From the NCBI GenBank assembly GCA_018302605.1, contig JAGVZN010000010.1, positions 65,013-129,012 of the forward strand: a DNA stretch of 64,000 nt, given 5' to 3'. The translations under genes and the position numbers were made by a program. The notes beneath the pieces were generated by a model. The model had not been told where the DNA came from. It did not search any database and worked only from the letters and a program-made list of their open reading frames with translations. This stretch comes from Candidatus Woesearchaeota archaeon (GTDB lineage: Archaea > Nanobdellota > Nanobdellia > Woesearchaeales > GW2011-AR9). Positions within the stretch are counted from its first letter, which is position 1; the number at the start of each line of letters is the position of its first letter. This document shows, in pieces, positions 1 through 64,000 of the stretch.

Positions 1-689
1 ATCGGATCCGCTTTGAGCATTTCCAAGCCAAAATGAGTGATGACGGCCAGACGCGGCTTAATCTGATTAATCAGTTTTATTGCCGTATCACTGTCTAAGT
101 TTGATCCCTGTGCTCGTTTTCCGGGATAGGGAACATTAAGGATAAGAACGTCCGTTCCAACCAGACTTTCCGTAAGTTGAGGAGTAAGCGAGGTGTCTCC
201 AGGGTAGCTTACGACAAAGCCAGGGCAGAACAACTTGAACCCGATTGCCGTCTGGTCAGTGTGTTCTACGGGCAGGGCGTGAATTTCTACGGACTCAAGA
301 GCGACTTTATGATTTTTTTCCATGGGGATGACTCGCTCGACGAGATTGTGATGATATCTAGTAATAAACGGATGGCTATTCTCTCCTGGCTGAAGAGTTG
401 ATTTGCTGCCGAGAATAACGCCCCGGCGTTCCAATCCCGAGTGTGTCATCGCTTCGATAACCAGATTGAGATCATTACAATGATTGATATGATTATGCGA
501 TACCAGAACAGCAGTCGTATTATGTGGATTGATGCCATACTCGTGCGCTTTCGGCAGTGCTCCCGGCCCGGGGTCAAGATGGAACTGAAAAGCATCGTCT
601 ATTCTTAGGATGATTCCTCCAGAAGAGCGGATATTTTTACTGGCAACAGCAGCACTGCCAGCCGTGCCGAGAAAGATGATTTGGGCCAC
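1..689 (-). CDS. MBL-fold metallo-hydrolase, partial (C-terminus lies beyond the window start)
   Basis: Minus-strand translation from GTG at 687-689 reads [12 protein letters not shown]...[13 protein letters not shown] (the HxHxDH zinc motif of the metallo-beta-lactamase fold) and stays open to position 1. It is absent from the ORF track because it runs off the window. Confidence 0.6.
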
Positions 690-802
690 GTGCTTTTTGA
701 AGAGAGTGGATTAATAAAGATTGTTGTGGTCTAAAGATACTAACCTCTTTTTTCATAATCTTTATAATAGGACTATCTCTTCGCAAGTCTGGTGAGCTAG
801 CT

Positions 803-2419
803 ATGTCCAATAATACAGTCCAACCAATATTCATTTTACCCGAAGATACAAAACGAACGACAGGAAGAGAAGCACAGCAGAATAACATTGCCGCCGCGAA
901 AGCGGTAGCCCAAGCCGTGCGCACAACGCTTGGCCCGAAGGGAATGGACAAGATGATCGTCGATTCTGTCGGAGACGTGGTCGTGACCAATGATGGGGTG
1001 ACTATCCTCAAAGAGATGCAGATAGAACATCCGGCTGCGAAGATGATCGTGGAGATCGCCAAAACACAGGAAGATTTGGTTGGTGATGGAACGACGACAG
1101 CGGTGGTCATCGCCGGCGAATTGCTGAAAAAAGCAGAAGAGCTTTTGGAGCAGAATATTCATCCCACCGTGTTGGCCAAAGGCTATCGCTTGGCCGAACG
1201 CGAAGCACAACGTTTATTGAAAACGATCGCCAAGCCGATCACGATCCACGACAAAGAGATGCTGCGGCAGATTGCCATGACTGCGATGACGGGCAAAGGC
1301 GCAGAACCCAATAAAGAGAATTTAGCTGACCTGCTCGTCGTGGCAGTTACCCGCGTGCTGGATCATGGTGTCGTTGATCTTGATAACATCAAAGTGGAGC
1401 GGGTTGTCGGGGAAAGCACGGAAAAAAGTGAATTAATCGAAGGAATTGTTCTGGATAAAGAACGCGTTCATTCGGCGATGCCTGAAAAGATAGAAAATGC
1501 CAAAGTGGCCCTGCTCGATGCTGCACTAGAAATCAAGAATACGGAAATCGATACAAAAATCCAGATCACTGATCCTTCACAATTAACTGCTTTTCTCGAT
1601 CAGGAAGAGCGGATATTGCGGGAGATGGTCGTTAAAATCAAGACGAGCGGAGCGAATGTCGTCTTCTGCCAGCGGGGAATTGATGACCTTGCCCAACATT
1701 TTCTGGCTAAAGAAAGTATTCTCGCGGCACGCCGCGTCAGGAAAAGTGACATGGAAAAATTAGTAAAAGCCACCGGTGCGAAGATTATCAGTTCCTGGAA
1801 AGAACTTTCTTCAACGGATCTTGGTTTTGCGGGAATCGTCCGTGAAGAAAAAGTTGGTGAGGAACGGATGCTCTTTATTGAAAGATGCACCAATCCTAAA
1901 GCGGTCACCTTGCTTGTCCGGGGGGGGACGGAACATGTTGCCGATGAGATCAAGAGAGCCGTCGCGGATGCGTTAGGAGATCTGGCCACGGCGATCAAGG
2001 ATGGGTTTGTCGTTGCTGGCGCCGGCGCAGTTGAAATGGAAATCGCGCGTGGCCTGCGGTACTATGCGCGCACGTTATCTGGACGGGAACAGTTGGCTGT
2101 ACAGGCGTTTGCGGAGACCTTGGAAGTCATCCCTCGCACTTTAGCAGAGAATGCCGGTCTCGATCCAATCGATGTCTTGACGAAACTACGCTCGGCGCAT
2201 GACCAGCAGCAGGTATGGGCGGGCATTGATGTGTTCTCCGGTGAGGTAATGGATGCCTGGTTGCAGGGAGTGTTGGAGCCGCTGAAAGTAAAGACATTGG
2301 CGTTGAAGAGCGCTACGGAAGTAGCTGAAATGATCTTACGGATCGACGATGTGATCATGGGCGGCAGCCAGAAACGGCAGCCGATGCCATCGCCTGGGGC
2401 AGGATTAGAAGGGATGTAA
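803..2419 (+). CDS. ths: thermosome subunit (group II chaperonin)
   Basis: 538-aa ORF with [18 protein letters not shown] and GDGTTTAVV motifs typical of CCT/thermosome. Confidence 0.95.
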
Positions 2420-2466
2420 AAAGTTTTCCCTAAAAGCTTTTAAAGCTCGTTTCTTTTGCTCAGTTC

Positions 2467-3942
2467 ATGAATCCAGGAAATATCATCAGCCTGTTTCGCA
2501 TCGCCTGCCTGCCGGTGATGATTTATCTTCTCAACGCAGGATCGTTACAGGCTGTTTTCTGGGCTCTTGTTCTCTATGGCTTTGCTGTCTTTAGTGATGT
2601 GTTGGACGGAATCGTCGCCAAGAGGACAAAAGAGAAAAAAATAATCGGTTCGTTTATCGATCCCCTGGCGGATAAAGTACTCATTTTCGGCCTGCTTCTC
2701 TTTTTCGCTTGGGAAGGACAATTTTCGCTCACCATCTTTAGTATCCTGCTTATCCGAGATCTCTTGTCTTTAGTCTTTCGTTTTTTAGCCAGCCGCGAGG
2801 ATATTATCTTTCTTCCTCGAAAAGTATATGCAGTGGCTTTTACCAGCGGACAATTCTTTCTCGTCTTCAGCTTGCTGATGGAGAAAATGGTGGCTGCCGG
2901 ATCTCCGCGCCTGGCACAGCATCAGGCAGCACTTCATCTGCTCGTCTCGGCAGCAGCCGGTATTGTTGTCGTCCTGGCGTTCTGGTCGCTGCTGCATTCG
3001 TTCTTATTTTATGCGCGTGAAATCCGCAAAAAGAAGCATCTCTCAGCAACGGGGAAACAACAGCCTTTGCTGATCATCGCAAATCGAAGGGCACGGGGAT
3101 ATCACAACCTCTACCGCCGCCGGCTGTTGGATCTGTTTGCTCTGCGCCGGGGGGCAAGAGTCATCTTCTTCCCCCACCGGCAAAATATGTACGACGGGAT
3201 GGAACGTGAATGGGGGCAAGACCACAGAATCATTATCGCCGGGGGAGATGGTTCTTTTGAGAGCGCGTTGAATTATCCTCCACTCTTTGTCAAGACCATT
3301 GGCTTTTTTCCGTTGGGGGCGGGGAATGCATTCTATTCTTTTTTCTACAAAGGCAAGCGTTATGAATATCTGCGCTCGCGGTTTCCGTTTAAAGAGATTG
3401 ATCTTGATGTGGTCGAATTGGAATGGGCGGGTGGGAAGCGCCAGACCGTGTTTGTGAATATCGGGCTGGATGCTGATGTTATCCGTTACAGCCAGGACCG
3501 CACACAGCACGGGCTGCTTGATTACCTGCGTGGCTGCGGGCAGGCAATTCAGAAAGCGCAGAGCGGCTATGATTTCAGCGTCAAGATTGACGGGCGCAAA
3601 AAAGAATATAGCAACTGCTCGACGATGATCTTGGGTAAGATCCCTTATTTTGGCTACGGCATCCGCTCGCTAGTGGGAATGGTCAAGCCGGCGGACGGGA
3701 AAGTCTATGGTCTCGCTGTGGTTAACCGCCATTCCTCCTGGCTGAATAAGCCCTTGCGAGTCTGGTCGTTGATCGTGAGCATGTTTAATGTTGATATCCC
3801 TCCGTTGCTCTCGTTCAAAGGGAAAGAAATGCTGATTACCAGCCCAGTGCTTTTTCCGCTCCAGGCGGGGGGGGAGTTCTTAGGAGAGAGCACGTGGGTG
3901 CGGCTGCGAATTGTAAGGAAGCAGAAAGTATTGATCGTCTGA
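2467..3942 (+). CDS. fusion protein: N-terminal CDP-alcohol phosphatidyltransferase domain plus C-terminal diacylglycerol/lipid-kinase-like catalytic domain
   Basis: N-terminus has DVLDGIVAKR...GSFIDPLAD (a D-x2-DG...G-x3-D-x3-D motif) within a multi-TM region. C-terminal half has IIIAGGDGSFESALN, a GGDG kinase-type motif. Confidence 0.6.
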   Translation: MNPGNIISLFRIACLPVMIYLLNAGSLQAVFWALVLYGFAVFSDVLDGIVAKRTKEKKIIGSFIDPLADKVLIFGLLLFFAWEGQFSLTIFSILLIRDLLSLVFRFLASREDIIFLPRKVYAVAFTSGQFFLVFSLLMEKMVAAGSPRLAQHQAALHLLVSAAAGIVVVLAFWSLLHSFLFYAREIRKKKHLSATGKQQPLLIIANRRARGYHNLYRRRLLDLFALRRGARVIFFPHRQNMYDGMEREWGQDHRIIIAGGDGSFESALNYPPLFVKTIGFFPLGAGNAFYSFFYKGKRYEYLRSRFPFKEIDLDVVELEWAGGKRQTVFVNIGLDADVIRYSQDRTQHGLLDYLRGCGQAIQKAQSGYDFSVKIDGRKKEYSNCSTMILGKIPYFGYGIRSLVGMVKPADGKVYGLAVVNRHSSWLNKPLRVWSLIVSMFNVDIPPLLSFKGKEMLITSPVLFPLQAGGEFLGESTWVRLRIVRKQKVLIV

Positions 3943-4031
3943 CCATCTCTTTCTTGTACGTCTTGGCGAAACTAAATATGTACTCTTCCTCGAAAGATTT
4001 ATATAAAATATGTCAGTGTGGGTAGTTTGCG

Positions 4032-4125
4032 GCGGCTGTCGTATAACGGCTAGTATTTGGGACTGTGGAACCTTAGAGGTCGCAGCTATCCCGAGACGGG
4101 AGTTCGATTCTCCCCAGCCGCCCCA
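4032..4125 (+). tRNA. intron-containing tRNA; hand fold gives anticodon GTG (His-like, G-1 at 4031, C73 discriminator, CCA encoded)
   Basis: Acceptor gcggctg/cagccgc. D-stem gtat/gtat with GU pairs. Anticodon stem tggga/tcccg with loop ctgtgg followed by a ~19-nt insert. T-arm gggag-TTCGATT-ctccc. Confidence 0.5.
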
Positions 4126-4805
4126 TTTTCAATTTGTTGAGGTAAAATCATTATGGAAACAAGATACTTACAAGATAGATTCAGAGTTCAGGGAGGTGAA
4201 ACGCTGGTAGAGGAAGTAGAACGTATTTTGAGCTCGATAAGTCTTTCGTATGCCCTTTTCCGGTCAATCCACGTTCCTTTTGTTGATGTAACCGTCGTGA
4301 ATGGTTCTAGCTGTCACAGATCCGGAAATACCTATCTCCAACCAACAACTACTCTTATTTACGAGTACCCCGAAGGTTCGGTTGTCGGCCAATTTTTTCC
4401 AGAAAAACGCATACCCATGCGTGATGTGAATAATGTTGAAAGAGGACGTTGTGCTGGTCAGTTACTCTACCTCCATTTACCCCCACGGTTGACTGAGCTC
4501 ATTGATGATTCTCTGCCTTTGATACGAAGACAAGACCTCTGATTTGTTTGATACCCCGCCGCTTGCTGCGATTGGGATAGCCTCGGCCTAAAAAAGTTTA
4601 TTTTTCTTTTTTCTTTCAAAACATTTAAATAGAATCGGTGATTTTAAGTATCAATGATAACTCAAACCGGTAGTGATTGCCTTCATTGGCAGTACTGATT
4701 TAGCTAGTTATCAGAATATTCTTTTTGTTGAAAATTTAAGTGTAGATGGTTTGCTGTTCTCTAAACATCATCAGTAGGGCTTGTGCCCCTTAAGATTGTT
4801 TTTAT

Positions 4806-4900
4806 GGCCGCAGTAATGTCAATGGTAACATCGGAGACTGTGGTGAAGAGTTTTTCTTCTTGGAAATCTTCTGTTGCGGGTTCAATTCCCGCCTGCGGCC
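4806..4900 (+). tRNA. tRNA-His(GTG) with ~20-nt intron and genomically encoded G-1
   Basis: Acceptor gccgcag/ctgcggc, preceded by G-1 (4806) and followed by discriminator C (4900). D-arm atgt-caatggtaa-acat. Anticodon stem ggaga/tcttc with loop ctGTGgt. T-arm gcggg-TTCAATT-cccgc. Confidence 0.6.
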
Positions 4901-5072
4901 CTTTCGAATAAGTCAGCCGGACTAAAAGCGGCGGAGATTAACATGACCAAAAAAACAAAAGAAGATAGGACCAATTTAGGATTGCGAGCGGAGGCTAAGG
5001 TACAAGATAGTACTGATCGTCTTCATCGCTGAGGGCGATACCTCTTTTCAAATATTATCTACTGTAGCAAGG

Positions 5073-6404
5073 GTGAGCGGCGGAATTTACGACGGATTAC
5101 AACAGATAGTATCTCGTTGGCGAAAATTTAAAGGCCCATTCTATAGATTTAATGATCCCCTCGGCGTAAAAGAAGAAATAGCGATTGCGGAAGAATTCCT
5201 TAGTCCGTTATTACTTTGCGGGAAACCCGATTCGGTTGATATGAGGAGATGGTTTATCAAGTGTTTGAGTAACGATCAAACAGCATTTACCGGTTTCACG
5301 TCTTTGGTTGATCTTGTTGAAACTGATATGTTAGGATATGATGGCAAAATAAGATTATTGCCTTTGGCATCTTTTGTGGAACCATTTGCTGCAGAAAAAC
5401 TGGATAGTATTAATCGTGAAAAACTATTTGAAATTAAAGAAAGATTGGATACACTTGATTCCACCAGAATAGAAGAAATCAATAATCTATTGACGGAAGC
5501 AGAAGCACTTTGCCCAGTCAAAGCAGGCAGAAAGAAAGGCAAAAGTCCCATTTTCTTTTATGGTGTTTCAGATAAACCATTTCAACTGCCTAAACCGATA
5601 TATCAAAATTTAGTGGAGGCTGCAAAAGTGGCTTATAGGGCATTATATTCCACAACCGGCGAAACTTGCAGAAATATCTTCACTGGTTCTGTTGATTTCA
5701 TGCTTTGTGAAAATGGTATTTATTTGATTGATATTGGGACCCCGGCGGTTGGTTATGTTGCAGATATACTTGCTACCAGTCGGGCTTTAAGAAGAGTGCC
5801 TTCCGTTGGAATTGAAAAGATTGTTTCAACACTAGAAGGGAAAGTAACAATCCCCAAAAGTACCTATTCGAGAGAATTAGGATTCTTTAAACAAGAAAGA
5901 GAATATCTGGTCTCTGAACTAAGAAGAAGTGGTATTGTTGTTGAAGAAGTATCCGACGAGATAAATGAAGCCATAATTGATGGAAAGCCATTGCCGACGA
6001 AAGCATTTGACTATCTAAGCAGAAATCAACCTATCAGAAATCGGGTTCTTGCGGGCATTAGTGGAGACTTGTCTGCTTGTGGTGTTAAAATACCTGAGGG
6101 AATAGTATTACTACCGGATGATTTTGAATTGGCAAGATTTTATGAAAGATCTAGACTTGGTGAACAAGACTTAGGATTATTGATAAAAAAGAAAGTCTTT
6201 TTCAAAGAATATGAACATGGAAGCGGATATTTCAAGCCATTGGTAACACCAATCTGGAGTAGAGAGATTAGAGCAGACAGTAAACGAAGTAATCTTTTTG
6301 AGCAATTTGTACCGAGTTTATTAGATATTGATGTGGATGGAGATAGACCCGGAAAAAGGTGTTACGAAATCAGGATGTATTTTGTGGGAGGTGAGATCAA
6401 ATGA
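5073..6404 (+). CDS. hypothetical protein, possibly ATP-grasp-like
   Basis: 443-aa ORF with a GTG start in a lower-GC segment. The segment VDFMLCENGIYLIDIGTPAVGY resembles the C-terminal nucleotide/Mg-binding strand of ATP-grasp enzymes. No firm family assignment. Confidence 0.5.
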   Translation: MSGGIYDGLQQIVSRWRKFKGPFYRFNDPLGVKEEIAIAEEFLSPLLLCGKPDSVDMRRWFIKCLSNDQTAFTGFTSLVDLVETDMLGYDGKIRLLPLASFVEPFAAEKLDSINREKLFEIKERLDTLDSTRIEEINNLLTEAEALCPVKAGRKKGKSPIFFYGVSDKPFQLPKPIYQNLVEAAKVAYRALYSTTGETCRNIFTGSVDFMLCENGIYLIDIGTPAVGYVADILATSRALRRVPSVGIEKIVSTLEGKVTIPKSTYSRELGFFKQEREYLVSELRRSGIVVEEVSDEINEAIIDGKPLPTKAFDYLSRNQPIRNRVLAGISGDLSACGVKIPEGIVLLPDDFELARFYERSRLGEQDLGLLIKKKVFFKEYEHGSGYFKPLVTPIWSREIRADSKRSNLFEQFVPSLLDIDVDGDRPGKRCYEIRMYFVGGEIK

Positions 6405-6856
6405 TCAGGGGGATTATTTTTGATTTTAACCGTACTTTATACATTCCAGAAATTAAGAAAATACCAGAAGAGACTATCGAATTGCTCAAAAATCTAAAGA
6501 AACTTGGTTTTTCATTGGCTTTGATTAGTATCAAAGAAGCTGAACGAGAAGAGATTATAGAAGCATATAATCTATTTACTCTTTTTTCCATTTTAAAATT
6601 TGTAGACGAAAAAAATAGGGCGGTATTCCAAGAAGTATTAATGTCTCTAAAATGTTCTTCTGAAGAGGTTGTTGTAATCGGAGATCGGGTAAGGTCTGAG
6701 ATTAAAATTGCCAATGGAATGGGGATTAAAACTATTTGGTATAGACAGGGAAAATTTAGTAATGAACTCCCACAGGAGAAAGTGGAGCTTCCCAATTGGA
6801 CAATCGATTATTTACCCCAGATTAAAGATATTCTCTGCGGAGGTAGCACACAATGA
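6401..6856 (+). CDS. HAD-superfamily hydrolase-like protein
   Basis: Motif I-like IIFDFNRTL (second Asp replaced by Asn) and motif IV VVVIGDRVRSEI. Overlaps the upstream ORF by 4 nt. Confidence 0.5.
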   Translation: MIRGIIFDFNRTLYIPEIKKIPEETIELLKNLKKLGFSLALISIKEAEREEIIEAYNLFTLFSILKFVDEKNRAVFQEVLMSLKCSSEEVVVIGDRVRSEIKIANGMGIKTIWYRQGKFSNELPQEKVELPNWTIDYLPQIKDILCGGSTQ

Positions 6857-6906
6857 TAACTGAACAAACATATATAAATAAGAATAAACTAAACAGGGGA
6901 AGAACG

Positions 6907-8178
6907 ATGGAATTTCAAACAGCAAAAGGGGTGCGGGATGTGCCGCCGGAAGAGAAAATATTAAAGAACAAAGTAGTTGCCGTGATGACCAAGCAATTTG
7001 AACTTGCCGGTTTTGCGCCGTTAGAAACACCGATCCTGGAGAGGTATGAGACATTGGCTGCGAAATTTGCGGCAGGCGAGGCTTCCGATGCACTGAAAGA
7101 AATCTTTTCGCTGCAGGATCAGGGAAAAAGGAACCTGGCCCTGCGTTTTGACCTAACTGTGCCTTTATCACGTTATGTGGCGATGAACCCGACGTTAAAG
7201 ATGCCGTTCAAACGCTACGAAATCGGCCGGGTCTTTCGCGACGGACCAATCAAACTCGGACGTTATCGAGAGTTCTGGCAGTGCGACATTGACATCGTCG
7301 GCAGCAAATCGATGGTTGCCGAAGCTGAAATTCTCTCCGTGGTTGATGCAGTTTTCTCTAAATTAAACTTGCCGGTTGTGGTCAAAGTGAATAATCGCAA
7401 GATCCTGAACGGCATCCTTGAGCAGGCCGGCATTGTTCAGAAAGAAGAAGCAATCATCTCCATCGATAAGTTAGATAAGATCGGGGTAGCTGGTGTGTCT
7501 GCGGAATTGAAAGGGCGGGGGTATGCTCCAAAACAGGTTGATGCAGTCTTTGCCCTCGTCACGGAAAAAATATCCCTTTCCGAACTGAAAAAAAAGCTGA
7601 AGAGCAAAGAAGGTCAGGAAGGAATTCAGGAATTGGAAGAATTATTCTCCTATCTTACCGCTCGGGGAATAAAGTCGGGGCAATTCGATGTCTCGCTGGC
7701 CCGGGGATTGGCGTATTATACTGGAACCGTGTTTGAGGCGCGATTGAAGAGCGGTGAATTTACATCCTCTCTCGCCGGTGGAGGACGCTACGATAACATG
7801 ATCGGGAAGTTCATCGGCGGCGGCCGGGAAATCCCGGCCATGGGAATCGCTTTTGGCTTGGAGCCAATTATCGACGTTTTGAAGATGAAAGCGAAAGCAA
7901 AAGTGAAGACTCCGGCTAACGTGTTGGTATTGCCGATTAATACGGTTCGTGAATCGCTAGTGATTGCCCGTGATTTACGTGAAGCTGGAATTTCTACAGA
8001 TGTTGCGCTGCTCAAAGGCGTGACCAAGAACCTCCAATATGCTGCTGCTTTGGCGATTCCTTACGTGCTCATTGTTGGTGAGGATGAATTGAAACAGAAG
8101 AAAGTGCTCCTCCGGGATATGACCTCTGGGATGGAGCAGGTGCTTCCTCTTAAAGAAGTCATCAAGAAATTAACATGA
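6907..8178 (+). CDS. hisS: histidyl-tRNA synthetase
   Basis: MEFQTAKGVRD...RYEIGRVFRDGP...REFWQCDIDIVG class-II aaRS/HisRS motifs. Start chosen at the ATG at 6907 rather than the track's 6853. Confidence 0.9.
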   Translation: MEFQTAKGVRDVPPEEKILKNKVVAVMTKQFELAGFAPLETPILERYETLAAKFAAGEASDALKEIFSLQDQGKRNLALRFDLTVPLSRYVAMNPTLKMPFKRYEIGRVFRDGPIKLGRYREFWQCDIDIVGSKSMVAEAEILSVVDAVFSKLNLPVVVKVNNRKILNGILEQAGIVQKEEAIISIDKLDKIGVAGVSAELKGRGYAPKQVDAVFALVTEKISLSELKKKLKSKEGQEGIQELEELFSYLTARGIKSGQFDVSLARGLAYYTGTVFEARLKSGEFTSSLAGGGRYDNMIGKFIGGGREIPAMGIAFGLEPIIDVLKMKAKAKVKTPANVLVLPINTVRESLVIARDLREAGISTDVALLKGVTKNLQYAAALAIPYVLIVGEDELKQKKVLLRDMTSGMEQVLPLKEVIKKLT

Positions 8179-8351
8179 ACGCGCGGCATTTAAAAATCAT
8201 CGGATACGTCTTGGTCAGTGTTTTTGTCTTGAACATCTTGTTGTTTTCGCTGAGAATTATTTCTTCCAGCATTTTCTGGATCGTGCTGGTCCTGGGGGTG
8301 GGTTTTGTGTATTGGGGTTTGCCGAGAATAAAAAATCACCGTGATGCTTAA
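8175..8351 (+). CDS. small two-helix membrane protein (58 aa)
   Basis: Its ATG overlaps the hisS stop (ATGA at 8175-8178). It encodes MNARHLKIIGYVLVSVFVLNILLFSLRIISSSIFWIVLVLGVGFVYWGLPRIKNHRDA. It is below the ORF-track size cutoff. Confidence 0.35.
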   Translation: MNARHLKIIGYVLVSVFVLNILLFSLRIISSSIFWIVLVLGVGFVYWGLPRIKNHRDA

Positions 8352-8689
8352 CCAATCCTCTGCCTCAATTTTTCTTTTGTTCCAACAACACAATGCCCGA
8401 TCCATTGTCCTTCTGCGGACCACAATTGGACTGCCCGAAGAGTTGTATCTTTTACTATGTCACTGAGCGTTAGACCAATTATCTGTTGGAAAAGACTGGA
8501 GTGAATCTCTAATTCCATCCCTCTTGCCGCGAGAGGTTGATAATCCTGTTCTAAGCGGATGGTCAGGCATTCGTTACCCTCAGAGAGAGTGGTAATCGGA
8601 ACACTATAGCCGCTCCATCTTAAAGGAGATTCGTAAATCCCCAGATAATATTGTGGTGAAAACGGCAGTTCTAATTGGCTTGGTTCCAT
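8348..8689 (-). CDS. hypothetical protein
   Basis: 113-aa ORF with no recognisable motifs. It competes with the small plus-strand ORF at 8175-8351. Confidence 0.25.
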   Translation of the reverse strand: MEPSQLELPFSPQYYLGIYESPLRWSGYSVPITTLSEGNECLTIRLEQDYQPLAARGMELEIHSSLFQQIIGLTLSDIVKDTTLRAVQLWSAEGQWIGHCVVGTKEKLRQRIG

Positions 8690-8735
8690 GGTTAAAGCCA
8701 GGAGGAAAGCTGATTTAAAATACTTTCGCCGTCAG

Positions 8736-8905
8736 GTACGTATTAAGTCTGTGCTGGGCGGGTCAGCCTGCCTCCTCTCGCTTTGATTGTTTTCTTACAT
8801 CTTTTGAGAACTCTTTTCAGAGATGCGCGAGAATCTAACCTTTAGTCCAATAGCAACGCTCGGCAGGCCATCTTGACCCTGCCCACACAGACTTAACTTA
8901 ATACA
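8736..8905. repeat. ~170-nt element with ~25-bp terminal inverted repeats (MITE-like or structured RNA), copy A
   Basis: 5' GTACGTATTAAGTCTGTGCTGGGCGGGTCAGCCTGCC ... 3' GGCAGGCCATCTTGACCCTGCCCACACAGACTTAACTTAATAC. The arms are reverse complements. It is homologous to the copy at 60587-60742. Confidence 0.55.
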
Positions 8906-8918
8906 TTCGCTGTCGGAT

Positions 8919-9830
8919 TTACCATTGATCATCATCATGCCGTGTATACACGATCGTCTTCTTCCCGACAATCATCGAATGCTCAAACTGTGAAACTAAG
9001 CCGTTAGCAACTTCCACTAAAGGAGGATACGCATGCACGGATCCATTTTGCTGCAATTCACGCAGGCCGAAAGTGACTGCGCCTTTGCCTAATTTACGGG
9101 TCAGCCAGCGGGTGGTAAATGGCAGCCCTTGCAATGGCCTTACCTCTTCGAGGATTTTTCTGGCGTGCGGTGAACGCACACCTTTTTCCGTTTCCAGCAT
9201 GAAGATCGTTGACGGTGGTTTTTCTTTGATCAACCCTTTTCCGTTGGTGACAAATGGTTCGATGGCAATCTGCCAGTCTTCTTCTAATTCAGTCTTGTCT
9301 TTATTGTTGTAAGAGGGAATAGAGATGCCGTCGTGAACTTTGTAGCGTCCGATGGTATGGCCGCAGAGATTTTTGACAGTAGTGAAGCCCATTTTCTCGG
9401 CTTCAGAATACTGTGCTTCGCCTAACTCCCATAATTGTCGCCCTGGTTCAACAAGCTTGATCGCCGCTTTGAGCGCGTTTTGCGCCGCTTTGATCAGATC
9501 AGGATGTTTGTTTGCTTTTCCTACTTCAATGGTCATTGCGTTGTCGGCGATGTAGCCGTCAAGATGAACGCCGATGTCGATCTTGACCACATCTCCTTCT
9601 TTCATGACTGTTTTGTCTTCATCATCAGGACAGAAATGGGCAGAAGTTTCATTGAGCGCCATCTGGGCCCAGGCAATCTGGCCGCCAAATTGTTGGATTC
9701 TCTTCTCACAGAAATCCATCACTTCCAGCGCGGAAGCGCCGGGGATGGTCAGTTTGGCGGCGCCTTCCCGGCGGACTTGAGAAGCGATCTTACCTGCTTT
9801 GAGAATTTTCTGCAGTGTTTCGGGAGACAT
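8919..9830 (-). CDS. map: methionine aminopeptidase, type 2 (archaeal)
   Basis: 303 aa with KIDIGVHLDGYIADNA and GHTIGRYKVHDGISIP typical of MetAP2. Confidence 0.9.
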   Translation of the reverse strand: MSPETLQKILKAGKIASQVRREGAAKLTIPGASALEVMDFCEKRIQQFGGQIAWAQMALNETSAHFCPDDEDKTVMKEGDVVKIDIGVHLDGYIADNAMTIEVGKANKHPDLIKAAQNALKAAIKLVEPGRQLWELGEAQYSEAEKMGFTTVKNLCGHTIGRYKVHDGISIPSYNNKDKTELEEDWQIAIEPFVTNGKGLIKEKPPSTIFMLETEKGVRSPHARKILEEVRPLQGLPFTTRWLTRKLGKGAVTFGLRELQQNGSVHAYPPLVEVANGLVSQFEHSMIVGKKTIVYTRHDDDQW

Positions 9831-9926
9831 GGTTTTATTTCCGTTACTGTTCTTATAAACTTTCCGTCTCCCTGATTATTCTGAAAGATAGAAAATTATA
9901 TAAACACCTTCTGCCCGTGGATTAAT

Positions 9927-10391
9927 ATGCGTATCAGTGAAATTGCCGGGGAAATAGCAGGGAATTACCCAAATGTAGCTGCTCTAGAGACGGCTGTTAC
10001 TCAAGCATATCGAGACCATTTTGCTCAATTTGATCCATCGCTTACCCCAAGAATACTACTTGACCGTCTGCAGGAAGGGGGTTATCTTTCCAGTTCGGAT
10101 AATAGTTTAATGGTTTCACCTGACGTCACTCTTCTGCCGCAAGGAAGGACAGATTGGTATGCTGTCCGAGAAGATAAGATTGCGGGTGGGGGACATACTC
10201 GTGTTTGGATTGACAAAGTTGGTTCTCAAGATGATTTGTGCGAATATCTTGAACTTGAGAGAGATCTAAATGGTAACAGTACTTTGGTGGAATTCTTTCA
10301 GGCAGCGAGTGATGCCCAAGTGCAAAAGAGAGCAGCAGTTTATGAAAATTTACATCACGAAGTGATCGTTGCCGACGAGCAGCCTCATTGA
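9927..10391 (+). CDS. hypothetical protein
   Basis: 154-aa ORF with no recognisable motifs. Confidence 0.4.
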   Translation: MRISEIAGEIAGNYPNVAALETAVTQAYRDHFAQFDPSLTPRILLDRLQEGGYLSSSDNSLMVSPDVTLLPQGRTDWYAVREDKIAGGGHTRVWIDKVGSQDDLCEYLELERDLNGNSTLVEFFQAASDAQVQKRAAVYENLHHEVIVADEQPH

Positions 10392-10592
10392 TCTTCTAAT
10401 CAAGTTCCAGATAACCTCACTTAGTCTCAAATTAAAGAAAATCCTGAAGAGCGACTATCCCCAACCCTGAAGGGTGGGGATTTACGCCGCTCTTCCGAGA
10501 CGGATTTTCTAAAATGAAATGTAGCGAAATCAATCGCAGCATTCATCCCCTACTATCAATAGTGGGGATTTCTGCTCATTTCATTTAAACAA

Positions 10593-11678
10593 TCACTTTC
10601 TTAGATTTTCCAGAAATTGTTTCTTTTCGTCTTCAGTCAAACCCCAAGCCGTTTCAATCCCATTCTTAATAACAGTATTGACAAAATCATTTCCATACAA
10701 TTTGCCAACCACATAGAGATTATGGGCAAGATCTCCATTTGACCACATTGCCGGATCGTCTGAACTTATCGTCACTGTGACACTCTGCTGCAATAAGTAG
10801 TCAAGGTGAAGATCGGCAATATCACTAATAAATGAACAGGTCAGGTTTGAGATCGGATTCGATTCCAGCCGTATTTTCCTTTCGCGCATCTTTTCGATCA
10901 ACTGTGGATGTTTCCAGAGGTGGATAGCGTGGCTGATACCGTCTGCGCGGAGATCATCAATGGCCGCGGCAAGATTTCTGACCCCCTCTTCTTCCGGACA
11001 CATCTCATCGGCGTGGACCGTGCGTTTTAACGAAGAATCAAACGTCAGGGCATATGCTTCTTTGAATTTTTCAGGCGGGAAAGGTGGTTCGTAGCAGGCA
11101 AGATCGATACCCACAACACCTCTTTCCGAAAAGTTCAATGCTGCTCTCACCATTTTCTTTGCTTCTTCGGGATCAACTTCACGATTGATGCAGATAATTG
11201 GTCTTACCTTCACTCCCTTCTCCTCCCCGCTTTGGGAAAATCCTTCCAACGCATAACCAATAACCTGATCGATCGACAATCCTTGCTGGGTATGATACCA
11301 CGGTGCGAAGCGTGATTCAGCATAGAGTGTTCCTTGGGATTTCAGATAGGTGCAATGGGCGACGGCCATCGCTTTAATATCCTCTTTTGTCTGCATCGCG
11401 CCGACGGGTATGGAAAAGACAGAGACAATGTCATATTTTGTGAACAGATTCGTTTGGAAAGAACGAAGTTCATCGGCTGATTTTATTTCCCGATCTCCCT
11501 CGACGCTTGTTCCATCGATATATTTTTCCGGAAGAAAGAGTTTTTTTCTGTTGTCCTGATAAAATCTCCAAAGATCGTCTGCAGGGATTGAGCCATCCCA
11601 ATGGATGTGGTTTTGAATGGTTGTGCGTCGGTGCAGGGAATCAAGATATTTCTGATCATCGAATTGAAGATTGTTCAT
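10593..11678 (-). CDS. adenosine/AMP deaminase family metallo-hydrolase
   Basis: HIHWDGS (HxHxDG), TVHADE, ISHAIHL and SSDDP motifs characteristic of the adenosine deaminase family. Confidence 0.75.
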   Translation of the reverse strand: MNNLQFDDQKYLDSLHRRTTIQNHIHWDGSIPADDLWRFYQDNRKKLFLPEKYIDGTSVEGDREIKSADELRSFQTNLFTKYDIVSVFSIPVGAMQTKEDIKAMAVAHCTYLKSQGTLYAESRFAPWYHTQQGLSIDQVIGYALEGFSQSGEEKGVKVRPIICINREVDPEEAKKMVRAALNFSERGVVGIDLACYEPPFPPEKFKEAYALTFDSSLKRTVHADEMCPEEEGVRNLAAAIDDLRADGISHAIHLWKHPQLIEKMRERKIRLESNPISNLTCSFISDIADLHLDYLLQQSVTVTISSDDPAMWSNGDLAHNLYVVGKLYGNDFVNTVIKNGIETAWGLTEDEKKQFLENLRK

Positions 11679-11902
11679 TTTCCAGAAGAAAAGTGAACAT
11701 CCTTTTTTAATTTTTATGAAAGCAACGGCTTAGTGGAAAAAGTCCCCCTGGCCATTGACCGTGGCGAAAACCAGCCGTGTTCATGGCTGCAGAACAGACC
11801 ATTCAATCTTATCATTTTCGCACTTGTTCCTGTCGATCGCTTCTCACGGTCAATCTTTAGGCCAAGCGGACGACTTTTTCTACTAAGCCGAAAGCAACTT
11901 CT

Positions 11903-12901
11903 TCAATCCTTTACTACACTCTTCGCCAAGAATGAGTATTTCTCCTGAGTGTGCGTCGTTAACAGATGATAAGAACTAACAATCTCACCGAACTGTTCTC
12001 TGATCCGTTCGAAAAAAATATGGAATTGCTGTTGGTCTTCGGTCAATAGATAAATAATGTAATTGAATGGCCCCAGCGTTTTTGCAATCCAGATTGTTTC
12101 CGGCGAATGCTTAAGGAATTGCTCTAATTTCAAAGAAAGATCATGATACTGATATGTTTTTAACAGAATGGTGTGCATCTCTAATCCCAAACAAGAATAA
12201 TTTATTGCCGGACGGAAATGCAGGATATGTTGACTCTTGATCAGTTTTTTAAGCCGATAGGCGACCGAATCCCAGGAAAGACCACTTTTTTGTGCCAATT
12301 CGATCGTACTCATCCTCGCGTTTTCAGCAAGGAGCTGGAGGAGCAGGAGATCTTGTTTGTTGGAAGAGTAAATGCTTACGCTTTTCTTTTTAAAGATCTG
12401 TTGTTGAATTGGGAGAGCGGACGATTTGATCGTATCAAGCAGGATCAACATTGCTTCTTGATTAGGCTGGATGTTTGTCAATAAAGATTGAAGTCTTAGA
12501 TTACATTCCTGATCATCTTTTGCCATGATCCCAACCTCTATTGTAAAATTTCCGCGATAGGTGAGGATGCTGTTTACCGCAGCGTTCTCTTTTGCCCGTT
12601 GGAGAACGTCACGTTCCTGCTGCGGCTGTGGAAACGAGAGAAAGAGATGATATTTTTTATAACCAAGCCGAGTAATATCAATCACCGTTCGGTATCCACT
12701 GATCAGACTTTTCTCTTCCAGCTGGCGGATGCGGTATTCGACCGAAGCGCGGGAGAGGCGGACTTTGCGGGCAATATGCGAGAGCGACTGGCGACAGTCT
12801 TCGGCTAAAATCTGGAGAATCTTCTGAGATTTTTGGTCTAATTTTAGATATTTTTGTGGTGAAATCGGTATCATATTCTTGATTATACATATTTTATTCA
12901 T
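11903..12901 (-). CDS. tandem Lrp/AsnC-family transcriptional regulator (two HTH plus RAM-like units)
   Basis: Two AsnC-type HTH segments: QKILQILAEDCRQSLSHIARKVRLSRASVEYRIRQLEEKSLI and LLLLQLLAENARMSTIELAQKSGLSWDSVAYRLKKLI. Confidence 0.7.
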   Translation of the reverse strand: MNKICIIKNMIPISPQKYLKLDQKSQKILQILAEDCRQSLSHIARKVRLSRASVEYRIRQLEEKSLISGYRTVIDITRLGYKKYHLFLSFPQPQQERDVLQRAKENAAVNSILTYRGNFTIEVGIMAKDDQECNLRLQSLLTNIQPNQEAMLILLDTIKSSALPIQQQIFKKKSVSIYSSNKQDLLLLQLLAENARMSTIELAQKSGLSWDSVAYRLKKLIKSQHILHFRPAINYSCLGLEMHTILLKTYQYHDLSLKLEQFLKHSPETIWIAKTLGPFNYIIYLLTEDQQQFHIFFERIREQFGEIVSSYHLLTTHTQEKYSFLAKSVVKD

Positions 12902-12988
12902 AAATTTTACTGTTTTTTCTTAAAAAATGAGGTTCTTATTTTAAATATTCAGGTCAGTTTCTCTACTCTGGGCGGAAAAGCCCGGGGG

Positions 12989-13705
12989 ATGATCATGGTC
13001 TGGAAACTAGGTACATTAGGAATGGATGATGCATACTACGAACGGACACGCCGGGCAGAACAACCAACATACCAATCGCCGCGGCTGGTTGAGGACACGC
13101 CTCCTGTTCCGAAATTACGGCAGCAGGGAATGGTCATCGCCCAGATCGGCCTAGGTGGCGGCGTATCCAGGACGCGTGACCAAGAATGGGTAGAAAATGT
13201 CTACAGCGTCGATCATCAGCTTCTGGGCTATAATGCGGGAAAGATGATCCTTCTGTACTGTCCGGATAACGATCGCGCGTTCGATATGTACATTGGCCTG
13301 CCATTTACCAAAGGAATGACTGAACGGGAAACAGGAAGAACGATGCTGATTGCGGGGAGCAATGCACATCACGGAGAAGTGATGGAAAGACAGTTTGACG
13401 ATGTTTTATGGAGACCAATGGACAAAGATCGTTTGTCGTACGGTAATCTTATCCGCTGGGTGAATGTTGGTGATACCAAAACCGGATTCATCGGATTGGA
13501 TTATAATCCGAAAGCGGCAAAAGACGACGGTGTAGCTTCCGGTATGGATGATATTACTTTTCTTGTAGAACGGCTGATCGAATATGGATTTGATCCAAAG
13601 AAAAGGTTATTTCTTCTCCAGCCGCCTCATATCAAAGAGAGTGAAGCTGGGTGGAAATTTCGTCGGGAAGGAAAAGCAACTTTGGTGGACTATTTAACCT
13701 GCTAA
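12989..13705 (+). CDS. hypothetical protein
   Basis: 238-aa ORF with no family recognised. Confidence 0.45.
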   Translation: MIMVWKLGTLGMDDAYYERTRRAEQPTYQSPRLVEDTPPVPKLRQQGMVIAQIGLGGGVSRTRDQEWVENVYSVDHQLLGYNAGKMILLYCPDNDRAFDMYIGLPFTKGMTERETGRTMLIAGSNAHHGEVMERQFDDVLWRPMDKDRLSYGNLIRWVNVGDTKTGFIGLDYNPKAAKDDGVASGMDDITFLVERLIEYGFDPKKRLFLLQPPHIKESEAGWKFRREGKATLVDYLTC

Positions 13706-13767
13706 AACTTACTGATTTACCCAAAGCCGGAACTTCACCAAAATCTTTATAAATAAACCCCCCTCTG

Positions 13768-13882
13768 AAGCTTACGGACGGCCATAGGGGCGCTTGTTAC
13801 CCGTTCCCATTTCGAACACGGAAGTCAAGGGCGTCTCCGTATCGGATTGTACTGCATTCCGCGGGAACTCCGGTAAGCTGTC
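13768..13882 (+). rRNA. rrn5: 5S ribosomal RNA (stand-alone)
   Basis: Contains CCCGTTCCCATTTCGAACACGGAAGTCAAGG (the universally conserved 5S loop/helix segment). Helix I pairs AGCTTAC (13769-13775) with GTAAGCT (13873-13879). Confidence 0.65.
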
Positions 13883-13980
13883 CACCTTTCTTTTTCTCTT
13901 TCTTCCTTTTTTTCTCTTTCTCGCGATTAAGCGAATGGAATGAGCGCATATCGCTTCGCTTTTCAAATGGTGTGACATTT

Positions 13981-14008
13981 GCGCAGGAACTCCGGTAAGC
14001 TGTCCACC
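13981..14008 (+). repeat. duplicated copy of the 5S rRNA 3' terminal segment
   Basis: GCGCAGGAACTCCGGTAAGCTGTCCACC repeats the 13861-13886 sequence ~120 nt downstream. Both copies are followed by pyrimidine-rich TTTCTTTTTCTCTTTC tracts. Confidence 0.5.
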
Positions 14009-14060
14009 TTCTTTTCTCTTTCTCCATACTTTTATATAATCTCCAGAATTAAAAGTCTGC

Positions 14061-14960
14061 ATGAATTGGCTTCTCATCGCGTTTGCCGCACCCGCCGTAT
14101 TCGCGTTGGCTAATATCCTTGATAATTATTTCTCCAACAAGATCTTCAAAAGCATCCCCGCGTTAGTCTTTTATGCATCATTATCTAATCTTCTGTTCTT
14201 ACCACTCTTCCTGGTGATCGAACCGCCGGAATGGCCGACGCTCTCCATTCTGCCGGCACTATTGTTTCTCGGGCTGGCAAATTTGCTGTACCTTTTTCCT
14301 TACTACCAGGCATTGCGCCGAGATGATACCAGTATCGTCATCTCTCTCTTTTCGCTGGGGAAGATTTTTGTTCCGGTTCTCGCCTTCTTTATCGTCGATG
14401 AACGCCTCAGCCTGGGGCAGTACAGCGGCATTGCGATCATTATTTTTGCTTCCACCCTGCTGACGCTCAACGGCACAAACGGCGCGGGCAAACTGCGTTT
14501 TAATCAATCTCTGGGATATATGGCGTTAAGCGCGTTCATCGTTGCGTTGGAAACGGTCTTCTTCAAGTACGTGTTTGAAGAAGTGGGCTGGAGTACAGGT
14601 TACTTCTGGGCGCTGATTTTTTCGATCTTGTTTGCTTTCTTTTTTTTCCTGATTCCCGCTTGGAAGAACCAATTGGTCGCTGAATTTTCATCTTTTCGTA
14701 GGAATTTCCATTGGTTTGTCTTAGAAGAATTTTTTACATTTGCCGGGCAAGGCCTGATGACCTTTGCGATTTCGTTAGTGGCCGTTTCGCTGGTGGAAGG
14801 AATTGTCGCTCTTCAACCATTGTTTGTCATAGTCTATGCCCTGATCTTGAGTAAACTGCTTCCGCAGTTATTCAGAGAGAAGATATCAACAGTAGCATTG
14901 TTCAAGAAAGCGATCTTGTTTTTGGTGATGGTGTTAGGTGTTGTTTTACTTTTGTACTGA
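14061..14960 (+). CDS. multi-TM membrane protein, DMT/EamA-like transporter
   Basis: 299 aa with ~10 hydrophobic segments in two halves. Family assignment is tentative. Confidence 0.5.
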   Translation: MNWLLIAFAAPAVFALANILDNYFSNKIFKSIPALVFYASLSNLLFLPLFLVIEPPEWPTLSILPALLFLGLANLLYLFPYYQALRRDDTSIVISLFSLGKIFVPVLAFFIVDERLSLGQYSGIAIIIFASTLLTLNGTNGAGKLRFNQSLGYMALSAFIVALETVFFKYVFEEVGWSTGYFWALIFSILFAFFFFLIPAWKNQLVAEFSSFRRNFHWFVLEEFFTFAGQGLMTFAISLVAVSLVEGIVALQPLFVIVYALILSKLLPQLFREKISTVALFKKAILFLVMVLGVVLLLY

Positions 14961-15016
14961 AGTTCTCCCAGAAGTGCAGGATAAACAAATACAATATTCA
15001 CGATATCTGTTTTTCT

Positions 15017-15063
15017 GTATTTGTTTAGCTTTTCCGGCAGGCCGTGAGTGAGAGCGGAAAAAC
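15017..15063 (+). repeat. conserved ~47-nt intergenic motif (GTATTTGTTTAGCTTTTCYGGC...GGAAA), copy 1
   Basis: TGTATTTGTTTAGCTTTTCCGGCAGGCCGTGAGTGAGAGCGGAAAAAC. Contains the hairpin TTTTCCG...CGGAAAA. Related copies at 25041, 42138, 60525 and a partial copy at 31264. Confidence 0.6.
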
Positions 15064-15308
15064 AGCAAGTTCCTCACTTCAGAACAAGTCGGGGAACGAA
15101 CATTTTCCGCACATTAATCTTTGATGAGAAGTTTGAATAATTCAATTATTGATTTACAAACTTTTCAAGAGGAGGTGAAATAGTCGTAATTTTGGCTTGA
15201 ACCAAACGACTTATTTGCCAAAATTACTCTTTTTCAAACTCCTCTGATGTAAAGCTCTTATCTCACTCACTATTTAGCCCAGCCGCCAGCTAAAAAAATA
15301 CGTTTTTC

Positions 15309-15572
15309 TTACGGATATGCGCGCACGAACTCATCCAATCGCTTGCAACGATCAACATGAACTTTTCCATCCTCAATAAAACCAACATTATTCTCGGGGT
15401 TGCAGTCAAGAATATCCCTCCCCTCGGCAATGAGAGTCCTCCCTGGTGAACCTGTCGAGCTGTACGCGATAAAACCGTTTTCTTGGAGATAGTGTTTGAA
15501 TGCTGGTAATTCCAAAATTTCTTTACCTGTGCCGGGTGTTCCAAAAAAATATACTGTTCCAATCTGTTCCAT
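15309..15572 (-). CDS. hypothetical small P-loop protein
   Basis: 87 aa with Walker-A-like FFGTPGTGKE. Short, with overlapping alternative frames, so possibly a gene remnant. Confidence 0.25.
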   Translation of the reverse strand: MEQIGTVYFFGTPGTGKEILELPAFKHYLQENGFIAYSSTGSPGRTLIAEGRDILDCNPENNVGFIEDGKVHVDRCKRLDEFVRAYP

Positions 15573-15733
15573 TCGTCAGCGTGGATATTCATTCTTTAAT
15601 AATGATTTCTCTACTTTAGACTATACTTTACTGCTACTCTGGCGGGGTATTGAGTGCTTGTCTTCACTTTATCTTCCCCTTATCCTCTCTACTATCCAAA
15701 ATTATTTAAAGCCTCTCCACCCCAAGAAATCTG

Positions 15734-16828
15734 ATGCATATCCACGATCAGATTCTGGAATTCCTGAAGGTCACCGGGCCGACGATTCCCACAAAAGTGG
15801 CTAAGATCATCCAGACTGATATTATCATTGCCTCTGCTCATCTCTCTGATCTGGCATCCCAAAGAAAAGTACGCATCTCCAGCCTTAAATTTGGAGGAAG
15901 CCCTCTCTATTACCTGCCCGGGCAGGAAGAACAGTTGTATGCTTTTGCAGCGGGCAATCTCAATGCAAAAGATATGGTTGTCCTGGAGAATCTTAACGCA
16001 AAAGGCGTCTTGCGGGAGGCGGATCTGGATCTCCTGTCTAAAGTAGCTCTTCGCGCATTGAAAGATTTTGCGGTTCCGCTTCAGGTGCGCACGTCTGATA
16101 ATTCTGAGCTTTTTTGGAAATGGCATTTGCTTACTGATGAAGCGACGAATCAGCTCGTGCGCAATGCCCTTTATCCACCGCAGGCAGAAGAGCCGGTTCC
16201 CATATTGCTTCCTGAAGTGAAAGATGTAGTTCTGACAGAACCGGTCCCGCTGAAAGTACACGCTCCGGAACCGTCGGCTCCCTTTTCTTCCGTGGAAAAA
16301 GATCGGTCTGATCCCGCAGAATCAAGGATTGAATCGCCGGTTTCTTCGGTTTCCATGCTGTCGGAGACTGTTCTTCCGTCCTCACAGAAAAACAGCTCTC
16401 CTCGTAAACGCTCTTCGGCGAAAGATAAAGCGCAGACCATTCTCGCGGAAAATGAGATACCGATTCCTAAGCTGTCGGCGGCAAAAGTCGCGGGTCCGCG
16501 TCCTGTAAAAACGGATTTGCTCCTGCCGTTATTGGAGCGCTATTTTCGCGAGTTGAACATTACGATCCAAGAACAGGAGATCGTCCGCAAAAATGCGGAA
16601 ATCAATCTCTCCATCAAAGTTCCGACCGTTGTCGGCAAAATGACCTATTTCTGCAAAGCGAAGAAGAAAGCGCGCTGTGATGAAAAAGACCTTTCGGCAG
16701 CCTATTTGGAGGCACAGATAAAAAAATTGCCGTTGTTATTTCTCTATTCACAAGATCTGACCAAAAAAGCGCATGAGATGATTGCTACCGGCGCTTTTGA
16801 GAATGTCATCGTCAAGAAAGTGGAGTAA
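15734..16828 (+). CDS. hypothetical protein with winged-helix-like N-terminal region and Ser/Pro-rich linker
   Basis: 364-aa ORF sitting immediately upstream of FEN-1. No confident family. Confidence 0.45.
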   Translation: MHIHDQILEFLKVTGPTIPTKVAKIIQTDIIIASAHLSDLASQRKVRISSLKFGGSPLYYLPGQEEQLYAFAAGNLNAKDMVVLENLNAKGVLREADLDLLSKVALRALKDFAVPLQVRTSDNSELFWKWHLLTDEATNQLVRNALYPPQAEEPVPILLPEVKDVVLTEPVPLKVHAPEPSAPFSSVEKDRSDPAESRIESPVSSVSMLSETVLPSSQKNSSPRKRSSAKDKAQTILAENEIPIPKLSAAKVAGPRPVKTDLLLPLLERYFRELNITIQEQEIVRKNAEINLSIKVPTVVGKMTYFCKAKKKARCDEKDLSAAYLEAQIKKLPLLFLYSQDLTKKAHEMIATGAFENVIVKKVE

Positions 16829-16829
16829 T

Positions 16830-17867
16830 ATGGGCCTAAAATTTAAAGAAATAGTGGTCAAGAAAGAAATTTCCATCACCGAACTGAGGGATAAGATTCT
16901 CGTTGTCGATTCGATGAACCTTCTTTATCAGTTTCTGACAACCATTCGCAGTCCGGACGGTTCAGTGCTGACGGACAAGAAAGGAAGAGTAACTTCTCAC
17001 CTGATCGGTCTCTTTAGCCGCACTACGGCGTTGATTGAGCAGGGTTTGAAATTAGCTTTCGTCTTCGATGGAAAGCCGCCGGCAATCAAGCAAAAGACGT
17101 GGGAGAAGCGCAAAGAGGTCAAGACGGAGGCGGTGTTGAAATTCAGAGCGGCCGAAGAAAGTGGTGACCTCGGCGGCATGAAGAAATTCGCCGCACGTAC
17201 GGCTGTTCTCACCCGGGAAATGGTCAAAGATGCACAGGAGATATTGCACGCTTTGGGCTTGCCAGTCATCCAGGCTCCCTCCGAAGGCGAAGCCCAGACT
17301 GCGTATATGGTTAAAGTGGGGAAAGCCTACGCTTCCATTTCTCAGGATTATGATAACCTCATCTTCGGCTGTCCGCGCTTGATCCGCAATCTTTCTTTAG
17401 AAGGAAAGCGCAAAAAGCCCGGTGCGTTGGCCTATGAGAAGATCAAACCCGAGGTCATTCTCTTGGCGGATGTCCTTCATGAATTAAAATTGACCGAGGA
17501 TCAATTGATTGTTCTGGCAATTATCGTCGGCACGGACTACAATCCCGGCGGGGTGAAAGGCATCGGCCCTAAAACCGGCTTGAAGCTCGTCCGCGAATAC
17601 GGCAGTGATTTTCCCGGCCTCTTTGCCCGGGTAGAATGGGCAACGCATTATCCGGACCTGCCTTGGAAAGAAGTCTTTGACACGATTAAAGATATTCCGG
17701 TCACAGACGATTACACGTTGGAATGGAAGAAGATTGATGAGAAAAAATTGTTACATCTGTTGGTTGAAGAACACGGCTTTGGTGAAGAGCGGGTGCGGCA
17801 GAAGTTAGCGAAGCTGAAAGAAGCGCAGAAAGAGATAGGGCAGAAGGGGTTGAGTGGATTTTGGTGA
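16830..17867 (+). CDS. fen: flap endonuclease 1
   Basis: MGLKFKEI...VVDSMNLLYQFL...KLAFVFDGKPP...VIQAPSEGEAQTAYM XPG-N/XPG-I motifs. Start chosen at the ATG at 16830 rather than the track's 16782. Confidence 0.9.
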   Translation: MGLKFKEIVVKKEISITELRDKILVVDSMNLLYQFLTTIRSPDGSVLTDKKGRVTSHLIGLFSRTTALIEQGLKLAFVFDGKPPAIKQKTWEKRKEVKTEAVLKFRAAEESGDLGGMKKFAARTAVLTREMVKDAQEILHALGLPVIQAPSEGEAQTAYMVKVGKAYASISQDYDNLIFGCPRLIRNLSLEGKRKKPGALAYEKIKPEVILLADVLHELKLTEDQLIVLAIIVGTDYNPGGVKGIGPKTGLKLVREYGSDFPGLFARVEWATHYPDLPWKEVFDTIKDIPVTDDYTLEWKKIDEKKLLHLLVEEHGFGEERVRQKLAKLKEAQKEIGQKGLSGFW

Positions 17868-17873
17868 ATAATT

Positions 17874-18191
17874 GTGGGTAATCCGTTCTTGTTGCAGGCT
17901 TGTTTAAGATTGAATAATGATGAAATTCCTCATCCTCTTATTTTAGGGAAAGAATACATTTTCTCAAAAGAAGGTCATAGATTATATCCATTAAATGTTC
18001 CCATGGATTTGAGAAGTAATGATTGGAGTTTTTTCGGAAGAATTATTATTACTGAGTTCAGAGTTGGAAGAAATAAAACAGAAAGAAAATTTATCCTAGT
18101 CAAAGAATTCTCCCAAGATGAAAAAGAGATTATCACCAAAGCTTATGTTTCTGACGAAGAGGTAGCAAAAGTTCTCAGAGATTATCGATGA
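17874..18191 (+). CDS. hypothetical protein
   Basis: 105-aa ORF (GTG start) with no motifs. Confidence 0.3.
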   Translation: MGNPFLLQACLRLNNDEIPHPLILGKEYIFSKEGHRLYPLNVPMDLRSNDWSFFGRIIITEFRVGRNKTERKFILVKEFSQDEKEIITKAYVSDEEVAKVLRDYR

Positions 18192-18308
18192 TTTGGTGAG
18201 GCTCTTGTTTAGAGTACGGCACAGTTCACTCACTTTTTGGATCGTACCTAGAGTGCGGAATATTTATAAAGAAGCCTAACATTTGATAATAAAACATAAT
18301 GCCAAACC

Positions 18309-18554
18309 ATGGTACAAGCAATTATTAATTTAGGGGACAACGAAGATCGATTGTTAACGATCATTAAAGGAAAGTTCGGACTAAAAAATAAATCTGAAGC
18401 TGTCAACTTTGTGATTCACCAGTATGAAGAGGAATTACTAGAACCCCATCTTCGTCCGGAATATGTTGCCAAAATAAAGAATATTGGGACAAAAGGAAAG
18501 TTCAACCATTACAAATCTCTTGCTGCCCTGCGAAAAAAGGTTGAGCATGCGTGA
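18309..18554 (+). CDS. putative antitoxin of a RelE/ParE-type toxin-antitoxin pair
   Basis: 81-aa ORF whose stop overlaps the downstream toxin start (ATGCGTGA), the typical toxin-antitoxin coupling. Confidence 0.45.
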   Translation: MVQAIINLGDNEDRLLTIIKGKFGLKNKSEAVNFVIHQYEEELLEPHLRPEYVAKIKNIGTKGKFNHYKSLAALRKKVEHA

Positions 18555-18816
18555 TTTTTCTGTTGAAGATAAGTTAGAAAAGAAACTGGGCAAGATTTTT
18601 AGAAAAGATCGTGTTCTTTACGAAGCCGTAATGAAAAAGATCGAAGAAATTCTCTCTTGTCCCGATGTTCATCATTATAAGAATTTACATAGTCCTCTCC
18701 AAAAATACCAGCGAGTACATGTCAAATCTTCATTCGTCCTGTTATTTGAATATCTTGAAACAGAAGATCTGGTTATTTTCTATGATCTGGACCATCATGA
18801 TTTCATTTATCAATAG
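18547..18816 (+). CDS. RelE/ParE-family toxin
   Basis: 89 aa from the ATG at 18547. KNLHSPLQKYQRVHVKSSFVLLFEY...LVIFYDLDHHDFIY matches the RelE/ParE fold signature. Confidence 0.55.
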   Translation: MRDFSVEDKLEKKLGKIFRKDRVLYEAVMKKIEEILSCPDVHHYKNLHSPLQKYQRVHVKSSFVLLFEYLETEDLVIFYDLDHHDFIYQ

Positions 18817-18856
18817 AAGATCACTTTAGATAAATCTTATAAAGAATCCCCCTTAA

Positions 18857-19363
18857 ATGAACCCGATGAGTTTTTATGTCATCATTCGCGGCCCTTTAGG
18901 ATGTGGAAAATCTACTCTCTCCGAGAAAGTAGCTGAAGCTATCAACGCGGAATATGTTGCGATGGATAGAATTGTTGATGATCCCCAATTAATAACACCG
19001 GAAAAAGAGCAGGGATACATTTCCCAGAAAACGTTTATAGAAGCCAATGAAATTGCTGTTGGGAGAGTGGCAAAACTATTGGAAAAAGGTACTCCTGTCG
19101 TTTTTGATGGAAATTTTTATTGGAGATCGCAGATTGAAGATTTAATCTCTAGATTGGATTTCCCTCACTACGTTTTTACACTCAAAGCCCCAATGGAAGT
19201 TTGTATCCAGAGAGATGCTCACCGAAATAAAACACATGGAGAAACGGCTGCTCTGGTTGTTTATCAGAAATCAACCGAATTTGATTATGGAACATTAATA
19301 GATGTAACTAAACCTCTCCAAAATTGTTTAGATGAGATCATCTCTGATCTCCCAAAACTCTAG
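18857..19363 (+). CDS. P-loop kinase of the KTI12/PSTK-like (AAA_33-like) family
   Basis: Walker A IIRGPLGCGKST. VVFDGNFYWRSQIEDL resembles the DDTNYY...R segment of PSTK/KTI12. It is short (168 aa) and lacks a C-terminal tRNA-binding domain. Confidence 0.5.
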   Translation: MNPMSFYVIIRGPLGCGKSTLSEKVAEAINAEYVAMDRIVDDPQLITPEKEQGYISQKTFIEANEIAVGRVAKLLEKGTPVVFDGNFYWRSQIEDLISRLDFPHYVFTLKAPMEVCIQRDAHRNKTHGETAALVVYQKSTEFDYGTLIDVTKPLQNCLDEIISDLPKL

Positions 19364-19432
19364 ATTTCCATCTCAAATCATCTCTAACCCTTTTCCAATA
19401 CATTTATATCCCTCTTCTTCTTTACTTATCCC

Positions 19433-20455
19433 ATGTTTGCTGCTCACACCGAACTGCAGAACGCCCAAGCGGTCAAAGAATTTCTGGTCAAGAAGCGAGT
19501 GCTCCACCCTGATTTTCTCCCTTTGAAAGAGATGGGTTCTATCTATTTTCCGATCACCAAAAAAGTGGCCGTGTCTAAAGCCAAAGTTGTCCAGACCAAA
19601 ATGACTTTTCCGGCTAGGGTTAAACCCCAATCCATAGACGACTTTCTCAAGAATAAACTATCCAAAGAGGAATTAGCGCTCGTTCCACGTTCACAAGAAA
19701 TCGTCGGGCGCATTCTCATCTTAGAAATACCCACGGAATTGACCAGTAAGGAAAAGCTCATCGCCGAAGCCTATCTCAAAGTGCAGAAAAACATTGACAC
19801 GGTTGTCCGCAAAGAAGGAATTCATGGTGGTGAATTCCGCACGCGGACGGTGCGCATCCTTGCCGGAAAGAAAAGCAAAGAAACAGTGCATAAAGAAAAT
19901 GGAATAGAACTTAAGCTTCATCTGGAAAAAACCTATTTCTCGGCGCGTTCGGCAAGCGAACGTCTGCGCATTGCCCGCTCCATCAAGAAGGGGGAGGATG
20001 TTTTGGTGATGTTCTCCGGCGCTGCTCCTTATCCGTTAGTCTTTGCCAGAAACAGCGATGCCCACCAGATCTACGGCATTGAATTGAATCCCCTCGCGCA
20101 TGCTTATGCCCATGACAATATCCATCTCAACCGCTTAGAACATAAAATCACTCTTCACAATGGCAATGTTTTAACTATTCTACCTAAACTGAAACGCAAA
20201 TTTGACCGCATTGCCATGCCGCTTCCTAAAACTGGTGAAGATTTCCTGCCACTCGCTTTGTCTCGGATAAAACCAAAAGGAACGATCCATCTTTATTCTT
20301 TCCTGGATGAAAATGATTTTCCTGCTCATATCCGCAAGATCAAAGAGGTCGCCCGAAGCGTAAAGCGGCCCGTGCGTGTTCTGCGCAGCGTGAAGTGCGG
20401 GCAGTTCTCTCCGGGCGTATTCCGGGTTTGTTTTGATCTGAAAGCGGAGACGTGA
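19433..20455 (+). CDS. Trm5/Taw2-family (Met-10+ like) SAM-dependent tRNA methyltransferase
   Basis: VLVMFSGAAPYPLVFA, GIELNPLAHAYAHDNIHLN and DRIAMPLP motifs of Trm5/TYW2. Confidence 0.7.
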   Translation: MFAAHTELQNAQAVKEFLVKKRVLHPDFLPLKEMGSIYFPITKKVAVSKAKVVQTKMTFPARVKPQSIDDFLKNKLSKEELALVPRSQEIVGRILILEIPTELTSKEKLIAEAYLKVQKNIDTVVRKEGIHGGEFRTRTVRILAGKKSKETVHKENGIELKLHLEKTYFSARSASERLRIARSIKKGEDVLVMFSGAAPYPLVFARNSDAHQIYGIELNPLAHAYAHDNIHLNRLEHKITLHNGNVLTILPKLKRKFDRIAMPLPKTGEDFLPLALSRIKPKGTIHLYSFLDENDFPAHIRKIKEVARSVKRPVRVLRSVKCGQFSPGVFRVCFDLKAET

Positions 20456-22779
20456 GCATTATGCCTGCTCTGACTCCATTAGAACAGAGTATACGTAAAG
20501 AAGCGGCGTGGCTGTTGCGTGAAATCTCTACGCTCCAAGATTTTAAATCTGAGGTGGGAGATATTCTCCAGCTGAAAGAAAAAGTTGCAGGGTTAATAAA
20601 GTTAGCATCGGCCAAAAATGCCGCAGAAAGAGGAAAAAAGAATGAACAAATTCAACAAGAGATCAAAGATTTAAAGCGATTACACCGTTCTGCAGGTAAA
20701 GATGAACGGCGACGCATACGTTTCGAAAAACGTGTTCTAGGGAACATCAAATCTCTCCAGCAAAAGATTGACCAGCCGCGCCAGAAAGAGTTAAACGATC
20801 TTGTGAACAAAATTCATGTTTACTCTGGGCGAATTCTTTCGGAGATTTCATTAAAAGCCGGAAAGATAGCAAATCTCGTAAGAAATGAAGACTATGCTTC
20901 ATTGGAAAAGCATCTCGCCGCAATCACAGAAGCGGGCACCGCTCTTCTCGCGTTGTTAAAACATCTTGATGAAATGGTCCTTGCCATTGACTCTTCCCTC
21001 CAGAAGAAGCAATTAACACATGGTCTCCTTCCTTCTATCGGCAATTTTCAAGGTTACATCCGCGAGGGGATAATCAAGACCGCTCATCTGAAATCTGTTC
21101 TTCTACTGCAGATTCTTCTCGAGAAGAAGATGAAGAAATATCGGTCTTGGACTCCGCTAGGAGAAAAGGTTGCGGAAACCTACGGGAGAGCTTTGACAAA
21201 GAATAAAGAATATCTCTTGAAAATATTGACAGACGAAGACATTGAACAGCTGCGAAAGATCACGTTTCCCGTTCCCGCTGGAAGTGTTTTACTCTTTCTT
21301 CCAAAATTTTCTGTTCCTGTTCTGGCGTTTAATCTAGAGCATCTTCCGAGTTTTCATCAGCCAGGGTGGTTGTTTCATGCCCTGCCTGGCGAGAATCTTG
21401 CGCGAGTGAGCAAAACTAAGCTGCTCCAAGCGCCACTTGAAACAGTGATTGAGAAAAAGCATTTTTACAGCTGGAAATTCTGGGAAAACTCCGCCTATCC
21501 GCAAAGACTGATTGACGGGATTTCTCTTGTGTTTCAAGATTTTGTAAAATATCAAGATTATCTATCGGGACAAGAACGTAATCGAAAAAGAAGTGGAGGA
21601 AAAGTAGGAGGATTCTTTATCTTCCCAATACGGTCGGTTTTGGAACCAGGGTTAATTCTTGATTTCAATAAAACGATGGACGGTTTGCCCGAGGTTGATT
21701 TAAGAGATGTAACTTATCATCAATACAACCCCATGTTGGTAAGAGATTGTCTGGTTGCTCTGCGGGAAGAGATTCCGCGCTTGTTGAAAATCCTGGATGA
21801 AGCATGGCTGTTGTTTCAGGAAGCGAAACAAAATATCTCCCTGTTTCAAGAATTACATGAAGCAATCGGAAAAGATGTTTTTGTGATGATGGAGAAAAAT
21901 AAAGATGGCGTACTTTTTTTCTATTTACCTCGAATTATGGCCGATCCTAACCAGGAGATTTTCACCAAGAAAGGAGCATTTTATGAAAAGATCTGCGCAA
22001 CTTTCTCAGGTTTCAGCCGAAAAAATCTGGTGATGGCCATTGAAATTCTGACCAAAGATTACTTCTTTGAATTCTGGGTGTGGACCGCTTTTCATGTTCC
22101 TTTTGACCGGGAGAAGATCCTTCCCCCTCTCGCGCGTTTTGCTGTCAAAGACAAGCCATTCGGTCTTGATGATACTATCTTCAAATCAGGAATGGATTTT
22201 CTCAACGAAGAGAAATTAGGTGGTGACAAAGGGCCATTTTTTACGAGTGGTTGTATTATTCTTTCGATGATGAAACAAGAGCAGAAGAAGAGGATGTATC
22301 AAACCAAATATTCCACTCAAGACTATCTAGATGAGATCAACAAGCTTCAGCCTAAACAATTAAGGAAGATTTTAGAGCGAACAATGAATGAACTGATTCA
22401 TGCTTTGGACGTGATTGTTAAGAGAAGATATCGTTCGAGTAAACCTTGCGTGGTGGATATTAGTAAAGGTGTTCTTTTTCTCAATTCCGGCTTCTCGGAT
22501 GATGGTGTTTTAAAGAAGCTTGTTGCCGATGGGATCCCGATATTTAGCCAGTTTAGTTCAGATGGTAGAATCTTTTCAACTTCTCAGCTTGATTTCTTCT
22601 TTAGGGCGGTCTTGCCTCTCCGTAATTTCCCCCAGACATTAAAATCCTCGTTGTGGTACAGCCATCTATATCTTGATGAAAGAAACAGATTAACTCTTCA
22701 ACGCGATGATGAGATCTCCTATTCTTCTGAACTGAAAAGGTATGAAAGGATCAAGAGAAAACCGCTCACTTTAGATTAA
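20452..22779 (+). CDS. large hypothetical protein (775 aa) without recognisable domains
   Basis: Start overlaps the Trm5-like stop (GTGA at 20452-20455; ATG at 20461 is also possible). Coiled-coil-like N-terminal third. Confidence 0.55.
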   Translation: MSIMPALTPLEQSIRKEAAWLLREISTLQDFKSEVGDILQLKEKVAGLIKLASAKNAAERGKKNEQIQQEIKDLKRLHRSAGKDERRRIRFEKRVLGNIKSLQQKIDQPRQKELNDLVNKIHVYSGRILSEISLKAGKIANLVRNEDYASLEKHLAAITEAGTALLALLKHLDEMVLAIDSSLQKKQLTHGLLPSIGNFQGYIREGIIKTAHLKSVLLLQILLEKKMKKYRSWTPLGEKVAETYGRALTKNKEYLLKILTDEDIEQLRKITFPVPAGSVLLFLPKFSVPVLAFNLEHLPSFHQPGWLFHALPGENLARVSKTKLLQAPLETVIEKKHFYSWKFWENSAYPQRLIDGISLVFQDFVKYQDYLSGQERNRKRSGGKVGGFFIFPIRSVLEPGLILDFNKTMDGLPEVDLRDVTYHQYNPMLVRDCLVALREEIPRLLKILDEAWLLFQEAKQNISLFQELHEAIGKDVFVMMEKNKDGVLFFYLPRIMADPNQEIFTKKGAFYEKICATFSGFSRKNLVMAIEILTKDYFFEFWVWTAFHVPFDREKILPPLARFAVKDKPFGLDDTIFKSGMDFLNEEKLGGDKGPFFTSGCIILSMMKQEQKKRMYQTKYSTQDYLDEINKLQPKQLRKILERTMNELIHALDVIVKRRYRSSKPCVVDISKGVLFLNSGFSDDGVLKKLVADGIPIFSQFSSDGRIFSTSQLDFFFRAVLPLRNFPQTLKSSLWYSHLYLDERNRLTLQRDDEISYSSELKRYERIKRKPLTLD

Positions 22780-22835
22780 GAGTGATTGTTTGTGATTGAT
22801 CATAAAAGTCAAAAAAAAGAAATAAAAACAGGAAT

Positions 22836-23159
22836 TTACTCTTCCTTCTCTTCTTCGCTGTCGGAATCGTCGTCAGAATCGTCGCCGTCCTCGTCATCAC
22901 TTTGCTCGGCTGATTCTTCGCCATCCTGCGGTTCTGAAGATTGTTCGTCCGCGCGCTCGCTGCCTTTCTGCAGAAGCTGCACTTTCTCTGCTTTCAGTCC
23001 TCGATCGCCTTCTGCCGGTTCAAACGATACGCGATCGTTATCCCGCAGAAATACATTTTGCGGCAGGGCCGAAAAATGCACAAAGTAATCTTTCTCGTCA
23101 TCCCCGTGGATGAATCCAAATCCTTTCTTTCGGTTAAAAAACTTTACTGTTCCTTCCAT
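22836..23159 (-). CDS. csp: cold-shock-domain protein with polyacidic C-terminal tail
   Basis: GTVKFFNRKKGFGFIHGDDEKDYFVHFSAL (RNP1/RNP2-like CSD motifs), followed by ~45 residues rich in D/E/S. Confidence 0.75.
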   Translation of the reverse strand: MEGTVKFFNRKKGFGFIHGDDEKDYFVHFSALPQNVFLRDNDRVSFEPAEGDRGLKAEKVQLLQKGSERADEQSSEPQDGEESAEQSDDEDGDDSDDDSDSEEEKEE

Positions 23160-23365
23160 TTTTCTTATGCTCCGTGGTCTTTCATTGTCTAAGGCCGACC
23201 ACTCTGCCTTTTGAATGGAAATGGAGCGGTTATTTTATAAATGTATGCCCTCATTTAGTATTGAGGAGAAATCTCTCTTGATTGTGGAATGTGCAATGAC
23301 AGTAGTGAACACCAACTGACGCAAGGATGATGAACGGTAGTAACTTCTTAGCACACACAAAATTT

Positions 23366-24682
23366 TTACCCAAACAACTGTTCTTCATCATCTTCTTCTT
23401 CAAAGCGCACTTTCTCGACGGCATTCAAAAAATCGTCGTGCGTCACGTGATCACGAGCTTCACGGATGGCAAAAAACCCCGCTTCCGTACACAACGCCCT
23501 GATCTCCGCGCCGCTGAAATTTTCTGTCTTAGCCATGAGATCTTTGATATTTACACCTTTAAGGTTCATCTTGCTGCTGTGCACTTTGAAAATTTCTGTC
23601 CTTCCTTCGATATCGGGAAGCCCGACTTCGATCAATCTGTCCAACCGCCCCGGCCGGATGATTGCCGGGTCAAGAATATCGACTCTGTTTGTCGCGCCGA
23701 TTATCTTGACATCATCAAGGTGCTTAAACCCGTCCATCTCGGCGAGCAGCTGCATGAATGTTCGATTCACTTCCCTTTCGCCGGACGTCCCGGTGTCCAT
23801 GCGCGTTGCCGCCAAAGCATCAAGCTCATCGATAAAGACGATTGAGGGCGCTTTTGCTCTGGCCAAATCAAAGATCTCTTTGACGAGCTTTGCCCCTTCG
23901 CCGATGAATTTCTGGACAAGTTCTGATCCGACCACTTCAATAAATGTTGCATCCGTGCTTCGGGCAACAGCTTTGGCGAGCAGTGTCTTTCCCGTTCCGG
24001 GAGGCCCGTATAATAATACTCCTTTTGGCGGCTGGATTCCCACCTTTTCAAATAACCCTTTGTTCTTCAAGGGCAGTTCAATAACCTCTTTGATCTCCCG
24101 GATCTCATCTTTCAATCCGCCGATCTCTTTCCAATCCTCCTGCGGCTTTTCTACGATGACAAACTTTTCCACCTCAGAATTGCTGTTGATTGATAATTTT
24201 TCTACAATATTTAACGACTTCTGATCGACGAGGACGGAATCGCCGCTTCTGATGCCTTGGAGATCCCGGGCAATATAGCAGTAGAATTTGTTTCCATTGG
24301 GGAGTTTGATGATTGCCTTGCTTTGATCGAGAATGTTACATACTTCGGCGACCAGAAGCGCCGGTTTTTTCAGATTGCTCAGTTCCGCATTGGTATTATT
24401 AAACAATTCCCGCAGCATGGCGCTTTCCTCCTCCAAGCGGCTGAGGGTGTGGTTTAGAAACGTATTCTCCTGCTCCATCTTTTCCAATGTTTCTTGGAGC
24501 GGCTTGCCATCTTGCTCTGTTTCCGGGCGTCCCAGGAGATCAGAATAGATTATTTTCTTGCTTTCGTTCTTGGCCATGTGCTGATCAAGAGAAGAAAAGG
24601 GGGAGCAGTTTTTAAAGGTTACGACTCCGGAAGCGTTGAGTCTAAGTTGCTGCTGGATAGAACCTCTTTGAGGTATCCTCAT
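23366..24682 (-). CDS. pan: proteasome-activating nucleotidase (AAA+ ATPase)
   Basis: Coiled-coil N-terminus. GVLLYGPPGTGKTLLAKAVA Walker A, IVFIDELDA Walker B. AAA second region of homology. Confidence 0.9.
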   Translation of the reverse strand: MRIPQRGSIQQQLRLNASGVVTFKNCSPFSSLDQHMAKNESKKIIYSDLLGRPETEQDGKPLQETLEKMEQENTFLNHTLSRLEEESAMLRELFNNTNAELSNLKKPALLVAEVCNILDQSKAIIKLPNGNKFYCYIARDLQGIRSGDSVLVDQKSLNIVEKLSINSNSEVEKFVIVEKPQEDWKEIGGLKDEIREIKEVIELPLKNKGLFEKVGIQPPKGVLLYGPPGTGKTLLAKAVARSTDATFIEVVGSELVQKFIGEGAKLVKEIFDLARAKAPSIVFIDELDALAATRMDTGTSGEREVNRTFMQLLAEMDGFKHLDDVKIIGATNRVDILDPAIIRPGRLDRLIEVGLPDIEGRTEIFKVHSSKMNLKGVNIKDLMAKTENFSGAEIRALCTEAGFFAIREARDHVTHDDFLNAVEKVRFEEEDDEEQLFG

Positions 24683-24915
24683 TGAACATCATGCAGTTTA
24701 CGAATCATATCGAAATTACTTTGAATATCTCTGGAAGTCTGCATCTTCTTAAATCTCTTTCCCTCTTTTTTCATTTGCCCTTTTCTCTTCTCTATAATTT
24801 TTTCTTAATTTTAATATTCTTCTTTTTTTTCAAAAATAATCCCCCCAAAAAGAAAATGTTTAAATAAGATTAGAACTTACTTTAAAAAAGATATAACCAA
24901 AAAGAGGTGAATGTG

Positions 24916-25014
24916 ATGGCTAAGAAAAAAGCGACGAAGAAAAAAGCAGTAAAAAGAACCGTCAAAAGAAAAGCTGCCCCGAAGAAAAAAGCTGCAAAGA
25001 AAAAAAGAGCATAA
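24916..25014 (+). CDS. small lysine-rich protein (32 aa), MAKKK family
   Basis: MAKKKATKKKAVKRTVKRKAAPKKKAAKKKRA, preceded by AAGAGGTGA 6 nt upstream. Paralog-like ORFs at 44585 and 48055. Confidence 0.3.
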   Translation: MAKKKATKKKAVKRTVKRKAAPKKKAAKKKRA

Positions 25015-25040
25015 GTTTTTTTCTTTTTTTTCTTATTTTC

Positions 25041-25088
25041 GTATTTGTTTAGCTTTTCTGGCAGGTCGTGTATTCGAATGGAAATATT
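25041..25088 (+). repeat. conserved ~47-nt intergenic motif, copy 2
   Basis: CGTATTTGTTTAGCTTTTCTGGCAGGTCGTGTATTCGAATGGAAATATTT. Confidence 0.6.
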
Positions 25089-27058
25089 TACGAAAAGAAA
25101 TAGAAAATCCCATTAAAGAACATTTTGATCTTTTCTCCCAAATTTCTGGCCTTTCCCGGCACAATCACCTGCTTTTCCAATGAATAGGTTGTTCCTTCTT
25201 CATCTTTCCATACGGCAGTAATGGTTATCTGATTGTTTTTCGTCAAAGGAAGGTTCTCCAGCAGAAATGGCAGTTCTATCTTTTGGGAAAGAACTTCTAT
25301 CTCCCAGTTATGCTCCAAACCGGGAAGTTCCAGCGTCAATAAGACGTTTCTTGGTGGCGAGAAAGATTTTTTATCCACGATGAGAGTCAGTGTTTCTGCT
25401 TGTCCAAAAGTCAACTCTGCCGGAGCATCGATCTCCACATTTAATTTTGGGGCGTCGATCACGGAATATTCAAATACGGCTTTCTTTTCTACTTCCTCAT
25501 TTTTTGCCGTAATCACCATTTTTTTCTGTCCGGCTTTTTCTCCCTCGAGGGTTATTTCTTTCTTTCTCTCTTGATTCAGCGGAAGATCAAATATCTCGCA
25601 GACATCTCCCAGACAGAATTCCAAGTTGTGGAGGTTGATCGTTCCGCGGTTGCGGAGTGAACAGGCGACCTTTCCCTGTTCTCCTAATTTTAAAGTGCGG
25701 GGGTAAGTGCAATCAAAAGTAATCTTGCGTGAATAGGTCTTTTCTTCATCAGCTACGACCAGCTTTTCAATCTCTTCCCTCGAATAGATCGTTCCTTCCT
25801 GCTGCATGCTGAAACTTCCTTCGGTAGTAATATTTTTTTCAGAATAGATCAGCACAGGGAAAGTATAGATATACGTTGATGGCAGATTTCCGGGTGTTTT
25901 AATCACCCATGATGTTTCACGCACCTCTTTAGGGGCGAGAAGGATTGTTCTCTTGTTTCTGCCGGACACTTCTATCTCCTGAGGAACTGCCAGCGTCAGC
26001 GTCGTCGCCGCATAATATTCTTCCGTGTTCTTGAGGACTCCTTTGATCAGATTATAGCTTCCTGGCCCGACATCTCCATCGAGGATCTCTTGTTCCAGCT
26101 GGATTTTTTCCGGGATGAATGAGCCTTTGTTTACGATGGAAAGATCAAAATTAAGCATTTCCGCTTTCAGATCGACATTTTTACCCAGCCATTCAAAGAG
26201 CGTGGCCGGTTCCGTCGGATCAAACCCATCCCTCAGCTTGATGTGCGTCACGTCAACGTAACCGTATTCGCCAAAAGTAATATCAAAACTGACCCAGCCA
26301 ATGTTGGGAAAATAAACTTCTGCCCAGCCATGCGGCTGCCAGGGTTCAGCAAAGAGCGGGGATGTGGTATGGCTGATTCCCGAGACAAAGCGCGCCGGGA
26401 TTCCCAAGGAGCGGGCCATGGCCACAAATAAAGAAGTCATCTCGTCACAGACGCCTTCCCGGTGTTCTAATACCCAGCTTGCAGGCAGCGCTGCCGTTTC
26501 TGTGATTGTATTCAAGTCGTAATTAACATTTTCTTCAACCCAGCTGGCCAATTTGAAAGAAACTTTGAACAGATCTTCTTCTCCTTCCGCCAGTTCTGTC
26601 GCTTTGGCAATAATCGTCGGATTGTCAGAATCGATCGTCTTTGTCGGCTGAAGATAATTCTCATAGCCTTGCACGTCCTGGTCGGTCAAAGGATAGGGAA
26701 TCTTTGTGGTGATCTCTACTTGCCGATTGTCCGTCTGGATCAAAGCCGTATATCCATAATTCTTCTCTTCTAAGCGTCCATCATCCCATTCAAAACCGAT
26801 AAATTTTCCATTGGGCAGGCCGTCGCTGTCTAGATTCGTTACTTTCTGGCGGAGATCATCGCGGGGAAACAACAGTAATTCTGCCGAAACTTCCTGCAGT
26901 GAAGTCGGCGTTCCGGTTGGTATAAGTTCAAATTTTCCATTGACATCCAGCTGAAGCAGCAGTGAATCCTGCTGGTAGAGGGTTTGGGCAGAGGTAAGAG
27001 TGATGGACAAGAAGAGAAAGATAATCCATCCTAGAATGAGAATGGTCGTTTTTTTCAT
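25088..27058 (-). CDS. secreted transglutaminase-like (Cys-protease-fold) domain protein
   Basis: Signal/TM MKKTTILILGWIIFLFL. The catalytic-core Cys sits in GVCDEMTSLFVAMARSLGIPARFVSG, with His in HGWAEVYF. Start set at the internal ATG at 27058. Confidence 0.65.
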   Translation of the reverse strand: MKKTTILILGWIIFLFLSITLTSAQTLYQQDSLLLQLDVNGKFELIPTGTPTSLQEVSAELLLFPRDDLRQKVTNLDSDGLPNGKFIGFEWDDGRLEEKNYGYTALIQTDNRQVEITTKIPYPLTDQDVQGYENYLQPTKTIDSDNPTIIAKATELAEGEEDLFKVSFKLASWVEENVNYDLNTITETAALPASWVLEHREGVCDEMTSLFVAMARSLGIPARFVSGISHTTSPLFAEPWQPHGWAEVYFPNIGWVSFDITFGEYGYVDVTHIKLRDGFDPTEPATLFEWLGKNVDLKAEMLNFDLSIVNKGSFIPEKIQLEQEILDGDVGPGSYNLIKGVLKNTEEYYAATTLTLAVPQEIEVSGRNKRTILLAPKEVRETSWVIKTPGNLPSTYIYTFPVLIYSEKNITTEGSFSMQQEGTIYSREEIEKLVVADEEKTYSRKITFDCTYPRTLKLGEQGKVACSLRNRGTINLHNLEFCLGDVCEIFDLPLNQERKKEITLEGEKAGQKKMVITAKNEEVEKKAVFEYSVIDAPKLNVEIDAPAELTFGQAETLTLIVDKKSFSPPRNVLLTLELPGLEHNWEIEVLSQKIELPFLLENLPLTKNNQITITAVWKDEEGTTYSLEKQVIVPGKARNLGEKIKMFFNGIFYFFS

Positions 27059-27534
27059 TTTCTCTTCAATTTGGATACTATACCTTTGACATCTCCAGAA
27101 ATCATAATCCACTCCTTGTTTTGAACAAAACCCTGAGATAAATACCAACTTAGGGGAAATTTTGTTTTTTTGAAGGTATAGGCATCAAAACTGATTACAT
27201 TATATTTTTGTAATGCTTTCTCATATAACGCAACGGAAAGTTTTGTCGCAATACCTTTCTTTTGGTAATCAGGATGAACAAAAATTTCCCCATCAGAAAG
27301 GTGATTCCCATCCCACCAGGGTTTTATTCCCGCAATAAATGCGCCAACGACTTTTCCATTAAATTCTGCGACAAATGCTAAATCCGGTTGTTTATCAAAC
27401 CAATAAGACAATAATCTTTTGGCGCTTTCACTCGTCCATCTTTCTTCGATATCAAATTTTTGATAAACAATACTATAAATCTCAGCAAGTTGTCGCAAAT
27501 CTTCTTTTTGCATTAGTCTTATTCTGAAATCCAT
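27055..27534 (-). CDS. GNAT-family N-acetyltransferase
   Basis: 159 aa with a VHPDYQKKGIATKL acetyl-CoA-binding motif. Confidence 0.7.
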   Translation of the reverse strand: MDFRIRLMQKEDLRQLAEIYSIVYQKFDIEERWTSESAKRLLSYWFDKQPDLAFVAEFNGKVVGAFIAGIKPWWDGNHLSDGEIFVHPDYQKKGIATKLSVALYEKALQKYNVISFDAYTFKKTKFPLSWYLSQGFVQNKEWIMISGDVKGIVSKLKRK

Positions 27535-27641
27535 AATTTTTGTATATTATATTAGTTTAATAATCTTTGGTCGGAATGGTTAGATGTTGACTTCTGATCG
27601 TTCACAATAAACCTTATAAAACCAGCTTCTCTTTCCCAATC

Positions 27642-28253
27642 ATGCACAAAGCCATCGCCTTGCTCTCGGGAGGTATCGATTCCCCCGTAGCGATCCATCT
27701 TTTGAAAGACCGGTTGACGATCATTCCCGTCCATTTCCATCAGATGCCGCTGACCGATGATCGGGAAATTCAAAAATCGAAAGAATTAGCCAAAGCCCTT
27801 CAGTTGGAAAAGATCTATCTTGTCCCCTTTGCGCCGGTACTCAAAGCTTTGGTTGAGCATTTCCCCCACAAAAATTATTATATCCTCTCCAAAATCGCCA
27901 TGCTCAACGCGGCGGAGCTGCTGGCCGAAAAAGAAGATGCGGAATATCTGATCACGGGGGAGAATCTTGCCCAAGTCTCATCACAGACGTTAAGCAACCT
28001 GACCACGATCACCAAGAATGTCTCTCTGGAAATTCTCCGGCCAGTCTTGACTTTTGACAAGCAGGAAATCATCGATCTCGCCAAGAAAATTGGCACGTAT
28101 GACATTTCCAAAGGCCCGGAGATGTGCAGTCTGCTCGGGCCAAAATACCCGGCCACAAAATCAAATCCAGCTGAGATTGCTCGAGAACTGGCTGCTTTTG
28201 ATCTTCTGTCCCTGCTGAAGAAAAGTATTGAGGACGCGGAAATTGCGCGCTGA
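27642..28253 (+). CDS. ThiI-like PP-loop ATPase (tRNA sulfurtransferase family), lacking a THUMP domain
   Basis: LSGGIDSPVA PP-loop and ITGENLAQVSSQTLSNL, both ThiI signatures. Only 203 aa. Confidence 0.6.
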   Translation: MHKAIALLSGGIDSPVAIHLLKDRLTIIPVHFHQMPLTDDREIQKSKELAKALQLEKIYLVPFAPVLKALVEHFPHKNYYILSKIAMLNAAELLAEKEDAEYLITGENLAQVSSQTLSNLTTITKNVSLEILRPVLTFDKQEIIDLAKKIGTYDISKGPEMCSLLGPKYPATKSNPAEIARELAAFDLLSLLKKSIEDAEIAR

Positions 28254-28330
28254 TCTTTTCTAACGCCTCTCCGTACATAATTTATATACGTACATAATTT
28301 ATATAAATAGTCTCTTTCTCTTTCGTCTCC

Positions 28331-28792
28331 ATGACTTTCCTCATTACCGGAAATGAATCAGAATTTGTCGTCCGGCTCCTTCTCTGCCTCGCCGCCGGCG
28401 TCGCCATCGGCATCGAACGTGAATACCGTGGCAAGAGCGCCGGGATCAGCACGCATTCGTTTGTTATCGCCGGGGCGATGCTCTTTAGCTATCTTTCCCT
28501 GGTCTTTGACCCGCTCAGTCCGGCGCGGATTGCGGCGCAAGTCGTGACCGGCGTCGGTTTCCTCGGCGCCGGGATCATCCTGCGCGGCAATGATGGAAAA
28601 GTCAAGAACTTAACCACCGCCGCCAGTATCTGGTTCTCTGCGGCTCTGGGCATGACTATTGGTTTTGGTTGGTATCTGATTGCCCTGCTCTCTATCGCCT
28701 ATGCGGTGCTTATTCCATTTATTCCTCAAATCAAACAGCGGAAGAAAGATTTAAATAATGGTGAGAAGAGCAATGAAGAGAATGGAAACTGA
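28331..28792 (+). CDS. MgtC/SapB-family membrane protein
   Basis: LAAGVAIGIEREYRGKSAGISTH...GVGFLGAGIILR, typical of the MgtC family. Confidence 0.7.
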   Translation: MTFLITGNESEFVVRLLLCLAAGVAIGIEREYRGKSAGISTHSFVIAGAMLFSYLSLVFDPLSPARIAAQVVTGVGFLGAGIILRGNDGKVKNLTTAASIWFSAALGMTIGFGWYLIALLSIAYAVLIPFIPQIKQRKKDLNNGEKSNEENGN

Positions 28793-29288
28793 TTCCGCAG
28801 ATCGTCTTGTTGAAGCGTTGAAAGATATTCCCTCTGCTCCAATTCCCACATTACGGCGAGTGCAGGACGCTTTTGCCTATTTGGGAGAGTTTGGTCACAA
28901 TTCTCTGGGGGGATGTGGTCATGATCCAAAAACACACATTAGCGATGATGTTGTCCGCCAGCGCGCCAGAGACATTGCTTTAGCGTATAACCAGCGCTCT
29001 CTTCTCCGTGATCAGCAGGGATTGGAATTAGAAGGAATCTTTAGGCCGTTGGCCGGCGGCTGCCGCTTCGTGTACTATGACCGAGCAGAACTGGGTCAAA
29101 GACATTATTCTTGGGAAGATCTTGTTCTTACTTCCCAGCCAGGATTGGAGGGGCAGGCGTATCGTTTTCAGACTGATCAGGAGCCGATCACGTTGCGTCG
29201 GAGAGATTCACTTCGCGCCGAACAGAGCATTTGTTCCAAGTTCGTCGATCAATGTCGTCTTTGGTGCGCGGGTGTTGGCTCACAGTAG
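28758..29288 (+). CDS. hypothetical protein
   Basis: 176-aa ORF overlapping the MgtC end. Start uncertain (internal ATGs at 28773 and 28782). Confidence 0.3.
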   Translation: MVRRAMKRMETDSADRLVEALKDIPSAPIPTLRRVQDAFAYLGEFGHNSLGGCGHDPKTHISDDVVRQRARDIALAYNQRSLLRDQQGLELEGIFRPLAGGCRFVYYDRAELGQRHYSWEDLVLTSQPGLEGQAYRFQTDQEPITLRRRDSLRAEQSICSKFVDQCRLWCAGVGSQ

Positions 29289-29420
29289 GCTTTGTGTAAA
29301 AAGTGGGGATTGCGAAGATGTGCATAGTGGAAAGCGATACTTCAGACCAAGTTCAGAACCGATTTTAAGCGAAAAACAATTTCTGTCTTTTCCTAAATCA
29401 CTTCTAAAAATCGGCACTGT

Positions 29421-29486
29421 GTACAAGAAATGAAACAAAGATTTCATTTCTGTGCAGAAATACGATAGTTTTCGTATTTCTTGTAC
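29421..29486. promoter_or_regulatory. nested triple palindrome upstream of cysS
   Basis: GTACAAGAAAT...ATTTCTTGTAC encloses two hairpins, GAAATGAAA/TTTCATTTC and AGAAATACGA/TCGTATTTCT. It lies ~170 nt upstream of the cysS start. Confidence 0.4.
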
Positions 29487-29655
29487 CGCAACCTCAAACA
29501 CAGTGACTTTTTCCACAAAGCTCTCACATTAGGCACAATCCATTTTGTGAGTGATGGTGAGCCGTCGCTGAAGCCAATTTTAAGAAATTTCAGAGATACA
29601 GAAGAAAATTGGCCCAGTTCCAGTATTATTATAATCTCTTCTCCATCATCATTTC

Positions 29656-31047
29656 ATGTCGCTTACGCTATACAATACCCTCACCCGCAGGAAAGAGCTG
29701 TTTGTTCCGCTGAAGAAAAGCCAGGTTGGCCTGTACACTTGCGGTCCGACGGTGTATAATTATGTCCATATTGGCAACTTACGGGCCTATCTCTTTGATG
29801 ACACGCTCAAACGCACACTTCTCTTCAATAAATATCCCGTTAAGCATGTGATGAACATCACTGATGTTGGTCACTTGACTTCCGATCAGGACGAAGGTGA
29901 AGACAAGATGCGCAAAGGGGCTCTGCGGGAAAAGAAGACGGTGTGGGAAATTGCTGAATTTTACACCGAAGCCTTTTTGGAAAATATGAAAAAATTAAAC
30001 ATTCTTTCTCCTGACATCTTCTGTAAAGCGACCGATCACATCACAGAACAGATAGCCTTAATCCAAAAGCTGGAACAGAAAGGCTTTACTTATTTCCGGG
30101 GGGGCAATGTTTATTTTGACACTTCTCAATTAGATGATTATGGCAAACTGGCCAAATTAGATCTCCGCGCAGAAACACGGGGGCGTGTACGAAAGGATTC
30201 CAACAAAAAGAATCCCCACGATTTTGTCCTCTGGTTTACCAAATCAAAATTTCAGGAACAGGAGATGAAGTGGCCTTCTCCCTGGGGAGTCGGTTATCCC
30301 GGCTGGCATATTGAATGTTCTGCGATGTCAATCAAATATCTGGGAAAACAGTTTGATATCCATTGCGGCGGGATTGACCACATTCCGGTTCATCACAGCA
30401 ACGAGATTGCCCAATCGGAAGCGGCTCTTGGCAAAAAACCCTGGGTTAAATATTGGCTGCATAATGAGTTTCTGGTCCTTGGGCAGGGCGAGAAAATGGC
30501 TAAGTCTGGCGAGAATTTCATTACTTTTGCTACATTAGAAGAGAAAGGTTATCATCCCCTGGATTTCCGTTATTTTTGTCTGGGTACACACTATCGCCAC
30601 CCGTTGATGTTCAGCTACGAAGCATTAGATGGGGCCAAAACTGCACGGAAAAGATTGAATGAGAAAGTTATCGAGCTTAAAAAAGTGAAAAGCACGGCAT
30701 CTGCTGTTCGGCAAAAGAAATATCTGGACCAATTCACTGCGCAAGTCAATGATGATCTGAATACTCCCCAAGCTCTCGCTACAATGTGGGATATGTTAAA
30801 AGACGGCGTGCTTTCGGCAAAAGATAAACTGGGTCTTCTCTTGAAATTCGATGCCATTTTCGGTTTGGATCTAAAGACAGCCGAAGAAGAGAAAATTCCT
30901 CCGCAAGTTCTTCGCTTGGCTCTAGAACGTTTACAAGCTCGTCAGAAGAAAGACTGGAAGAAATCTGATGAATTACGGGGAAAGATAAATCAGCTCGGGT
31001 ATACTATTGGTGATACTAAGGACGGGTTTGAATTGAAGAAAGAGTGA
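29656..31047 (+). CDS. cysS: cysteinyl-tRNA synthetase
   Basis: CGPTVYNYVHIGN (HIGH-type) and KMAKSGENF (KMSKS-type) motifs. Confidence 0.9.
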   Translation: MSLTLYNTLTRRKELFVPLKKSQVGLYTCGPTVYNYVHIGNLRAYLFDDTLKRTLLFNKYPVKHVMNITDVGHLTSDQDEGEDKMRKGALREKKTVWEIAEFYTEAFLENMKKLNILSPDIFCKATDHITEQIALIQKLEQKGFTYFRGGNVYFDTSQLDDYGKLAKLDLRAETRGRVRKDSNKKNPHDFVLWFTKSKFQEQEMKWPSPWGVGYPGWHIECSAMSIKYLGKQFDIHCGGIDHIPVHHSNEIAQSEAALGKKPWVKYWLHNEFLVLGQGEKMAKSGENFITFATLEEKGYHPLDFRYFCLGTHYRHPLMFSYEALDGAKTARKRLNEKVIELKKVKSTASAVRQKKYLDQFTAQVNDDLNTPQALATMWDMLKDGVLSAKDKLGLLLKFDAIFGLDLKTAEEEKIPPQVLRLALERLQARQKKDWKKSDELRGKINQLGYTIGDTKDGFELKKE

Positions 31048-31263
31048 TTTAATCTTATGAATTCAGAAAAATCTTGTTTGGTAAGTCTATATGACCCCCA
31101 TCCTGGATTTGCCGGGGCAGCGATTTCTCTTCCTACTTCAATGAGAGAAGCAGTACATCAGTACGGGGTGAGACGGCTTCACGCATTTTTATGATTTAGG
31201 GCTTAGAATCATCGAGGAAAGCGGCGTCATCCATTTCTTTCGACTGCTACGAGATCAATAATC

Positions 31264-31283
31264 GTATCTGTTTAGCTTTTCTG
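31264..31283 (+). repeat. partial copy of the ~47-nt intergenic motif
   Basis: GTATCTGTTTAGCTTTTCTGG lies between convergent cysS and the hydrolase gene. Confidence 0.4.
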
Positions 31284-31288
31284 GTAAT

Positions 31289-33733
31289 CTACTCTTTCCC
31301 AATACCTTTCTTAACCGCTTCATACACTTCCGGATATTTCCAGACGTCCAATAATTCTGTATGCAACACTGAAAATGTCGAACACTCGCCTTGCACCAAG
31401 ACCTTTTCTGCACCATCCAATTCTGCATTGCGTTCCAAGACCACGCCATCGCCATCCTCACCATTCATCGCGCAGCCCGTCCCGATGATCGTTGTCACGG
31501 GAAGCGGTGGTAGGATCCCGTTCTTTAATTTGTTCATAAACACACTTTCAGCGTTCATGTCCTGACACTCACGCTGCTCGCCGATGACATCACAATACTC
31601 AGCAACATCGCCTTCGATTCCCTGGTGCGGCGTGCCAATCGTCACCAGCCTGGCGACGTTTCCTGCGCCGAAAATCTGCATGTATCTTCGCGCAACCAGG
31701 CCGCCCATACTGTGGGCAACAAGAATCACTTTTGGCCTTCCCGTCTGATAAACGATCGTGTCCAGAATCTCTTTCAGCCGCAGGGCATAGACATCGATGT
31801 TCTCGCTCTTTGCCTGAATAACGACATAATTCTCCGGGGTTTGCAACAGATCCACATAATAACTCGCTTTCATTGTCAGCGGGACGTTGAACAAGCCGAA
31901 TATTCCTGAGGGCAGGTCCTTTTTCGTGTACATGGAAACCGCTCCGGCATTGACGAACCCATCTTTTTCCAGTTTCAGCTGGATGCCGTTGAACGCATCA
32001 AGACTATACTCATACGAGGTATCTTTGTTAACCGCATGGCCGTGCAGGAAAACGATTGGGTAATAAGAGGCATTTTCCCGGCAGCTTGGTTCCGTACAGC
32101 AGGTCTGACATTGTTGATTTAGGCAGCATTGGGCCGGCGGTTGTTCGAAGGTTATTACTGGCGCTATCGATGTAGAATCACCTGCTGTTTCTCCGGTAGA
32201 AACCGCTTTGGCGGTTATCGGCAGAACCGCAATTCCTGCTTTAATTGGCTCACATTCGGGGGGAATGTTCTCGAGGACTTTGAGAAGAACAGCGGGAGTA
32301 AGATCATACTCTGGGAAAGATGGAGTAGGAAGCAGGCGGCTAAAGAGTAATAATTCTCGAAGTACTTTTGTGTTTGGTGCGGCTGGGGGAATTTCTTCTC
32401 TGAGAGGGTTGATTATTTTCTGCTGCGCATTTTCGGAAAGTGTCTTGATTGTTGTCGTGAATTCCTCTGTCGTGGGATAATTCTGGGCAGCTGCCTGTTG
32501 TTGGAGGGTAGGTTTGATGATTGAGTTTAGTGCATGCAGATCGTGGACGGAGGCGCAGGCGGAGGTGAGATTAGCAGGTACTTGCCAGGCAAGTTCTGGA
32601 ATGGTTGGTGTGGTTAGGCAGGAATTAAATTCCTGACACAAGACTATGGCGATACTCTTACTTTGGAGAGCGAGGGAAAGAACATCATGATTGGTTTGGA
32701 CAAATGTCTTATTATCCAGAGCGAAAACTGTTAGGTTGTAGCTCTCGCTGACTGATTGTTTCATCATCAATGGTGTTCGGGAATTAAACGTAACTGTTAC
32801 ATTGTTATATTCCGAGATCGTTTTTTGGATCTCTGCCGCAAGTTCTTTATCGACTACTGTCGTTTCGCTGAGCCTGCTTAATACTTTCCCTGCTTGATCC
32901 ATCGCGCTGATTGCGGAGTTGTACACGTTGAGATTCTGTTCTACGAGTGTTATTGCGGTGGCAATTTTAGCGTGCTGCTCGGGGAAATTAGAGAAAGAGA
33001 TCTTGTTGGTTAACTGCAGATAGTCTTCGGCTAGCCAATAACTCTGCCATCCTTGAAATTGTTGGAAGAGGATAGTATACTCCGCTTCTGCTTCCTGGAG
33101 TGTGGCCCGCAGCGGTTCAACGACGAGCGATTCATTGATTTTGAGGATTGTATTTTTCTGTGATTCTATTGTTTTTTTTGCGGTGGTCAGGTTTTCTGTT
33201 TTGAGAGTTAGGTCGGCAAAGACTATTTCTTTTGCGGCCTGCTCTTCTGCGCTGAGATTATATTCGACCATGACCAGCCGGTTGCGCAGTGTTGGCTTCT
33301 CGTTGGTATGACAGAGAAAAGTTTCCCTGCCGGCACATTCCAGCCGCACCTGTATGGGGATCGTACCGTGGCCTTGTTCCGTGACAGAAAAGGAAACTTG
33401 CCGATCCAAGCCTCGTCCCGGCCGGAGGGTTGCCTGTTCTTCCGCCAGCACCGTTCCATCCACCATATTTTCAACTCGTAACGTACATTCCGCGCTGCAA
33501 AAAGGGTTTGTGGTCACGCTCGCCTTAACGAGGAGGGCTGCTGTTTCTCTTTTGGTTACCTGAAGCAGCTGCGGCGAGACTTCGACTGTCGCCACGACAT
33601 TATTCCCCAAGAGGAAGTTGATATAAAGATAGATCTGCGTCCCGAAGAAAGAGAGAAGAATGATCACAGCTATAATCAATGTTATTGCTATCTTGCGATG
33701 CTCGTTCCAGAACCGGGCCAGCCTCTTTTTCAT
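31289..33733 (-). CDS. membrane-anchored protein with large extracytoplasmic region and C-terminal alpha/beta-hydrolase (lipase-like) domain
   Basis: N-terminal TM. C-terminal YYPIVFLHGH...ILVAHSMGGLVARRY (GxSxG nucleophile elbow), reminiscent of PGAP1/lipase class 2. Confidence 0.6.
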   Translation of the reverse strand: MKKRLARFWNEHRKIAITLIIAVIILLSFFGTQIYLYINFLLGNNVVATVEVSPQLLQVTKRETAALLVKASVTTNPFCSAECTLRVENMVDGTVLAEEQATLRPGRGLDRQVSFSVTEQGHGTIPIQVRLECAGRETFLCHTNEKPTLRNRLVMVEYNLSAEEQAAKEIVFADLTLKTENLTTAKKTIESQKNTILKINESLVVEPLRATLQEAEAEYTILFQQFQGWQSYWLAEDYLQLTNKISFSNFPEQHAKIATAITLVEQNLNVYNSAISAMDQAGKVLSRLSETTVVDKELAAEIQKTISEYNNVTVTFNSRTPLMMKQSVSESYNLTVFALDNKTFVQTNHDVLSLALQSKSIAIVLCQEFNSCLTTPTIPELAWQVPANLTSACASVHDLHALNSIIKPTLQQQAAAQNYPTTEEFTTTIKTLSENAQQKIINPLREEIPPAAPNTKVLRELLLFSRLLPTPSFPEYDLTPAVLLKVLENIPPECEPIKAGIAVLPITAKAVSTGETAGDSTSIAPVITFEQPPAQCCLNQQCQTCCTEPSCRENASYYPIVFLHGHAVNKDTSYEYSLDAFNGIQLKLEKDGFVNAGAVSMYTKKDLPSGIFGLFNVPLTMKASYYVDLLQTPENYVVIQAKSENIDVYALRLKEILDTIVYQTGRPKVILVAHSMGGLVARRYMQIFGAGNVARLVTIGTPHQGIEGDVAEYCDVIGEQRECQDMNAESVFMNKLKNGILPPLPVTTIIGTGCAMNGEDGDGVVLERNAELDGAEKVLVQGECSTFSVLHTELLDVWKYPEVYEAVKKGIGKE

Positions 33734-33815
33734 CCCCGATCATAAAGAGGAACAAAGCTATAAAGCTTACGGCTGGTGTACAACCCCTCCCACTTGTTGA
33801 TGTTATCACTCACTC

Positions 33816-34190
33816 TCAATGCCTTCGGCTTTTTTTGTTTCGATTCTTTCTCTTACTACCATTATTTTCCACATAGCGGGCATGCCTGGCTATCCCTCTT
33901 TTCTGAACATTACTTGCCGATGCCAGCATCAGAATCAAGAAGAGAAAGAGAAGATAGCGCGACAGGCTACCCGTCGCGATGAGCGAAAAGAGATTCAGAA
34001 AGTCAATAATTGTGGCGATGAATAAAATGCCAAAAGCGTAGGTATGCAGGAAACAGAGATACCCCATTTTTCCCCGCCGGTGGAGGATCTGCGAACTGAG
34101 ATAATACGCAGTGATTGCCCCCGCCAAGATAATATTCAAGCTTCCAACGACGATCCGGCTCGTCATTCCCATAAACCATTCTAACACCAT
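33816..34190 (-). CDS. hypothetical membrane protein
   Basis: 124 aa with three hydrophobic helices and a basic C-terminus. Confidence 0.3.
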   Translation of the reverse strand: MVLEWFMGMTSRIVVGSLNIILAGAITAYYLSSQILHRRGKMGYLCFLHTYAFGILFIATIIDFLNLFSLIATGSLSRYLLFLFLILMLASASNVQKRGIARHARYVENNGSKRKNRNKKSRRH

Positions 34191-34224
34191 AGTTTCACCT
34201 TTTTTTTCTTTTTTTGTATTTGTT

Positions 34225-35262
34225 TTATCTTTCTTTTTTTCGATTTGATTTTATTTTCCTTCTAAGCATCAACCAGGCAGGGAGCAGAAAAATCAACAGG
34301 AAAATAAACATGGTCAGAATAAGGAAAGACCTATCTTCTCCACCCAGAAAATAAACTGCTCTGCATCTCTCTTTCACAAAAGTGTGATCATACCATTGGT
34401 CTTCCTCCGTTCCCGCACCGTCCAGACAGCCGAAATATCCGTGATGAAACAGAAATGCGGGGAGCAGCTTTGCCGTCTCTTCTGCTCTCTGAAGCGTCGT
34501 CCGGTTGTCATATTCAAAGACATATTCTGCCACTTCTGCCGGATGGTCGAGAGCATACTTCCAGCCGTTCAATGAAGCATCGACAAAATTCTGGACCATC
34601 TTTGGATCCTCTTTAATAAACTGCGTTGATGCCAAGATCAATCCTCCATGGTCATCAATTCCGTAATCTGCGGCTTCGATGATGTGCAGATCATGCCCTT
34701 CCAATTTCGCGGTGACGGGCAGGCCGAAGAAGGATCCGGCAAAGACATCGACCGTATCGTTATAAAAATACTGCGCATTCTCTTCGATGTTCACGATTTT
34801 GACTTCATTGCGCGGAACTCTGACGTTCTCCAGAACCCTTTCGATAACCGCTCTGCTGAGTTCACTGCGTATGCCGATCGTCTTCCCGGCAAAGTCTTTC
34901 GGTGTCTTGACTATTGAGTTGGCCAGCATGGTAAAGACCACCGGTGATTTCTGGTATACGGCCGCGACTGCTTTGATGTCGTAGCCTTCCGTCCTTGCTG
35001 TTTTTAGACCATCTCGGCTGGCGATGCCAAACTCCGCGCCAGTTCTGAACATTTCTTCTCCGATATTGGTGGTGGAATTGCCTTCGATGAATCGAACATC
35101 GAGATTTGCATCGTGGTAATATCCCTGATGCAGCGCGGCGTAGTATCCAGCAAAAAGAAAATCGTGCTGATAATAGAGCTGGATGCGGATCGGTGTCGTC
35201 TGATGCGCCGCAGACACGAATAAAGTGAACGAGAAGATCAGCAGGATGCCGATGGCTAGCAT
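34225..35262 (-). CDS. NMT1/THI5-like (SsuA-type) substrate-binding protein with C-terminal TM anchor
   Basis: Signal peptide MLAIGILLIFSFTLFVSA. Periplasmic-binding-protein-like core. C-terminal hydrophobic anchor plus basic tail. Confidence 0.55.
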   Translation of the reverse strand: MLAIGILLIFSFTLFVSAAHQTTPIRIQLYYQHDFLFAGYYAALHQGYYHDANLDVRFIEGNSTTNIGEEMFRTGAEFGIASRDGLKTARTEGYDIKAVAAVYQKSPVVFTMLANSIVKTPKDFAGKTIGIRSELSRAVIERVLENVRVPRNEVKIVNIEENAQYFYNDTVDVFAGSFFGLPVTAKLEGHDLHIIEAADYGIDDHGGLILASTQFIKEDPKMVQNFVDASLNGWKYALDHPAEVAEYVFEYDNRTTLQRAEETAKLLPAFLFHHGYFGCLDGAGTEEDQWYDHTFVKERCRAVYFLGGEDRSFLILTMFIFLLIFLLPAWLMLRRKIKSNRKKER

Positions 35263-35322
35263 TTTCTTCGCCGTCCGAGAAGATCAGCAGGATGCCGATG
35301 GCTAGCATTTTCTTCGCCGTCT
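35231..35322. repeat. 46-bp tandem duplication spanning the 5' end of the substrate-binding-protein gene
   Basis: Unit GAGAAGATCAGCAGGATGCCGATGGCTAGCATTTTCTTCGCCGTC(C/T) occurs at 35231-35276 and again at 35277-35322. It duplicates the MLAIGILLIFS codons and separates the upstream ATG (35329) from the ORF by a non-multiple-of-3 length. Confidence 0.65.
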
Positions 35323-35445
35323 TCTTCATTGGAGCTGTTTCTCCGCTGATCTGGTTTGTCTTTGGTCTCATTTTTAATTCATTTTTCCTCTCATTTTTGT
35401 CTCCCATTTCTGCTCGTCTGTTCATTTTTTATTTTTGAGTATCTT

Positions 35446-36033
35446 TCATCTGTTCTGTATCTTCATCAACTGCCGCGTGAATGCATAAGTCACGATGATG
35501 AACGTGAAAGAGATGAGCCCGATCAGCCCAAGCAGGATGTAAATGAGTTCTATCTCCGAACGCTCTCGGTTGAGGATGGTCAGCGAGCGTGTCGCCTCCG
35601 TCTCTTTCCCGGCAAATTCTGCCCTCACTCTCAGCTGGTAATTGCCGCTGTTGAGGTAAAGGGGAATATAGATGCTCTTGACAAATGTTCCTGATGTCTG
35701 GACGGCCACCGTTTCGCTCACTTCCAGGACGTCCTCTTGCTTACCGTCTGCCTGTTCGGCCTGAAGAGTATATCTCAAGACAATATCCTCCGGCTTCTCT
35801 AGACCATGATTGACGAGCCGTGTGGACACGACAATCGTCCCGCCCACATTGATCTCGGCAAATTCCGGAAGCAAAGCTATACTAATGCCCAGCGTTGGTG
35901 TGTCATCTCCATTGCTGGACATGACGCTGACGCTTGCTAGAGAGAGCAGCAAAGCGGAGATCAGCAGTATTTTCACGAGTTCATTGTTCTTCTTGTTCTT
36001 CTTTTTACTCTTCATTAGTGTCATTGTGGTCAT
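35446..36033 (-). CDS. small secreted, C-terminally anchored protein
   Basis: 195 aa with an N-terminal basic/hydrophobic signal and a C-terminal TM (IYILLGLIGLISFTFIIV). Overlaps the upstream giant gene by 4 nt. Confidence 0.4.
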   Translation of the reverse strand: MTTMTLMKSKKKNKKNNELVKILLISALLLSLASVSVMSSNGDDTPTLGISIALLPEFAEINVGGTIVVSTRLVNHGLEKPEDIVLRYTLQAEQADGKQEDVLEVSETVAVQTSGTFVKSIYIPLYLNSGNYQLRVRAEFAGKETEATRSLTILNRERSEIELIYILLGLIGLISFTFIIVTYAFTRQLMKIQNR

Positions 36034-39000
36034 CGGGAATGATTCTCCCCATCCTTTTTTTTCTTCTCTTTTCGTGTCATTTCCATCACCGGAAGCCCAG
36101 AGTGTTCATCCTGTTTTTTTTCTTGTTGACTAAATGGGGGCAGAAGATTTTCGATCTTAAAATTCACTTCAGAATCTATTGTGGAAGATAGTTGTTCATT
36201 TTGAACATTCTGAACCCGGAGAAAATCTTTTTTTATTCTCTGTTTATTCTGTGGATAGCTTTCTTGTCGGGATATTTTCTTAACTTTTCTGTTGCTGTTT
36301 CTTGCCGCGCGGCCAGCCCGCCGCATTCCCGTTTTTCTCTTTTTTTGCCATTTTTCCTGGCTGAGACTGAGAACCGCAAACAAGAAGAGGCCCAAGATGA
36401 CTATCTCAAAGATGATCAACGGCAGGTTTTCTTTTCGTTTAGCGATCACGGTAAACGCGGCGCTGGATTCGGCCAGTTTGCTTTCTCCGGTTCTTTCTCC
36501 GTATACTATTTTTGTCTTAATCTGATATTCTCCAATTGGGAGAAGAGGAAGAAAGAGCGCACTGGCCAATTTCTCTTCCCGCCTGACCGCGAGATCCTCT
36601 TTCCATTCTTGGATCAGATCATTGCTATGCAGGAGTTGTATCGTCAAGAGCACTTCGGTGTCAATCTCCGTCCCGCCGAATTTGAGAAAAGTAATTTCCA
36701 AAGGTAGTTCTCGCGTTCCTTCCTCGATTTCCTGCCTGCCGGGCGGGATTGTCAGAATGATGTCAAAGAGTACTTCTGGTTCTTCCGGCCCCGTCCTTTC
36801 CTTCGTGCCGGCCAACGTGACGCATTTTCCCCGCTGCAGCGTCATCCCTTCGGGGCAGACAGTTCCGCCGTCACCGTTTGCCCTGCCGCCTCCGCTGCCA
36901 CCACCTCCTGCCACAACAGTTGTTTCTGCTGCTGCTTCTGCCTGTGTTCCGAGCAAAGCCGAATGATTCAGGCCACTGACGATCAATGTGTTATTATCAT
37001 CACGACAGGAAATACCTTGCTGAGTAATCCCGGAACTGTTGCCCAGGCAAGCGCTGAGATCTGTCTCATCCTCTTCCGTGCACTCCAAACTGATTTCAGC
37101 GAGAGAAGCGATCTCCGCATCTTTGACACAAAACGAAAGGAAAGAATCGTCCGTGATCAACAACGTTTTGGTCTCATTTTCCTGCAGCTGGTCACTGATG
37201 TTGACGATCAGCGCTGTTGCTGTGCGTGTAATGCGGATCCGGCTTAGGTTCAATGTGCTCGTGGAGAAGTTGTGTGAGAAATTGAGAAAAGGAGATGTTC
37301 CATCCTGAAAGAGGATGGTCTGTGTTCCAGTAAAGGTGTTCCCCGTTGGCGGCAGTCCTCCGACCGTGATGTTCAACTGGACAATTCCCGAGGCGGTTAC
37401 GGCAGATTCGTTGCCTAGCAAGGTATCGTTGGCATCCGGAACAAAGTCATTGTCATCGTCTGTTGCATTGACCGTGAATTGGATGGCCGCGGAATTATTC
37501 TGATTGCCCAAGCTGTCATTCGCAATGAAGATGATCGTATACTGGCCAAGAAGCGGCGGGGAGACGAATGATCCATTATAGCGTTCAAGTGTATTCAGCA
37601 GGCTGATGATCTCGTCTGTCCCGTTGGGGTACGTGACGTTTGCCTGTACCTTATCGATGAGTGAGGCATCAGTGACATTGACTGCTAATTCGATTATCGC
37701 CGGATAATCAAAGATACTTCCTGATGTGGGGATAGTTCCCGAAAGAATGGGGGAAAGGGTGTCGTTGACGACAAAAGTGATAGCCGTAACTTTCATATTC
37801 CCCAATGAATCATTGGCAGACAAGCGTGCGGTATATGTGCCGACAGCGCTTAGTGCATCTGAGATCAGCAGTCTGCCGCTGACATTCTCTGTCTGGGCAA
37901 GCAGTGTGCCGTTTGGAAAAGTGAGATTAAAGATAACACTTTGCAGATTGGGATCGGCAGCAGACCAGGTGATATTGACCGCTTCCTCGCCAAGTTTGAT
38001 GGTAGAGTCGTTGAGCGAAAAGATGAGTGTAGGGAGGATCGTATCGTTTACGCTGAATGTGATCTCAGTTTCATTTTTGTTTCCTGCAGAATCGTCGGCC
38101 AGTGCCTGGACTGAGTATATCCCCGAGCTGATGAGTTCTAGCGGCGTGAGGGTAAAGTTTCCAGAATTATTCTCGGAGCTGATGATCAGCGATCCGTTAG
38201 GAAATGTGATGTTGATGAGAGTCAGATTCAGATGGATATCACTGATCTGCCAGGAGAGCAGCAGACTGCTCTGATTTAACTCTGCCGTCGTCGCATTCAG
38301 CGTCAGGTTTATCTCCGGCAACGTCCCATCTACGGTGATCGTCCGCGGTTCGGTCAGGTTGATATTCCCCGAAGTATCATTGACAAACAGGCGGAAGACA
38401 TACGTTCCTTCTGAAACACCGGTCTTGCTGGAGAAACAGAATGTATTCCCTCCTCCCAGTGTTGCTGACTCATTAACCCCGTCTAATTCCAAGCTGCATC
38501 CGCCGATCGCCACGAGATCTTCGATACTGGCATTGATAGTAAAGCTTGTGTTGACAATGGAATTGTTTTCCGGTGTGGGGTTGACAAAGGCAATCAGCGG
38601 GGCGGCAAGGTCTTGACTACTGCTCACCAGGAAGGTTGTGTTTGCCTGCTGCAGCCAGCCGGCAGAATCGTTTGCTTCTGTCCGAAGGAGATATGTTCCT
38701 TCCGCAACAAGCACCGTTGGCGGATAGACCAGCGCTCCACTATTATTATTTGTCTGGATAACCAGCGTTCCATTGGGGTAGGTCAGATTGAAAGCGGTCG
38801 TGTGCAGGTTGCTGTCATTGGCCTGCCAGCTGATGTTGATGGAGTCCGTATTGAATTCTAACACTGTGGCGTTTAGGGAGAGATTTAATGATGGCAGGAT
38901 GGTATCTACAATAAATTCTCTGAGTGCTGTCTGGTTTTCATTACCAGAAGAATCCACTACATATGCCCTAAATGTATGTGCGCCTTCGCCAAGTCCGGAT

Positions 39001-40988
39001 TTAACAGCATGACAGGTTACACTCGCTCCCGAACCGACAGTGGTCATCGTCTCATTCTGGCCGTCAAAAGCAAGCGTGCAGATGTTGATCTCAATATCAT
39101 CTCCCGCGGAGAGATTGACCGTCACCGAACTCGCGTTGACGAAACTGTTGTTGATTGGGGTTGGGCTGATGAAATCAATCGTCGGCAGAGAGACATCTAC
39201 ATCTGTAAACGCCGTTGTTGTTTGGTTACTGTTTCCCGCAGAATCGTTAGCCATCGCCCGCACGCCGTAGACTCCGGGAACGATCAATTCGCTGGGACTT
39301 AAGATCAGCGGCAGGGAATCGTCGATCGTCTGGATGAGCATGGTTCCATTCGGGAACGTTACGTTGAGGACTTTTGATTCCAGATTTGTATCCTGCGTGG
39401 TCCAGGTGATTGTCGCCGTCGTCCCCACCAGCGGCACGGTAGTGACATTTATTGTCACGTCCAGCGCCGGGTTGATCGTATCCACGGTAATCGTCCTTGT
39501 TCCCGTTTGGTTTTCATTGCCAGAAGAATCGTTGGCATAAGCTTTGTAAGTATGCGTTCCTTGCGCTAATGCTGTTTTTGCCAGATTGCAGCTTACACTC
39601 GCGCCTGAGCCCACGTTGGTCATCGTTTCGTTGATGTCATCAAAAGTTAACGTGCATCTGCTGATCGCTACATCGTTTTCAGCGGTGATGTTAATCGTCG
39701 CCGTCGTGCTATCCCAAAAAGTGTTATTTCCCGGAGTAGGATCGACGAAATCAATTGTTGGTGGGTGATTATCCGTCACGGTAAACGTGGTGTTCGTCAG
39801 GTTTGTATTTCCTGCCAAATCATTTGCTTCTAATCTGACCAGATATGTTCCTAAACTGGTCAGAACTGCCGGGGGATAGGATATCTCCCCGCTGTTGTTG
39901 TTCGTTTCGGAGAGGAGTGTTCCATTAGGAAGCGTCACATTCAGTGCGGTCATCTCGAGATGTGTGTCATTTACCAGCCAGCTGATCTTAATTGAATCCT
40001 GTCCCAAGATCAGAACGGATGTATTCACAGAAAGATTTAATGAGGGATACGTTGTATCAACCGTAAATGTTTGCGTCTGTGTCTGGTTCTCGTTCCCGGT
40101 GGAATCGTTAGCATAAGCTTTGTAAGTATGCACGCCTTCCGCTAATGCTGTTTTTGCCAGATTGCAGTTTACACTCGCTCCTGAGCCTACTTCTGTCATC
40201 GTCTCATTGACACCATCAAAAGTTAAAGTGCACGCGGCAACTTCACTGTTGTCTGTTGTCGAGATATTGACCGTGGCCTGACTCGTATTCAGAAAAGTAT
40301 TGTTGGCCGGAGTTGGATCAACGAAGTCAATAGCTGGTGTTGTAGTGTCTGTGCTCGATGTGTAGGTCACATTCAAGGTCAGGACATCAAAAATCCACGT
40401 CTTCGCTCCCGTCCCCCCTCCAGTCCGCTGCGCCTGCGCTTTTGCCAGCGCTCTCGTTGTTCCCGCGGCAAAAAACTGTGTACAATTCCATGATTCGCTG
40501 GCCGTCACGTTGATGCAAGTCACTCCTGCCGCTTCCGCCGCAAGGCACGCGGCAGAAGAGTCCGTCCAGGATGCGCCGCTATTGGCATCAATACCAACCG
40601 TACAGATGTGATTCGCGACATCACAGGCGGCTGTGCTGCACCAGAACTTATAACAGAGCGAGACTGATTTTACGGAAGCACAATCAGTGATGCTGCTATT
40701 GAAATACGTTCCTTGCACCCCTCCGTAACTATGATTGGAACCGGCGCGATACGAATCCCCCGTCTCGGCACTGGCATCATCGCAGAACAAGCGATCGCCG
40801 GTATCTTGGCAGATTGCTGGATATGTCCCTGCGCAGCTTACGTCAAAGAGATTTTGAGTCTGCTGAGTTGTCTGCCGCGCGCAGCTCTGGGCATGAATTT
40901 CGGTCATCGCTGCTTGTGTAAATGCTGCTAATCCCAACAGCAATAAGAGTAGAACTATCTCCTTGCTCCTGACGCGTCCTTTTTTCAT
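36030..40988 (-). CDS. giant cell-surface protein (1652 aa) with Cys-rich N-terminus, tandem Ig/PKD-like repeats and C-terminal TM anchor
   Basis: Signal peptide. At least four ~190-aa repeats (CTLTFDGVNETMTEVGSGASVNCNLAKTALAEGVHTYKAYANDSTGNENQT...). Many N-x-S/T sequons, a Gly-rich linker, a C-terminal TM and a Lys/Arg tail. Confidence 0.75.
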   Translation of the reverse strand: MKKGRVRSKEIVLLLLLLGLAAFTQAAMTEIHAQSCARQTTQQTQNLFDVSCAGTYPAICQDTGDRLFCDDASAETGDSYRAGSNHSYGGVQGTYFNSSITDCASVKSVSLCYKFWCSTAACDVANHICTVGIDANSGASWTDSSAACLAAEAAGVTCINVTASESWNCTQFFAAGTTRALAKAQAQRTGGGTGAKTWIFDVLTLNVTYTSSTDTTTPAIDFVDPTPANNTFLNTSQATVNISTTDNSEVAACTLTFDGVNETMTEVGSGASVNCNLAKTALAEGVHTYKAYANDSTGNENQTQTQTFTVDTTYPSLNLSVNTSVLILGQDSIKISWLVNDTHLEMTALNVTLPNGTLLSETNNNSGEISYPPAVLTSLGTYLVRLEANDLAGNTNLTNTTFTVTDNHPPTIDFVDPTPGNNTFWDSTTATINITAENDVAISRCTLTFDDINETMTNVGSGASVSCNLAKTALAQGTHTYKAYANDSSGNENQTGTRTITVDTINPALDVTINVTTVPLVGTTATITWTTQDTNLESKVLNVTFPNGTMLIQTIDDSLPLILSPSELIVPGVYGVRAMANDSAGNSNQTTTAFTDVDVSLPTIDFISPTPINNSFVNASSVTVNLSAGDDIEINICTLAFDGQNETMTTVGSGASVTCHAVKSGLGEGAHTFRAYVVDSSGNENQTALREFIVDTILPSLNLSLNATVLEFNTDSINISWQANDSNLHTTAFNLTYPNGTLVIQTNNNSGALVYPPTVLVAEGTYLLRTEANDSAGWLQQANTTFLVSSSQDLAAPLIAFVNPTPENNSIVNTSFTINASIEDLVAIGGCSLELDGVNESATLGGGNTFCFSSKTGVSEGTYVFRLFVNDTSGNINLTEPRTITVDGTLPEINLTLNATTAELNQSSLLLSWQISDIHLNLTLINITFPNGSLIISSENNSGNFTLTPLELISSGIYSVQALADDSAGNKNETEITFSVNDTILPTLIFSLNDSTIKLGEEAVNITWSAADPNLQSVIFNLTFPNGTLLAQTENVSGRLLISDALSAVGTYTARLSANDSLGNMKVTAITFVVNDTLSPILSGTIPTSGSIFDYPAIIELAVNVTDASLIDKVQANVTYPNGTDEIISLLNTLERYNGSFVSPPLLGQYTIIFIANDSLGNQNNSAAIQFTVNATDDDNDFVPDANDTLLGNESAVTASGIVQLNITVGGLPPTGNTFTGTQTILFQDGTSPFLNFSHNFSTSTLNLSRIRITRTATALIVNISDQLQENETKTLLITDDSFLSFCVKDAEIASLAEISLECTEEDETDLSACLGNSSGITQQGISCRDDNNTLIVSGLNHSALLGTQAEAAAETTVVAGGGGSGGGRANGDGGTVCPEGMTLQRGKCVTLAGTKERTGPEEPEVLFDIILTIPPGRQEIEEGTRELPLEITFLKFGGTEIDTEVLLTIQLLHSNDLIQEWKEDLAVRREEKLASALFLPLLPIGEYQIKTKIVYGERTGESKLAESSAAFTVIAKRKENLPLIIFEIVILGLFLFAVLSLSQEKWQKKRKTGMRRAGRAARNSNRKVKKISRQESYPQNKQRIKKDFLRVQNVQNEQLSSTIDSEVNFKIENLLPPFSQQEKKQDEHSGLPVMEMTRKEKKKKDGENHSR

Positions 40989-41321
40989 GGCAGAACAAGC
41001 TTATTTTCGTTTTACGTCGTTTTATAGGTGCGTTTGACAGAATCAACAAAATATTTTTTTCTGGTTCTTGTTTAATCAAAAATGAACTTTACTGGGGAGG
41101 TTTTACCGCGAGGAATCAGAAAGAGTAAATCTCGGGTGGTTCATTAGGTAATTTTCGAGTCTCTTTTTGCTTTAGTTTATCAACGCAAAATTTAAATAAA
41201 AGCCAGACCTCTCTATAACAAAAGTAATAATCTCTTACTCTCCCTTTTACAATCTGGCGGCGGATGTAAACTTTTTTTGTGGAAATGGAGTAAAGCTATC
41301 CAAAAATTAAAAAGAGGCGGG

Positions 41322-41829
41322 ATGCATCACATTTACCAAAAACGAAAAAAGGACGCTCAAGCTTCTTATCGAGGATGGGCGGGTTTCTGATACGGATATT
41401 GCTGAACATCTTAAGATCACCAAGCAGGCGGTGGGTAAGATCCGCCGTAAGTTAGAAGAGAGCGGGGTGATCATCGGCTATTCCACCAAAATTGATTTTG
41501 CCAAATTGGGCGTTGATGTTTTTGCCACGGAAACTGTGGCCATTGTTCCGCATTGCGGCAAAGAATCGACACATTGCTGTTCCGCTCTGCTGGAAAGCCC
41601 GCACGTGATCAAGCTGAACAAGCTTCCAGAACAGAATCGTTTTATGGCATTTTACGGCTTCCGCAATCTAGGTGAATTGGAACATTTTTTTAAGAATGGT
41701 CCGGAGCAGAATGGGGTAAGCAGCCATGTCTATTGCTTCCAGCATTCACCGATCAAGATTTTTTCGGGGAAGAGCCGCCTTAAGGATTGTTCGATCGGAC
41801 TGCTGACAAAGATTGTTGATGAGATCTGA
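41322..41829 (+). CDS. Lrp/AsnC-family regulator with an apparent frameshift in an A6 run
   Basis: ATG at 41322 gives MHHIYQKRKK, then frame +1 gives RTLKLLIEDGRVSDTDIAEHLKITKQAVGKIRRKLEESGVI (AsnC HTH). The frames join at A6 (41345-41350). The track ORF starts only at GTG 41431, which would truncate the HTH. Confidence 0.5.
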
Positions 41830-41839
41830 TCAAAGAGAC

Positions 41840-42110
41840 CTAACCGGAATTGGTTTCAGTGGGGGGGGGGGGGGCAGCTTCCGTGCTGTTCCCGTTATTC
41901 TGGGAAAAATGTTCTTCCAGATAGCGGATGATCTCTCCCGAATCCCCAATATATTTACCATCAATGGAAATGACCGGTACGGTCGGCACACCGCTTCCGA
42001 TCGTGGGGCACGATAATTGCCGTGAACGGCAGTTCCAGCCGATGCAGGACAGCCCGTACTTTTGCACAGAATGGACATTCTTGAAACTGATATAAAGTTA
42101 TTTTTGTCAT
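41840..42110 (-). pseudogene. glutaredoxin-like protein interrupted by a 1-nt frameshift
   Basis: N-terminal frame MTKITLYQFQECPFCAKVRAVLHRLELPFTAIIVPHD. The C-terminal frame continues IGSGVPTVPVISIDGKYIGDSGEIIRYLEEHF. The frames switch at a C4 run near 42004-42007, and removing one C restores a ~85-aa glutaredoxin. Confidence 0.5.
41861..41874. repeat. G14 homopolymer tract
   Basis: Fourteen consecutive G. It lies in the 3' end of the glutaredoxin-like reading frame (encoding PPPP on the minus strand) just downstream of the Lrp gene. Confidence 0.9.
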
Positions 42111-42137
42111 TGTAAATCCGCTGTTTTTTCTATTCTT

Positions 42138-42183
42138 GTATTTGTTTAGCTTTTCTGGCGGGCCGTGCATCTGAGCGGAAATC
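42138..42183 (+). repeat. conserved ~47-nt intergenic motif, copy 3
   Basis: TGTATTTGTTTAGCTTTTCTGGCGGGCCGTGCATCTGAGCGGAAATC. Its hairpin keeps pairing through a C-to-U change (G-U wobble) relative to copy 1. Confidence 0.6.
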
Positions 42184-42300
42184 TGCTACCATTTCATCTG
42201 CATCACGCTGTAGATTAGATGATTTCCGCACCAAGTTAGGAATCACGCATCTTCAGATGCACCGCTTGGCCCAGCCACCAGTTAAACAAATACTCATTCT

Positions 42301-42534
42301 CTATTTCTTCTTCAGCGCTTTCTCGATCGCGTCTGGATCAAAACCGACAATGATCTTGCCGTTGATGTCCAGCACGGGTACGCCCATCTGCTTTGATTTC
42401 TTAAACATCTCTTCCCGGGCTTTTTCTTTGCTGCTCACATCCAGTTCCTTGAACGCAATTTTTTTCTGCTTCAGGAACTCTTTTGTCTTTTTGCACCAGG
42501 GGCACGTCGGCGTCGTGTATATTGTTACGGCCAT
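42301..42534 (-). CDS. glutaredoxin/NrdH-like small redox protein
   Basis: 77 aa with CPWC active site and a VPVLDINGKIIVG thioredoxin-fold C-terminus. Confidence 0.7.
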   Translation of the reverse strand: MAVTIYTTPTCPWCKKTKEFLKQKKIAFKELDVSSKEKAREEMFKKSKQMGVPVLDINGKIIVGFDPDAIEKALKKK

Positions 42535-42819
42535 AAGGGCACCTCTTTTTTTTTGTTAAGGTTGTACGCAGCAGATTTGTTATTTATATGTTTTGCGCAA
42601 TTCGGCTCTGGTGAGGGAAGGCTTACCATCCAATAGACTTAATACATACCATTTCGGCGCAATCCAAAAAGTGAGTGATAGCACCATATCGACCTGAAAA
42701 CGAGGATGGCTGTGCCATCCTGTTTTCCGTTTGAGATGCGACTATCGCATCTCATCCCAGAAAATCGTGGATGGTTTTCTGGGCAGTGGTGATAATGGTG
42801 CTATCACTCAGAAAAGGGA

Positions 42820-43710
42820 TTGTGCCACCCTTTCGTTAGTTTTAAATACTTTCTTTCTCTTACCCATCTCATGGTGATCCCCTCTTCCCTGCGGAAAAAT
42901 CTGCTCATCCTTACAATCATCCTCTCTGTTATCGGCCTGCTGACTTCTCTTTATCTGGTCAAGAACCATTATGCGCCAGCCACTTCTGCTTCGTTCTGCG
43001 ATCTCAGCGTTTCCGTATCCTGTTCTTTAGTTAATACATCCACTTTCTCTGTCTTTCTCGGTGTCCCCGTTGCCGTCTTCGGTGCGTTATGGTTTGTGGT
43101 TCTCGCCGCCTTGGCCTGGCGTGCACTGAGAAAAGATGGTGCGTTTATCTTTGGCCTGCTCGTCTGGAATGTCGTAGGAATACTCTCCGTCGTCTATCTG
43201 ATTATTGCGGAAATCATCCTGCAGGCACTCTGTCCGTTCTGCACGGTCGTTCACGCAATCATTGTCATCACGCTGATTTTCTCGATTATCCTGTATAAAA
43301 GAACACCTAAAATCTCTGTTGAAAAAGCGCTGCGTGAACTGCGGACATGGATCATCGCCGTTTTCCTGATCACGATCATCATTTTCATTCTCTTTAACAT
43401 CTCTTCAAAACAACAGGAAGATCATACGGTCCTGGCGCAATGCCTTACGGAGAAAGGTGTGGTGATGTATGGTTCCTCTCGTTGCGCGGTCTGCGCCAAG
43501 ACGCGGGCGCTGTTCGGCCCGGCTTTCCAATACGTCACAGAGATTGAATGTTATCCGGGGCAGGAAAATTCCCAGACCGAACTTTGCCTGTCCCAGAAAA
43601 TTGCCGGGACACCGACCTGGGTTATGGAGCAGGAGGGTATAGAACAGAAACGCCAGCAAGGCTTTTTGTCCATAGAAGAATTACAAACATTTTCGGGGTG
43701 TGAAGAATAA
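42820..43710 (+). CDS. VKOR (vitamin K epoxide reductase)-like membrane domain fused to a thioredoxin-like domain
   Basis: Loop Cys pair CDLSVSVSC, TM CPFC active site, and a C-terminal soluble domain with CAVC. Confidence 0.6.
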   Translation: MCHPFVSFKYFLSLTHLMVIPSSLRKNLLILTIILSVIGLLTSLYLVKNHYAPATSASFCDLSVSVSCSLVNTSTFSVFLGVPVAVFGALWFVVLAALAWRALRKDGAFIFGLLVWNVVGILSVVYLIIAEIILQALCPFCTVVHAIIVITLIFSIILYKRTPKISVEKALRELRTWIIAVFLITIIIFILFNISSKQQEDHTVLAQCLTEKGVVMYGSSRCAVCAKTRALFGPAFQYVTEIECYPGQENSQTELCLSQKIAGTPTWVMEQEGIEQKRQQGFLSIEELQTFSGCEE

Positions 43711-44425
43711 GATGATCTTCCCCGAAGGGCTTACCATCCCCATTCTTGTCGGAGCCGCTCTCCTAGACAGTATCAACCCCTGTGTTTTTGGGGTTCTGAT
43801 CTTTCTGATTGCATTCATGACGAAGATGTTTAAGAGTGCCAATAAAATGCTTCTGGGAGGCTTGCTCTACACGGCTGTTGTCTATCTGACTTACTTCCTT
43901 ATCGGTCTTGGTTTCTTGAAAGTGACGGTCTCCCTAGGCTTCTCCACGATCATCTATTGGATCGCTGCTATCATCGCCATCACTGCCGGCCTGCTGGAAA
44001 TCAAAGATTTTTTCTGGTACGGAAAAGGATTCAGCTTGATGATGTTTCCGGGTACAGCCCGCCGTCTGCGATTTTATACGCAAAAAATCGAAAAGCTTCA
44101 CCGCAAAGACGGATGGCTCACTTATGCTGCCGCCGCCCTGCTCGGAGTCTTTGTCGTCTTGATCGAACTTCCCTGTACGGGTGCGCCGTATCTGGCCATC
44201 CTGGCGATCATTGGCCAGGGTAATTTCAGTGCAGGTATTCCTTTGCTTCTCTTTTACAACCTCATCTTTATCCTCCCTTTGTTTGTAATCATCGGTATCG
44301 CCTATTTCGGCAAATCCTCTGCTGCGCTGGAGAAATGGCGGCAGAAACATCGCGGCCTGATGCGCCTGGCTGTGGGCTTGTTCCTCGTCGCTTTAGGTAT
44401 TTTGATGATCATGACTGTTCCTTAG
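43700..44425 (+). CDS. ccdA: CcdA/DsbD-family transmembrane thiol-disulfide transporter
   Basis: DSINPCVFGVL and ELPCTGAPYL, the two conserved TM cysteines of CcdA. Confidence 0.7.
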   Translation: MKNKMIFPEGLTIPILVGAALLDSINPCVFGVLIFLIAFMTKMFKSANKMLLGGLLYTAVVYLTYFLIGLGFLKVTVSLGFSTIIYWIAAIIAITAGLLEIKDFFWYGKGFSLMMFPGTARRLRFYTQKIEKLHRKDGWLTYAAAALLGVFVVLIELPCTGAPYLAILAIIGQGNFSAGIPLLLFYNLIFILPLFVIIGIAYFGKSSAALEKWRQKHRGLMRLAVGLFLVALGILMIMTVP

Positions 44426-44584
44426 GGCTTGTTCCATAGAGCGTTCAGCAGATAAAAAATAAAAATCCCAAGCACCGCAAGCGGCGGGGTATTTTTAATG
44501 TTTAATACCCCGCTCTGCTGTGGGAAGAAAAGTTAACCCCATCGCCCCAAGGGGCGGGGTATCAAACAAATAAAGAGGTGAAAC

Positions 44585-44698
44585 TGTGGCAAAGAAAAAA
44601 GCACACGTACAAAAGAAAGCGAAAGCAAAAAACAGCAGCAAAGGCGTGAAAAAAAGCTCTTCTCCAAAGAAAGGAAAGAATGTCTGCGATTTCTGTTG
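44585..44698 (+). CDS. small lysine-rich protein (37 aa), MAKKK family
   Basis: GTG start preceded by AAAGAGGTGA. Encodes MAKKKAHVQKKAKAKNSSKGVKKSSSPKKGKNVCDFC. Confidence 0.3.
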
Positions 44699-45590
44699 AT
44701 TTCTTGCTTGGGTACCATACCCCGCAGTTCTACTGCGATGTTGATTCCAAGCAAGATTAAAAAATACCCCGGAGCTCTGCTCCGATTGGGATTTTTTATT
44801 TTTTTTCTTTATTTTTTGGATGATGTAGTCTTATGTAGACTTTATGCATAAACTCCCCCTCCCGCGCTCTACTATCTCTTGGTAATCCATTTACATTAAA
44901 TAGACCAGAAAGCCTCTTCTTTTAAGATGAGGATGAATGGGCTTTCTAGCCTATTTATGTCACAAAGTGCGGGGATTAGAAAGCGTCTCATGGTTAGAAA
45001 ATAATAAATACCATGATATATTTCTACTCTCCGTGCCGGACACTTCGGTTGTCCTGGAAAGGATGCGTCCATCGCAGCCTCTGTCAGATGTTCACCATTA
45101 ATCGTGTGGCTGGACTATAACTCACGCGACGAAACCTACATTTGGTACGCTTCTTTGATGGCGCGAAGCAGATCACCGTTAAAACAAACCAGTAGGTTAA
45201 GTTTCGATATTGGGCGTTGTTTGCGGCACTCCTTCACCGAGTCCAGAGCACACTTTAACGTATGACTCCAACAACGCGATCAGGCAAAAAAAGAAAGAAA
45301 CAAGGACCTAAATTGCGGCAGAAAAGACCGTCACGAGGTTCTCGTTCTTCCTCTTCTTCTTCTGCGCGGAAAAGCCCCCGTCAGGCTAGTGGTAAAGCCA
45401 AAGATTCTAAAGTGGTGAAATTAGTCCGTCTTTCTAAAAAGAATCGACGGAATGGTTATAATACTTCATTGAAAAAATCCAGCAGATCGCCGTTGTCAAA
45501 ACTGGCTAACCGTCTGCATTCCAGGAAACGACGATAACCGTCATCATTCTCCGGTGGAGGTAACAACAGGTTAGATAGTTGAGATTCTTT

Positions 45591-45830
45591 TTAGGAGAGA
45601 GTTGCTTGGTCTGATTCAGTACATCTTACAGCATATCCCCTATAATTTTCTGGAAATATCTTTGTAAGATCTTCTGGCAACGGTTGCGTTAAATATGCTA
45701 CAATGGTCATTTCCCATTTATTTATTCCAACCCCGCAAATGTATTCTTTCCACGGTTCAACACCTAGGTATTGTTCACCAAAAGCGGTCTTGGCATCTCT
45801 TAAATCATCATTCATTTTCACGTCCTCCAT
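45591..45830 (-). CDS. hypothetical small protein
   Basis: 79-aa ORF. Confidence 0.3.
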   Translation of the reverse strand: MEDVKMNDDLRDAKTAFGEQYLGVEPWKEYICGVGINKWEMTIVAYLTQPLPEDLTKIFPENYRGYAVRCTESDQATLS

Positions 45831-46168
45831 TTACTTTTTTATTCTAAATAAGAGCTTCTATTTTATAAATCTTTCCACAAGTACCCCCCTCACGTAACAA
45901 TTATTATCTATAATCATTGTATCCAATTTTCTTTCCTTTCCAGAGATAAAATTTGAGCGATTATATTCCAGCGAGTGCTTGAAGCAGGCCAATCCGAACA
46001 AAGCAAAAGTTTCATTTGAGAAAAGAGTTCTCACACTGTGTCTCCCGATCGTAAAATGGGTTGTGTTGGAAAAGAAAGTATTGTCGCTGAGGTAACCGGT
46101 CTTTCCTGTTTCTTAATCCAAACATTTATTAATTTTTATCACTTTATCAACAATGAAAAGAGGCGCGT

Positions 46169-47041
46169 ATGACTATCATAAAACCATTCCCCCGAGTAAC
46201 TAATATTAAGAGATTAAAGCTTATCGCCAATATGATCCGTCAGGATATTATCCAGGCGTTAGTTGCCGCGGGCTCGGGCCATTCTGCCGGCCCGCTAGGG
46301 ATGGCTGATGTCTTTACTGCTTTGTATTTTAATGTTCTCGTCCACAACCCCCAGAACCCGTTCTGGGAAGGGCGTGACCGCCTCATTTTATCCAATGGCC
46401 ATATCTGCCCCGTCCTCTATGCGGCGCTGGCTAATACCGGCTACTTTCCCCGTGCTGAACTAAAGACACTGCGTCATCTGGGTACGCGGCTGCAAGGTCA
46501 TCCTCACCGCACTGCCCTTCCCGGGCTGGAAACAACATCCGGGCCTTTAGGCTCTGGCCTAAGCCAAGCGGCAGGAGCAGCGTATGCTTTGCGCATGGAC
46601 AAAAAGAAAAACCGGGTCTATTGCCTGATGAGCGACGGCGAACAGGAAGCTGGTCAGACGTGGGAAGCAGCGATGTTCGTGGGAAAGAATAAGCTTTCCA
46701 ATCTCACGGCGTTTATCGACCGCAATAATATCCAGATCGATGGCACAACAGAAGAAATCATGCCTCTCGAACCGTTGGCAGACAAGTACCGTGCATTTAA
46801 TTGGCATGTTTTGGAAATTGACGCTAACAATGTCAAAGCAGTGATCGATGCCTGCAATGAAGCACGCGCGATTACGGAGCGTCCGACGCTGATCATTGCT
46901 CACAATACTCCGGGAAAAGGCGTTTCGTTCATGGAAAACAATTATGAATGGCATGGCAAGCCGCCGACGGCGGAACAGGCCAAGATCGCTTTGCGTGAGC
47001 TGCAGGTCTGGCGTTCTCAGATCATGAGCGGGAGGGATTAG
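46169..47041 (+). CDS. tkt: transketolase, N-terminal subunit (split form)
   Basis: GSGHSAGPLGMADVFTALYF plus a TPP-binding GDGE-type motif (SDGEQEAG). Confidence 0.85.
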   Translation: MTIIKPFPRVTNIKRLKLIANMIRQDIIQALVAAGSGHSAGPLGMADVFTALYFNVLVHNPQNPFWEGRDRLILSNGHICPVLYAALANTGYFPRAELKTLRHLGTRLQGHPHRTALPGLETTSGPLGSGLSQAAGAAYALRMDKKKNRVYCLMSDGEQEAGQTWEAAMFVGKNKLSNLTAFIDRNNIQIDGTTEEIMPLEPLADKYRAFNWHVLEIDANNVKAVIDACNEARAITERPTLIIAHNTPGKGVSFMENNYEWHGKPPTAEQAKIALRELQVWRSQIMSGRD

Positions 47042-47044
47042 GAT

Positions 47045-48073
47045 ATGGGCAGTATCAATCCTCGAATGTATCTCATCGATGCACTATACTCTAAGAATGT
47101 CAAGAAGGTGAATACGCGTGACGGCTACGGGAAAGGATTGGTCAAAGCCGGAGAAAAAAATCCAGACGTCGTCGTCATCTGCGCTGACCTGACTGAGTCC
47201 ACGCGCAGCTTATGGTTTCAGGAAAAATTCCCGGATCGTTTTGTCGAAGTGGGTGTAGCGGAACAAAACATGGCTTCACTTGCCGCAGGCATGGCCGCTA
47301 CCGGGAAAGTTGTGTTTATCTCATCCTATGCTGCATTTTCTCCTGGCAGAAATAATGAGCAGATCCGCACGACGATTAGTTATAATAGCTGGAAGAGCAA
47401 ACCGGGGAAAGAGATCAATGTCAAGATCGGCGGCGCGCATGCCGGGATCAGCGTCGGTCCGGATGGCGCAACCCATCAGCAATTGGAAGATGTTGCCTTG
47501 ATGCGGATGCAGCCGGGAATGACGGTTCTCGTGCCGTGTGATGATGTAGAATGTGAAAAAGCGACGGTTGCCGCCGCTGAATATCCCGGGCCAGTGTATA
47601 TCCGCTTTGGCCGGACTTCCTATCCTTCGTATACAACTATAAAGACGCCATTCCAGATCGGCCGGATCGAAGAGTTCCGCAGCGGAAAAGATTGTACGAT
47701 TATTGCCAATGGTCCGCTATTGTATGAAGCATTAATTGCGGCAAAGAAATTAGAGAAAGAGATTGATTGTCAAGTATTAAACTGCCATACGGTAAAACCC
47801 CTGGATTGCGGCACGCTGCTTAAAGCTGTGCAGAAGACGGGGTGTGTGGTGACCGCTGAAGAACATCAATGGCTCGGCGGTTTAGGAGGAGCAATCGCTG
47901 AATTTATCAGTGAGGTCTATCCTGTTCCAATCAAAAGGATCGGGGTCCAGGATCGCTTTGGTGAAAGCGGCAATCCTGATGAGCTGTTTAAAGAGTTCCA
48001 TCTGACCGCTGATGATATTGTTAAAGCCGTGCGTGAAGCAGTGAGGATGAAACAATGGCAAAAAAGAAAGTGA
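47045..48073 (+). CDS. tkt: transketolase, C-terminal subunit (split form)
   Basis: Pyrimidine-binding and C-terminal domains (FVEVGVAEQNMASLAAGMA...). Immediately follows the N-terminal subunit. Confidence 0.85.
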   Translation: MGSINPRMYLIDALYSKNVKKVNTRDGYGKGLVKAGEKNPDVVVICADLTESTRSLWFQEKFPDRFVEVGVAEQNMASLAAGMAATGKVVFISSYAAFSPGRNNEQIRTTISYNSWKSKPGKEINVKIGGAHAGISVGPDGATHQQLEDVALMRMQPGMTVLVPCDDVECEKATVAAAEYPGPVYIRFGRTSYPSYTTIKTPFQIGRIEEFRSGKDCTIIANGPLLYEALIAAKKLEKEIDCQVLNCHTVKPLDCGTLLKAVQKTGCVVTAEEHQWLGGLGGAIAEFISEVYPVPIKRIGVQDRFGESGNPDELFKEFHLTADDIVKAVREAVRMKQWQKRK

Positions 48074-48264
48074 AAAAGACCGTGAAGAAGAAAACCGTAG
48101 TCCGGACAGCAGCGGGCAAGAAGCCGGCAAAAAAAGAATATTTCTGTCCTCATTGCGGCTACGAGGCATTCAAGCTGGCCCGCCTATCCAGCTGCCCGTT
48201 GTGTGTGATCTGCTCGGGCTGTGGGAAAGAAGTGCGGAAATGCCGATGTAAGGAGGGGGAATAA
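48055..48264 (+). CDS. small protein with lysine-rich MAKKK N-terminus and C-terminal zinc ribbon
   Basis: MAKKKVKKTVKKK... then CPHCG...CPLCVICSGCGKEVRKCRC. Its start overlaps the last 19 nt of the transketolase C-subunit gene. Confidence 0.5.
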   Translation: MAKKKVKKTVKKKTVVRTAAGKKPAKKEYFCPHCGYEAFKLARLSSCPLCVICSGCGKEVRKCRCKEGE

Positions 48265-48283
48265 GTTTGTAGCAATGAATCCA

Positions 48284-48619
48284 TTAAGATAATTTGGTTT
48301 GTTTTCCGTCTTGGATTCCTTTTTCTAACGCTTTTAATCTGGTGCAGATAATCATTCTAAATCTTGAGATGCCTTCGATTGACACGCTATTGTTCATTTT
48401 AAGCTTCTCTGCCAGAGCAAAACGCTCTTGATGTGATTTTAAGACCGTGAATTTATACTCATGATCATCTTTTCTTATTTTGAGGGTAATGTTACCTTTT
48501 GGGGTTGTTCCTTTTTCGATTATTTTCTCTTTTAATCTTAATCTACGCTTAAACTCTTTTATTTTCCTCTCTTTGTTGGCAAGTACAGTCAAGCGGTCGA
48601 TGAGGGTGGTGTCAATCAT
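48284..48619 (-). CDS. hypothetical protein
   Basis: Start taken at the ATG at 48617-48619 (MIDTTLIDRL...), which overlaps the stop of the upstream minus-strand gene by 8 nt. The track's longer ORF begins at 48685. Confidence 0.4.
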   Translation of the reverse strand: MIDTTLIDRLTVLANKERKIKEFKRRLRLKEKIIEKGTTPKGNITLKIRKDDHEYKFTVLKSHQERFALAEKLKMNNSVSIEGISRFRMIICTRLKALEKGIQDGKQTKLS

Positions 48620-49097
48620 GTTTAAGTTCCTCATAAATCTCCAGCAACGCATCTTTATGCCCCCAGCCATCACAACTGTTATCAATAATAGAATCTAATC
48701 TTCCTTTAAATTTTGGTATTAAATCAGAATTATTATTTAACATCTTAATTATCTGCTCAAACATGGTTTCCATACTGGAGTAAAACGCTTCATACATATC
48801 GCCGTATTCATGATCAATCTTTTCTCCATTTTCAAGATAAAAAATCATTAATTCCAAAAGGTGCTCTTGATTTTTAGATATTTTCTTAAAGTCAACGAGT
48901 GCTTTTCTTGCTTCACGAAGATTTGTCTTTTCCTGCCACAAAGCCTCTTTTATTTTTTGTTTATAATAGGTTATAGCCTCATCGGCTCCACTTTGCAGTT
49001 TTAACTTTAAGAAATCAGCATTTTCTTTTCGTAATGAAGATAATTCTAAAAGAAGCGCGTATAATTCTTCTTTTCCTAATTTTTTGAGTTCTTTCAT
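48612..49097 (-). CDS. hypothetical protein (161 aa)
   Basis: Its ATG overlaps the stop of zinc-ribbon gene 1 (ATGA at 49094-49097). Confidence 0.5.
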   Translation of the reverse strand: MKELKKLGKEELYALLLELSSLRKENADFLKLKLQSGADEAITYYKQKIKEALWQEKTNLREARKALVDFKKISKNQEHLLELMIFYLENGEKIDHEYGDMYEAFYSSMETMFEQIIKMLNNNSDLIPKFKGRLDSIIDNSCDGWGHKDALLEIYEELKHD

Positions 49098-49213
49098 TGC
49101 AGGATCTTGTCAAAACATTTATCGCACATACCGACGTGCCATTCTTTATTATGTGCAGAGATTTTGGCACTGCATTGTTTGCAGTTGTAATTCATCTCTT
49201 CGGTGTTCTTCAT
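49094..49213 (-). CDS. small zinc-ribbon protein (39 aa), copy 1
   Basis: MKNTEEMNYNCKQCSAKISAHNKEWHVGMCDKCFDKILQ (CxxC...CxxC). Stop overlaps the next gene's start. Lies inside a ~180-nt direct repeat. Confidence 0.55.
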   Translation of the reverse strand: MKNTEEMNYNCKQCSAKISAHNKEWHVGMCDKCFDKILQ

Positions 49214-49257
49214 GTGAATGGTACGTTCTTTTACCGGTGAGGGTGGTTTGGGGCATA

Positions 49258-50127
49258 TTATTTTGGCTTATCCTCCAATTCTTCCGTTTCTTTCTCTAAT
49301 CTTTTCTTCTTTGTTAAATCTAGGTGATTTTCTGGAGAAATAACTTTAATTCCGAATGTTTTTTCGGCATCAGCTCTCGCTCTTCCAGCAACTTTTCCGC
49401 CTTCTTTGGCCGCATCCAATCCCTCAGCAAAGCCTTGAACTTCTTTCTTGCGCGTAGCTTCGGTGGTAAGCCTTTCACCGAGCATTGAAAAAATTAACTC
49501 TAAGTCATTCATGTGATCTCTGAGATTTTGATTTTTGAATTTTGGATCAAGCCTTTTTATCTCTTTGTGAATCTTTATAGGTACTCCAAAAGTAGCCTGA
49601 GAAATCTCGTTGGTTAAAATGGCGTATTCTCTCAGCTCTCCAATACCCCTTTTTTTCCATTCCTCAGTCAATTCCTGTCTGATGGCAATGCCTCTTAACC
49701 TCTTATCAATCCAATCTTTAGGATAGCCTTTAAGCTCATAATATTCTTTAGCTCTATCTTGTGCTAATTCAGGATTTTCAATCTCTTGAATGCGTTCATA
49801 ACCAACTTGTGCCAGCCAGCGCTTGAATGGCTCGACTTTCTTAGAGGGAATCGATTGGATTAATCTTAACATGGTCTCCGTATTTGCACTGTCAGTCTCC
49901 CTTAATTTACCATCTTCTGCTGGCATTTTCAACAGTACGATTTTATCGTACGGTTCAAATCCTTCTTCTAGAAGCTTAGCTTTTAGGTCAGACCAATATC
50001 TTTTTGGAAGGGAACTGTCTGTCAAGACTGCTACAATATCTATGACGGAGAAGTGCCATTCCTCTTTGTGCCATAACCGGCGAATGTTTTTGCCTTCAAA
50101 GATAACTAAAGCGTTTTTTTGATTCAT
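49258..50127 (-). CDS. Bro-N domain protein (phage antirepressor-like), paralog 2
   Basis: N-terminal Bro-N-like IRRLWHKEEWHFSVIDIVAVLTDS...LRLIQSIPSKKVEPFKRWLAQVG. ~50% identical to the ORF at 51596-52453. Confidence 0.65.
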   Translation of the reverse strand: MNQKNALVIFEGKNIRRLWHKEEWHFSVIDIVAVLTDSSLPKRYWSDLKAKLLEEGFEPYDKIVLLKMPAEDGKLRETDSANTETMLRLIQSIPSKKVEPFKRWLAQVGYERIQEIENPELAQDRAKEYYELKGYPKDWIDKRLRGIAIRQELTEEWKKRGIGELREYAILTNEISQATFGVPIKIHKEIKRLDPKFKNQNLRDHMNDLELIFSMLGERLTTEATRKKEVQGFAEGLDAAKEGGKVAGRARADAEKTFGIKVISPENHLDLTKKKRLEKETEELEDKPK

Positions 50128-50249
50128 TATTTTTCCACCATCTTGTCAAAACATTTATCGCACAGATTGGCGTGCCATTCTTTATTATGTGCAGAGATTT
50201 TGGCACTGCATTGTTTGCAGTTGTAATTCATCTCTTCGGTGTTCTTCAT
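50127..50249 (-). CDS. small zinc-ribbon protein (40 aa), copy 2
   Basis: MKNTEEMNYNCKQCSAKISAHNKEWHANLCDKCFDKMVEK. Its TAA overlaps the Bro-N paralog-2 ATG (TAATG). Confidence 0.55.
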   Translation of the reverse strand: MKNTEEMNYNCKQCSAKISAHNKEWHANLCDKCFDKMVEK

Positions 50250-50344
50250 GTGAATGGTACGTTCTTTTATCTTCTGGCAATTCTTTTCCGGTGAGGGTGG
50301 TTTGGGGCATATTATTTTGGCTTATCCTCCAATTCTTTCGTTTG

Positions 50345-51370
50345 TCATTTTCTACCGTTTTTTTTCCCAAATAATTTTTTGCTGAACTTGTCAAAATCAG
50401 AATTAAATAATCTGTCTTGAATAATCCTATATTTTTCAAACTCAGATTCAGCAAATTCTTTGGCAATCGCAGCAGTTACTTTGCCATGATTTTCTAAAAC
50501 TTCCCGACTATTAAATTTCAGAAACGCATTGAGTTTTTCTGCCCAATCTTTCATAGTTATGGGGATGTTTCTTTCTGCTTGATCTTCTGCAAAATCAAGA
50601 TACATGGTAACAATCCGATTTAAAGCTTTAATCTCATCTTGCTTTAGATAATTTTTAGCTATTGAAACATCGCTTTTGATGATTTTGCCTTGAGGGGCAT
50701 TCTTCCAAGTAGTTAACCCCATATACTCTTTTTTTGAATCTGCCCGTTTCAATACTAATTCCGGCGCTGTATGCTGATGAATGGCATAGTGCATCTTATT
50801 CTGGACTGTTGCAAAAAACTCTGTAGTGGTTCTTGAATTTTTATCATAATCCATGCTGGTAGCATAAATATCTGTTATTTTTTGATAAAAATTTCGTTCA
50901 CTGGCTCTAATTTCCCTTATTTCTTCCAGCAGATAATCAAAGTATTGCTTATTTAAAAACGAGCCATTTTTCAACCTTTCTCTATCTAAAACGTATCCTT
51001 TTATAGCAAATTCTTTTAAAACAGTAGTTGCCCAGATTCTGAATTGGGTTGCCCTTTGCGAATTTACCCGGTATCCTATTGAGATAATAACGTCTAAGTT
51101 ATAGAATTTAGTACTATATTCTTTCCCATCTGAAGCAGTATGTCGGAAATCCCGACAAACTGAATTTTCATCTAATTCCCCAGTATCAAATATCTCTCTG
51201 AGGTGTTCAGTAATAGTGCTTCTTCCTTTATCAAAAAGCTTAGCAATCATCTGCTGGGAAAGCCAAACGGTTTCATCTGCGTACTTTACTTCGATAGACT
51301 CTTCTCCTGACTGTGCGGTAAATATCAGGAATTCGGCAGTGCTGTTTCGGATGGCGAGGTCTTTAGTCAT
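50345..51370 (-). CDS. RhuM-family protein
   Basis: MTKDLAIRNSTAEFLIF...VWLSQQMIAKLF...YNLDVIISIGYRVNSQRATQFRIWATTVLKEF, which I recall as matching the RhuM/virulence-protein family. Confidence 0.65.
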   Translation of the reverse strand: MTKDLAIRNSTAEFLIFTAQSGEESIEVKYADETVWLSQQMIAKLFDKGRSTITEHLREIFDTGELDENSVCRDFRHTASDGKEYSTKFYNLDVIISIGYRVNSQRATQFRIWATTVLKEFAIKGYVLDRERLKNGSFLNKQYFDYLLEEIREIRASERNFYQKITDIYATSMDYDKNSRTTTEFFATVQNKMHYAIHQHTAPELVLKRADSKKEYMGLTTWKNAPQGKIIKSDVSIAKNYLKQDEIKALNRIVTMYLDFAEDQAERNIPITMKDWAEKLNAFLKFNSREVLENHGKVTAAIAKEFAESEFEKYRIIQDRLFNSDFDKFSKKLFGKKNGRK

Positions 51371-51595
51371 TTTTCTTCTCCGGTGAGGGTGTTGGGGGCA
51401 TTTTATTCTCTTTTGACATCTCTTTCCACCTCTTTTTTAACTATTAGGAATTTCCGAATAGTTGATTGCTCATCTAATTCTTGATGTCTGCTTCTATTTT
51501 TGCTTATCTGATAAAGTCATGAAAGTGCGGGCAAGTCTTTTCTGTATGAATACCACAACAGCTTAATACATTGCTGACCAGACATGAATAATGAT

Positions 51596-52453
51596 TTAGT
51601 TATTTGAGTCATCTTTATCGTGTTTTATCCTTTTTTTATCAGTAAAATGTATTTCTTTGGCATCCTTTGAAGTGACAACTTTTTCTCCAAGCCTTTTTTC
51701 AATTCTGTCTTTTGCAACTCTGGCAGTTTTTCCGCCTTCTCTAGCGATTTCTTTGCTTTTTCCAAGTGTTGCAGGGTTTTCTTTCTCAGAGATTTCTTTT
51801 GTGGTCGCTTCTGCAAGCATGTTCAGGATAAGTTCAATATTGGTCATATTATCCCTTAAGTTTTCTTTTTTCAGACCTTTAAATTGCTTATACTCTTTGA
51901 CTGTCTTGCCAGCCCATGCTTTGGTAATCTCAGTGGTAAGAATAGCAAAATCTTCCTGTTTTGAAATGCCAACCCTGTTCCATTCATCAGTTAATTGTTT
52001 TCTGATTTCAATCGTTTTGAGTCTCTGATTTATCCATTCCTCAGAATATCCTTTTTGCAGATAAGTTCTCATAGCTCTATCAATAGATAGTTCTGGATCT
52101 TCAGTTTCATCAATTCTTTCTCTTCCAACCCTTGCCAGCCACATTTTGAAAGGTTCTGCCTTTTTTGAGGGGATTGATTGGATTAATCTTAAAAGCTGTC
52201 CTGTGTCGGCAACATCAGTTAGGTAAAATTTGCCATCCGACGACTGCATCTTCAGTCGGTTACAATTTGTAACCAACTCATCTCCTTCTTTTCTGAGCCT
52301 GAATTTGAGGACTTTCCAATAATTATTAGGACTTGGACTATCTGTCAACACTTCAATAACATCAATAATAGAAAAATACCATTTCTCTTCATCTTCTCTC
52401 CACTGCGTCCGTACTTTCTTATCTTCAAAGAGCTTGATGGATTTCTCTGTCAT
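51596..52453 (-). CDS. Bro-N domain protein (phage antirepressor-like), paralog 1
   Basis: VRTQWREDEEKWYFSIIDVIEVLTDS...LRLIQSIPSKKAEPFKMWLARVG. Confidence 0.65.
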   Translation of the reverse strand: MTEKSIKLFEDKKVRTQWREDEEKWYFSIIDVIEVLTDSPSPNNYWKVLKFRLRKEGDELVTNCNRLKMQSSDGKFYLTDVADTGQLLRLIQSIPSKKAEPFKMWLARVGRERIDETEDPELSIDRAMRTYLQKGYSEEWINQRLKTIEIRKQLTDEWNRVGISKQEDFAILTTEITKAWAGKTVKEYKQFKGLKKENLRDNMTNIELILNMLAEATTKEISEKENPATLGKSKEIAREGGKTARVAKDRIEKRLGEKVVTSKDAKEIHFTDKKRIKHDKDDSNN

Positions 52454-52517
52454 GATATATTAAAACTATGGGGAGTATATAAGCCTTAGGCGTACTTGAC
52501 CAGTGGGCGAGTGGCTT

Positions 52518-52799
52518 TTATCTAATCCCAAACTTCTTACAAATGAGACACTTATTATTTCTCCAAGAAAATGTTCTCTTCTGCCACTCTTCATCTGAAA
52601 GGTTGCAGATAGTCTTATCAGATCGAATTAGAGTAAGGAATTTGTTGTGCGTCATCTCAACTCCTCGCATTTTCTTGGCCAGTTCCTGTAGTTTAGGAAT
52701 ATGGTCTTCTTGACGTTGTTCATCAAGATAGCATTTTCGAGTGCAATAATTACCATAGTACCAATTAACAAGTTGTTGGATAGGAACGGCTTTTTTCAT
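52518..52799 (-). CDS. small Cys-rich (zinc-finger-like) protein
   Basis: 93 aa with a CTRKC...CLICKKFG cysteine pattern. Overlaps the upstream gene by 4 nt. Confidence 0.4.
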   Translation of the reverse strand: MKKAVPIQQLVNWYYGNYCTRKCYLDEQRQEDHIPKLQELAKKMRGVEMTHNKFLTLIRSDKTICNLSDEEWQKRTFSWRNNKCLICKKFGIR

Positions 52800-53431
52800 T
52801 CCAACCTCCTTTGCATCTTTCTTTTGGAGGTTTCTGCAAGTCTTCCCTCTTCAGCTGCTCTTTTCCGTTGCAACTTTTGAATATCTTCTTCGGCGGGGAG
52901 ATTTTCTGGAACAATTTTATTTTTTAGTAAAACTTTTCGCATTTCGCTATTATTCTTTACGTGTTCTCCAGTTATTCGAATCTCTCCCTGAAGATTATTC
53001 TGCTTTACCTTAAAGTTAGTAATTTCTGTTGCGAGATTTTTGGCAGCGATGGTCACTGTTGGCAAGAAATCAGCTAATGGCCTGCTCTTTGGGATTTCTA
53101 ACTTCTTTTTCATTTGCGAAGTGTTCAAACCGCCGAATAACGCTTCATCCCCTTTGCTTCTGATTCGGGCAAAGCCGTTTTCGTCAACTCCTCGTTCATA
53201 AATTAGCTGAGATAACTCCGTTTCGGCTGCGATGAGCTTATTTCGAGCTTCAAGCCTTTCTCCTAAAGCTATCCTCTGCTCGATTATCTCCTGTTTTCTG
53301 GTTTGAACAGCAAAATAACTCTGGGCAAAGGCAATTTGTTCCTTTCTGGGATCGCCATTTTGAGCAATAAGATAGCAGGCATAGCGGGTAAGCATGAAAT
53401 CGTCTATTTCTTTTGTTGCTCCTTTCGGCAT
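52796..53431 (-). CDS. DinD/antirepressor-like hypothetical protein
   Basis: 211 aa. AQSYFAVQTRKQEI and the coiled-coil C-terminus resemble DNA-damage-inducible protein D-like and phage antirepressor C-terminal regions. Assigned from memory only. Confidence 0.4.
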   Translation of the reverse strand: MPKGATKEIDDFMLTRYACYLIAQNGDPRKEQIAFAQSYFAVQTRKQEIIEQRIALGERLEARNKLIAAETELSQLIYERGVDENGFARIRSKGDEALFGGLNTSQMKKKLEIPKSRPLADFLPTVTIAAKNLATEITNFKVKQNNLQGEIRITGEHVKNNSEMRKVLLKNKIVPENLPAEEDIQKLQRKRAAEEGRLAETSKRKMQRRLE

Positions 53432-53654
53432 AGCTATCGTTTTGTTGACGCCAACAAAATGATCTTCAATTCTCTGTTGAGATTTGTAACAGGAAATCTT
53501 AGCTTTTTCAATGACTTTTAGAAAATTCCTCCATTCATCATAGTCTAAAAGTAATGGTTTCTTTTTTCATTTAGATTCAAAGAAGAGGGTGGTATATAAA
53601 TATCATTTGTGGACTTGACCAGTGGGGAGTGGGTTCTCGATGCGTTGTTGAGAA

Positions 53655-54008
53655 GTGAAGATGATCCGGCTGGATTTCAAGAATCTGGGCGTGAACGGTC
53701 TCTACGGCTACAGTCAGGGTGGAAAAGTGGTTGTCTCTGCCAAAGACAGTGTGAACACGCAGGTAAACACGCTGGTTCATGAGATTACGCATGAACTACT
53801 CCATCACCCCAGTGATCTTACAGAACAGCAGAAAGAGATTGAGGCTGAGGGAACGGCGTACGTGGTGTGTAAGCATTTTGGTCTTTCGACCAAGAGCTTC
53901 ACCTATCTGGCCATGTACAAAGCTGACTCCAAAGAGATCATGGCTCATTTGGAAGCGATTGCGAGGGCGAGTAAGGAGGTGATTGAATTTTTGATTTTTA
54001 TTTTTTAG
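53655..54008 (+). CDS. ImmA/IrrE-family (DUF955) zinc metallopeptidase-like protein
   Basis: HEITHELLHH HExxH motif in a ~117-aa protein. GTG start. TATA-like GGTATATAAAT sits 60 nt upstream. Confidence 0.5.
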   Translation: MKMIRLDFKNLGVNGLYGYSQGGKVVVSAKDSVNTQVNTLVHEITHELLHHPSDLTEQQKEIEAEGTAYVVCKHFGLSTKSFTYLAMYKADSKEIMAHLEAIARASKEVIEFLIFIF

Positions 54009-54045
54009 ATGTAAGAGTTTTTCTGTTTGCATTATACATAGCTTT

Positions 54046-54114
54046 TTGGAAGTTAAATTTTTCGATTTGGAAGTTAAATATTTGTAACTTGGAAGTTAAG
54101 ACCAAACTTTATAT
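54046..54114 (+). promoter_or_regulatory. three phased direct repeats TTGGAAGTTAA(A/G) followed by a TTTATATA box
   Basis: Repeats at 54046-54058, 54067-54079 and 54089-54100 (21-22 bp period). TTTATATA at 54107-54114 lies ~24 nt upstream of the ATG at 54138. Confidence 0.45.
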
Positions 54115-54137
54115 AACGCCTAGTTTCTCCTCTAGTC

Positions 54138-54278
54138 ATGTCAAAAAAGATGGTGGCTGATAGTCCTAATAATTTTACCTTTACTGCATTAAGGGGCATC
54201 CAAGCAGGCAGAGAATATTATGCCGTAATGTGTCCTCTACGACTTATCCCACGAATGTTCTTGTTTAATGTTTCATAA
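54138..54278 (+). pseudogene. N-terminal fragment of a DGQHR/DndB-like domain protein (46 codons)
   Basis: MSKKMVADSPNNFTFTALRGIQAGREYYAVMCPLRLIPRMF matches, from memory, the conserved N-terminal RG-Q-G-R-YY...MCPL region of DndB/DGQHR proteins. The reading frame stops after 46 codons. Confidence 0.35.
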
Positions 54279-54369
54279 AATCCTTCAAATTCATGTTCTT
54301 GAAAGCCATTCATTAATTTTTGTTTGTTCATTTTGTATTTCACGGTGTTTTCTTTTAAATGTTTTAAAT

Positions 54370-55830
54370 CTATCTTATTCTATTGATTTTTCCTAACTCT
54401 CCCACAATCCAAACCATCGCTTCTGTATCCCTTTCACAATAGCGAAGCAAGTCTTCCCTGATCTTCTTTCTAGCTGAAGCAGTCAGTTCACCAAATGTCA
54501 TATCTAAGTAGGCAATAGAAGCACAATCTCCATCTTTAATATCCAAACCTTCATATCCTTTCCCTACCAGAGCAGGTAGAACTTTCTTGATGGAAGCAGA
54601 GCCTTTCTGCTTGGGGTTGTAATAAAGGAAATCCTTAAAGGGTTTATACAAATCAACAATCCTTCCTAAGAGAACATCAACCCAGGCTGTATATTCTGGA
54701 AAATCTTTTACTAACTCTTTCAATACTGACCCCTCAAAGCCTTCAAAGTACACTAATACGCTTCCAGAAGCAGGTAAATATTCTTTCAAAGCCGCCAGAA
54801 ACTTAGGTCGAGGATCATCCTTGCCATCGTGCAGGTACTCAAAATGTTTCGTTTTACCATTCTCAACTACATGCAGAGAAAACTGAAACGGCATCCGTTG
54901 ATACGGTCTTGTTCCCTGAAACTCAGGAACTGCAAACGAACACGTTTCAAAATCAAGATGGCAGGCTGGTTCTCGAATTCCATCTAAAAATTTCTTAATT
55001 CTAGCCTTCTCGAGATGAATCTCACCACTTTTCTCACATTTTAATTGAATAACTTGTTGCTCATTAGACAGAACATCATCAGGAACATCTTTCAAAGCAT
55101 GAATTCCTTGCTCAAATAGTTTCATACTTTTTCTGCTGTTATACAAGTGAAAGACATGATTCTCAGGTAGAAAACCCCAACACTCTTCCTTCACTTGGCA
55201 CTTTTTTGGGATAGTGCAGTAATTCTTCTCTGCACTATTTGGGAAAGTAGGGGAATTAACAATACCCCACAGAAATTCAATATTCTTTGGTACTTCATAC
55301 TGCAATTCTTCTACATCTTCGGTCAAATCCTCTTGGACAAATAGTTTATGAACATCAATTTCTCCATCTCGAACGTATTGATTATTCAACAGCAGAAGAA
55401 AGCATTTTCTGATCTTCAAACCAGCTTTTCTATAGACGTATAATTGAAATGATAAATCCCAGTAATGGTCCTTCTTAATTTTGCTACTGCTTTTGACTTC
55501 AATAATATCCCATTCATCTTTACCCACAGGAACGAGAATATCCGCTCTGCCATAGAGGTTATCTACTTGCAGAGCGGCTTCAAAGAGAATTTTTCGTTTT
55601 TTGAGCAGTTCTTTTGATTTCTGAATATTTTCAAGATAATCTGCTTCGGGAATATCGATTCCCTGAGGAAAGAGTTTCTTTGCCCATTGTCCGACGATCC
55701 TTCCTTGTTCAAATCTTCTCAGAACGCCGGGTGAATGGGGAGGAATATTTTCTTCATCATGATACTTCATCCATAGGTGTCCCGGGCATTCCATTCCTGT
55801 TGTGTAATCGGATTTGGAGAGTGGTTTCAT
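54370..55830 (-). CDS. DUF2779-family protein: N-terminal PD-(D/E)xK (Cas4/RecB-like) nuclease domain plus C-terminal DEDD-like exonuclease domain
   Basis: LSKSDYTTGMECPGHLWMKYH, ADILVPVGKDEWDIIEVKSS (D...EVK) and HLDFETCSFAVPEF...RPYQRMPFQFSLH. Confidence 0.65.
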   Translation of the reverse strand: MKPLSKSDYTTGMECPGHLWMKYHDEENIPPHSPGVLRRFEQGRIVGQWAKKLFPQGIDIPEADYLENIQKSKELLKKRKILFEAALQVDNLYGRADILVPVGKDEWDIIEVKSSSKIKKDHYWDLSFQLYVYRKAGLKIRKCFLLLLNNQYVRDGEIDVHKLFVQEDLTEDVEELQYEVPKNIEFLWGIVNSPTFPNSAEKNYCTIPKKCQVKEECWGFLPENHVFHLYNSRKSMKLFEQGIHALKDVPDDVLSNEQQVIQLKCEKSGEIHLEKARIKKFLDGIREPACHLDFETCSFAVPEFQGTRPYQRMPFQFSLHVVENGKTKHFEYLHDGKDDPRPKFLAALKEYLPASGSVLVYFEGFEGSVLKELVKDFPEYTAWVDVLLGRIVDLYKPFKDFLYYNPKQKGSASIKKVLPALVGKGYEGLDIKDGDCASIAYLDMTFGELTASARKKIREDLLRYCERDTEAMVWIVGELGKINRIR

Positions 55831-56326
55831 GTACGTATTAATTCCTCTGTTTTGTTGATGAAATCTAACACTTTGTCTTCGTAGTCTTCTACCATTTCCC
55901 TGCTAAACTTAATATTTGTGGCATAACTGGCTTCATGCCTGTCCTCTTTAAGGTTGGTGTAGAGTTCTGCATCCTCTTTGCTTATAGACAGTTCATGTAA
56001 TAGTTTTGCTTCATCTTTCGTGATAGAATATTCCTGGATAAGGATTAGAATTGTGGCATAGTGATTTTTGGAGGAATAATTTCTATTTGTAATGAGTGCC
56101 AAAGCACAATGGTATATGCGTAATATAACGTTACAATAAGCCAATCATTGAATTTGTGGTGTTCTTTGTTTAGTTTGTAGAATTCCAGATTATGCCTTGC
56201 TTTTTTAAGATGAGAGTTCACCAATTCTTTGTTTTCTTGAATCTTTTTGATATGCTTTTTGGTAATGAAGAAGTCTAGCTCTTGTCCTAAATATTTTTGG
56301 TCTGCAAATAATTTATCAATATTCAT
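55827..56326 (-). pseudogene. HEPN-domain toxin gene split by a frameshift
   Basis: The first frame (56326-56045) carries the N-terminal helix. The second frame (56144-55827) carries ILRIYHCALALITNRNYSSKNHYAT...KEDRHEASYA, a HEPN R-x-H...Y-like C-terminus. The two overlap over 56045-56144. Confidence 0.5.
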
Positions 56327-56906
56327 TTAGAATAACCTCATAGAAATTTTGTTCTTTGTGAATGGGGAAGCCTGTTTTTCTCGCTTGCATAATCAGATCA
56401 TCTTTGTTCTTGATAAATTGATCCGTAGTTGTTTGAAATAGGGAGAATGGATATTTTGAGGTTATTTCGGCTTCTTTTTTATTTTCTGTTAAGTCTATTT
56501 TTTTATTAGCTACTATCAATAGGTCTATATCACTTCTGTTTTGTTCTTCCTTTCTGGAAGTTGAGCCAAAGATGATGATAGTATACGTTTCTGTAGGGAT
56601 ATTTTTGAGAAAGTTTCTGAGGGGAACTTTTACTCCCAGGTTTAAGCGGTTGAACTTTTGCATTGCTATTTCTGAAAATTTAAGAGCAAACAGTTTCTTA
56701 TCTTTTACTTTATAGAAAGTATTTGATTTAGTTTTTTCTTGGTTCAGGGTATTATTTCTTACCAGTTTTGTTAAGGTATTGGTTAAAGAGCTGTCGGAGA
56801 GCTGGGAGAGTTCTTTTATCTCGTTGAAGTATAAACTATTCTTTTTGCTTTCAAAATACGCGTGATATACTTTATCTTCTGGTTTCAGTTGTTGGGGGAT
56901 TTTCAT
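56316..56906 (-). CDS. minimal nucleotidyltransferase (MNT) domain protein, cognate partner of the HEPN gene
   Basis: IIIFGSTSRKEEQNRSDIDLLIV (GS...SDxDLL NTase motif). Overlaps the HEPN start by 11 nt. Confidence 0.6.
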   Translation of the reverse strand: MKIPQQLKPEDKVYHAYFESKKNSLYFNEIKELSQLSDSSLTNTLTKLVRNNTLNQEKTKSNTFYKVKDKKLFALKFSEIAMQKFNRLNLGVKVPLRNFLKNIPTETYTIIIFGSTSRKEEQNRSDIDLLIVANKKIDLTENKKEAEITSKYPFSLFQTTTDQFIKNKDDLIMQARKTGFPIHKEQNFYEVILNEY

Positions 56907-57004
56907 TTTAGACTGATACGGGGGGATTATTTATAAACACTTCTGTTTTTGGAGTGATTACTCCTGTTTTTGTGGTTTACTTGTTCAAATCGTTGGAGAA
57001 CAAT

Positions 57005-57107
57005 GGAACGGCGAGGCGGAATATTTTCTTTATCATGATACTTCATCCATAAGTGTCCTGGACATCCCATGCCGGTGGTGTAATCTGATTTGGAGAGTGG
57101 TTTCATG
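57005..57107 (-). pseudogene. duplicated 5' fragment of the DUF2779 gene
   Basis: 57016-57107 is ~88% identical to 55743-55830. It encodes MKPLSKSDYTTGMGCPGHLWMKYHDKENIPP...VLQRFEQ and then diverges and terminates. Confidence 0.6.
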
Positions 57108-57109
57108 GT

Positions 57110-57532
57110 TTAGTCCTCATGATGATAGAGCGTTACAATATCTTTAGTTTTTAAAATAATGACTTTATCTTGCTTTGCAAAATGCTTATCGTCAGACCAG
57201 ATAATAGAGTGTTCTTGACTTAATGCTGCGGCAATAAATGGGACGTCTTCAGGATCAATGTGTCCCATGATTCTTTTGGCTTCATTCCAATAAGCAGTCA
57301 ATTCTTCAGTAGGAATAAGCCTGATGAAGCGGAAGAGAGTATTGAGGATGATCAAAAATTCTGATTCGGAGATCCCGGACTTTGTAAGGATCAATTCTTT
57401 ATACTTTCTAATCTTATGGAAAGAGATCTCTGGAAAGCAGAAATCTTGTCCGGACTTGACAATTATTTCTCTCGTTGTAGAGTCTCTTATCAGTGCAGAA
57501 AGAAGAATATTGACATCAGTGATGATAATCAT
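57110..57532 (-). CDS. vapC: PIN-domain ribonuclease (VapC-like toxin)
   Basis: MIIITDVNILLSAL (Asp at position 6) with later acidic residues (WSDDKHF). Confidence 0.55.
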   Translation of the reverse strand: MIIITDVNILLSALIRDSTTREIIVKSGQDFCFPEISFHKIRKYKELILTKSGISESEFLIILNTLFRFIRLIPTEELTAYWNEAKRIMGHIDPEDVPFIAAALSQEHSIIWSDDKHFAKQDKVIILKTKDIVTLYHHED

Positions 57533-57541
57533 CGTGAAGCT

Positions 57542-57766
57542 TCAATCCCGATTTAGATCTTCAAATGTCTCTGCTTTTATTTTTCTGGAGATTGTGGAAA
57601 TATCTCTCTGAGTTAATTTGCTCTTCCTAGCGATTTTATCCATCATTTCCATCATTTCCATCTTCTGCGAGATCGATTTTCGGACTACTTCACTCCATCT
57701 AATTTCGGAGTGCTTTTTCATTCGTTCCTGCAGGTCGTCAGGCAAGGCTAAAGTTATATTTCCCAT
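57542..57766 (-). CDS. putative VapB-like antitoxin
   Basis: 74-aa ORF immediately upstream of the PIN gene. The N-terminal ITLALPDDLQERMKK resembles ribbon-helix-helix antitoxins. Confidence 0.4.
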   Translation of the reverse strand: MGNITLALPDDLQERMKKHSEIRWSEVVRKSISQKMEMMEMMDKIARKSKLTQRDISTISRKIKAETFEDLNRD

Positions 57767-57769
57767 AAT

Positions 57770-57988
57770 GTGAGAAGATGTGATATCACATATTTAAAGG
57801 TTCTGGTTTTAATGGCTCTCGAGCGGAAATTGAGCACCGGCTATCGGACGATCAAAGCGAATTGTGAAATATTAGAGCGCTTTGGTCAAGTCCACATTAA
57901 AGAACAGATCCATCCGGCAAATGGTCGCTCATCCCATCTTGTCTCGATTACTTCGCAAGGTTTCGATACAATTAAGAAAAAGAAATAG
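57770..57988 (+). CDS. hypothetical small protein (possible wHTH)
   Basis: 72-aa ORF divergent from the VapBC-like pair. Confidence 0.25.
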   Translation: MRRCDITYLKVLVLMALERKLSTGYRTIKANCEILERFGQVHIKEQIHPANGRSSHLVSITSQGFDTIKKKK

Positions 57989-58051
57989 GCTCCTGAACAC
58001 TAGAAACCAATATAAAGAAGCAATTCTCCAAAGACTAAGAGGTGATTTGCC

Positions 58052-58435
58052 ATGACAACTAAAATCATTAAAGAATTACAAGATATCAAACGGAAAGCCG
58101 CAATTATTAATCAGAAGATCGGAAGCGCAAAATTATCCTATCCGCAAGTTTGTCAATGCGGTGAAGAACTGGATCTTGTCTATGATGAAATCTTCTCTTT
58201 CGAAAGTGCGCTCCTCAAGAATGACCCCTTTGTAGAAATTGGACGCTATGGTCAAGAATCAGCGTATATCTTCAAAACATTGCGCACAAGCCATTCTCCA
58301 CTTCCAAAGAAATTTATTGTTTCTGAACTGAAGAAGTTTGAAATCCATCCCCGAAGAATCGAATACTGCATGGAACTTCTTCGTAAGACCGGCGAGATTT
58401 ATGAACCGAAGAAAGGGTTTGTTCAGAGAATATGA
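58052..58435 (+). CDS. hypothetical protein
   Basis: 127-aa ORF. Confidence 0.4.
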   Translation: MTTKIIKELQDIKRKAAIINQKIGSAKLSYPQVCQCGEELDLVYDEIFSFESALLKNDPFVEIGRYGQESAYIFKTLRTSHSPLPKKFIVSELKKFEIHPRRIEYCMELLRKTGEIYEPKKGFVQRI

Positions 58436-58774
58436 TTATTTCTTTTTTTTCAATTCTAACCGACGCTTGACAAATGCTTCTAACTCTTTTAACTCTCGGG
58501 GATGATATCTCTTTGTCTTCAGATACATTTCTAGAATATCTGCTCGATGGTCAATACGTGGCTGATCATACATTTGTATTGCCGACAACTTGCTACATTT
58601 CTGATGAAGTATTTTTATCTTTGCAAGAATAGCCTCATCTGCGATTACTTTCTCTGATTCAAACTTCAGTCTTTCATATTCTTCTTTAACATCTTCCTGA
58701 ATTTCTTCTCTCAATTCTTGTTCTCGTTGTTTCTGGATATTTTGTTTGGCTTGTTTGTATAATTTGATGTCCAT
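58436..58774 (-). CDS. hypothetical coiled-coil protein
   Basis: 112 aa, E/K/R-rich heptad-like sequence. Confidence 0.35.
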   Translation of the reverse strand: MDIKLYKQAKQNIQKQREQELREEIQEDVKEEYERLKFESEKVIADEAILAKIKILHQKCSKLSAIQMYDQPRIDHRADILEMYLKTKRYHPRELKELEAFVKRRLELKKKK

Positions 58775-58890
58775 AATTCTCTCAAAAGATTCACATTATA
58801 TTAATATTCTTGATAAGAATATTCTGACTTGAATAATACATCATTTCCAAATTCTTAAAATTCAGCCAAGAGTGAATTTTTGCCCAAAAA

Positions 58891-59031
58891 CTATCTTCCT
58901 TTCAAATTCTTAAAATAAATAATCTGCCGCTCCCTCTTTAACGCTTCGGTCTTCGTCCGAAACGTACCCAGTACTTTCTTTCCATCTTTGGTATACAACA
59001 CCCATTTGTACCCTTCTTTTTTAATGACCAT
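58891..59031 (-). CDS. small protein (46 aa), translationally coupled to the upstream oxidoreductase gene
   Basis: MVIKKEGYKWVLYTKDGKKVLGTFRTKTEALKRERQIIYFKNLKGR. Its ATG overlaps the stop of the 59031-60422 gene (TAATG). DUF2188-like pattern. Confidence 0.3.
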   Translation of the reverse strand: MVIKKEGYKWVLYTKDGKKVLGTFRTKTEALKRERQIIYFKNLKGR

Positions 59032-60422
59032 TACAACGGCACTCGCCACGCCGCTCTCTGCACGACTTCCGACAACGCCGGATGAACATGAACCGTTGAC
59101 CGAATAATTTCCAGCGCTTTCTTCCGGTTCGCCTTCATCGCCACACAGACCTCGTGGATCAGCGTCGCTGCATCCGGCCCGAGAATATGACAGCCCAGAA
59201 TTTCTTTCGTTTTCTTGTCAACGATAAACTTGACAAAGCCATCTTCTTCAGCTAATGCCGCGCCCATCCCCGTATTCTTATATTCATAGACCCCCACAAC
59301 GTACTTCTTTCCCCGTTCTTTTGCTTTCTCTTCGGTCAATCCCACCCCTGCTACCTGCGGCGAACTGAAGATCGCATGCGGCATCGGATAATAATCTACT
59401 GCTTTGCGTCCCGGAAAAACTGTCTTGCGCTTTCGTAACACTTCCTGTAATCCATATTCTGCTTCCAGATTGGCGCTATGCTTAAACAAATAATGACCGA
59501 CAACATCGCCGAGCGCCCACACATTCTTCGCCGAAGTATGGAGATATCTATCAACAATGATAAATCCTTTCTCGTTTATCTTTACTCCTGCTTTTTCCAG
59601 CCCTAATAAGTCGGTATTCGGCCGTATTCCCGTCGCGATCAGAATCTTCTCCGCAGTTACCATCTTTTTCACACCATTCACTAAACATTGCACCCGTAGA
59701 CCTTTTCCAAAACGCGCTACTGCCGTCACCTCGGTTTTGAGATACACTTTCATCTTCTTCGTCCAGAGCCGGGTGAATGTCTCGGCTACATCTCCATCTT
59801 CATGGGGGATCAATAATTTGTTGCGCTGGACAATCGTCACCTCCGTACCCATCGCTGAAAAGAAATGCCCCAATTCTGCGCCGATGTATCCCCCGCCGAT
59901 AATCACCAGGCTTTTGGGCAGTATCGTCAGGCGCAGCGCTTCTGTACTTGTTAAAAACGGCACTTTTTCCAAGCCGCGGATCGGCGGAAGCGCTGGTCGT
60001 GAGCCGGTGGCGATGACGATTTTCTTGCCTTTGATCTGCTCGCCATTCACTTCAATCGTCTGCGCATCAACAAACACGGCTCTTCCTTTGAATAGCGTTT
60101 GGTTCTGCGTGGCTTTCACCCCTTGCTCAATGGTGCGTGCATCTTCATCTACCAGAGAATTTGCCCGGCTGGTCACGTTCTTAAGCATAACATTTCCTAA
60201 TTTTGCGGAAAGACCGACTTTTTCAGCATTATTGATCGCTTCTGCCACATCCGCAGAATGAATAATCATCTTAGAAGGGATGCACCCCCGATTCAAGCAG
60301 GTCCCGCCTAACGGGCCGTCTTCGATAATCGCCACATTCAGTCCAGCATCTGCCGCTCCTGCCGCCACATCCAGTCCAGAACCGGCGCCGATGACGATCA
60401 GATCAAATATTTCCATGACCAC
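59031..60422 (-). CDS. lpd: class I pyridine nucleotide-disulfide oxidoreductase (dihydrolipoamide dehydrogenase-like)
   Basis: IVIGAGSG FAD motif, GGTCLNRGCIPSK redox-active disulfide, and a C-terminal dimerisation domain. Confidence 0.8.
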   Translation of the reverse strand: MVMEIFDLIVIGAGSGLDVAAGAADAGLNVAIIEDGPLGGTCLNRGCIPSKMIIHSADVAEAINNAEKVGLSAKLGNVMLKNVTSRANSLVDEDARTIEQGVKATQNQTLFKGRAVFVDAQTIEVNGEQIKGKKIVIATGSRPALPPIRGLEKVPFLTSTEALRLTILPKSLVIIGGGYIGAELGHFFSAMGTEVTIVQRNKLLIPHEDGDVAETFTRLWTKKMKVYLKTEVTAVARFGKGLRVQCLVNGVKKMVTAEKILIATGIRPNTDLLGLEKAGVKINEKGFIIVDRYLHTSAKNVWALGDVVGHYLFKHSANLEAEYGLQEVLRKRKTVFPGRKAVDYYPMPHAIFSSPQVAGVGLTEEKAKERGKKYVVGVYEYKNTGMGAALAEEDGFVKFIVDKKTKEILGCHILGPDAATLIHEVCVAMKANRKKALEIIRSTVHVHPALSEVVQRAAWRVPL

Positions 60423-60524
60423 CTCTTTTTGGTTAGAGAAGTTTGTTGATAAATCATTGAATTATGCAAACTTCTCGTTAGAAAGGAAGCATTAATCGTA
60501 TTTAAAATATTCGTTGTGGGGGGG

Positions 60525-60573
60525 GTATTTGTTTGGCTAGTGGCTGGGCCAAGCAGTGTATCCGAGCGGCAAA
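60525..60573 (+). repeat. divergent copy of the ~47-nt intergenic motif
   Basis: GTATTTGTTTGGCTAGTGGCTGGGCCAAGCAGTGTATCCGAGCGGCAAAT lies directly 5' of the TIR element. Confidence 0.45.
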
Positions 60574-60586
60574 TTTAATCCCCCCT

Positions 60587-60742
60587 TTAAATCGTACGTA
60601 TTAAGTCTGTGCTGGGCAGGTCGGCCTGCCTCGTCTCGCCCAGAAGCAGAGATCAGTTGAACTGAAGAGTTATTCTCAAAGATAAGCGAGACCATTCTTG
60701 ACCAAGCCCGCACAGACTTAACTTAATACGTACTTTAAATCG
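60587..60742. repeat. ~156-nt terminal-inverted-repeat element (MITE-like or structured RNA), copy B
   Basis: TTTAAATCGTACGTATTAAGTCTGTGCTGGGC...GCCCGCACAGACTTAACTTAATACGTACTTTAAATCG. The termini are ~30-nt inverted repeats. Homologous to 8736-8905. Confidence 0.55.
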
Positions 60743-60776
60743 TAATCTTTATTAACCTTTAAAATACCCTTTTCGG

Positions 60777-63281
60777 GTGCAGAAAAAATCATATCAAACG
60801 CTCGGTGCAAATATCCTCCCTTCCCACTATGATCTGCTCTTCGAGCCAGACTTTAAAACTTTCACTTTTAAAGGAACAGCATACATCGTTGTCTCCATCA
60901 AAGAACCGACAAGAATCATCAAACTACATGCCAAAGAACTGATCATCAAATCTGCGGGGATCCGCCAAACCGATCTGCACCTGCCGGCGAAAACAAATTA
61001 TAATGTCAAAAAAGAAGAATTAACTCTTACTTTTCCCCAAGCGGTGTACGGAACAGCTCAGATCCATCTTCAATTCACGGGGACTCATAACGAGGGTATG
61101 TACGGCTTCTACCGCAGTTCATATCAGCACAAAGGCAAAACGAAATACCTCCTGACTTCTCAATTTGAGCCGGCCAATGCCCGGGCGGCTTTTCCCTGTT
61201 TCGACGAACCAGCATTCAAAGCGACATTTGATGTCTCGTTGATCGTTGACCGGAGGCTTTCTGCTCTCTCCAACATGCCGATCAAGAAAGAAAGTAAGCT
61301 CTCTTCCCAGCGGAAGCAGGTCTCTTTCTACACCTCGCCGCGCATGTCTACCTATCTTCTCTATCTTGGTCTGGGCAATTTTAAATCGATCCAGACAGAA
61401 CACCGCAATGTTCTTATCCGCGTTTGTACTGTCCCAGAAAAAATCAATCTTGGCCATCTCGCTTTAGATTATACTCAAAGATTCCTCGCTTTTTTTGAAA
61501 CCTATTTTCGCATCAACTATCCCCTGCCCAAGCTGGACATCATCGCCATCCCCGACTTTGCCGCCGGCGCGATGGAAAACTGGGGTGCAATCACCTTTCG
61601 GGAGATTGCTCTCCTTGGAAATGAAAAGACGTCCGTCGCGGTCAAGCAAAACATCGCCATCACCGTTGCCCATGAGCTTGCTCACCAGTGGTTTGGCAAC
61701 CTTGTCACAATGCAATGGTGGGATGATCTCTGGCTCAATGAAAGTTTCGCCACGTTCATGAGCTACAAAGCAGTCAATGCGGTCTTTCCGGAGTGGGACT
61801 TGCCGTTGCAATATTTTGAAGACACGATCGCTGATGCGCTTTCTGCAGATGAGATCGAAGCAACTCATCCGATCAATGTTCACGTTGATACGCCGGGCGA
61901 GATTGACGAAATCTTTGATAACATCAGTTATGATAAAGGGGGAAGTGTCCTGCATATGCTGGAAGATGCTGTCGGTGAAAACGCTTTCCGCTCTGGACTA
62001 ACTGCATATCTCCGGAAACATGCCTATCATAATGCCACCAAACTGGATTTATGGAAAGCCATTCAGGCAGCAAAGAAAGAAAAATTTGTTTCGACGATGG
62101 TGCACGGCTGGATTACCCAATCAGGATATCCGCTGGTCAACGTCCAGAAAAAAAGAAAAAATTATCATCTTTCCCAACAGAGATTTTCCCTTCTCGGTAA
62201 AAAACACGCCGAGAAATGGATCATCCCCATTCGCTATGGCACCGACGATCATCGCGCCGGCACGGTGATTCTCCGCCGGAGAAAAGCCATCCTTCGCTCG
62301 TCAGCCAATTGGCTGAAGATCAATTTCTGCCAGCCGGGATTCTATCGCGTGAAATATGATCCGGCCTTGTTAACCCAGCTCGGCACTGCTTTGGTTCAAT
62401 CAAAACTGTCTTCTCTGGATGGCGCGGGAATAGAAAATGATCTTTTCTCGTTGATGTTCTCAGGTCATTATCCTCTTGTCGATTACCTGGAATTCATCGA
62501 GCGTTACTGCCTGGCCGCAGAATACCCACTTAATTCCAGCATTTCCGGCCATCTTGGCTGGCTGTTGCGTCTCACGAAAGAAAGTTCTTCCGAGCTGATC
62601 GTCAAGGAAGCCAGCTTGCTCTTTCATCTCGAGCAGCTGAAAAAAGTTGGATGGGAGCGCCAGCGGAATGAAAAGAATACAGCCACTCTGCTGCGTTCAA
62701 TGGTCATCAGCAATCTTGGATTAGCCGGCCACCAGCCGACACTGGACAGAGGAAAGCAGCTCTTCCGGCAGATCCGTCGCGGCAAAGCTGTTGATCCCAA
62801 CCTGAAAAGCACGATTTACGTACTCGCTGCCCGCCAAGGTGATGAACAGATGTTTTCGTATTTCGCCCAGCGCTATAAAAAAGAAACGCTCCCCGAAGAA
62901 AGCCGGCGGCTCCTCCGCGCATTAGGGATGTTTCCCTCTCCGGCACTCGTCCATCGGGCGTTGGCCTACTCGCTCTCCACCGTTCGTCTCCAGGACTCGT
63001 TCATCATCCCTTTTGTCATCTCGCTTAATCCGGGGATGGATGAACTGCTCTGGTCCTGGACAAAAAAACACTGGCCGCAGTTTATGAAGAAGTTTGCCAG
63101 CGGCACGCACATGCTTGCCTCGTTTGTCAAGACAATGTCCTCATCTTCGGAAAAAGCGCTGGGTGATGATATTGCCCGTTTCTTCGCCCAAAAAAAGAAT
63201 CAGCGTGACGATGTCCGTCTGGTCGTGCAACAGGTTCTGGAACACATCGAGATCAATCAAAGATTCGTGGGGAGAAATTGA
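60777..63281 (+). CDS. M1-family zinc aminopeptidase (aminopeptidase N / tricorn-interacting factor F3-like)
   Basis: GAMENWG and VAHELAHQWFGNLVT...WLNESFATF (HExxH-x18-E). Confidence 0.85.
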   Translation: MQKKSYQTLGANILPSHYDLLFEPDFKTFTFKGTAYIVVSIKEPTRIIKLHAKELIIKSAGIRQTDLHLPAKTNYNVKKEELTLTFPQAVYGTAQIHLQFTGTHNEGMYGFYRSSYQHKGKTKYLLTSQFEPANARAAFPCFDEPAFKATFDVSLIVDRRLSALSNMPIKKESKLSSQRKQVSFYTSPRMSTYLLYLGLGNFKSIQTEHRNVLIRVCTVPEKINLGHLALDYTQRFLAFFETYFRINYPLPKLDIIAIPDFAAGAMENWGAITFREIALLGNEKTSVAVKQNIAITVAHELAHQWFGNLVTMQWWDDLWLNESFATFMSYKAVNAVFPEWDLPLQYFEDTIADALSADEIEATHPINVHVDTPGEIDEIFDNISYDKGGSVLHMLEDAVGENAFRSGLTAYLRKHAYHNATKLDLWKAIQAAKKEKFVSTMVHGWITQSGYPLVNVQKKRKNYHLSQQRFSLLGKKHAEKWIIPIRYGTDDHRAGTVILRRRKAILRSSANWLKINFCQPGFYRVKYDPALLTQLGTALVQSKLSSLDGAGIENDLFSLMFSGHYPLVDYLEFIERYCLAAEYPLNSSISGHLGWLLRLTKESSSELIVKEASLLFHLEQLKKVGWERQRNEKNTATLLRSMVISNLGLAGHQPTLDRGKQLFRQIRRGKAVDPNLKSTIYVLAARQGDEQMFSYFAQRYKKETLPEESRRLLRALGMFPSPALVHRALAYSLSTVRLQDSFIIPFVISLNPGMDELLWSWTKKHWPQFMKKFASGTHMLASFVKTMSSSSEKALGDDIARFFAQKKNQRDDVRLVVQQVLEHIEINQRFVGRN

Positions 63282-63901
63282 GCGTTCTTTAAGAAATCCC
63301 GAAGAATATTTCTTTCAAAACGTGATGAATCTTCCGCGGCAAGACGGCTTTTCAAGAACTGATAATTTCGAGAATAGTTGGAAGATGCATTCTCAAAAAT
63401 AGGTCGTTCCGCCCACTCTAAAGGCATAGCTTCTAACTGATGCCCGTATGCACGCACTTCCATGATTGCGTTAATCGTCTCCGGAATTAATCTATCTTTG
63501 TTTTGGATCGTAATCCGACGTTGGTGATCGATCGGGATGCCGCCACACCAATCTGAAGCATGGACATATTCATGATCTCGGATGATCGAAACAAGTTCGT
63601 CCGCCGGCACAAAGAGCGCCGCGGGATAGACAAAGATAGCCGTAGGAGTGCCTGCTCCCATTGTTTTTTGATCGAACATCGTCGTGGCAACTGTACTAGT
63701 ATGTTGTCTCATTACCCAAAACAAACCAACGCGGTCGCTATTCCAGGCGTACTTAGGGAGGTGTTGTTGCAATGCCCGTCCGCAGTGTTCTTCTGTTCGA
63801 CAATAGACTATTTCTGAAACTGCCGCGCAGGGATGTTCGCCGAGAAATGAACTAAGATAGTCTTCCAGTACCGAATCAGTCCAATATTTCTTGGTGGTCA
63901 T
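63257..63901 (-). CDS. hypothetical protein
   Basis: 214-aa ORF convergent with the aminopeptidase gene. Confidence 0.4.
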   Translation of the reverse strand: MTTKKYWTDSVLEDYLSSFLGEHPCAAVSEIVYCRTEEHCGRALQQHLPKYAWNSDRVGLFWVMRQHTSTVATTMFDQKTMGAGTPTAIFVYPAALFVPADELVSIIRDHEYVHASDWCGGIPIDHQRRITIQNKDRLIPETINAIMEVRAYGHQLEAMPLEWAERPIFENASSNYSRNYQFLKSRLAAEDSSRFERNILRDFLKNAQFLPTNL

Positions 63902-64000
63902 GTTGACTTTTTCTAATTTCTGGGAGTGTACCCCACTTCTTTCAGGAACAGCTTGATCGTCTCCCTTTCCAGAGGCATTAATGTTGAATATAACAGCAAA

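Follow-up and report, generated by a model that had tools for sequence, protein, structure and literature searches.

In Salmonella, the DndB protein is a repressor of the dndBCDE operon and binds its own promoter at two sites (PMC4507180; restated in PMC6186775), and a conserved cysteine of DndB was important in this work (PMC4507180). In Streptomyces lividans the dndB promoter carries a positive repeat element which is not thought to bind DndB (PMC6186775). Clusters of dndBCDE are found in less than 1% of archaeal genomes (PMC8569181). The window described here, i.e. the whole 64-kb stretch of DNA that was analysed, is marked as archaeal by its thermosome and PAN genes, and at 54046–54278 it holds what is probably the remnant of the front end of a dndBCDE(A) phosphorothioation operon of a Candidatus Woesearchaeota genome, with an operator that would have been bound by DndB when the operon was intact. 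As read from the sequence, the relic would begin with three operator units spaced at 21–22 bp, followed by a BRE/TATA promoter of archaeal type and by codons 1–44 of dndB (Table 1).

Table 1. Coordinates in the window of the candidate dnd relic and the genes on either side.
Feature	Position	Strand	Sequence	Remarks
Stand-alone small Peptidase_M78 ORF (ImmA/IrrE-like, HEITH)	53661–54008 (alternative start 53655)	+		PF06114
Repeat R1, putative distal operator unit	54046–54056	+	TTGGAAGTTAA	Exact copy; the 11-mer also lies 5' of intact dndB genes
Repeat R2	54067–54077	+	TTGGAAGTTAA	Exact copy; 21 bp from R1
Repeat R3	54089–54099	+	TTGGAAGTTAA	Exact copy; 22 bp from R2; 8 nt short of the TATA box
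Predicted archaeal TATA box	54108–54115	+	TTTATATA	Starts 30 nt 5' of the ATG
dndB 5' stump, 46 codons	54138–54278	+		DndB profile and phmmer matches
Junction zone, end of dndB homology	54270–54320			Solid to 54269/54270; weak in-register similarity to about 54315
DUF2779/Cas4-like nuclease gene	54370–55830	−		PF11074 137.5 bits, Cas_Cas4; convergent with the stump

The coding part of the relic is a true dndB stump because DndB profiles match it. The initial annotation had reported the ATG and the 46-codon ORF, with a translation that proved correct, and had proposed a profile search, which gave these matches: Pfam DndB PF14072 with 31.1 bits (cut-off 29.1) at profile positions 1–30 of 338, TIGR03233 DndB with an E-value of 7e-13 at positions 3–35 of 355, the PADLOC DndB model with an E-value of 1e-13, and TIGR03187 DGQHR at positions 1–27 of 276. 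Residues 12–44 share homology with the N-terminus of DndB and retain its conserved MCPL cysteine, and the segment F.A.RG.QAGREYY..MCPL..IP..F.F fits the start of the DndB profile. The nearest N-termini are 81–88% identical. An exhaustive phmmer search with the stump gave 184 matches; among those listed, the best stretches end at residues 40–45, and mostly at 44. The DndB homology does not extend to the final two codons and the stop: where intact relatives read on FLFN-E(L/S)EIPP..LRAQR, the window has FLFN-VS-stop. A full DndB domain (about 340–380 amino acids) with its DGQHR motif is absent, the ORF ending after 46 codons, and the ORF is a gene fragment of dndB, not a DndB protein.

Upstream of the stump, the three repeats are exact and lie where the initial annotation had put them, with sequence reading, a repeat finder and a pattern search in agreement. 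Tandem Repeats Finder (TRF) describes the region with a period of 22 and 2.5 copies. By a rough estimate of our own, the chance of three exact 11-mers within 54 bp is about 1e-7 for the window, and no further copy exists in the 64 kb when up to one mismatch is allowed. In alignment A2, the repeat columns are the sole invariant blocks 5' of the coding region. The TATA box had also been recognised in the initial annotation; the box is present, and its position had been given as 54107–54114, one nucleotide too early. The window contains 10 copies of the octamer, where 1.7 would be expected, and a spacing of 29–30 nt to an ORF start is also seen at 14031→14061 and, on the minus strand, at 53600→53571. 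The spacing in front of the stump is typical of a leaderless mRNA, and the 8-nt gap between R3 and the TATA box would hold the BRE. From the start of R3 to the start of the TATA box there are 19 nt, as in two relatives (L091 and L090). No sigma-70 promoter-like or hairpin-terminator-like sites are found in the region, as expected because the host is an archaeon.

The same arrangement is found in front of intact dnd operons, and it was reached from two directions. Starting from the motif, 50 metagenome loci with the 11-mer pair were collected, and in 11 of them the pair lies at most 100 nt from a dndB start. Ten of these have a dndB that is either intact or interrupted by nothing but the contig end; the remaining one, L014, is the locus of the window itself. 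In contigs of this set the 11-mer is paired at 21 bp, directly 5' of intact dndB-dndC-dndD-dndE(-dndA) clusters; as examples, in L016 and L040 the repeat-preceded dndB heads dndB-dndC-dndD(-dndE-dndA). In one group of motif loci the repeats are reversed relative to dndB. Most of the 39 motif loci that lack dndB are either tandem arrays of a low-complexity GAAGTTAAG type or repeats from unrelated DNA. The phased repeats of the window are also found in two phage-like contigs (L012 and L018), which have no dndB. Starting from the protein, (T/A)TGGAAGTTAA-like repeats were found 5' of intact dndBCDEA in all five close relatives for which promoter DNA was compared (L060, L089, L090, L091 and L092). 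The geometry of L091 is exactly that of the window: repeat, 8 nt, TTTATATA, 22 nt, ATG. In eight of nine archaeal-type promoters the TATA box starts 19–22 nt past the proximal repeat. A search for an intact gene in related genomes, suggested in the initial annotation, has thus yielded dndBCDE(A) operons in related archaea whose repeats and TATA box are arranged in the same way, and together with the profile matches they uphold its reading of the region as a promoter/operator and 5' stump. The window element consists of repeated promoter sites directly 5' of dndB that are conserved among relatives; the repeats are not locus-specific, and by their sequence they match a putative control element ahead of intact dndB elsewhere.

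The genes upstream of the repeats vary from locus to locus, and include genes for proteins of 295 and 730 amino acids, DUF1232, dnd_assoc_4 and, in the window, the ImmA-like gene. Some relatives have small genes near the operator. Archaeal activators often bind 5' of BRE/TATA, where the repeats also lie, and the repeats could be a conserved dnd control element bound by a regulator other than DndB, such as a small RHH or HTH protein that comes with some dnd islands, or a host activator. An RHH gene precedes dndB on one contig (that of P0179), L089 has an 81-aa ORF divergent from dndB, and the positive repeat element of S. lividans is a precedent for repeats that are not thought to bind DndB (PMC6186775). 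Such a regulator is nevertheless unlikely: dndB alone is found with the repeats in all of the very different contexts, the upstream neighbours change, and DndB is experimentally established on its own promoter (PMC4507180). The repeats are here read as an orphan DndB-type operator because DndB is a known autorepressor in Salmonella, and it is by this analogy that we infer DndB binding. The units do differ from the sole footprinted DndB site, being direct repeats and not a palindrome. The reversed repeats in one group of loci, the phage-like contigs with repeats and no dndB, the small genes near the operator in some relatives and the different site of E. coli B7A (see below) also speak against DndB, which is put forward as the probable binder with these caveats.

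Protease–repressor pairs such as ImmR/ImmA of ICEBs1 and IrrE/DdrO offer another comparison, since the window, like them, has an HExxH M78-family ORF beside a repeat-bearing promoter. The initial annotation had suggested that the repeats could be bound by a repressor of the kind usually paired with such a gene. In this reading, an HTH repressor and the ImmA-like metallopeptidase would form an ImmR/ImmA-type switch over the downstream gene, with the repeats as its operator. The ORF is on the same strand and ends 37 nt before the repeats; its match to Peptidase_M78 PF06114 is marginal (23.7 bits, cut-off 22), and it has ten homologues with 55–79% identity. In contrast to the known pairs, no repressor gene accompanies it: an HTH (Xre/ImmR-type) partner, which the initial annotation had proposed to look for, is found neither among the neighbouring genes nor among nine small ORFs, which have no Pfam match. 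Neither repeats nor dndB are present beside the M78 homologues in L004–L008, and no ImmA-like gene is present at the loci with intact dndB and repeats. The repeats travel with dndB and not with ImmA, and DndB is therefore the likeliest binder rather than an ImmA-paired repressor; the chance of such a switch is close to negligible. The M78 ORF, which has a Bro-N/DinD-like gene and the dndB stump as neighbours, shares the defence island with the putative dnd relic but, by these comparisons, is neither part of it nor related to it. One homologue (P0001) runs at least 69 amino acids further upstream, which had prompted the idea that the ORF is an ArdC-like C-terminal domain. This was rejected, as there is no Pfam ArdC-N match and the upstream out-of-frame peptide remained unaligned in BLASTP.

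The island around the repeats has a low GC content and carries Bro-N, RhuM and toxin-antitoxin genes. In AT-rich DNA of this kind, a set of three phased repeats could also represent replication-origin iterons or the end repeats of an integrated mobile element, lying beside the stump by chance, and the similar triple repeats of the phage-like contigs would fit this. It is, however, scarcely probable at all: genes for a replication initiator, an integrase or a transposase are missing from the flanks, the island genes scanned include no Rep-like family, and the repeats have a fixed placement with respect to TATA box and dndB start codon in at least nine independent loci, which marks a promoter element.

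The rest of the operon is gone from the window. Six full-length DndB proteins used as tblastn queries match only 54138–54272 in the 64 kb, and DndC, DndD, DndE and DndA have no tblastn match anywhere in it. A 1652-aa ORF at 36030–40988 was considered as DptH and rejected; it is an Ig-domain surface protein. The initial annotation had allowed for the truncation being an assembly error, and this was checked with four independent metagenome assemblies. The stump region is identical in two ENA contigs (L002 and L003) and a JGI contig (L014), and in a further ENA contig (L001) as far as a scaffold gap permits. The same junction is present in all four, and the truncation is therefore genuine and not an assembly error. 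DUF2779 genes also adjoin intact dndBCDEA clusters in two relatives (the P0173 and P0186 contigs of JGI 3300072015), and the convergent layout of the DUF2779 gene and the stump may have arisen by inversion or deletion.

It is worth noting that the three repeats, the TATA box and the 44 codons are all free of defects, while the 45 nt past 54270 have only 23 in-register identities (51%) to the closest homologue (L034) and contain two stops. One could take this, together with a locus that is identical in four assemblies, to mean that promoter, operator and the 44-codon ORF are kept by selection, as a source of a DndB-N peptide or of an antisense or convergent transcript, or as a decoy. We consider this highly improbable. 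The uneven decay is a weak signal, with p of about 0.002 against that one homologue and no significance against three others (L016, L050 and L060), identical copies offer no variation in which selection could be tested, and a recent deletion accounts equally well for the intact state. Taken by itself, the locus is an ordinary case of gene decay within a defence island.

The preferred reading, a relic of a DndB-controlled operon, suggests the following course of events. In the intact system, DndB would bind the phased units along one face of the DNA. The proximal unit would abut the BRE, with the TATA box occupying the place of the next unit, so that bound DndB would block TFB/TBP and dndBCDE would be repressed, as in Salmonella. 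A deletion or replacement would then have taken dndB from codon 45 on, plus dndCDE(A). What remained would be an orphan operator and promoter, probably de-repressed, from which only a short transcript would be made, comprising the 46-codon ORF and then oligo-T runs (54313–54356), and running towards the 3' end of the DUF2779/Cas4-like gene on the opposite strand. Continued activity of this orphan operator, promoter and stump in a new role is very unlikely. In that case the promoter would fire constitutively without DndB, and could give a 46-residue DndB-N peptide or a convergent transcript modulating the DUF2779/Cas4-like gene; the three operator units could also be a decoy titrating the DndB of incoming dnd-carrying elements. 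In a broader form of this very unlikely reading, GGAAGTTAA repeats at 21 bp would serve DndB as an operator which moves with dnd operons in horizontal transfer, and which phages such as those of the two phage-like contigs may copy.

As a relic, the locus would record a phosphorothioation system lost from the defence island of a DPANN archaeon. It also points to a short and sharply conserved candidate operator, (T/A)TGGAAGTTAA in two or three units at 21 bp, abutting the BRE/TATA and placed before intact archaeal dnd operons. The motif offers a testable model for DndB repression of an archaeal promoter, and could serve as a sequence tag for the starts and remnants of dnd operons in metagenomes. 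As a finding, the operator motif conserved in these archaea is new but modest, and it does not amount to a new kind of system.

Phased repeats are also found in dndB promoters of other clades. A direct repeat of at least 11 nt at 19–23 bp spacing is present in 18 of 29 dndB promoters selected by protein, against 1.2% of shuffles, and the repeat sequence differs between clades; phased repeats with a clade-specific sequence are common in dndB promoters. DndB homologues number roughly 7,000. In gamma-proteobacteria the unit is TGTTCGTACG(A/T)ACA, and in Pelagibacter it is TTGTATGTT(A/G)AA. Like those of the window, these units lie 5' of dndB in two or three copies with 20–22 bp phasing, but the gamma-proteobacterial units are, unlike the window's sequence, palindromic themselves and contain GTTC/GAAC. 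We know of no experimental description of these gamma-proteobacterial and Pelagibacter repeats. An Enterobacter dndB promoter had no blastn match in E. coli genomes, and E. coli B7A was reached through a dndD fragment instead. Its dndB promoter contains a matching TACG-N10-CGTR pair with sites 44 bp apart. The B7A DndB shares 52% identity with a DndB of the TTGGAAGTTAA type and yet has a different site; the class of motif is not simply tracking overall DndB similarity.

Among the described systems, S. lividans has an R1/R2 inverted repeat and PT sites (PMC6186775), and as in the window its repeats adjoin the core promoter, where they control dndB expression; the element is, however, inverted and acts positively, and its sequence does not resemble that of the window repeats. 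The Salmonella sites are 18-bp palindromes, TACG-N10-CGTA, in a sigma-70 promoter, whereas the window, from which this palindrome is absent, has direct 11-bp TTGGAAGTTAA units, as a candidate operator, by a putative archaeal BRE/TATA. Unlike in Salmonella, the regulator gene of the window is itself destroyed. The likeness lies in the layout. As in Salmonella enterica Cerro 87 and E. coli B7A (He et al. 2015, PMC4507180), multiple sites lie just 5' of dndB, and the distance between the sites in B7A is a multiple of about 21–22 bp, as is the spacing in the window. In both bacteria dndB is the first gene of an operon under its own control, and the stump in the window retains the conserved MCPL cysteine that was important in that work.

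The open reading frame at 54138–54278 (plus strand; 46 codons from an ATG at 54138) is dndB, but only a 5' stump of it. The initial annotation had described this frame and recognised in its translation the N-terminus of DGQHR/DndB-like proteins, and the profiles agree: the peptide matches Pfam DndB (31.1 bits, cut-off 29.1, profile positions 1–30 of 338), TIGR03233 (E 7e-13, 3–35 of 355), TIGR03187 DGQHR (1–27 of 276) and the PADLOC DndB model. Searched exhaustively with phmmer, 1.84 billion representatives yielded 184 matches; among the matches listed, almost all end at query residue 44. After the shared IPRMFLFN, intact relatives read E(L/S)EIPP.LRAQR and the window reads V-S-stop. In tblastn searches of the window, neither the rest of dndB (six full-length DndB proteins as queries) nor DndC, DndD, DndE or DndA (relatives' proteins) was found. 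Any in-register similarity past 54270 is faint at best and spans ∼45 nt (23/45 with the closest homologue, without significance for three others), and the junction is therefore given as a zone. Stump and junction are identical in the ENA contigs L001–L003 and the JGI contig L014, which carry the same locus, so a one-off assembly error is excluded as the cause of the truncation.

Upstream of the stump, TTGGAAGTTAA occurs in three exact copies (54046, 54067 and 54089), read directly from the sequence as in the initial annotation and recovered by repeat and pattern searches. The 64 kb contains no fourth copy, even when a single mismatch is allowed, and TRF reports a period of 22 bp with 2.5 copies. 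The TTTATATA box reported with them is also present, at 54108–54115, one base to the right of its original placement (54107–54114); it starts 8 nt past the end of the third repeat and 30 nt ahead of the ATG. It is reasonable to read TTTATATA as the TATA box of an mRNA with little or no leader, because the window is archaeal (it contains thermosome and proteasome-activating nucleotidase genes), the octamer is over-represented in it (10 copies vs 1.7 expected), and other copies also lie 29–30 nt ahead of start codons (14031 before 14061; 53600 before 53571, minus strand).

Similar repeats precede other dndB genes. A motif-first scan, in which a metagenome collection was searched for the 11-mer in duplicate with 9–12 nt in between, gave 50 loci, and in 11 of these (one being L014, the window's own locus) the pair lies ≤100 nt from a dndB start. 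It is oriented as in the window in L016, L017, L034 and L050, and faces away from dndB in L025, L027, L037, L040, L044 and L048, some of which have a third, inverted copy, giving the palindrome TTGGAAGTTAA-at-TTAACTTCCAA. The repeats of L016 and L040 precede a gene heading canonical dndB-dndC-dndD(-dndE-dndA), and when the same-orientation promoters are aligned, no block ahead of the coding region other than the two repeats is invariant. In protein-first searches, loci were chosen by DndB similarity, so that the motif was not selected on. GTDB species genomes scanned with the L034 DndB, the closest to the stump, gave 28 loci, and the motif is found in one, the closest (L060, a Nanoarchaeia MAG, 63–65% identity), as two units and a degenerate third in 21-bp phase. 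A large protein database holds many DndB relatives at 60–70% identity; DNA was compared for four of them (L089, from a Woesearchaeota genome, and L090, L091 and L092), and in all four, intact dndBCDEA is preceded by (T/A)TGGAAGTTAA-like repeats. The earlier suggestion of a lost defence gene with its promoter/operator was right: the stump is dndB, and the repeats are of a kind found in dndB promoters. L091 has exactly the geometry of the window: repeat, 8 nt, TTTATATA, 22 nt, ATG. In eight of nine archaeal-type promoters the first base of a TATA-like box lies 19–22 nt beyond the first base of the proximal repeat, in the slot expected for the next phased unit.

The constant companion of the cis-element is dndB, and the remaining neighbours differ among loci (see table). 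The factor that reads the repeats is probably encoded by the dnd operon, with DndB as the known regulator; the repeats may instead serve an activator, or a binder other than DndB. If DndB is the reader, units two helical turns apart would place the protein on a single DNA face. The proximal unit, ending 8 nt from the TATA box, would cover the expected BRE, and the TATA box fills the following phase slot, so that bound protein would keep TFB/TBP off and the promoter repressed. Loss of DndB from the window would have orphaned the operator and left the promoter probably constitutively open, giving just a short RNA that ends at oligo-T runs.

Archaeal dndBCDEA clusters in L089, L090 and the P0170 contig are flanked by a recurrent module linked to dnd, presumably the restriction partner, which comprises a helicase, a small ORF, an SMC-like ATPase and PF27807 DNA_S_mod_dnd_assoc_4. 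The absence of this module from the window is in keeping with the entire system having been lost. Phage-like contigs (NinB-like gene, phrog_13625) have three TTGGAAGTT(A/C)A units in 21-bp phase without dndB; these units may have nothing to do with the dndB operator, may be an origin, or may mimic that operator.

Features of the window and of related loci
Feature	Location	Remark
Junction zone	54270–54320	end of dndB homology
Oligo-T runs	54313–54356	in front of convergent DUF2779/Cas4-like gene
ImmA-like ORF	53661–54008	small stand-alone M78 domain, marginally over Pfam cut-off
MNT nucleotidyltransferase gene	56316–56906	between two DUF2779 5' copies
Two overlapping HEPN-like ORFs	56045–56326, 55827–56144	between two DUF2779 5' copies
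tRNA (Rfam)	4032–4122	91 nt, missed by ARAGORN; probably intron-containing
5S rRNA gene (Rfam)	13774–13886	
Phage-like repeats	L012 2217–2290; L018 11245–11297	
295/730-aa genes	L016, L034	neighbours of cis-element and dndB
DUF1232	L091, L092	neighbour of cis-element and dndB
dnd-associated module	L090	neighbour of cis-element and dndB
Methylase island	L089	neighbour of cis-element and dndB
ImmA	window	neighbour of cis-element and dndB stump

The initial annotation had also proposed that the repeats could bind a repressor paired with the ImmA-like gene. This finds no support: detectable homologues of the ORF number only ten, and in the contexts examined they adjoin restriction-modification genes, or Bro-N and RhuM genes, with neither dndB nor the repeats beside them, and a search of the neighbouring genes and small ORFs for an HTH partner found none. 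Islands of this type often carry the small M78 gene in degraded form, as in L006–L008, where a homologue in two pieces adjoins a RhuM fragment and a type I restriction subunit. Gene flux in the island is the best explanation for the position of the ImmA-like gene beside the repeats.

The low-GC island in which the dndB relic lies (∼48.1–59.0 kb), bounded by transketolase and pyridine-nucleotide disulphide oxidoreductase genes, is rich in defence and mobile-element genes, of which several are damaged. The Bro-N/DinD-like gene (52796–53431, minus strand) has an 80-nt deletion at 53552/53553 relative to the sister contigs L002 and L003 (284 aa there, a 211-aa ORF in the window), which reflects either variation within the population or a further episode of decay. 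A 59-aa ORF (56927–57106, minus strand) duplicates, at 89% identity, the 5' end of the DUF2779/Cas4-like gene (55739–55831), and it looks as if the MNT/HEPN cassette was inserted or recombined there. Intergenic direct repeats of ∼200 nt, 95–97% identical (49097–49289, 50133–50343, 51373–51398), adjoin consecutive minus-strand PDC-S13-like, RhuM and Bro-N genes and suggest tandem cassette duplication or exchange. The DUF2779 gene facing the stump may be an original dnd neighbour, since DUF2779(/Cas4) genes adjoin intact dndBCDEA in two relatives (P0173 and P0186 contigs, JGI 3300072015), directly upstream and on the same strand in the former. Their layout may be the arrangement before the rearrangement in the window, which may have been a deletion alone or one combined with an inversion.

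Taken by itself, the locus shows a known system in ordinary decay. What the analysis adds is a conserved candidate operator motif of archaeal dndB, together with the general phased-repeat architecture of dndB promoters. Pelagibacter dndB promoters have TTGTATGTT(A/G)AA repeats in the same position and phase as the archaeal ones, and gamma-proteobacterial promoters have TGTTCGTACG(A/T)ACA or TTTGTACAAACA in 2–3 copies at 20–22 bp. A direct repeat of at least 11 nt at 19–23 bp spacing is present in 18 of 29 protein-selected dndB promoters vs 1.2% of shuffled controls; the architecture is general, and the repeat sequence is clade-specific. In the gamma-proteobacterial promoters L066–L087 the unit TGTTCGTACGAACA is palindromic and includes GTTC/GAAC, the phosphorothioation consensus of the E. 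coli/Salmonella Dnd system (PMC4507180), which hints that operator occupancy is coupled to modification. The TTGGAAGTTAA motif was not found in the dnd literature searched, nor a DndB structure in the PDB by sequence search. The sole experimentally defined DndB operator is that of Salmonella, where DndB represses dndBCDE and binds its own promoter at two TACG-N10-CGTA sites (PMC4507180; restated in PMC6186775); the pair was recovered in the E. coli B7A dndB promoter, 44 bp apart. The archaeal candidate motif and the phased-repeat architecture of dndB promoters would be a variant of the known DndB autoregulation.

Follow-up and report, generated by a model that had tools for sequence, protein, structure and literature searches.

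Gene content of the locus

The window analysed here, a stretch of 64,000 nt, belongs to Candidatus Woesearchaeota, a DPANN archaeon from groundwater, and the genes neighbouring the locus have their best relatives in Nanoarchaeota/Woesearchaeota MAGs, as found in a genome contig search. The locus is located within an island of low GC content (0.37 vs 0.456 in the remainder of the window). In minus-strand order, it is composed of an RHH-PIN gene pair, a 43-codon relic of a DUF2779 gene, a cassette of a wHTH-MNT and a HEPN gene, and a full-length DUF2779 gene. The features are the following:

48240..58890 (about 10.6 kb), no strand: low-GC variable island enclosing RHH-PIN, relic, cassette and DUF2779 gene (GC profile and empty sites)
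57542..57766, minus: RHH (VapB-like) antitoxin gene, 74 aa (Pfam RHH_12 on an identical metagenome gene; weak NCBIfam VapB_Sulfo match, 2.5e-5)
57110..57532, minus: PIN_2 (VapC-like) gene, 140 aa (Pfam PF10130, 3.1e-26)
56977..57106, minus: apparent 5' relic of a second DUF2779 gene, about 43 codons (89% over 93 nt; codon differences; tblastn)
56961..56976, minus: repeat 1 of two operator-like direct repeats (ACCACAAAAACAGGAG); the conserved cassette has its left edge here (alignment A1, 16 loci)
56940..56955, minus: repeat 2 of the pair (ACTCCAAAAACAGAAG), which follows repeat 1 at 21 nt, nearly invariant across loci
56927..56937, minus: archaeal TATA-like box TTTATAAATAA, centred about 27 nt ahead of the MNT ATG; TTATA core invariant in A1
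56316..56906, minus: wHTH plus minimal nucleotidyltransferase (MNT/MntA-like) gene, 196 aa, intact (Pfam, PADLOC, profile matches)
55827..56326, minus: HEPN gene (PF05168 type) broken by a 1-nt deletion at 56115/56116, after codon 70 (tblastn, allele comparison, Pfam)
54370..55830, minus: full-length gene for a Cas4-like PD-(D/E)XK plus DUF2779 (RNase H-like exonuclease) protein, 486 aa (PF11074, 3.7e-40; PF01930, 1.2e-8)

Further genes of the island encode Bro-N, RhuM, IrrE-like and unknown proteins. The island has no counterpart in three related Nanoarchaeota genomes (L024, L030, L026), in which the flanking genes are just 385-733 bp apart; this empty site refers to the whole island, not to the cassette, and the nearest genome for the neighbouring Pyr_redox gene reached at most 65% in the contig scan. 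None of the island ORFs scanned had a Pfam match to an integrase, transposase or recombinase, no tRNA was found at the island edge, and the ends of island and cassette showed no convincing terminal repeats except the DUF2779 stump. Rfam gave no match in or near the locus, and a second DUF2779 fragment, MNT, HEPN or operator copy was found nowhere else in the window. A scan for sigma-70 promoters and terminators, a model irrelevant to an archaeon, returned the same counts as shuffled sequences. The PIN protein is 100% identical to NCBI J4210_01850 of Candidatus Woesearchaeota archaeon. As a side observation absent from the preliminary description, the PIN stop codon lies 3 nt ahead of the ATG of the stump.

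The DUF2779 gene and its upstream relic

The DUF2779 protein is full-length, and its two domains exceed their Pfam gathering scores (PF11074, 137.5 bits; PF01930, 35.6 bits); full-length homologs have 82-85% identity at 100% coverage. It is predicted to combine a 3'-5' exonuclease with a PD-(D/E)XK nuclease. A repeat of the start of this gene, previously placed at 57016-57107 vs 55830-55743 with about 88% identity, was recovered as an ungapped match of 93 nt between 55739-55831 and 57015-57107 with 89% identity, and when two 3-nt indels are allowed it reaches 55701 and 56977, i.e. about 131 nt. The translated stump matches the N-terminus of the DUF2779 protein with a tblastn E value of 8e-18, far beyond chance, and no 3' remainder of a second DUF2779 gene was detected by tblastn in the window, which agrees with the earlier view of the fragment as the 5' stump of another DUF2779 gene. 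Its open frame continues to 56927, through the operator and TATA box of the cassette.

The additional proposal that the fragment is a duplicated copy of the 5' end of the adjacent gene did not hold. In situ duplication upon insertion, either as a long target-site duplication or by Campbell-type integration of a circular cassette that brought along a copy of the DUF2779 5' end, with subsequent divergence, would explain the geometry, in which the cassette has the gene's first ~131 nt on either side as equally oriented direct repeats at a distance of 1276 nt, and the 5' end of DUF2779, which is highly conserved in DNA, could act as homologous crossover site. We nevertheless regard this origin as very unlikely. 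Codons 1-31 of stump and full gene differ at nine synonymous and two non-synonymous positions (pS 0.51, pN 0.027, Fisher p 1e-6; synonymous-site signature of the stump ATGAAACCACTCTCCAAATCAGATTACACCACCGGCATGGGATGTCCAGG...), whereas a dead duplicate would gain mostly non-synonymous changes, and the identity of 88% does not exceed the 83-88% observed between DUF2779 genes of different genomes (stump vs DUF2779 genes of other genomes, 83-85%), so that the two copies appear to have diverged as separate functional genes. Moreover, the region is otherwise ~100% identical across the population, so that an in situ divergence of 11% had no time to arise. As judged from the substitution pattern, the stump preserves 43 codons of a second DUF2779 gene that was once functional, and is not a fresh duplication.

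The nucleotidyltransferase gene and its cis elements

The MNT gene has the coordinates assigned to it in the preliminary description (56906-56316), and the GS...SDIDLL motif described there is part of FGSTSRKEEQNRSDIDLL, which fits the pattern GSX10DXD (FGSTSRKEEQNRSDID); alignment A3 shows no variation at G114, S115, D126, and D128. The protein matches the Pfam models Polbeta (PF18765, 31.9 bits, cutoff 26.9) and NTP_transf_2 (PF01909, 27.7 bits, cutoff 21) and, with 3e-16 and across both the wHTH and NTase regions, the PADLOC model PDC-M05A. A profile of the family matches the NTase of PDB 9xbd, Shewanella MntA (5yep), and ArsR/SmtB wHTH proteins; the NCBIfam MntA model scores 23.5 bits on the window protein, vs a cutoff of 60.

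Conservation in alignment A1 begins abruptly at repeat 1, which marks a sharp left boundary of the cassette, and the relic is cut at most 4 nt from this conserved end. The two repeats and the TATA box are nearly invariant despite saturated synonymous sites in the genes (dN ~0.11-0.19). The 16-nt repeats would form an operator, and the MNT transcript would be leaderless. An operator-like motif at the 3' end of the HEPN gene (AAAACAGAGGAAT) was also considered as a right-hand recombination site and was rejected because the conserved coding sequence NKTEEL explains it.

The HEPN gene and its frameshift

The HEPN gene overlaps the MNT gene by 11 nt. Its halves lie in different frames, as had been reported, with ORFs at 56326-56045 (93 aa) and 56144-55827 (105 aa), and tblastn puts the frame switch exactly at 56117/56116. 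The lesion converts GCATTATAC to GCATATAC, i.e. TT to T. Separately, and likewise absent from the preliminary description, the HEPN stop codon overlaps the DUF2779 start codon in an ATGA at 55830-55827.

Among independent metagenome assemblies, seven carry the identical deletion, and two have one extra T, which restores an intact HEPN protein of 166 aa; the latter are L007, whose haplotype is otherwise identical, and L021, whose haplotype has six SNPs. The frameshift is therefore a genuine mutation, as first suggested by its position outside a homopolymer run, and it is still polymorphic in the population. A chimeric join at the repeat combined with an indel error in HEPN would be the alternative, and several short contigs (L020, L022) indeed break inside the stump, as assemblers do at repeats; the probability of such an artefact is negligible, since seven contigs from independent assemblies (ENA megahit, ANAN16 scaffolds, JGI), made with different assemblers and under different accessions, each cover the stretch from the stump over the cassette to the gene start with identical sequence, the deletion affects only a TT dinucleotide, and the SNPs of the second haplotype are linked to the intact allele.

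The repaired ORF matches PF05168 with 24.0 bits (cutoff 22) over residues 38-163, which span the break, and this is its sole Pfam match; neither half-ORF taken singly has a Pfam HEPN match. The family profile matches the HEPN protein AF0298 with 1.1e-4. Alignment of the relatives revealed the invariant residues R130, A133, and Y135 within the motif R-[HKR]-x-A-S-Y, i.e. R-x4-Y, and neither an RX4H or RX4HXY motif nor a conserved histidine 4-6 residues past the arginine. The deletion truncates the protein ahead of R130-x-x-A-S-Y135. It could be argued that the split gene is functional, either by programmed ribosomal frameshifting or with its two fragments acting together, as the frameshifted allele outnumbers the intact one among the assemblies (7 vs 2) and the R-x4-Y motif is kept in the downstream half. 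This is extremely improbable, however, because TATTACGCATATACC offers no slippery heptamer, the second half lacks an ATG start and has only TTG available, the break falls within a conserved helix (LYYA|LYH) that aligns to AF0298, and all 17 of 17 full-length relatives (163-168 aa) are encoded in a single frame.

Distribution of the cassette in Woesearchaeota

The wHTH-MNT/HEPN pair occurs, each time with HEPN intact, in about 16 distinct, unrelated flanking contexts in Woesearchaeota, with flanks that differ in almost every locus. Both genes are under strong long-term purifying selection (dN/dS far below 1, dS saturated across loci). The cassette is located directly upstream of housekeeping genes in L056 (aRF1) and L065 (saccharopine dehydrogenase), and in defence contexts elsewhere, namely in a type I R-M operon (L067), beside HsdM (L054), and in toxin-antitoxin (TA) arrays. 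Locus L051 contains a 16-nt copy of the aRF1 start. An intact NTase gene beside a disrupted HEPN gene is also found in L068 (deletion after codon 25), and the second HEPN/MNT pairs of L054 and L050/L052 are disrupted as well; in these four independent cases, the window included, the disrupted partner is the HEPN gene and never the NTase gene. Such repeated loss of HEPN alone provides indirect evidence that HEPN may be the harmful component of the class II pair.

These data bear on the possibility that the pair is a conserved regulatory or housekeeping unit of DPANN archaea rather than a TA system, in which case the HEPN loss would be ordinary gene decay. The strong purifying selection and the position ahead of aRF1 and saccharopine dehydrogenase are in its favour, as are an unusually conserved, fused MNT-HEPN cluster of DPANN archaea in housekeeping context (Makarova et al. 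2019; PMC6393860) and the description of class II HEPN proteins without RX4H (PMC7641770), and purifying selection together with DPANN-wide conservation is more in keeping with a domesticated function than with a selfish addiction module. The defence contexts, the changing flanks, and the one-sided disruption, an asymmetry expected of a TA pair, speak against it, and we consider such a regulatory or housekeeping unit unlikely.

The order MNT-HEPN-ATGA-DUF2779 recurs in L054. The nearest DUF2779 relatives (82-85%) have neither PIN nor MNT-HEPN ahead and are preceded by a type III R-M helicase, an RhuM fragment or DUF4268, and MNT-HEPN and DUF2779 may have come together separately in the window and in L054 and not by common descent. 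Phylogenetic congruence of cassette and DUF2779 gene between these two loci is uninformative, as all cassettes lie at much the same distance from one another and saturation has been reached at synonymous sites.

Proposed history and function of the locus

It was initially proposed that the locus bears the footprint of an insertion or recombination that carried the cassette in. The footprint stands, given the stump at most 4 nt from the cassette edge and the many contexts of the cassette; the cassette is one of two candidates for the newcomer. In the search for an empty site, identical PIN, MNT, and DUF2779 proteins turned up in the same arrangement only, PIN relatives at 72-76% identity lie in other contexts, and neither an intact DUF2779 gene behind RHH-PIN nor a cassette-free DUF2779 gene in the same neighbourhood was found in any relative. 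The newcomer could be either an MNT-HEPN(-DUF2779) block or an RHH-PIN-stump block.

Taken as a whole, the locus is probably best explained by block recombination at the left end of a TA-like cassette and a knock-out of its HEPN gene. Two compact TA-type modules would be stacked ahead of a Cas4-like/DUF2779 nuclease gene in a variable island, a single recombination having joined [RHH-PIN-DUF2779'] to [operator-TATA-MNT-HEPN-DUF2779] exactly at the natural left end of the cassette, with the remainder of the older DUF2779 gene deleted or replaced. The two repeats abutting the TATA box would serve as operator for the ArsR-like wHTH domain of MNT, which suggests autoregulation, with a leaderless mRNA. 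We infer that the HEPN protein is toxic and that the NTase domain with its GSX10DXD motif neutralises it, possibly by AMPylating the invariant Tyr135 in analogy with MntA/HepT. The deletion in HEPN would leave an antitoxin-only module, with the intact allele persisting in the same population, and translation would no longer reach the overlapping DUF2779 start, presumably with a polar effect on DUF2779.

A further reading, which we put forward as a rather improbable one, is that the pair represents a portable, self-regulated promoter-plus-regulator cassette, ancient in Woesearchaeota, which would be fused, its stop codon overlapping the start codon in ATGA, to the native start of any gene downstream and would control or couple the expression of that gene. 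If so, the genes so controlled would comprise the DUF2779 nuclease (twice), HsdR, aRF1, and saccharopine dehydrogenase. Stumps of gene starts, among them the DUF2779 relic and the short aRF1 copy in L051, would be by-products of relocation, and in the polymorphic HEPN knock-out nature would have run an experiment on expression coupling.

Under the favoured scenario of block recombination and HEPN knock-out, the locus is an ordinary but well-documented case of cassette shuffling and decay that leaves current concepts unchanged. It offers a population-level snapshot of the shuffling and decay of TA-type modules in DPANN archaea, in which a recombination scar is kept to the nucleotide and the 1-nt knock-out of a presumed toxin coexists with an intact allele on the same haplotype, and it defines exact boundaries and cis elements (two 16-nt repeats, TATA) for a widespread, strongly conserved Woesearchaeota cassette.

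Comparison with known systems

DUF2779 proteins form family F.17 of the RNase H-like proteins and carry an N-terminal DUF83 (Cas4-like) nuclease (Majorek et al. 2014; PMC3985635); the 486-aa protein of the window, with both domains full-length, corresponds to this description, and no difference was noted. The PIN gene (PF10130) is preceded by an RHH gene (RHH_12), and this arrangement at 57766-57110 is that of VapBC; in contrast to the flagged cassette, this pair is a neighbour that lies outside it and precedes the stump. With the candidate defence system PDC-M05 of PADLOC, the similarity concerns the MNT protein (PDC-M05A), whereas the HEPN, PIN, and RHH proteins have no matching PADLOC model.

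The type VII HepT/MntA systems (class I) share with the window pair the gene order, the NTase motif, a tyrosine near a conserved arginine, and the profile match to 5yep. HepT, however, is a DUF86 (PF01934) protein with RX4HXY, whereas the HEPN protein of the window has R-[HKR]-x-A-S-Y without conserved histidine, and its intact ORF matches only PF05168, neither PF01934 nor PF08780, the HEPN domains of type VII. Cluster cls.004259 (NEQ050; Makarova, Wolf and Koonin 2019) also combines MNT and HEPN, is unusually conserved in DPANN, and often occurs in housekeeping context; by its description it is a fused protein, in place of the two overlapping genes of the window.

Class II HEPN/MNT modules, defined by the combination of a PF05168 HEPN with a PF01909 MNT (Yao et al. 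2020, NAR; PMC7641770), include the window pair by its PF05168 HEPN and adjacent NTP_transf_2/Polbeta MNT. Class II as a whole still awaits experimental validation of its toxin activity (PMC7641770), and as the RX4H motif is lacking, the term toxin is presumptive here. The pair shares with class II the MNT gene upstream of and overlapping HEPN, GSX10DXD, and a PF05168 HEPN with a conserved tyrosine and no RX4H. It differs in the N-terminal ArsR-like wHTH domain of its MNT protein, which has 196 aa vs less than 150 in the class, in the conserved, putative two-repeat operator, and in the frameshift of its HEPN gene.

Organization of the locus

This analysis newly defines the exact boundaries of the cassette, that is, the wHTH-MNT nucleotidyltransferase (NTase) gene with its overlapping HEPN gene and upstream elements, together with its conserved operator-like repeats and TATA element and a polymorphic natural knock-out. 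The locus is read on the minus strand from 57766 to 54370:

57766-57542, minus: RHH gene (ORF reading)
57532-57110, minus: PIN_2 gene, 140 aa (Pfam PIN_2)
57106-56927, minus: 59-aa ORF, first ~43 codons a DUF2779 N-terminus, here called the stump (ORF reading)
56976-56961, minus: repeat 1 (upstream-region alignment)
56955-56940, minus: repeat 2 (upstream-region alignment)
56937-56927, minus: TATA-like box (upstream-region alignment)
56906, minus: MNT ATG
56906-56316, minus: MNT gene, 196 aa (Pfam Polbeta and NTP_transf_2)
56326-56045 and 56144-55827, minus: overlapping HEPN half-ORFs, neither of which matches HEPN alone (Pfam)
55830-54370, minus: DUF2779 gene, 486 aa (Pfam DUF2779, 3.7e-40, and Cas4-like nuclease domain)

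The gene order, the repeated DUF2779 5' end and the HEPN halves in different frames, as reported in the preliminary description, were all recovered in the sequence. The MNT protein of the window carries six additional N-terminal codons (MKIPQQL-KPEDK, 56888-56906; MKPEDK in all relatives), which correspond to an 18-nt insertion directly after ATGAAA.

Polymorphic frameshift in the HEPN gene

Exact-protein look-ups recovered this locus from many publicly available metagenome assemblies, comprising ENA megahit contigs, "ANAN16" scaffolds, JGI contigs and Logan contigs. Seven assemblies span the site and match the window exactly, with the deletion (ERZ28563625, ERZ27254767, ERZ28563803, JGI 3300025323, JGI 3300002105, SRR3989342 and SRR3989344); these are independent assemblies, not necessarily independent samples, as some may re-assemble overlapping read sets. 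Two contigs have one additional T (GCATTATAC versus GCATATAC in the window at 56115/56116), which yields a single 166-aa HEPN ORF. Over 3.1 kb, one of them (L007, ERZ27254749) shows no other difference from the window, and the other (L021, ERZ28563784) shows six further differences, so that two haplotypes carry the intact allele; the deletion is a very recent event on one of the two. The frameshift is a genuine mutation, the reading favoured in the preliminary description, and it is polymorphic.

The repaired protein matches Pfam PF05168 with 24.0 bits (cutoff 22) over residues 38-163, i.e., across the break point, and aligns through the break to the HEPN protein AF0298 (PDB 2hsb; YYALYHCALAL versus YYAMFHAAKAM), which the family profile matches at 1.1e-4. 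All 17 full-length HEPN relatives from other loci are single-frame (163-168 aa). The truncated product consists of 70 native and 23 out-of-frame residues and lacks the invariant R130 and Y135.

Boundaries, cis elements and contexts of the cassette

Searches with the MNT protein returned hundreds of clusters at 74-82% identity and 21 metagenome loci, to which two more were added from look-ups. In all loci with enough sequence except L068, HEPN directly follows MNT with the same 11-nt overlap. Almost every locus has flanking ORFs of its own, giving about 16 distinct contexts. Upstream, similarity begins abruptly at a 16-nt motif (ACTCCAAAAACAGAAG), of which a second copy lies 21 nt on, followed at once by TTTATAAATA and, ~22 nt further, by the MNT ATG. 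From position and conservation, the two repeats are a putative operator of the MNT wHTH domain and the A/T box a putative archaeal TATA box for a leaderless mRNA. Repeats and box are almost invariant across loci, and synonymous sites of MNT and HEPN are saturated (pS 0.6-0.9) at a dN of only 0.11-0.19, which together point to long-term purifying selection on both genes and cis elements.

Downstream, the TGA that ends HEPN forms part of an ATGA in 11 of 15 distinct loci, and in five of these 11 a long downstream gene starts natively from this ATG, encoding DUF2779 (window and L054), HsdR within a type I R-M operon (L067), saccharopine dehydrogenase (L065) or aRF1 (L056). L051 and L056 have cassettes of 98.9% identity, each located upstream of aRF1 and distinguished by a 61-nt segment (compared over L051 1084-1160 and L056 3152-3170). 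The HEPN stop of L056 directly overlaps the aRF1 start; that of L051 is followed by a 16-nt copy of this start (ATGAAATTAACCAAAG), the real start lying 61 nt on. The difference resembles the outcome of a deletion between these 16-nt repeats, and the copy is the second case of a gene-start stump adjoining the cassette.

Origin of the DUF2779 stump and history of the join

Pairwise alignment established the direct repeat as real: 55739-55831 and 57015-57107, 1276 nt apart, share about 88-89% identity over 93 nt ungapped, and with two 3-nt indels the match extends to 55701 and 56977. The stump had been described as a duplicated copy of the neighbouring gene's 5' end and as the 5' stump of a paralog; it is indeed a DUF2779 5' end, and its origin by copying of the neighbouring gene was rejected, as the identity does not exceed the level between genomes and synonymous differences are in excess. 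Over the first 93 nt, the stump is 83-85% identical to DUF2779 genes of unrelated contigs, which are 75-88% identical among themselves; the 5' end of this family appears very conserved in general. Codons 1-31 of stump and full gene differ by nine synonymous and two non-synonymous substitutions (pS 0.51, pN 0.027; Fisher p about 1e-6), a pattern indicating that the two genes diverged while both were under selection; non-conservative changes and indels are confined to stump codons 32-43. Judged by this divergence, the stump is the relic of a different DUF2779 gene, whose 3' part was not found in a search of the whole window.

DUF2779 homology of the stump stops at 56980-56977, no more than 4 nt short of repeat 1, which places the break at the cassette's natural left end. 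The simplest history would be a single recombination joining [RHH-PIN-DUF2779'] to [operator-MNT-HEPN-DUF2779] and removing the rest of DUF2779', possibly through homologous crossing-over within or past DUF2779 together with illegitimate joining at the edge of the cassette. Of the earlier proposal that insertion or recombination carried the cassette into the locus, a recombination join at the cassette edge is retained; its direction is not, the pre-event state not having been found: in exact-protein look-ups every contig with this PIN has the stump, and PIN relatives and the closest DUF2779 relatives occur in other contexts, none with a pre-event arrangement. The order MNT-HEPN-ATGA-DUF2779 recurs in L054 at 73-79% protein identity, which would fit a linked three-gene block; equally possible is an independent association in the window and L054, as the window DUF2779 is closer (82-85%) to genes unlinked to the cassette than to that of L054.

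The variable island

The whole locus lies in an island (48240-58890) with a GC content of 0.37, compared to 0.456 in the remaining window. In three related Nanoarchaeota genomes (L024, L030, L026) the island is absent and only 385-733 bp separate its flanking genes, a transketolase-like gene and a 52-aa gene adjacent to Pyr_redox, compared to 10.6 kb in the window; in two other relatives this position is occupied by genes for a Pst phosphate transporter or by hydrolase genes. The PIN protein shows 100% identity to NCBI J4210_01850 of a Candidatus Woesearchaeota MAG, and the DUF2779 and Pyr_redox relatives are from Nanoarchaeota/Woesearchaeota. Further island genes are two Bro-N genes, RhuM, an IrrE-like peptidase fragment and unknown ORFs; a Pfam scan of the island ORFs found no integrase or transposase.

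The Bro-N paralogs (49258-50127 and 51596-52453) are 45% identical and lie on either side of the RhuM gene. Downstream of DUF2779, 53551-53877 is structurally polymorphic in the population: L002 and L003 have 78 additional nt between 53551 and 53552, restoring a 284-aa Bro-N ORF (211 aa in the window), and Scaffold_1974 (L001/L004) has 175 nt of other sequence in place of 53553-53876 (324 nt), which takes out most of the IrrE-like gene. In L067 (284-10374) the cassette lies within a type I R-M locus, after HsdS (Methylase_S) and several ORFs without Pfam match, and homologs of the IrrE-like gene (80%) and the 211-aa ORF (75%), the neighbours following DUF2779 in the window, are located downstream of hsdR. 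Elsewhere in the window, Rfam identified a 91-nt tRNA (4032-4122), presumably intron-containing and absent from the ARAGORN output, and a 5S rRNA gene (13774-13886).

Relation to known HEPN/MNT systems

The HEPN gene alone is broken beside an intact NTase gene in four cases: the window; L068 (117-800), the closest MNT relative (82%), with HEPN deleted after codon 25; and the second NTase/HEPN pairs of L054 (3821-4900; HEPN interrupted by an ~80-nt insertion) and of L050 (1807-2791) and L052 (1488-2472; HEPN frameshifted). This is the asymmetry that a toxin-antitoxin pair would predict. The second wHTH-NTase/HEPN pair of L054, L050 and L052 is distantly related and adjoins the cassette; in L068, a different NTase/HEPN pair lies downstream of the broken HEPN.

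The MNT protein contains GSX10DXD (GSTSRKEEQNRSDID), previously noted as GS...SDIDLL, with G, S, D and D invariant in the family. The family profile matches the NTase in the structure of a HEPN-MNT complex (9xbd_E, 2.4e-6), the Shewanella MntA (5yep) and HI0073 structures and, through its first ~75 residues, ArsR/SmtB-type winged-helix repressors (HlyU, SmtB, PagR); the protein also matches the PADLOC candidate PDC-M05A (3e-16). In the HEPN alignment R-x-x-A-S-Y is invariant, and no conserved His follows the Arg. A class I HepT/MntA type VII system was ruled out, as the HEPN lacks RX4H and is of PF05168 type. Under the class definitions given by Yao et al. (2020; PMC7641770), the pair is assigned on its domains and motifs to class II (PF05168 and PF01909), with which it shares GSX10DXD and the conserved Tyr, RX4H being absent. 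The toxin-antitoxin pair of the initial description is thereby corrected to a class II HEPN/MNT module of putative toxicity: toxin-antitoxin function is not validated for class II pairs (Yao et al. 2020), so that "toxin" for this HEPN is an inference. The strong purifying selection argues against a purely selfish module, as does, by analogy, an MNT-HEPN fusion in DPANN that is unusually conserved and occurs in housekeeping contexts (Makarova et al. 2019; PMC6393860), a cluster compared by description only, in which MNT and HEPN are fused, whereas the window has two overlapping genes.

Follow-up and report, generated by a model that had tools for sequence, protein, structure and literature searches.

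Paired intergenic hairpins in a groundwater woesearchaeon as very probable copies of a non-autonomous DNA transposon

Two hairpin-forming elements, copies A and B, lie about 52 kb apart in a 64,000-nucleotide stretch of a Candidatus Woesearchaeota genome (hereafter, the window). We conclude with high confidence that they are copies of a non-autonomous DNA transposon (MITE) resident in groundwater Candidatus Woesearchaeota (DPANN archaea). A preliminary description of the window had raised this reading, and it is supported by copies at non-orthologous sites, by 8-bp target-site duplications and by three empty sites. Relatives lack the element at the corresponding sites, so the finding is real, although it concerns mobile DNA of an ordinary sort: MITEs are already well known, including in archaea, and the present family (hereafter, family 1) adds a well-documented case and no new mechanism.

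The two copies and the wider family

The window is archaeal, as indicated by a tRNA with a 22-nt intron (4032–4122, found by Rfam and not by ARAGORN) and a free-standing 5S rRNA (13774–13886). The 3' 46 nt of the latter are repeated at 13979–14024 (85% identical), possibly as a second, degenerate 5S. The methionine aminopeptidase (map) adjoining copy A is identical on groundwater metagenome contigs, and its closest named homologues are from Candidatus Woesearchaeota (93% and 88% identity), as are those of the M1 peptidase. Both copies are intergenic, as originally reported, with A between map and a 113-aa open reading frame (ORF) and B in the spacer between lpd and the M1 peptidase gene. The genes neighbouring the copies are housekeeping genes, and none encodes a transposase.

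Direct reading of the sequences and a repeat search recovered both hairpin copies as described, with revised boundaries (Table 1). With the element delimited from G[T/C]A[C/G/T]GTATTAAG through the 12-nt outer part of the 3' arm, copy A, placed at 8736–8905 in the preliminary description, ends slightly further on, and copy B is shorter than the ~160 nt assigned to it, the earlier span of 60587–60742 having taken in both 8-bp duplications. The arms of the two copies are near-identical (24 nt at the 5' end and ~28 nt at the 3' end). They were recovered as inverted repeats of one another whose match is broken by two bulges, one of 5 nt (3' arm) and one of 1 nt (5' arm). In the repeat search the 5' 46 nt were 93% identical and the 3' 34 nt 91% identical, and the 20-mer GTATTAAGTCTGTGCTGGGC occurs twice in the window (up to 3 mismatches) against 0 occurrences expected by chance. 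The interiors are unlike, A being longer by about 34 nt, and an inner GTCTCGC/GCGAGA pairing, which had been noticed in both copies, proved invariant in eight copies.

A full-length family-1 element is ~173–176 nt long, contains no ORF, is almost fully self-complementary and is bounded by imperfect terminal inverted repeats of ~24–28 nt (GTACGTATTAAGTCTGTGCTGGGC ... GCCCRCACAGACTTAACTTAATACGTAC), for which 95–98% of cells are paired in helices 1–2 across eight copies. The 5' arm of copy A is identical in at least four copies from at least two species. Sizes among the copies range from 58 to 181 nt and none contains a gene-sized ORF, the sole ORF call inside any copy being one of 43 aa on the opposite strand in L051.

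Table 1 Coordinates and sequences of family-1 copies and associated features; positions refer to the window.
Feature	Position	Strand	Detail
Copy A	8736–8908	+	173 nt, full-length, A-type subfamily, no coding capacity
Copy A, 5' terminal inverted repeat	8736–8759	+	GTACGTATTAAGTCTGTGCTGGGC
Copy A, 3' terminal inverted repeat	8881–8908	+	GCCCACACAGACTTAACTTAATACATTC, ends copy A at 8908
Copy A, left target-site duplication	8728–8735		GCCGTCAG; degenerate, 6/8 match to 8909–8916
Copy A, right target-site duplication	8909–8916		GCTGTCGG; degenerate
Copy B	60594–60733	+	140 nt, B-type subfamily, derivative with 35-nt internal deletion
Copy B, 5' terminal inverted repeat	60594–60617	+	Same 24-mer as copy A
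Copy B, 3' terminal inverted repeat	60706–60733	+	GCCCGCACAGACTTAACTTAATACGTAC, ends copy B at 60733
Copy B, left target-site duplication	60586–60593		TTTAAATC; 8/8 match to 60734–60741
Copy B, right target-site duplication	60734–60741		TTTAAATC
Copy B, 35-nt deletion junction	60693–60698	+	CCAT microhomology; GACCATTC/TTGACC vs full-length GACCATTC-ATTTTCTGTCCAATCGCAACGCTCGGCAGGCCATC-TTGACC
47-nt motif	60525–60571 (end approximate)	+	GTATTTGTTTGGCTAGTGGCTGGGCCAAGC..., one-arm remnant of second MITE family, outside the element
Family-2 occurrences	42138–42293 (full); 15017–15301; 14980–14992(-); 25041; 31264; 60525		Several solo arms
MITE arm sequences			GTACGTATTAAGTCTGTGCTGGGC and GTATTTGTTTAGC
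Flanking 8 nt, copy B			TTTAAATC / TTTAAATC, 8/8 identical
Flanking 8 nt, L011a			GGCTGTTT / GGCTGTTT, 8/8 identical
Flanking 8 nt, L012a			TTTTTGTC / TTTTTGTC, 8/8 identical
Flanking 8 nt, L025a			AGAACAAC / AGAACAAC, 8/8 identical
Flanking 8 nt, L012 short copy			TTCTTTTT / TTCTTTTC, 7/8 identical
Flanking 8 nt, copy A			GCCGTCAG / GCTGTCGG, 6/8 identical
Flanking 8 nt, L008			5/8 identical
Flanking 8 nt, L025b			3/8 identical; 6/8 after 1-nt shift
Insertion sites named			Window A, window B, L011a, L008, L010, L012 (two), L025 (two), L040, L051
A-type subfamily			Window A, L012a, L010
B-type subfamily			Window B, L011a, L025a/b, L008, L040; 86–98% identical
Pairs changed on both sides			Alignment columns 4/178 in L011a; 26/157; 30/153; 37/140 in L008 and L051

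The preliminary description had proposed a BLAST count of copies, and further copies did turn up in several genomes, at sites that are not orthologous. In the GTDB genome collection, an 18-mer from the 5' arm had four matches, two of them chance matches in bacteria and two in the Woesearchaeota metagenome-assembled genome (MAG) GCA_016203205.1 (L008 and L010). A 17-mer scan of metagenome contigs returned 36 loci, among which BLAST against the whole element identified true copies in L011 (two), L012 (two), L025 (two) and L040. An nhmmer profile built from seven full copies added a diverged copy in L051 (E = 2e-24) and confirmed the others, with E = 1e-50 for copy A and 1.6e-41 for copy B. The total is 13 distinct insertion sites in at least five Woesearchaeota lineages. 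L011/L055 and L054 belong to the species of the window (99% identity over 3.4 kb), and the remaining copy-bearing loci have no nucleotide-level coding-sequence similarity to it. Copy numbers per genome look modest, with two copies in 64 kb, a third ~0.6 kb beyond the end of the window, and two exact-arm matches in the representative MAG.

The copies fall into two subfamilies, A-type and B-type, that differ mainly in the apical ~50 nt. The A-type copy L012a (L012 7475–7647) is 93.6% identical to copy A and sits at another site. At site B the element is full-length (175 nt) in L054 and L011/L055, contigs of the same species; copy B is therefore an internal 35-nt deletion derivative. In the alignment of the window with L054, the missing ATTTTCTGTCCAATCGCAACGCTCGGCAGGCCATC lies between CCAT microhomologies, and its loss takes out one side of a GGCCTGCC/GGCAGGCC helix. 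A 58-nt arms-only derivative in L012 has its own 7/8 duplication, and the copies in L010 and L040 are interrupted by other short repeats. The near-identity of copies within one species (97–100%) suggests recent activity; no within-species presence/absence polymorphism was seen, copy A being present in 5/5 same-species contigs.

In L025 (9182–10816), a single gene (9399–10634) lies closely between two full copies of like orientation, a composite-transposon-like layout in which each copy nevertheless has its own flanking repeat. The bracketed ORF was considered as a transposase and rejected, since a Pfam scan identified it as a metallophosphoesterase.

Target-site duplications and empty orthologous sites

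A search for target-site duplications, also suggested in the preliminary description, revealed direct repeats of 8 bp. Summed over eight copies, the left and right flanks were identical at 53 of 64 positions at offset 0 compared to only 13–27 at offsets of ±1 to 6. Mismatched left and right flanks shared ~2 of 8 positions, and when the right flanks were permuted, virtually no arrangement but the true one attained 53. The duplication was perfect in four copies.

We compared three sites with orthologous loci in related genomes, GCA_016203205.1 and GCA_016181265.1. All three are empty in GCA_016203205.1, and in each case the filled sequence minus the empty one equals the element plus one 8-bp duplication. 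At site A, the distance from the map stop codon to the start of the 113-aa ORF (minus strand) is 229 nt in the window, and the same gene pair is 45–48 nt apart in L047 (GCA_016203205.1), L048, L049 (GCA_016181265.1) and L051. The empty site aligns as TGGTAAAT-CTTACAGC-GAAAGTATTTTAAATC, with GAAAG after CTTACAGC, and the filled site in the window reads TGGTAAAT-CCGACAGC-(173-nt element)-CTGACGGC-GAAAGTATTTTAAATC, with GAAAG after CTGACGGC; L047 has a single CTTACAGC (minus strand) where the left duplication of copy A sits. At site B, a block just upstream of the M1 peptidase gene, AAATCGTAATCTTTATTAACCTTTAAAA, is conserved in L056 and L057, and in both contigs the conserved promoter block AAATCGTAATCTTTATTAACC is preceded by one TTTAAATC-like 8-mer. 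L057 reads CTTTTAAATC followed at the junction by GTAATC, with a single TTTAAATC directly before the conserved GTAATCTTTATTAACC, and the window reads TTTAAATC-(element)-TTTAAATC-GTAATC. At the third site, that of L011a about 0.6 kb past the right end of the window, taking the element and a single GGCTGTTT out of L055 gives a sequence whose alignment to L057 is ungapped across the junction. Since GCA_016203205.1, which lacks the element at all three sites, has its own copies elsewhere (L008 and L010), the family is present in both lineages at different places.

These observations leave scarcely any credence for an ancient segmental duplication or chance similarity without mobility: only two copies occur in the 64-kb window, as such an origin would have it, but the similarity between A and B ends exactly at the inverted-repeat ends with unrelated flanks beyond, and there are 13 insertions in several genomes, with target duplications and empty sites.

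The MITEs of Sulfolobus and Haloquadratum are non-autonomous elements with target duplications whose inverted repeats match those of resident insertion sequences (IS), and for Sulfolobus the IS partners have been identified. Family 1 is likewise non-autonomous in archaea, but differs from these elements in phylum and sequence, and no IS partner was found for it here. MITEs are known from Sulfolobus (SM1–SM4), Haloquadratum and other archaea (PMC10969869), and we applied the MITE-defining features given in the same source. The closest counterpart in dimensions is QMITE2 of Coxiella burnetii, with direct repeats of 7–9 bp, terminal inverted repeats of 23–29 bp and a core of 113–145 bp (PMC10969869), compared to an 8-bp duplication, inverted repeats of 24–28 nt and a core of ~120 nt here. 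Both are non-coding, intergenic and multicopy, and in both the whole element forms a very stable stem-loop. Family 1 differs in lacking sequence similarity to QMITE2, in its archaeal (DPANN) host, and in being not AT-rich overall, with GC-rich stems; no parent IS was found for it. A census of MITEs ranked a Woesearchaea genome among the MITE-densest archaeal genomes, with 105 cMITEs/Mb (PMC11602168, NAR 2024), and the presence of at least three hairpin families in 64 kb of the same host group and element class fits this high density. The census is a bulk MITE-Tracker catalogue and contains no empty-site or subfamily analysis of family 1. In our literature search we found no paper linking MITEs with Woesearchaeota specifically, and the one paper retrieved with the arm sequence was an unrelated one on plants.

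The mobile elements of these small DPANN genomes are barely characterized beyond bulk censuses, and the clean filled and empty sites reported here document what appears to be an active or recently active MITE family in this group. They also explain several conserved intergenic hairpins in these MAGs that might otherwise be taken for ncRNA genes or have spurious small ORFs called within them, such as the 43-aa ORF in L051. Housekeeping genes such as lpd and the M1 peptidase gene have insertions immediately upstream of their core promoters, with possible effects on expression, and the elements are possible strain-level markers for Woesearchaeota populations.

Further hairpin families in the window

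The 47-nt motif upstream of copy B is a terminal arm belonging to another MITE family (hereafter, family 2), which is unrelated in sequence to family 1 and also has 8-bp duplications. The motif aligns to the arm of the family-2 copy at 42138–42293 and to L040 782–937. With up to 1 mismatch allowed, the window contains the family-2 arm GTATTTGTTTRGC 9 times (0.19 expected). Two of these arms, in facing orientation at 42138 and 42293, delimit a 156-nt hairpin (z = −7.0); L040 782–937 is conserved with it at 77% and has a perfect 8-bp flanking repeat, TAACTTTT. Copy B had been described as abutting the motif; the two do share a spacer, but ~14 nt (the GGCAAATTTAATCCCCCC region) separate the motif from the left duplication. 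The further suggestion, that the motif might be a preferred insertion target or part of a composite element, was not sustained, as none of the other ~11 family-1 copies adjoins it, and a composite element was rejected on this ground. The motif is also absent from the lpd/M1 spacer in L056 (111 nt) and L057. The motif and copy B lie together because two insertions occurred independently in a single divergent-promoter region that tolerates them. Elsewhere in the window, the longer family-2 copy at 15017–15301 appears to contain a nested insert (15126–15245).

A third hairpin element of ~170 nt was observed at 11729–11897 (z = −5.0) and, 89% identical, at L040 9413–9577. Its arms are CTTAGTGGAAAAAGTC.../...GACTTTTTCTACTAAG, with GAAAGCAAC on each side in the window, and it shares with family 2 an inner GCGRAAA...TTTYCGCAC hairpin and the motif GGCCAAGCGG. 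One genome thus contains three sequence-unrelated families of ~155–175-nt hairpins with 8–9-bp flanking repeats. A subterminal GRCCAAGC/GCTTGGYC lies ~25–32 nt from the ends in all three, in the form GACCAAGCCC in family 1 and GGCCAAGCGG in families 2 and 3, and could be a common protein-binding site.

Two smaller repeats accompany these families. A short GC-rich hairpin repeat, ATACCCCGCCGCTTGCTGCGATTGGGAT, is present in several copies and both orientations (4542–4579, 44457–44571 and 44743–44801; L010 122–158 and 7676–7732), one of them nested within the interrupted MITE copy of L010. An intergenic sequence of ~95 nt (29534–29629; L008 7785–7880; L012 7668–7752) is 84–92% conserved among three otherwise unalignable genomes, directly adjoins a MITE copy in L012, and has no Rfam or tRNA match.

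Mobilization, hairpin folding and alternative readings

A fixed 8-bp duplication is a classic mark of staggered cleavage by DDE transposases, and HUH-type (IS200/IS605-like) elements make no duplications. We infer that family 1 is moved by a DDE-type transposase, through cut-and-paste or copy-and-paste transposition, that would be encoded elsewhere by a related IS; the element itself has no gene, so the enzyme would have to act in trans. Such a transposase would bind both arms, cut the target with an 8-bp stagger and insert the element, and repair of the gaps would then create the duplication.

Pfam scans of 30 ORFs (those of the low-GC island at 48.6–57 kb, the neighbours of every copy, and the ORFs of L008, L010 and L040) detected no transposase. 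An autonomous partner would be a transposase gene flanked by these inverted repeats, and neither the window nor ~130 kb of related loci nor the viral contigs yielded one. The window contained no extra solo family-1 arms, and two arm scans of viral contigs yielded no copy and one chance match in a high-GC coding region. These negative results mean little, because only a small fraction of any genome was inspected. IS66, in the ISfinder family table, has ends that begin GTAA and duplications of 8–9 bp. Family 1 resembles it in its 8-bp duplication and GTA(C/T) ends, and differs in that the ends read GTAC (family 1) or GTAT (family 2) and not GTAA; no IS66-type genes (tnpA/B/C) were seen in the ORFs scanned. 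We regard IS66 as a candidate parent that is only a lead, and claim no membership. Taxonomy does not narrow the choice of transposase, since Nanobdellota genomes collectively carry all 27 annotated IS families (PMC13343696).

Copies A and B fold as long hairpins on either strand (−56 to −66 kcal/mol, z-scores of −5.7 to −7.4), with neither strand clearly better. In the eight-copy alignment, 42 pairs were predicted and 96.4% of cells were paired; 31 of the 42 pairs were invariant, and both-sided changes occurred in four, a count attained by 3 of 500 shuffles. One both-sided change falls 35–42 nt inside the element. The RNAalifold covariation term was +0.62, which is unfavourable. Of the folding and covariation analyses proposed in the preliminary description, the first thus confirmed long hairpins and the second gave weak covariation in favour of RNA structure. 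We attribute the hairpin to the transposon being palindromic, most simply as a by-product of that design; it would form a stable stem-loop in any read-through transcript. The four both-sided pair changes are not predicted by transposase binding alone, and count against a plain MITE reading, as do the modest copy numbers, the uniform presence of copy A within the species and the lack of an autonomous partner in the loci searched.

These changes, together with the architecture common to the three families, allow a more far-reaching proposal, which we consider unlikely although not negligibly so. Family 1 and the GTATTTGTTT and CTTAGTGGAAAAAGTC families, all ~155–175 nt long and self-complementary over their full length, with 8–9-bp duplications and a subterminal GGCCAAGC/GCTTGG, might be mobilized in these ~1-Mb symbiont genomes by one unrecognized transposase, perhaps encoded outside the Woesearchaeota genome and supplied by a virus or a host cell. 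The hairpin, maintained by paired substitutions, might itself serve as the substrate that is recognized, or as a functional RNA.

Somewhat more doubtful still is a mobile element that moves by means other than a classical DDE transposase acting on double-stranded inverted repeats, for example through a hairpin or single-strand intermediate recognized by another enzyme, or by an enzyme that a virus or the symbiotic host cell supplies in place of the reduced Woesearchaeota genome. It would accommodate the lack of a transposase in the loci examined, the full-length self-complementarity maintained by deep paired changes (columns 37/140 in L008 and L051), and the recurrence of one ~155–175-nt hairpin architecture with 8–9-bp flanking repeats in three unrelated families. 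The fixed 8-bp duplication, however, is the signature of staggered DDE cleavage and is not made by HUH-type elements, and the absence of a transposase carries little weight given the small genome fraction inspected and the full range of IS families in Nanobdellota.

We find it very improbable that the copies are instead two diverged paralogs of an immobile chromosomal gene for a structured ncRNA, with the hairpin as the functional RNA, the alternative entertained in the preliminary description. The hairpins are strong and conserved, the high pairing and the four both-sided changes rarely matched by shuffles are what such a gene would show, and copy A, copy B and L010 each have a TATA-like box ~23–29 nt ahead of the 5' end. 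This alternative is contradicted by the three precise empty sites in relatives and by the different 8-bp direct repeat at each copy, and the locations are not conserved between species. The flanks are target DNA, so that they differ from copy to copy together with their TATA-like boxes, and the box at copy A, which the empty site also has, doubles as a promoter box for the 113-aa ORF encoded on the opposite strand. The preponderance of invariant pairs, the unfavourable covariation term and the lack of strand preference in folding energy argue in the same direction. Rfam searches returned no match for the element at the gathering threshold (window and six loci) and only chance-level matches at E ≤ 10 (both copies), and by eye we saw no TGATGA C box of a C/D-box sRNA in either subfamily.

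Two further features of the window were observed alongside the non-autonomous transposon. A low-GC (36–40%) island at ~48600–57600 encodes two Bro-N proteins, a RhuM-family protein, a Cas4-like/DUF2779 protein, a nucleotidyltransferase and a PIN/RHH pair, contains near-identical internal repeats (49097/50133, 95%; 55739/57015, 89%), and is probably an integrated or defence island. At 35230–35321, a perfect 46-nt tandem duplication lies within an ORF region, where, its length not being divisible by 3, it would cause a frameshift.
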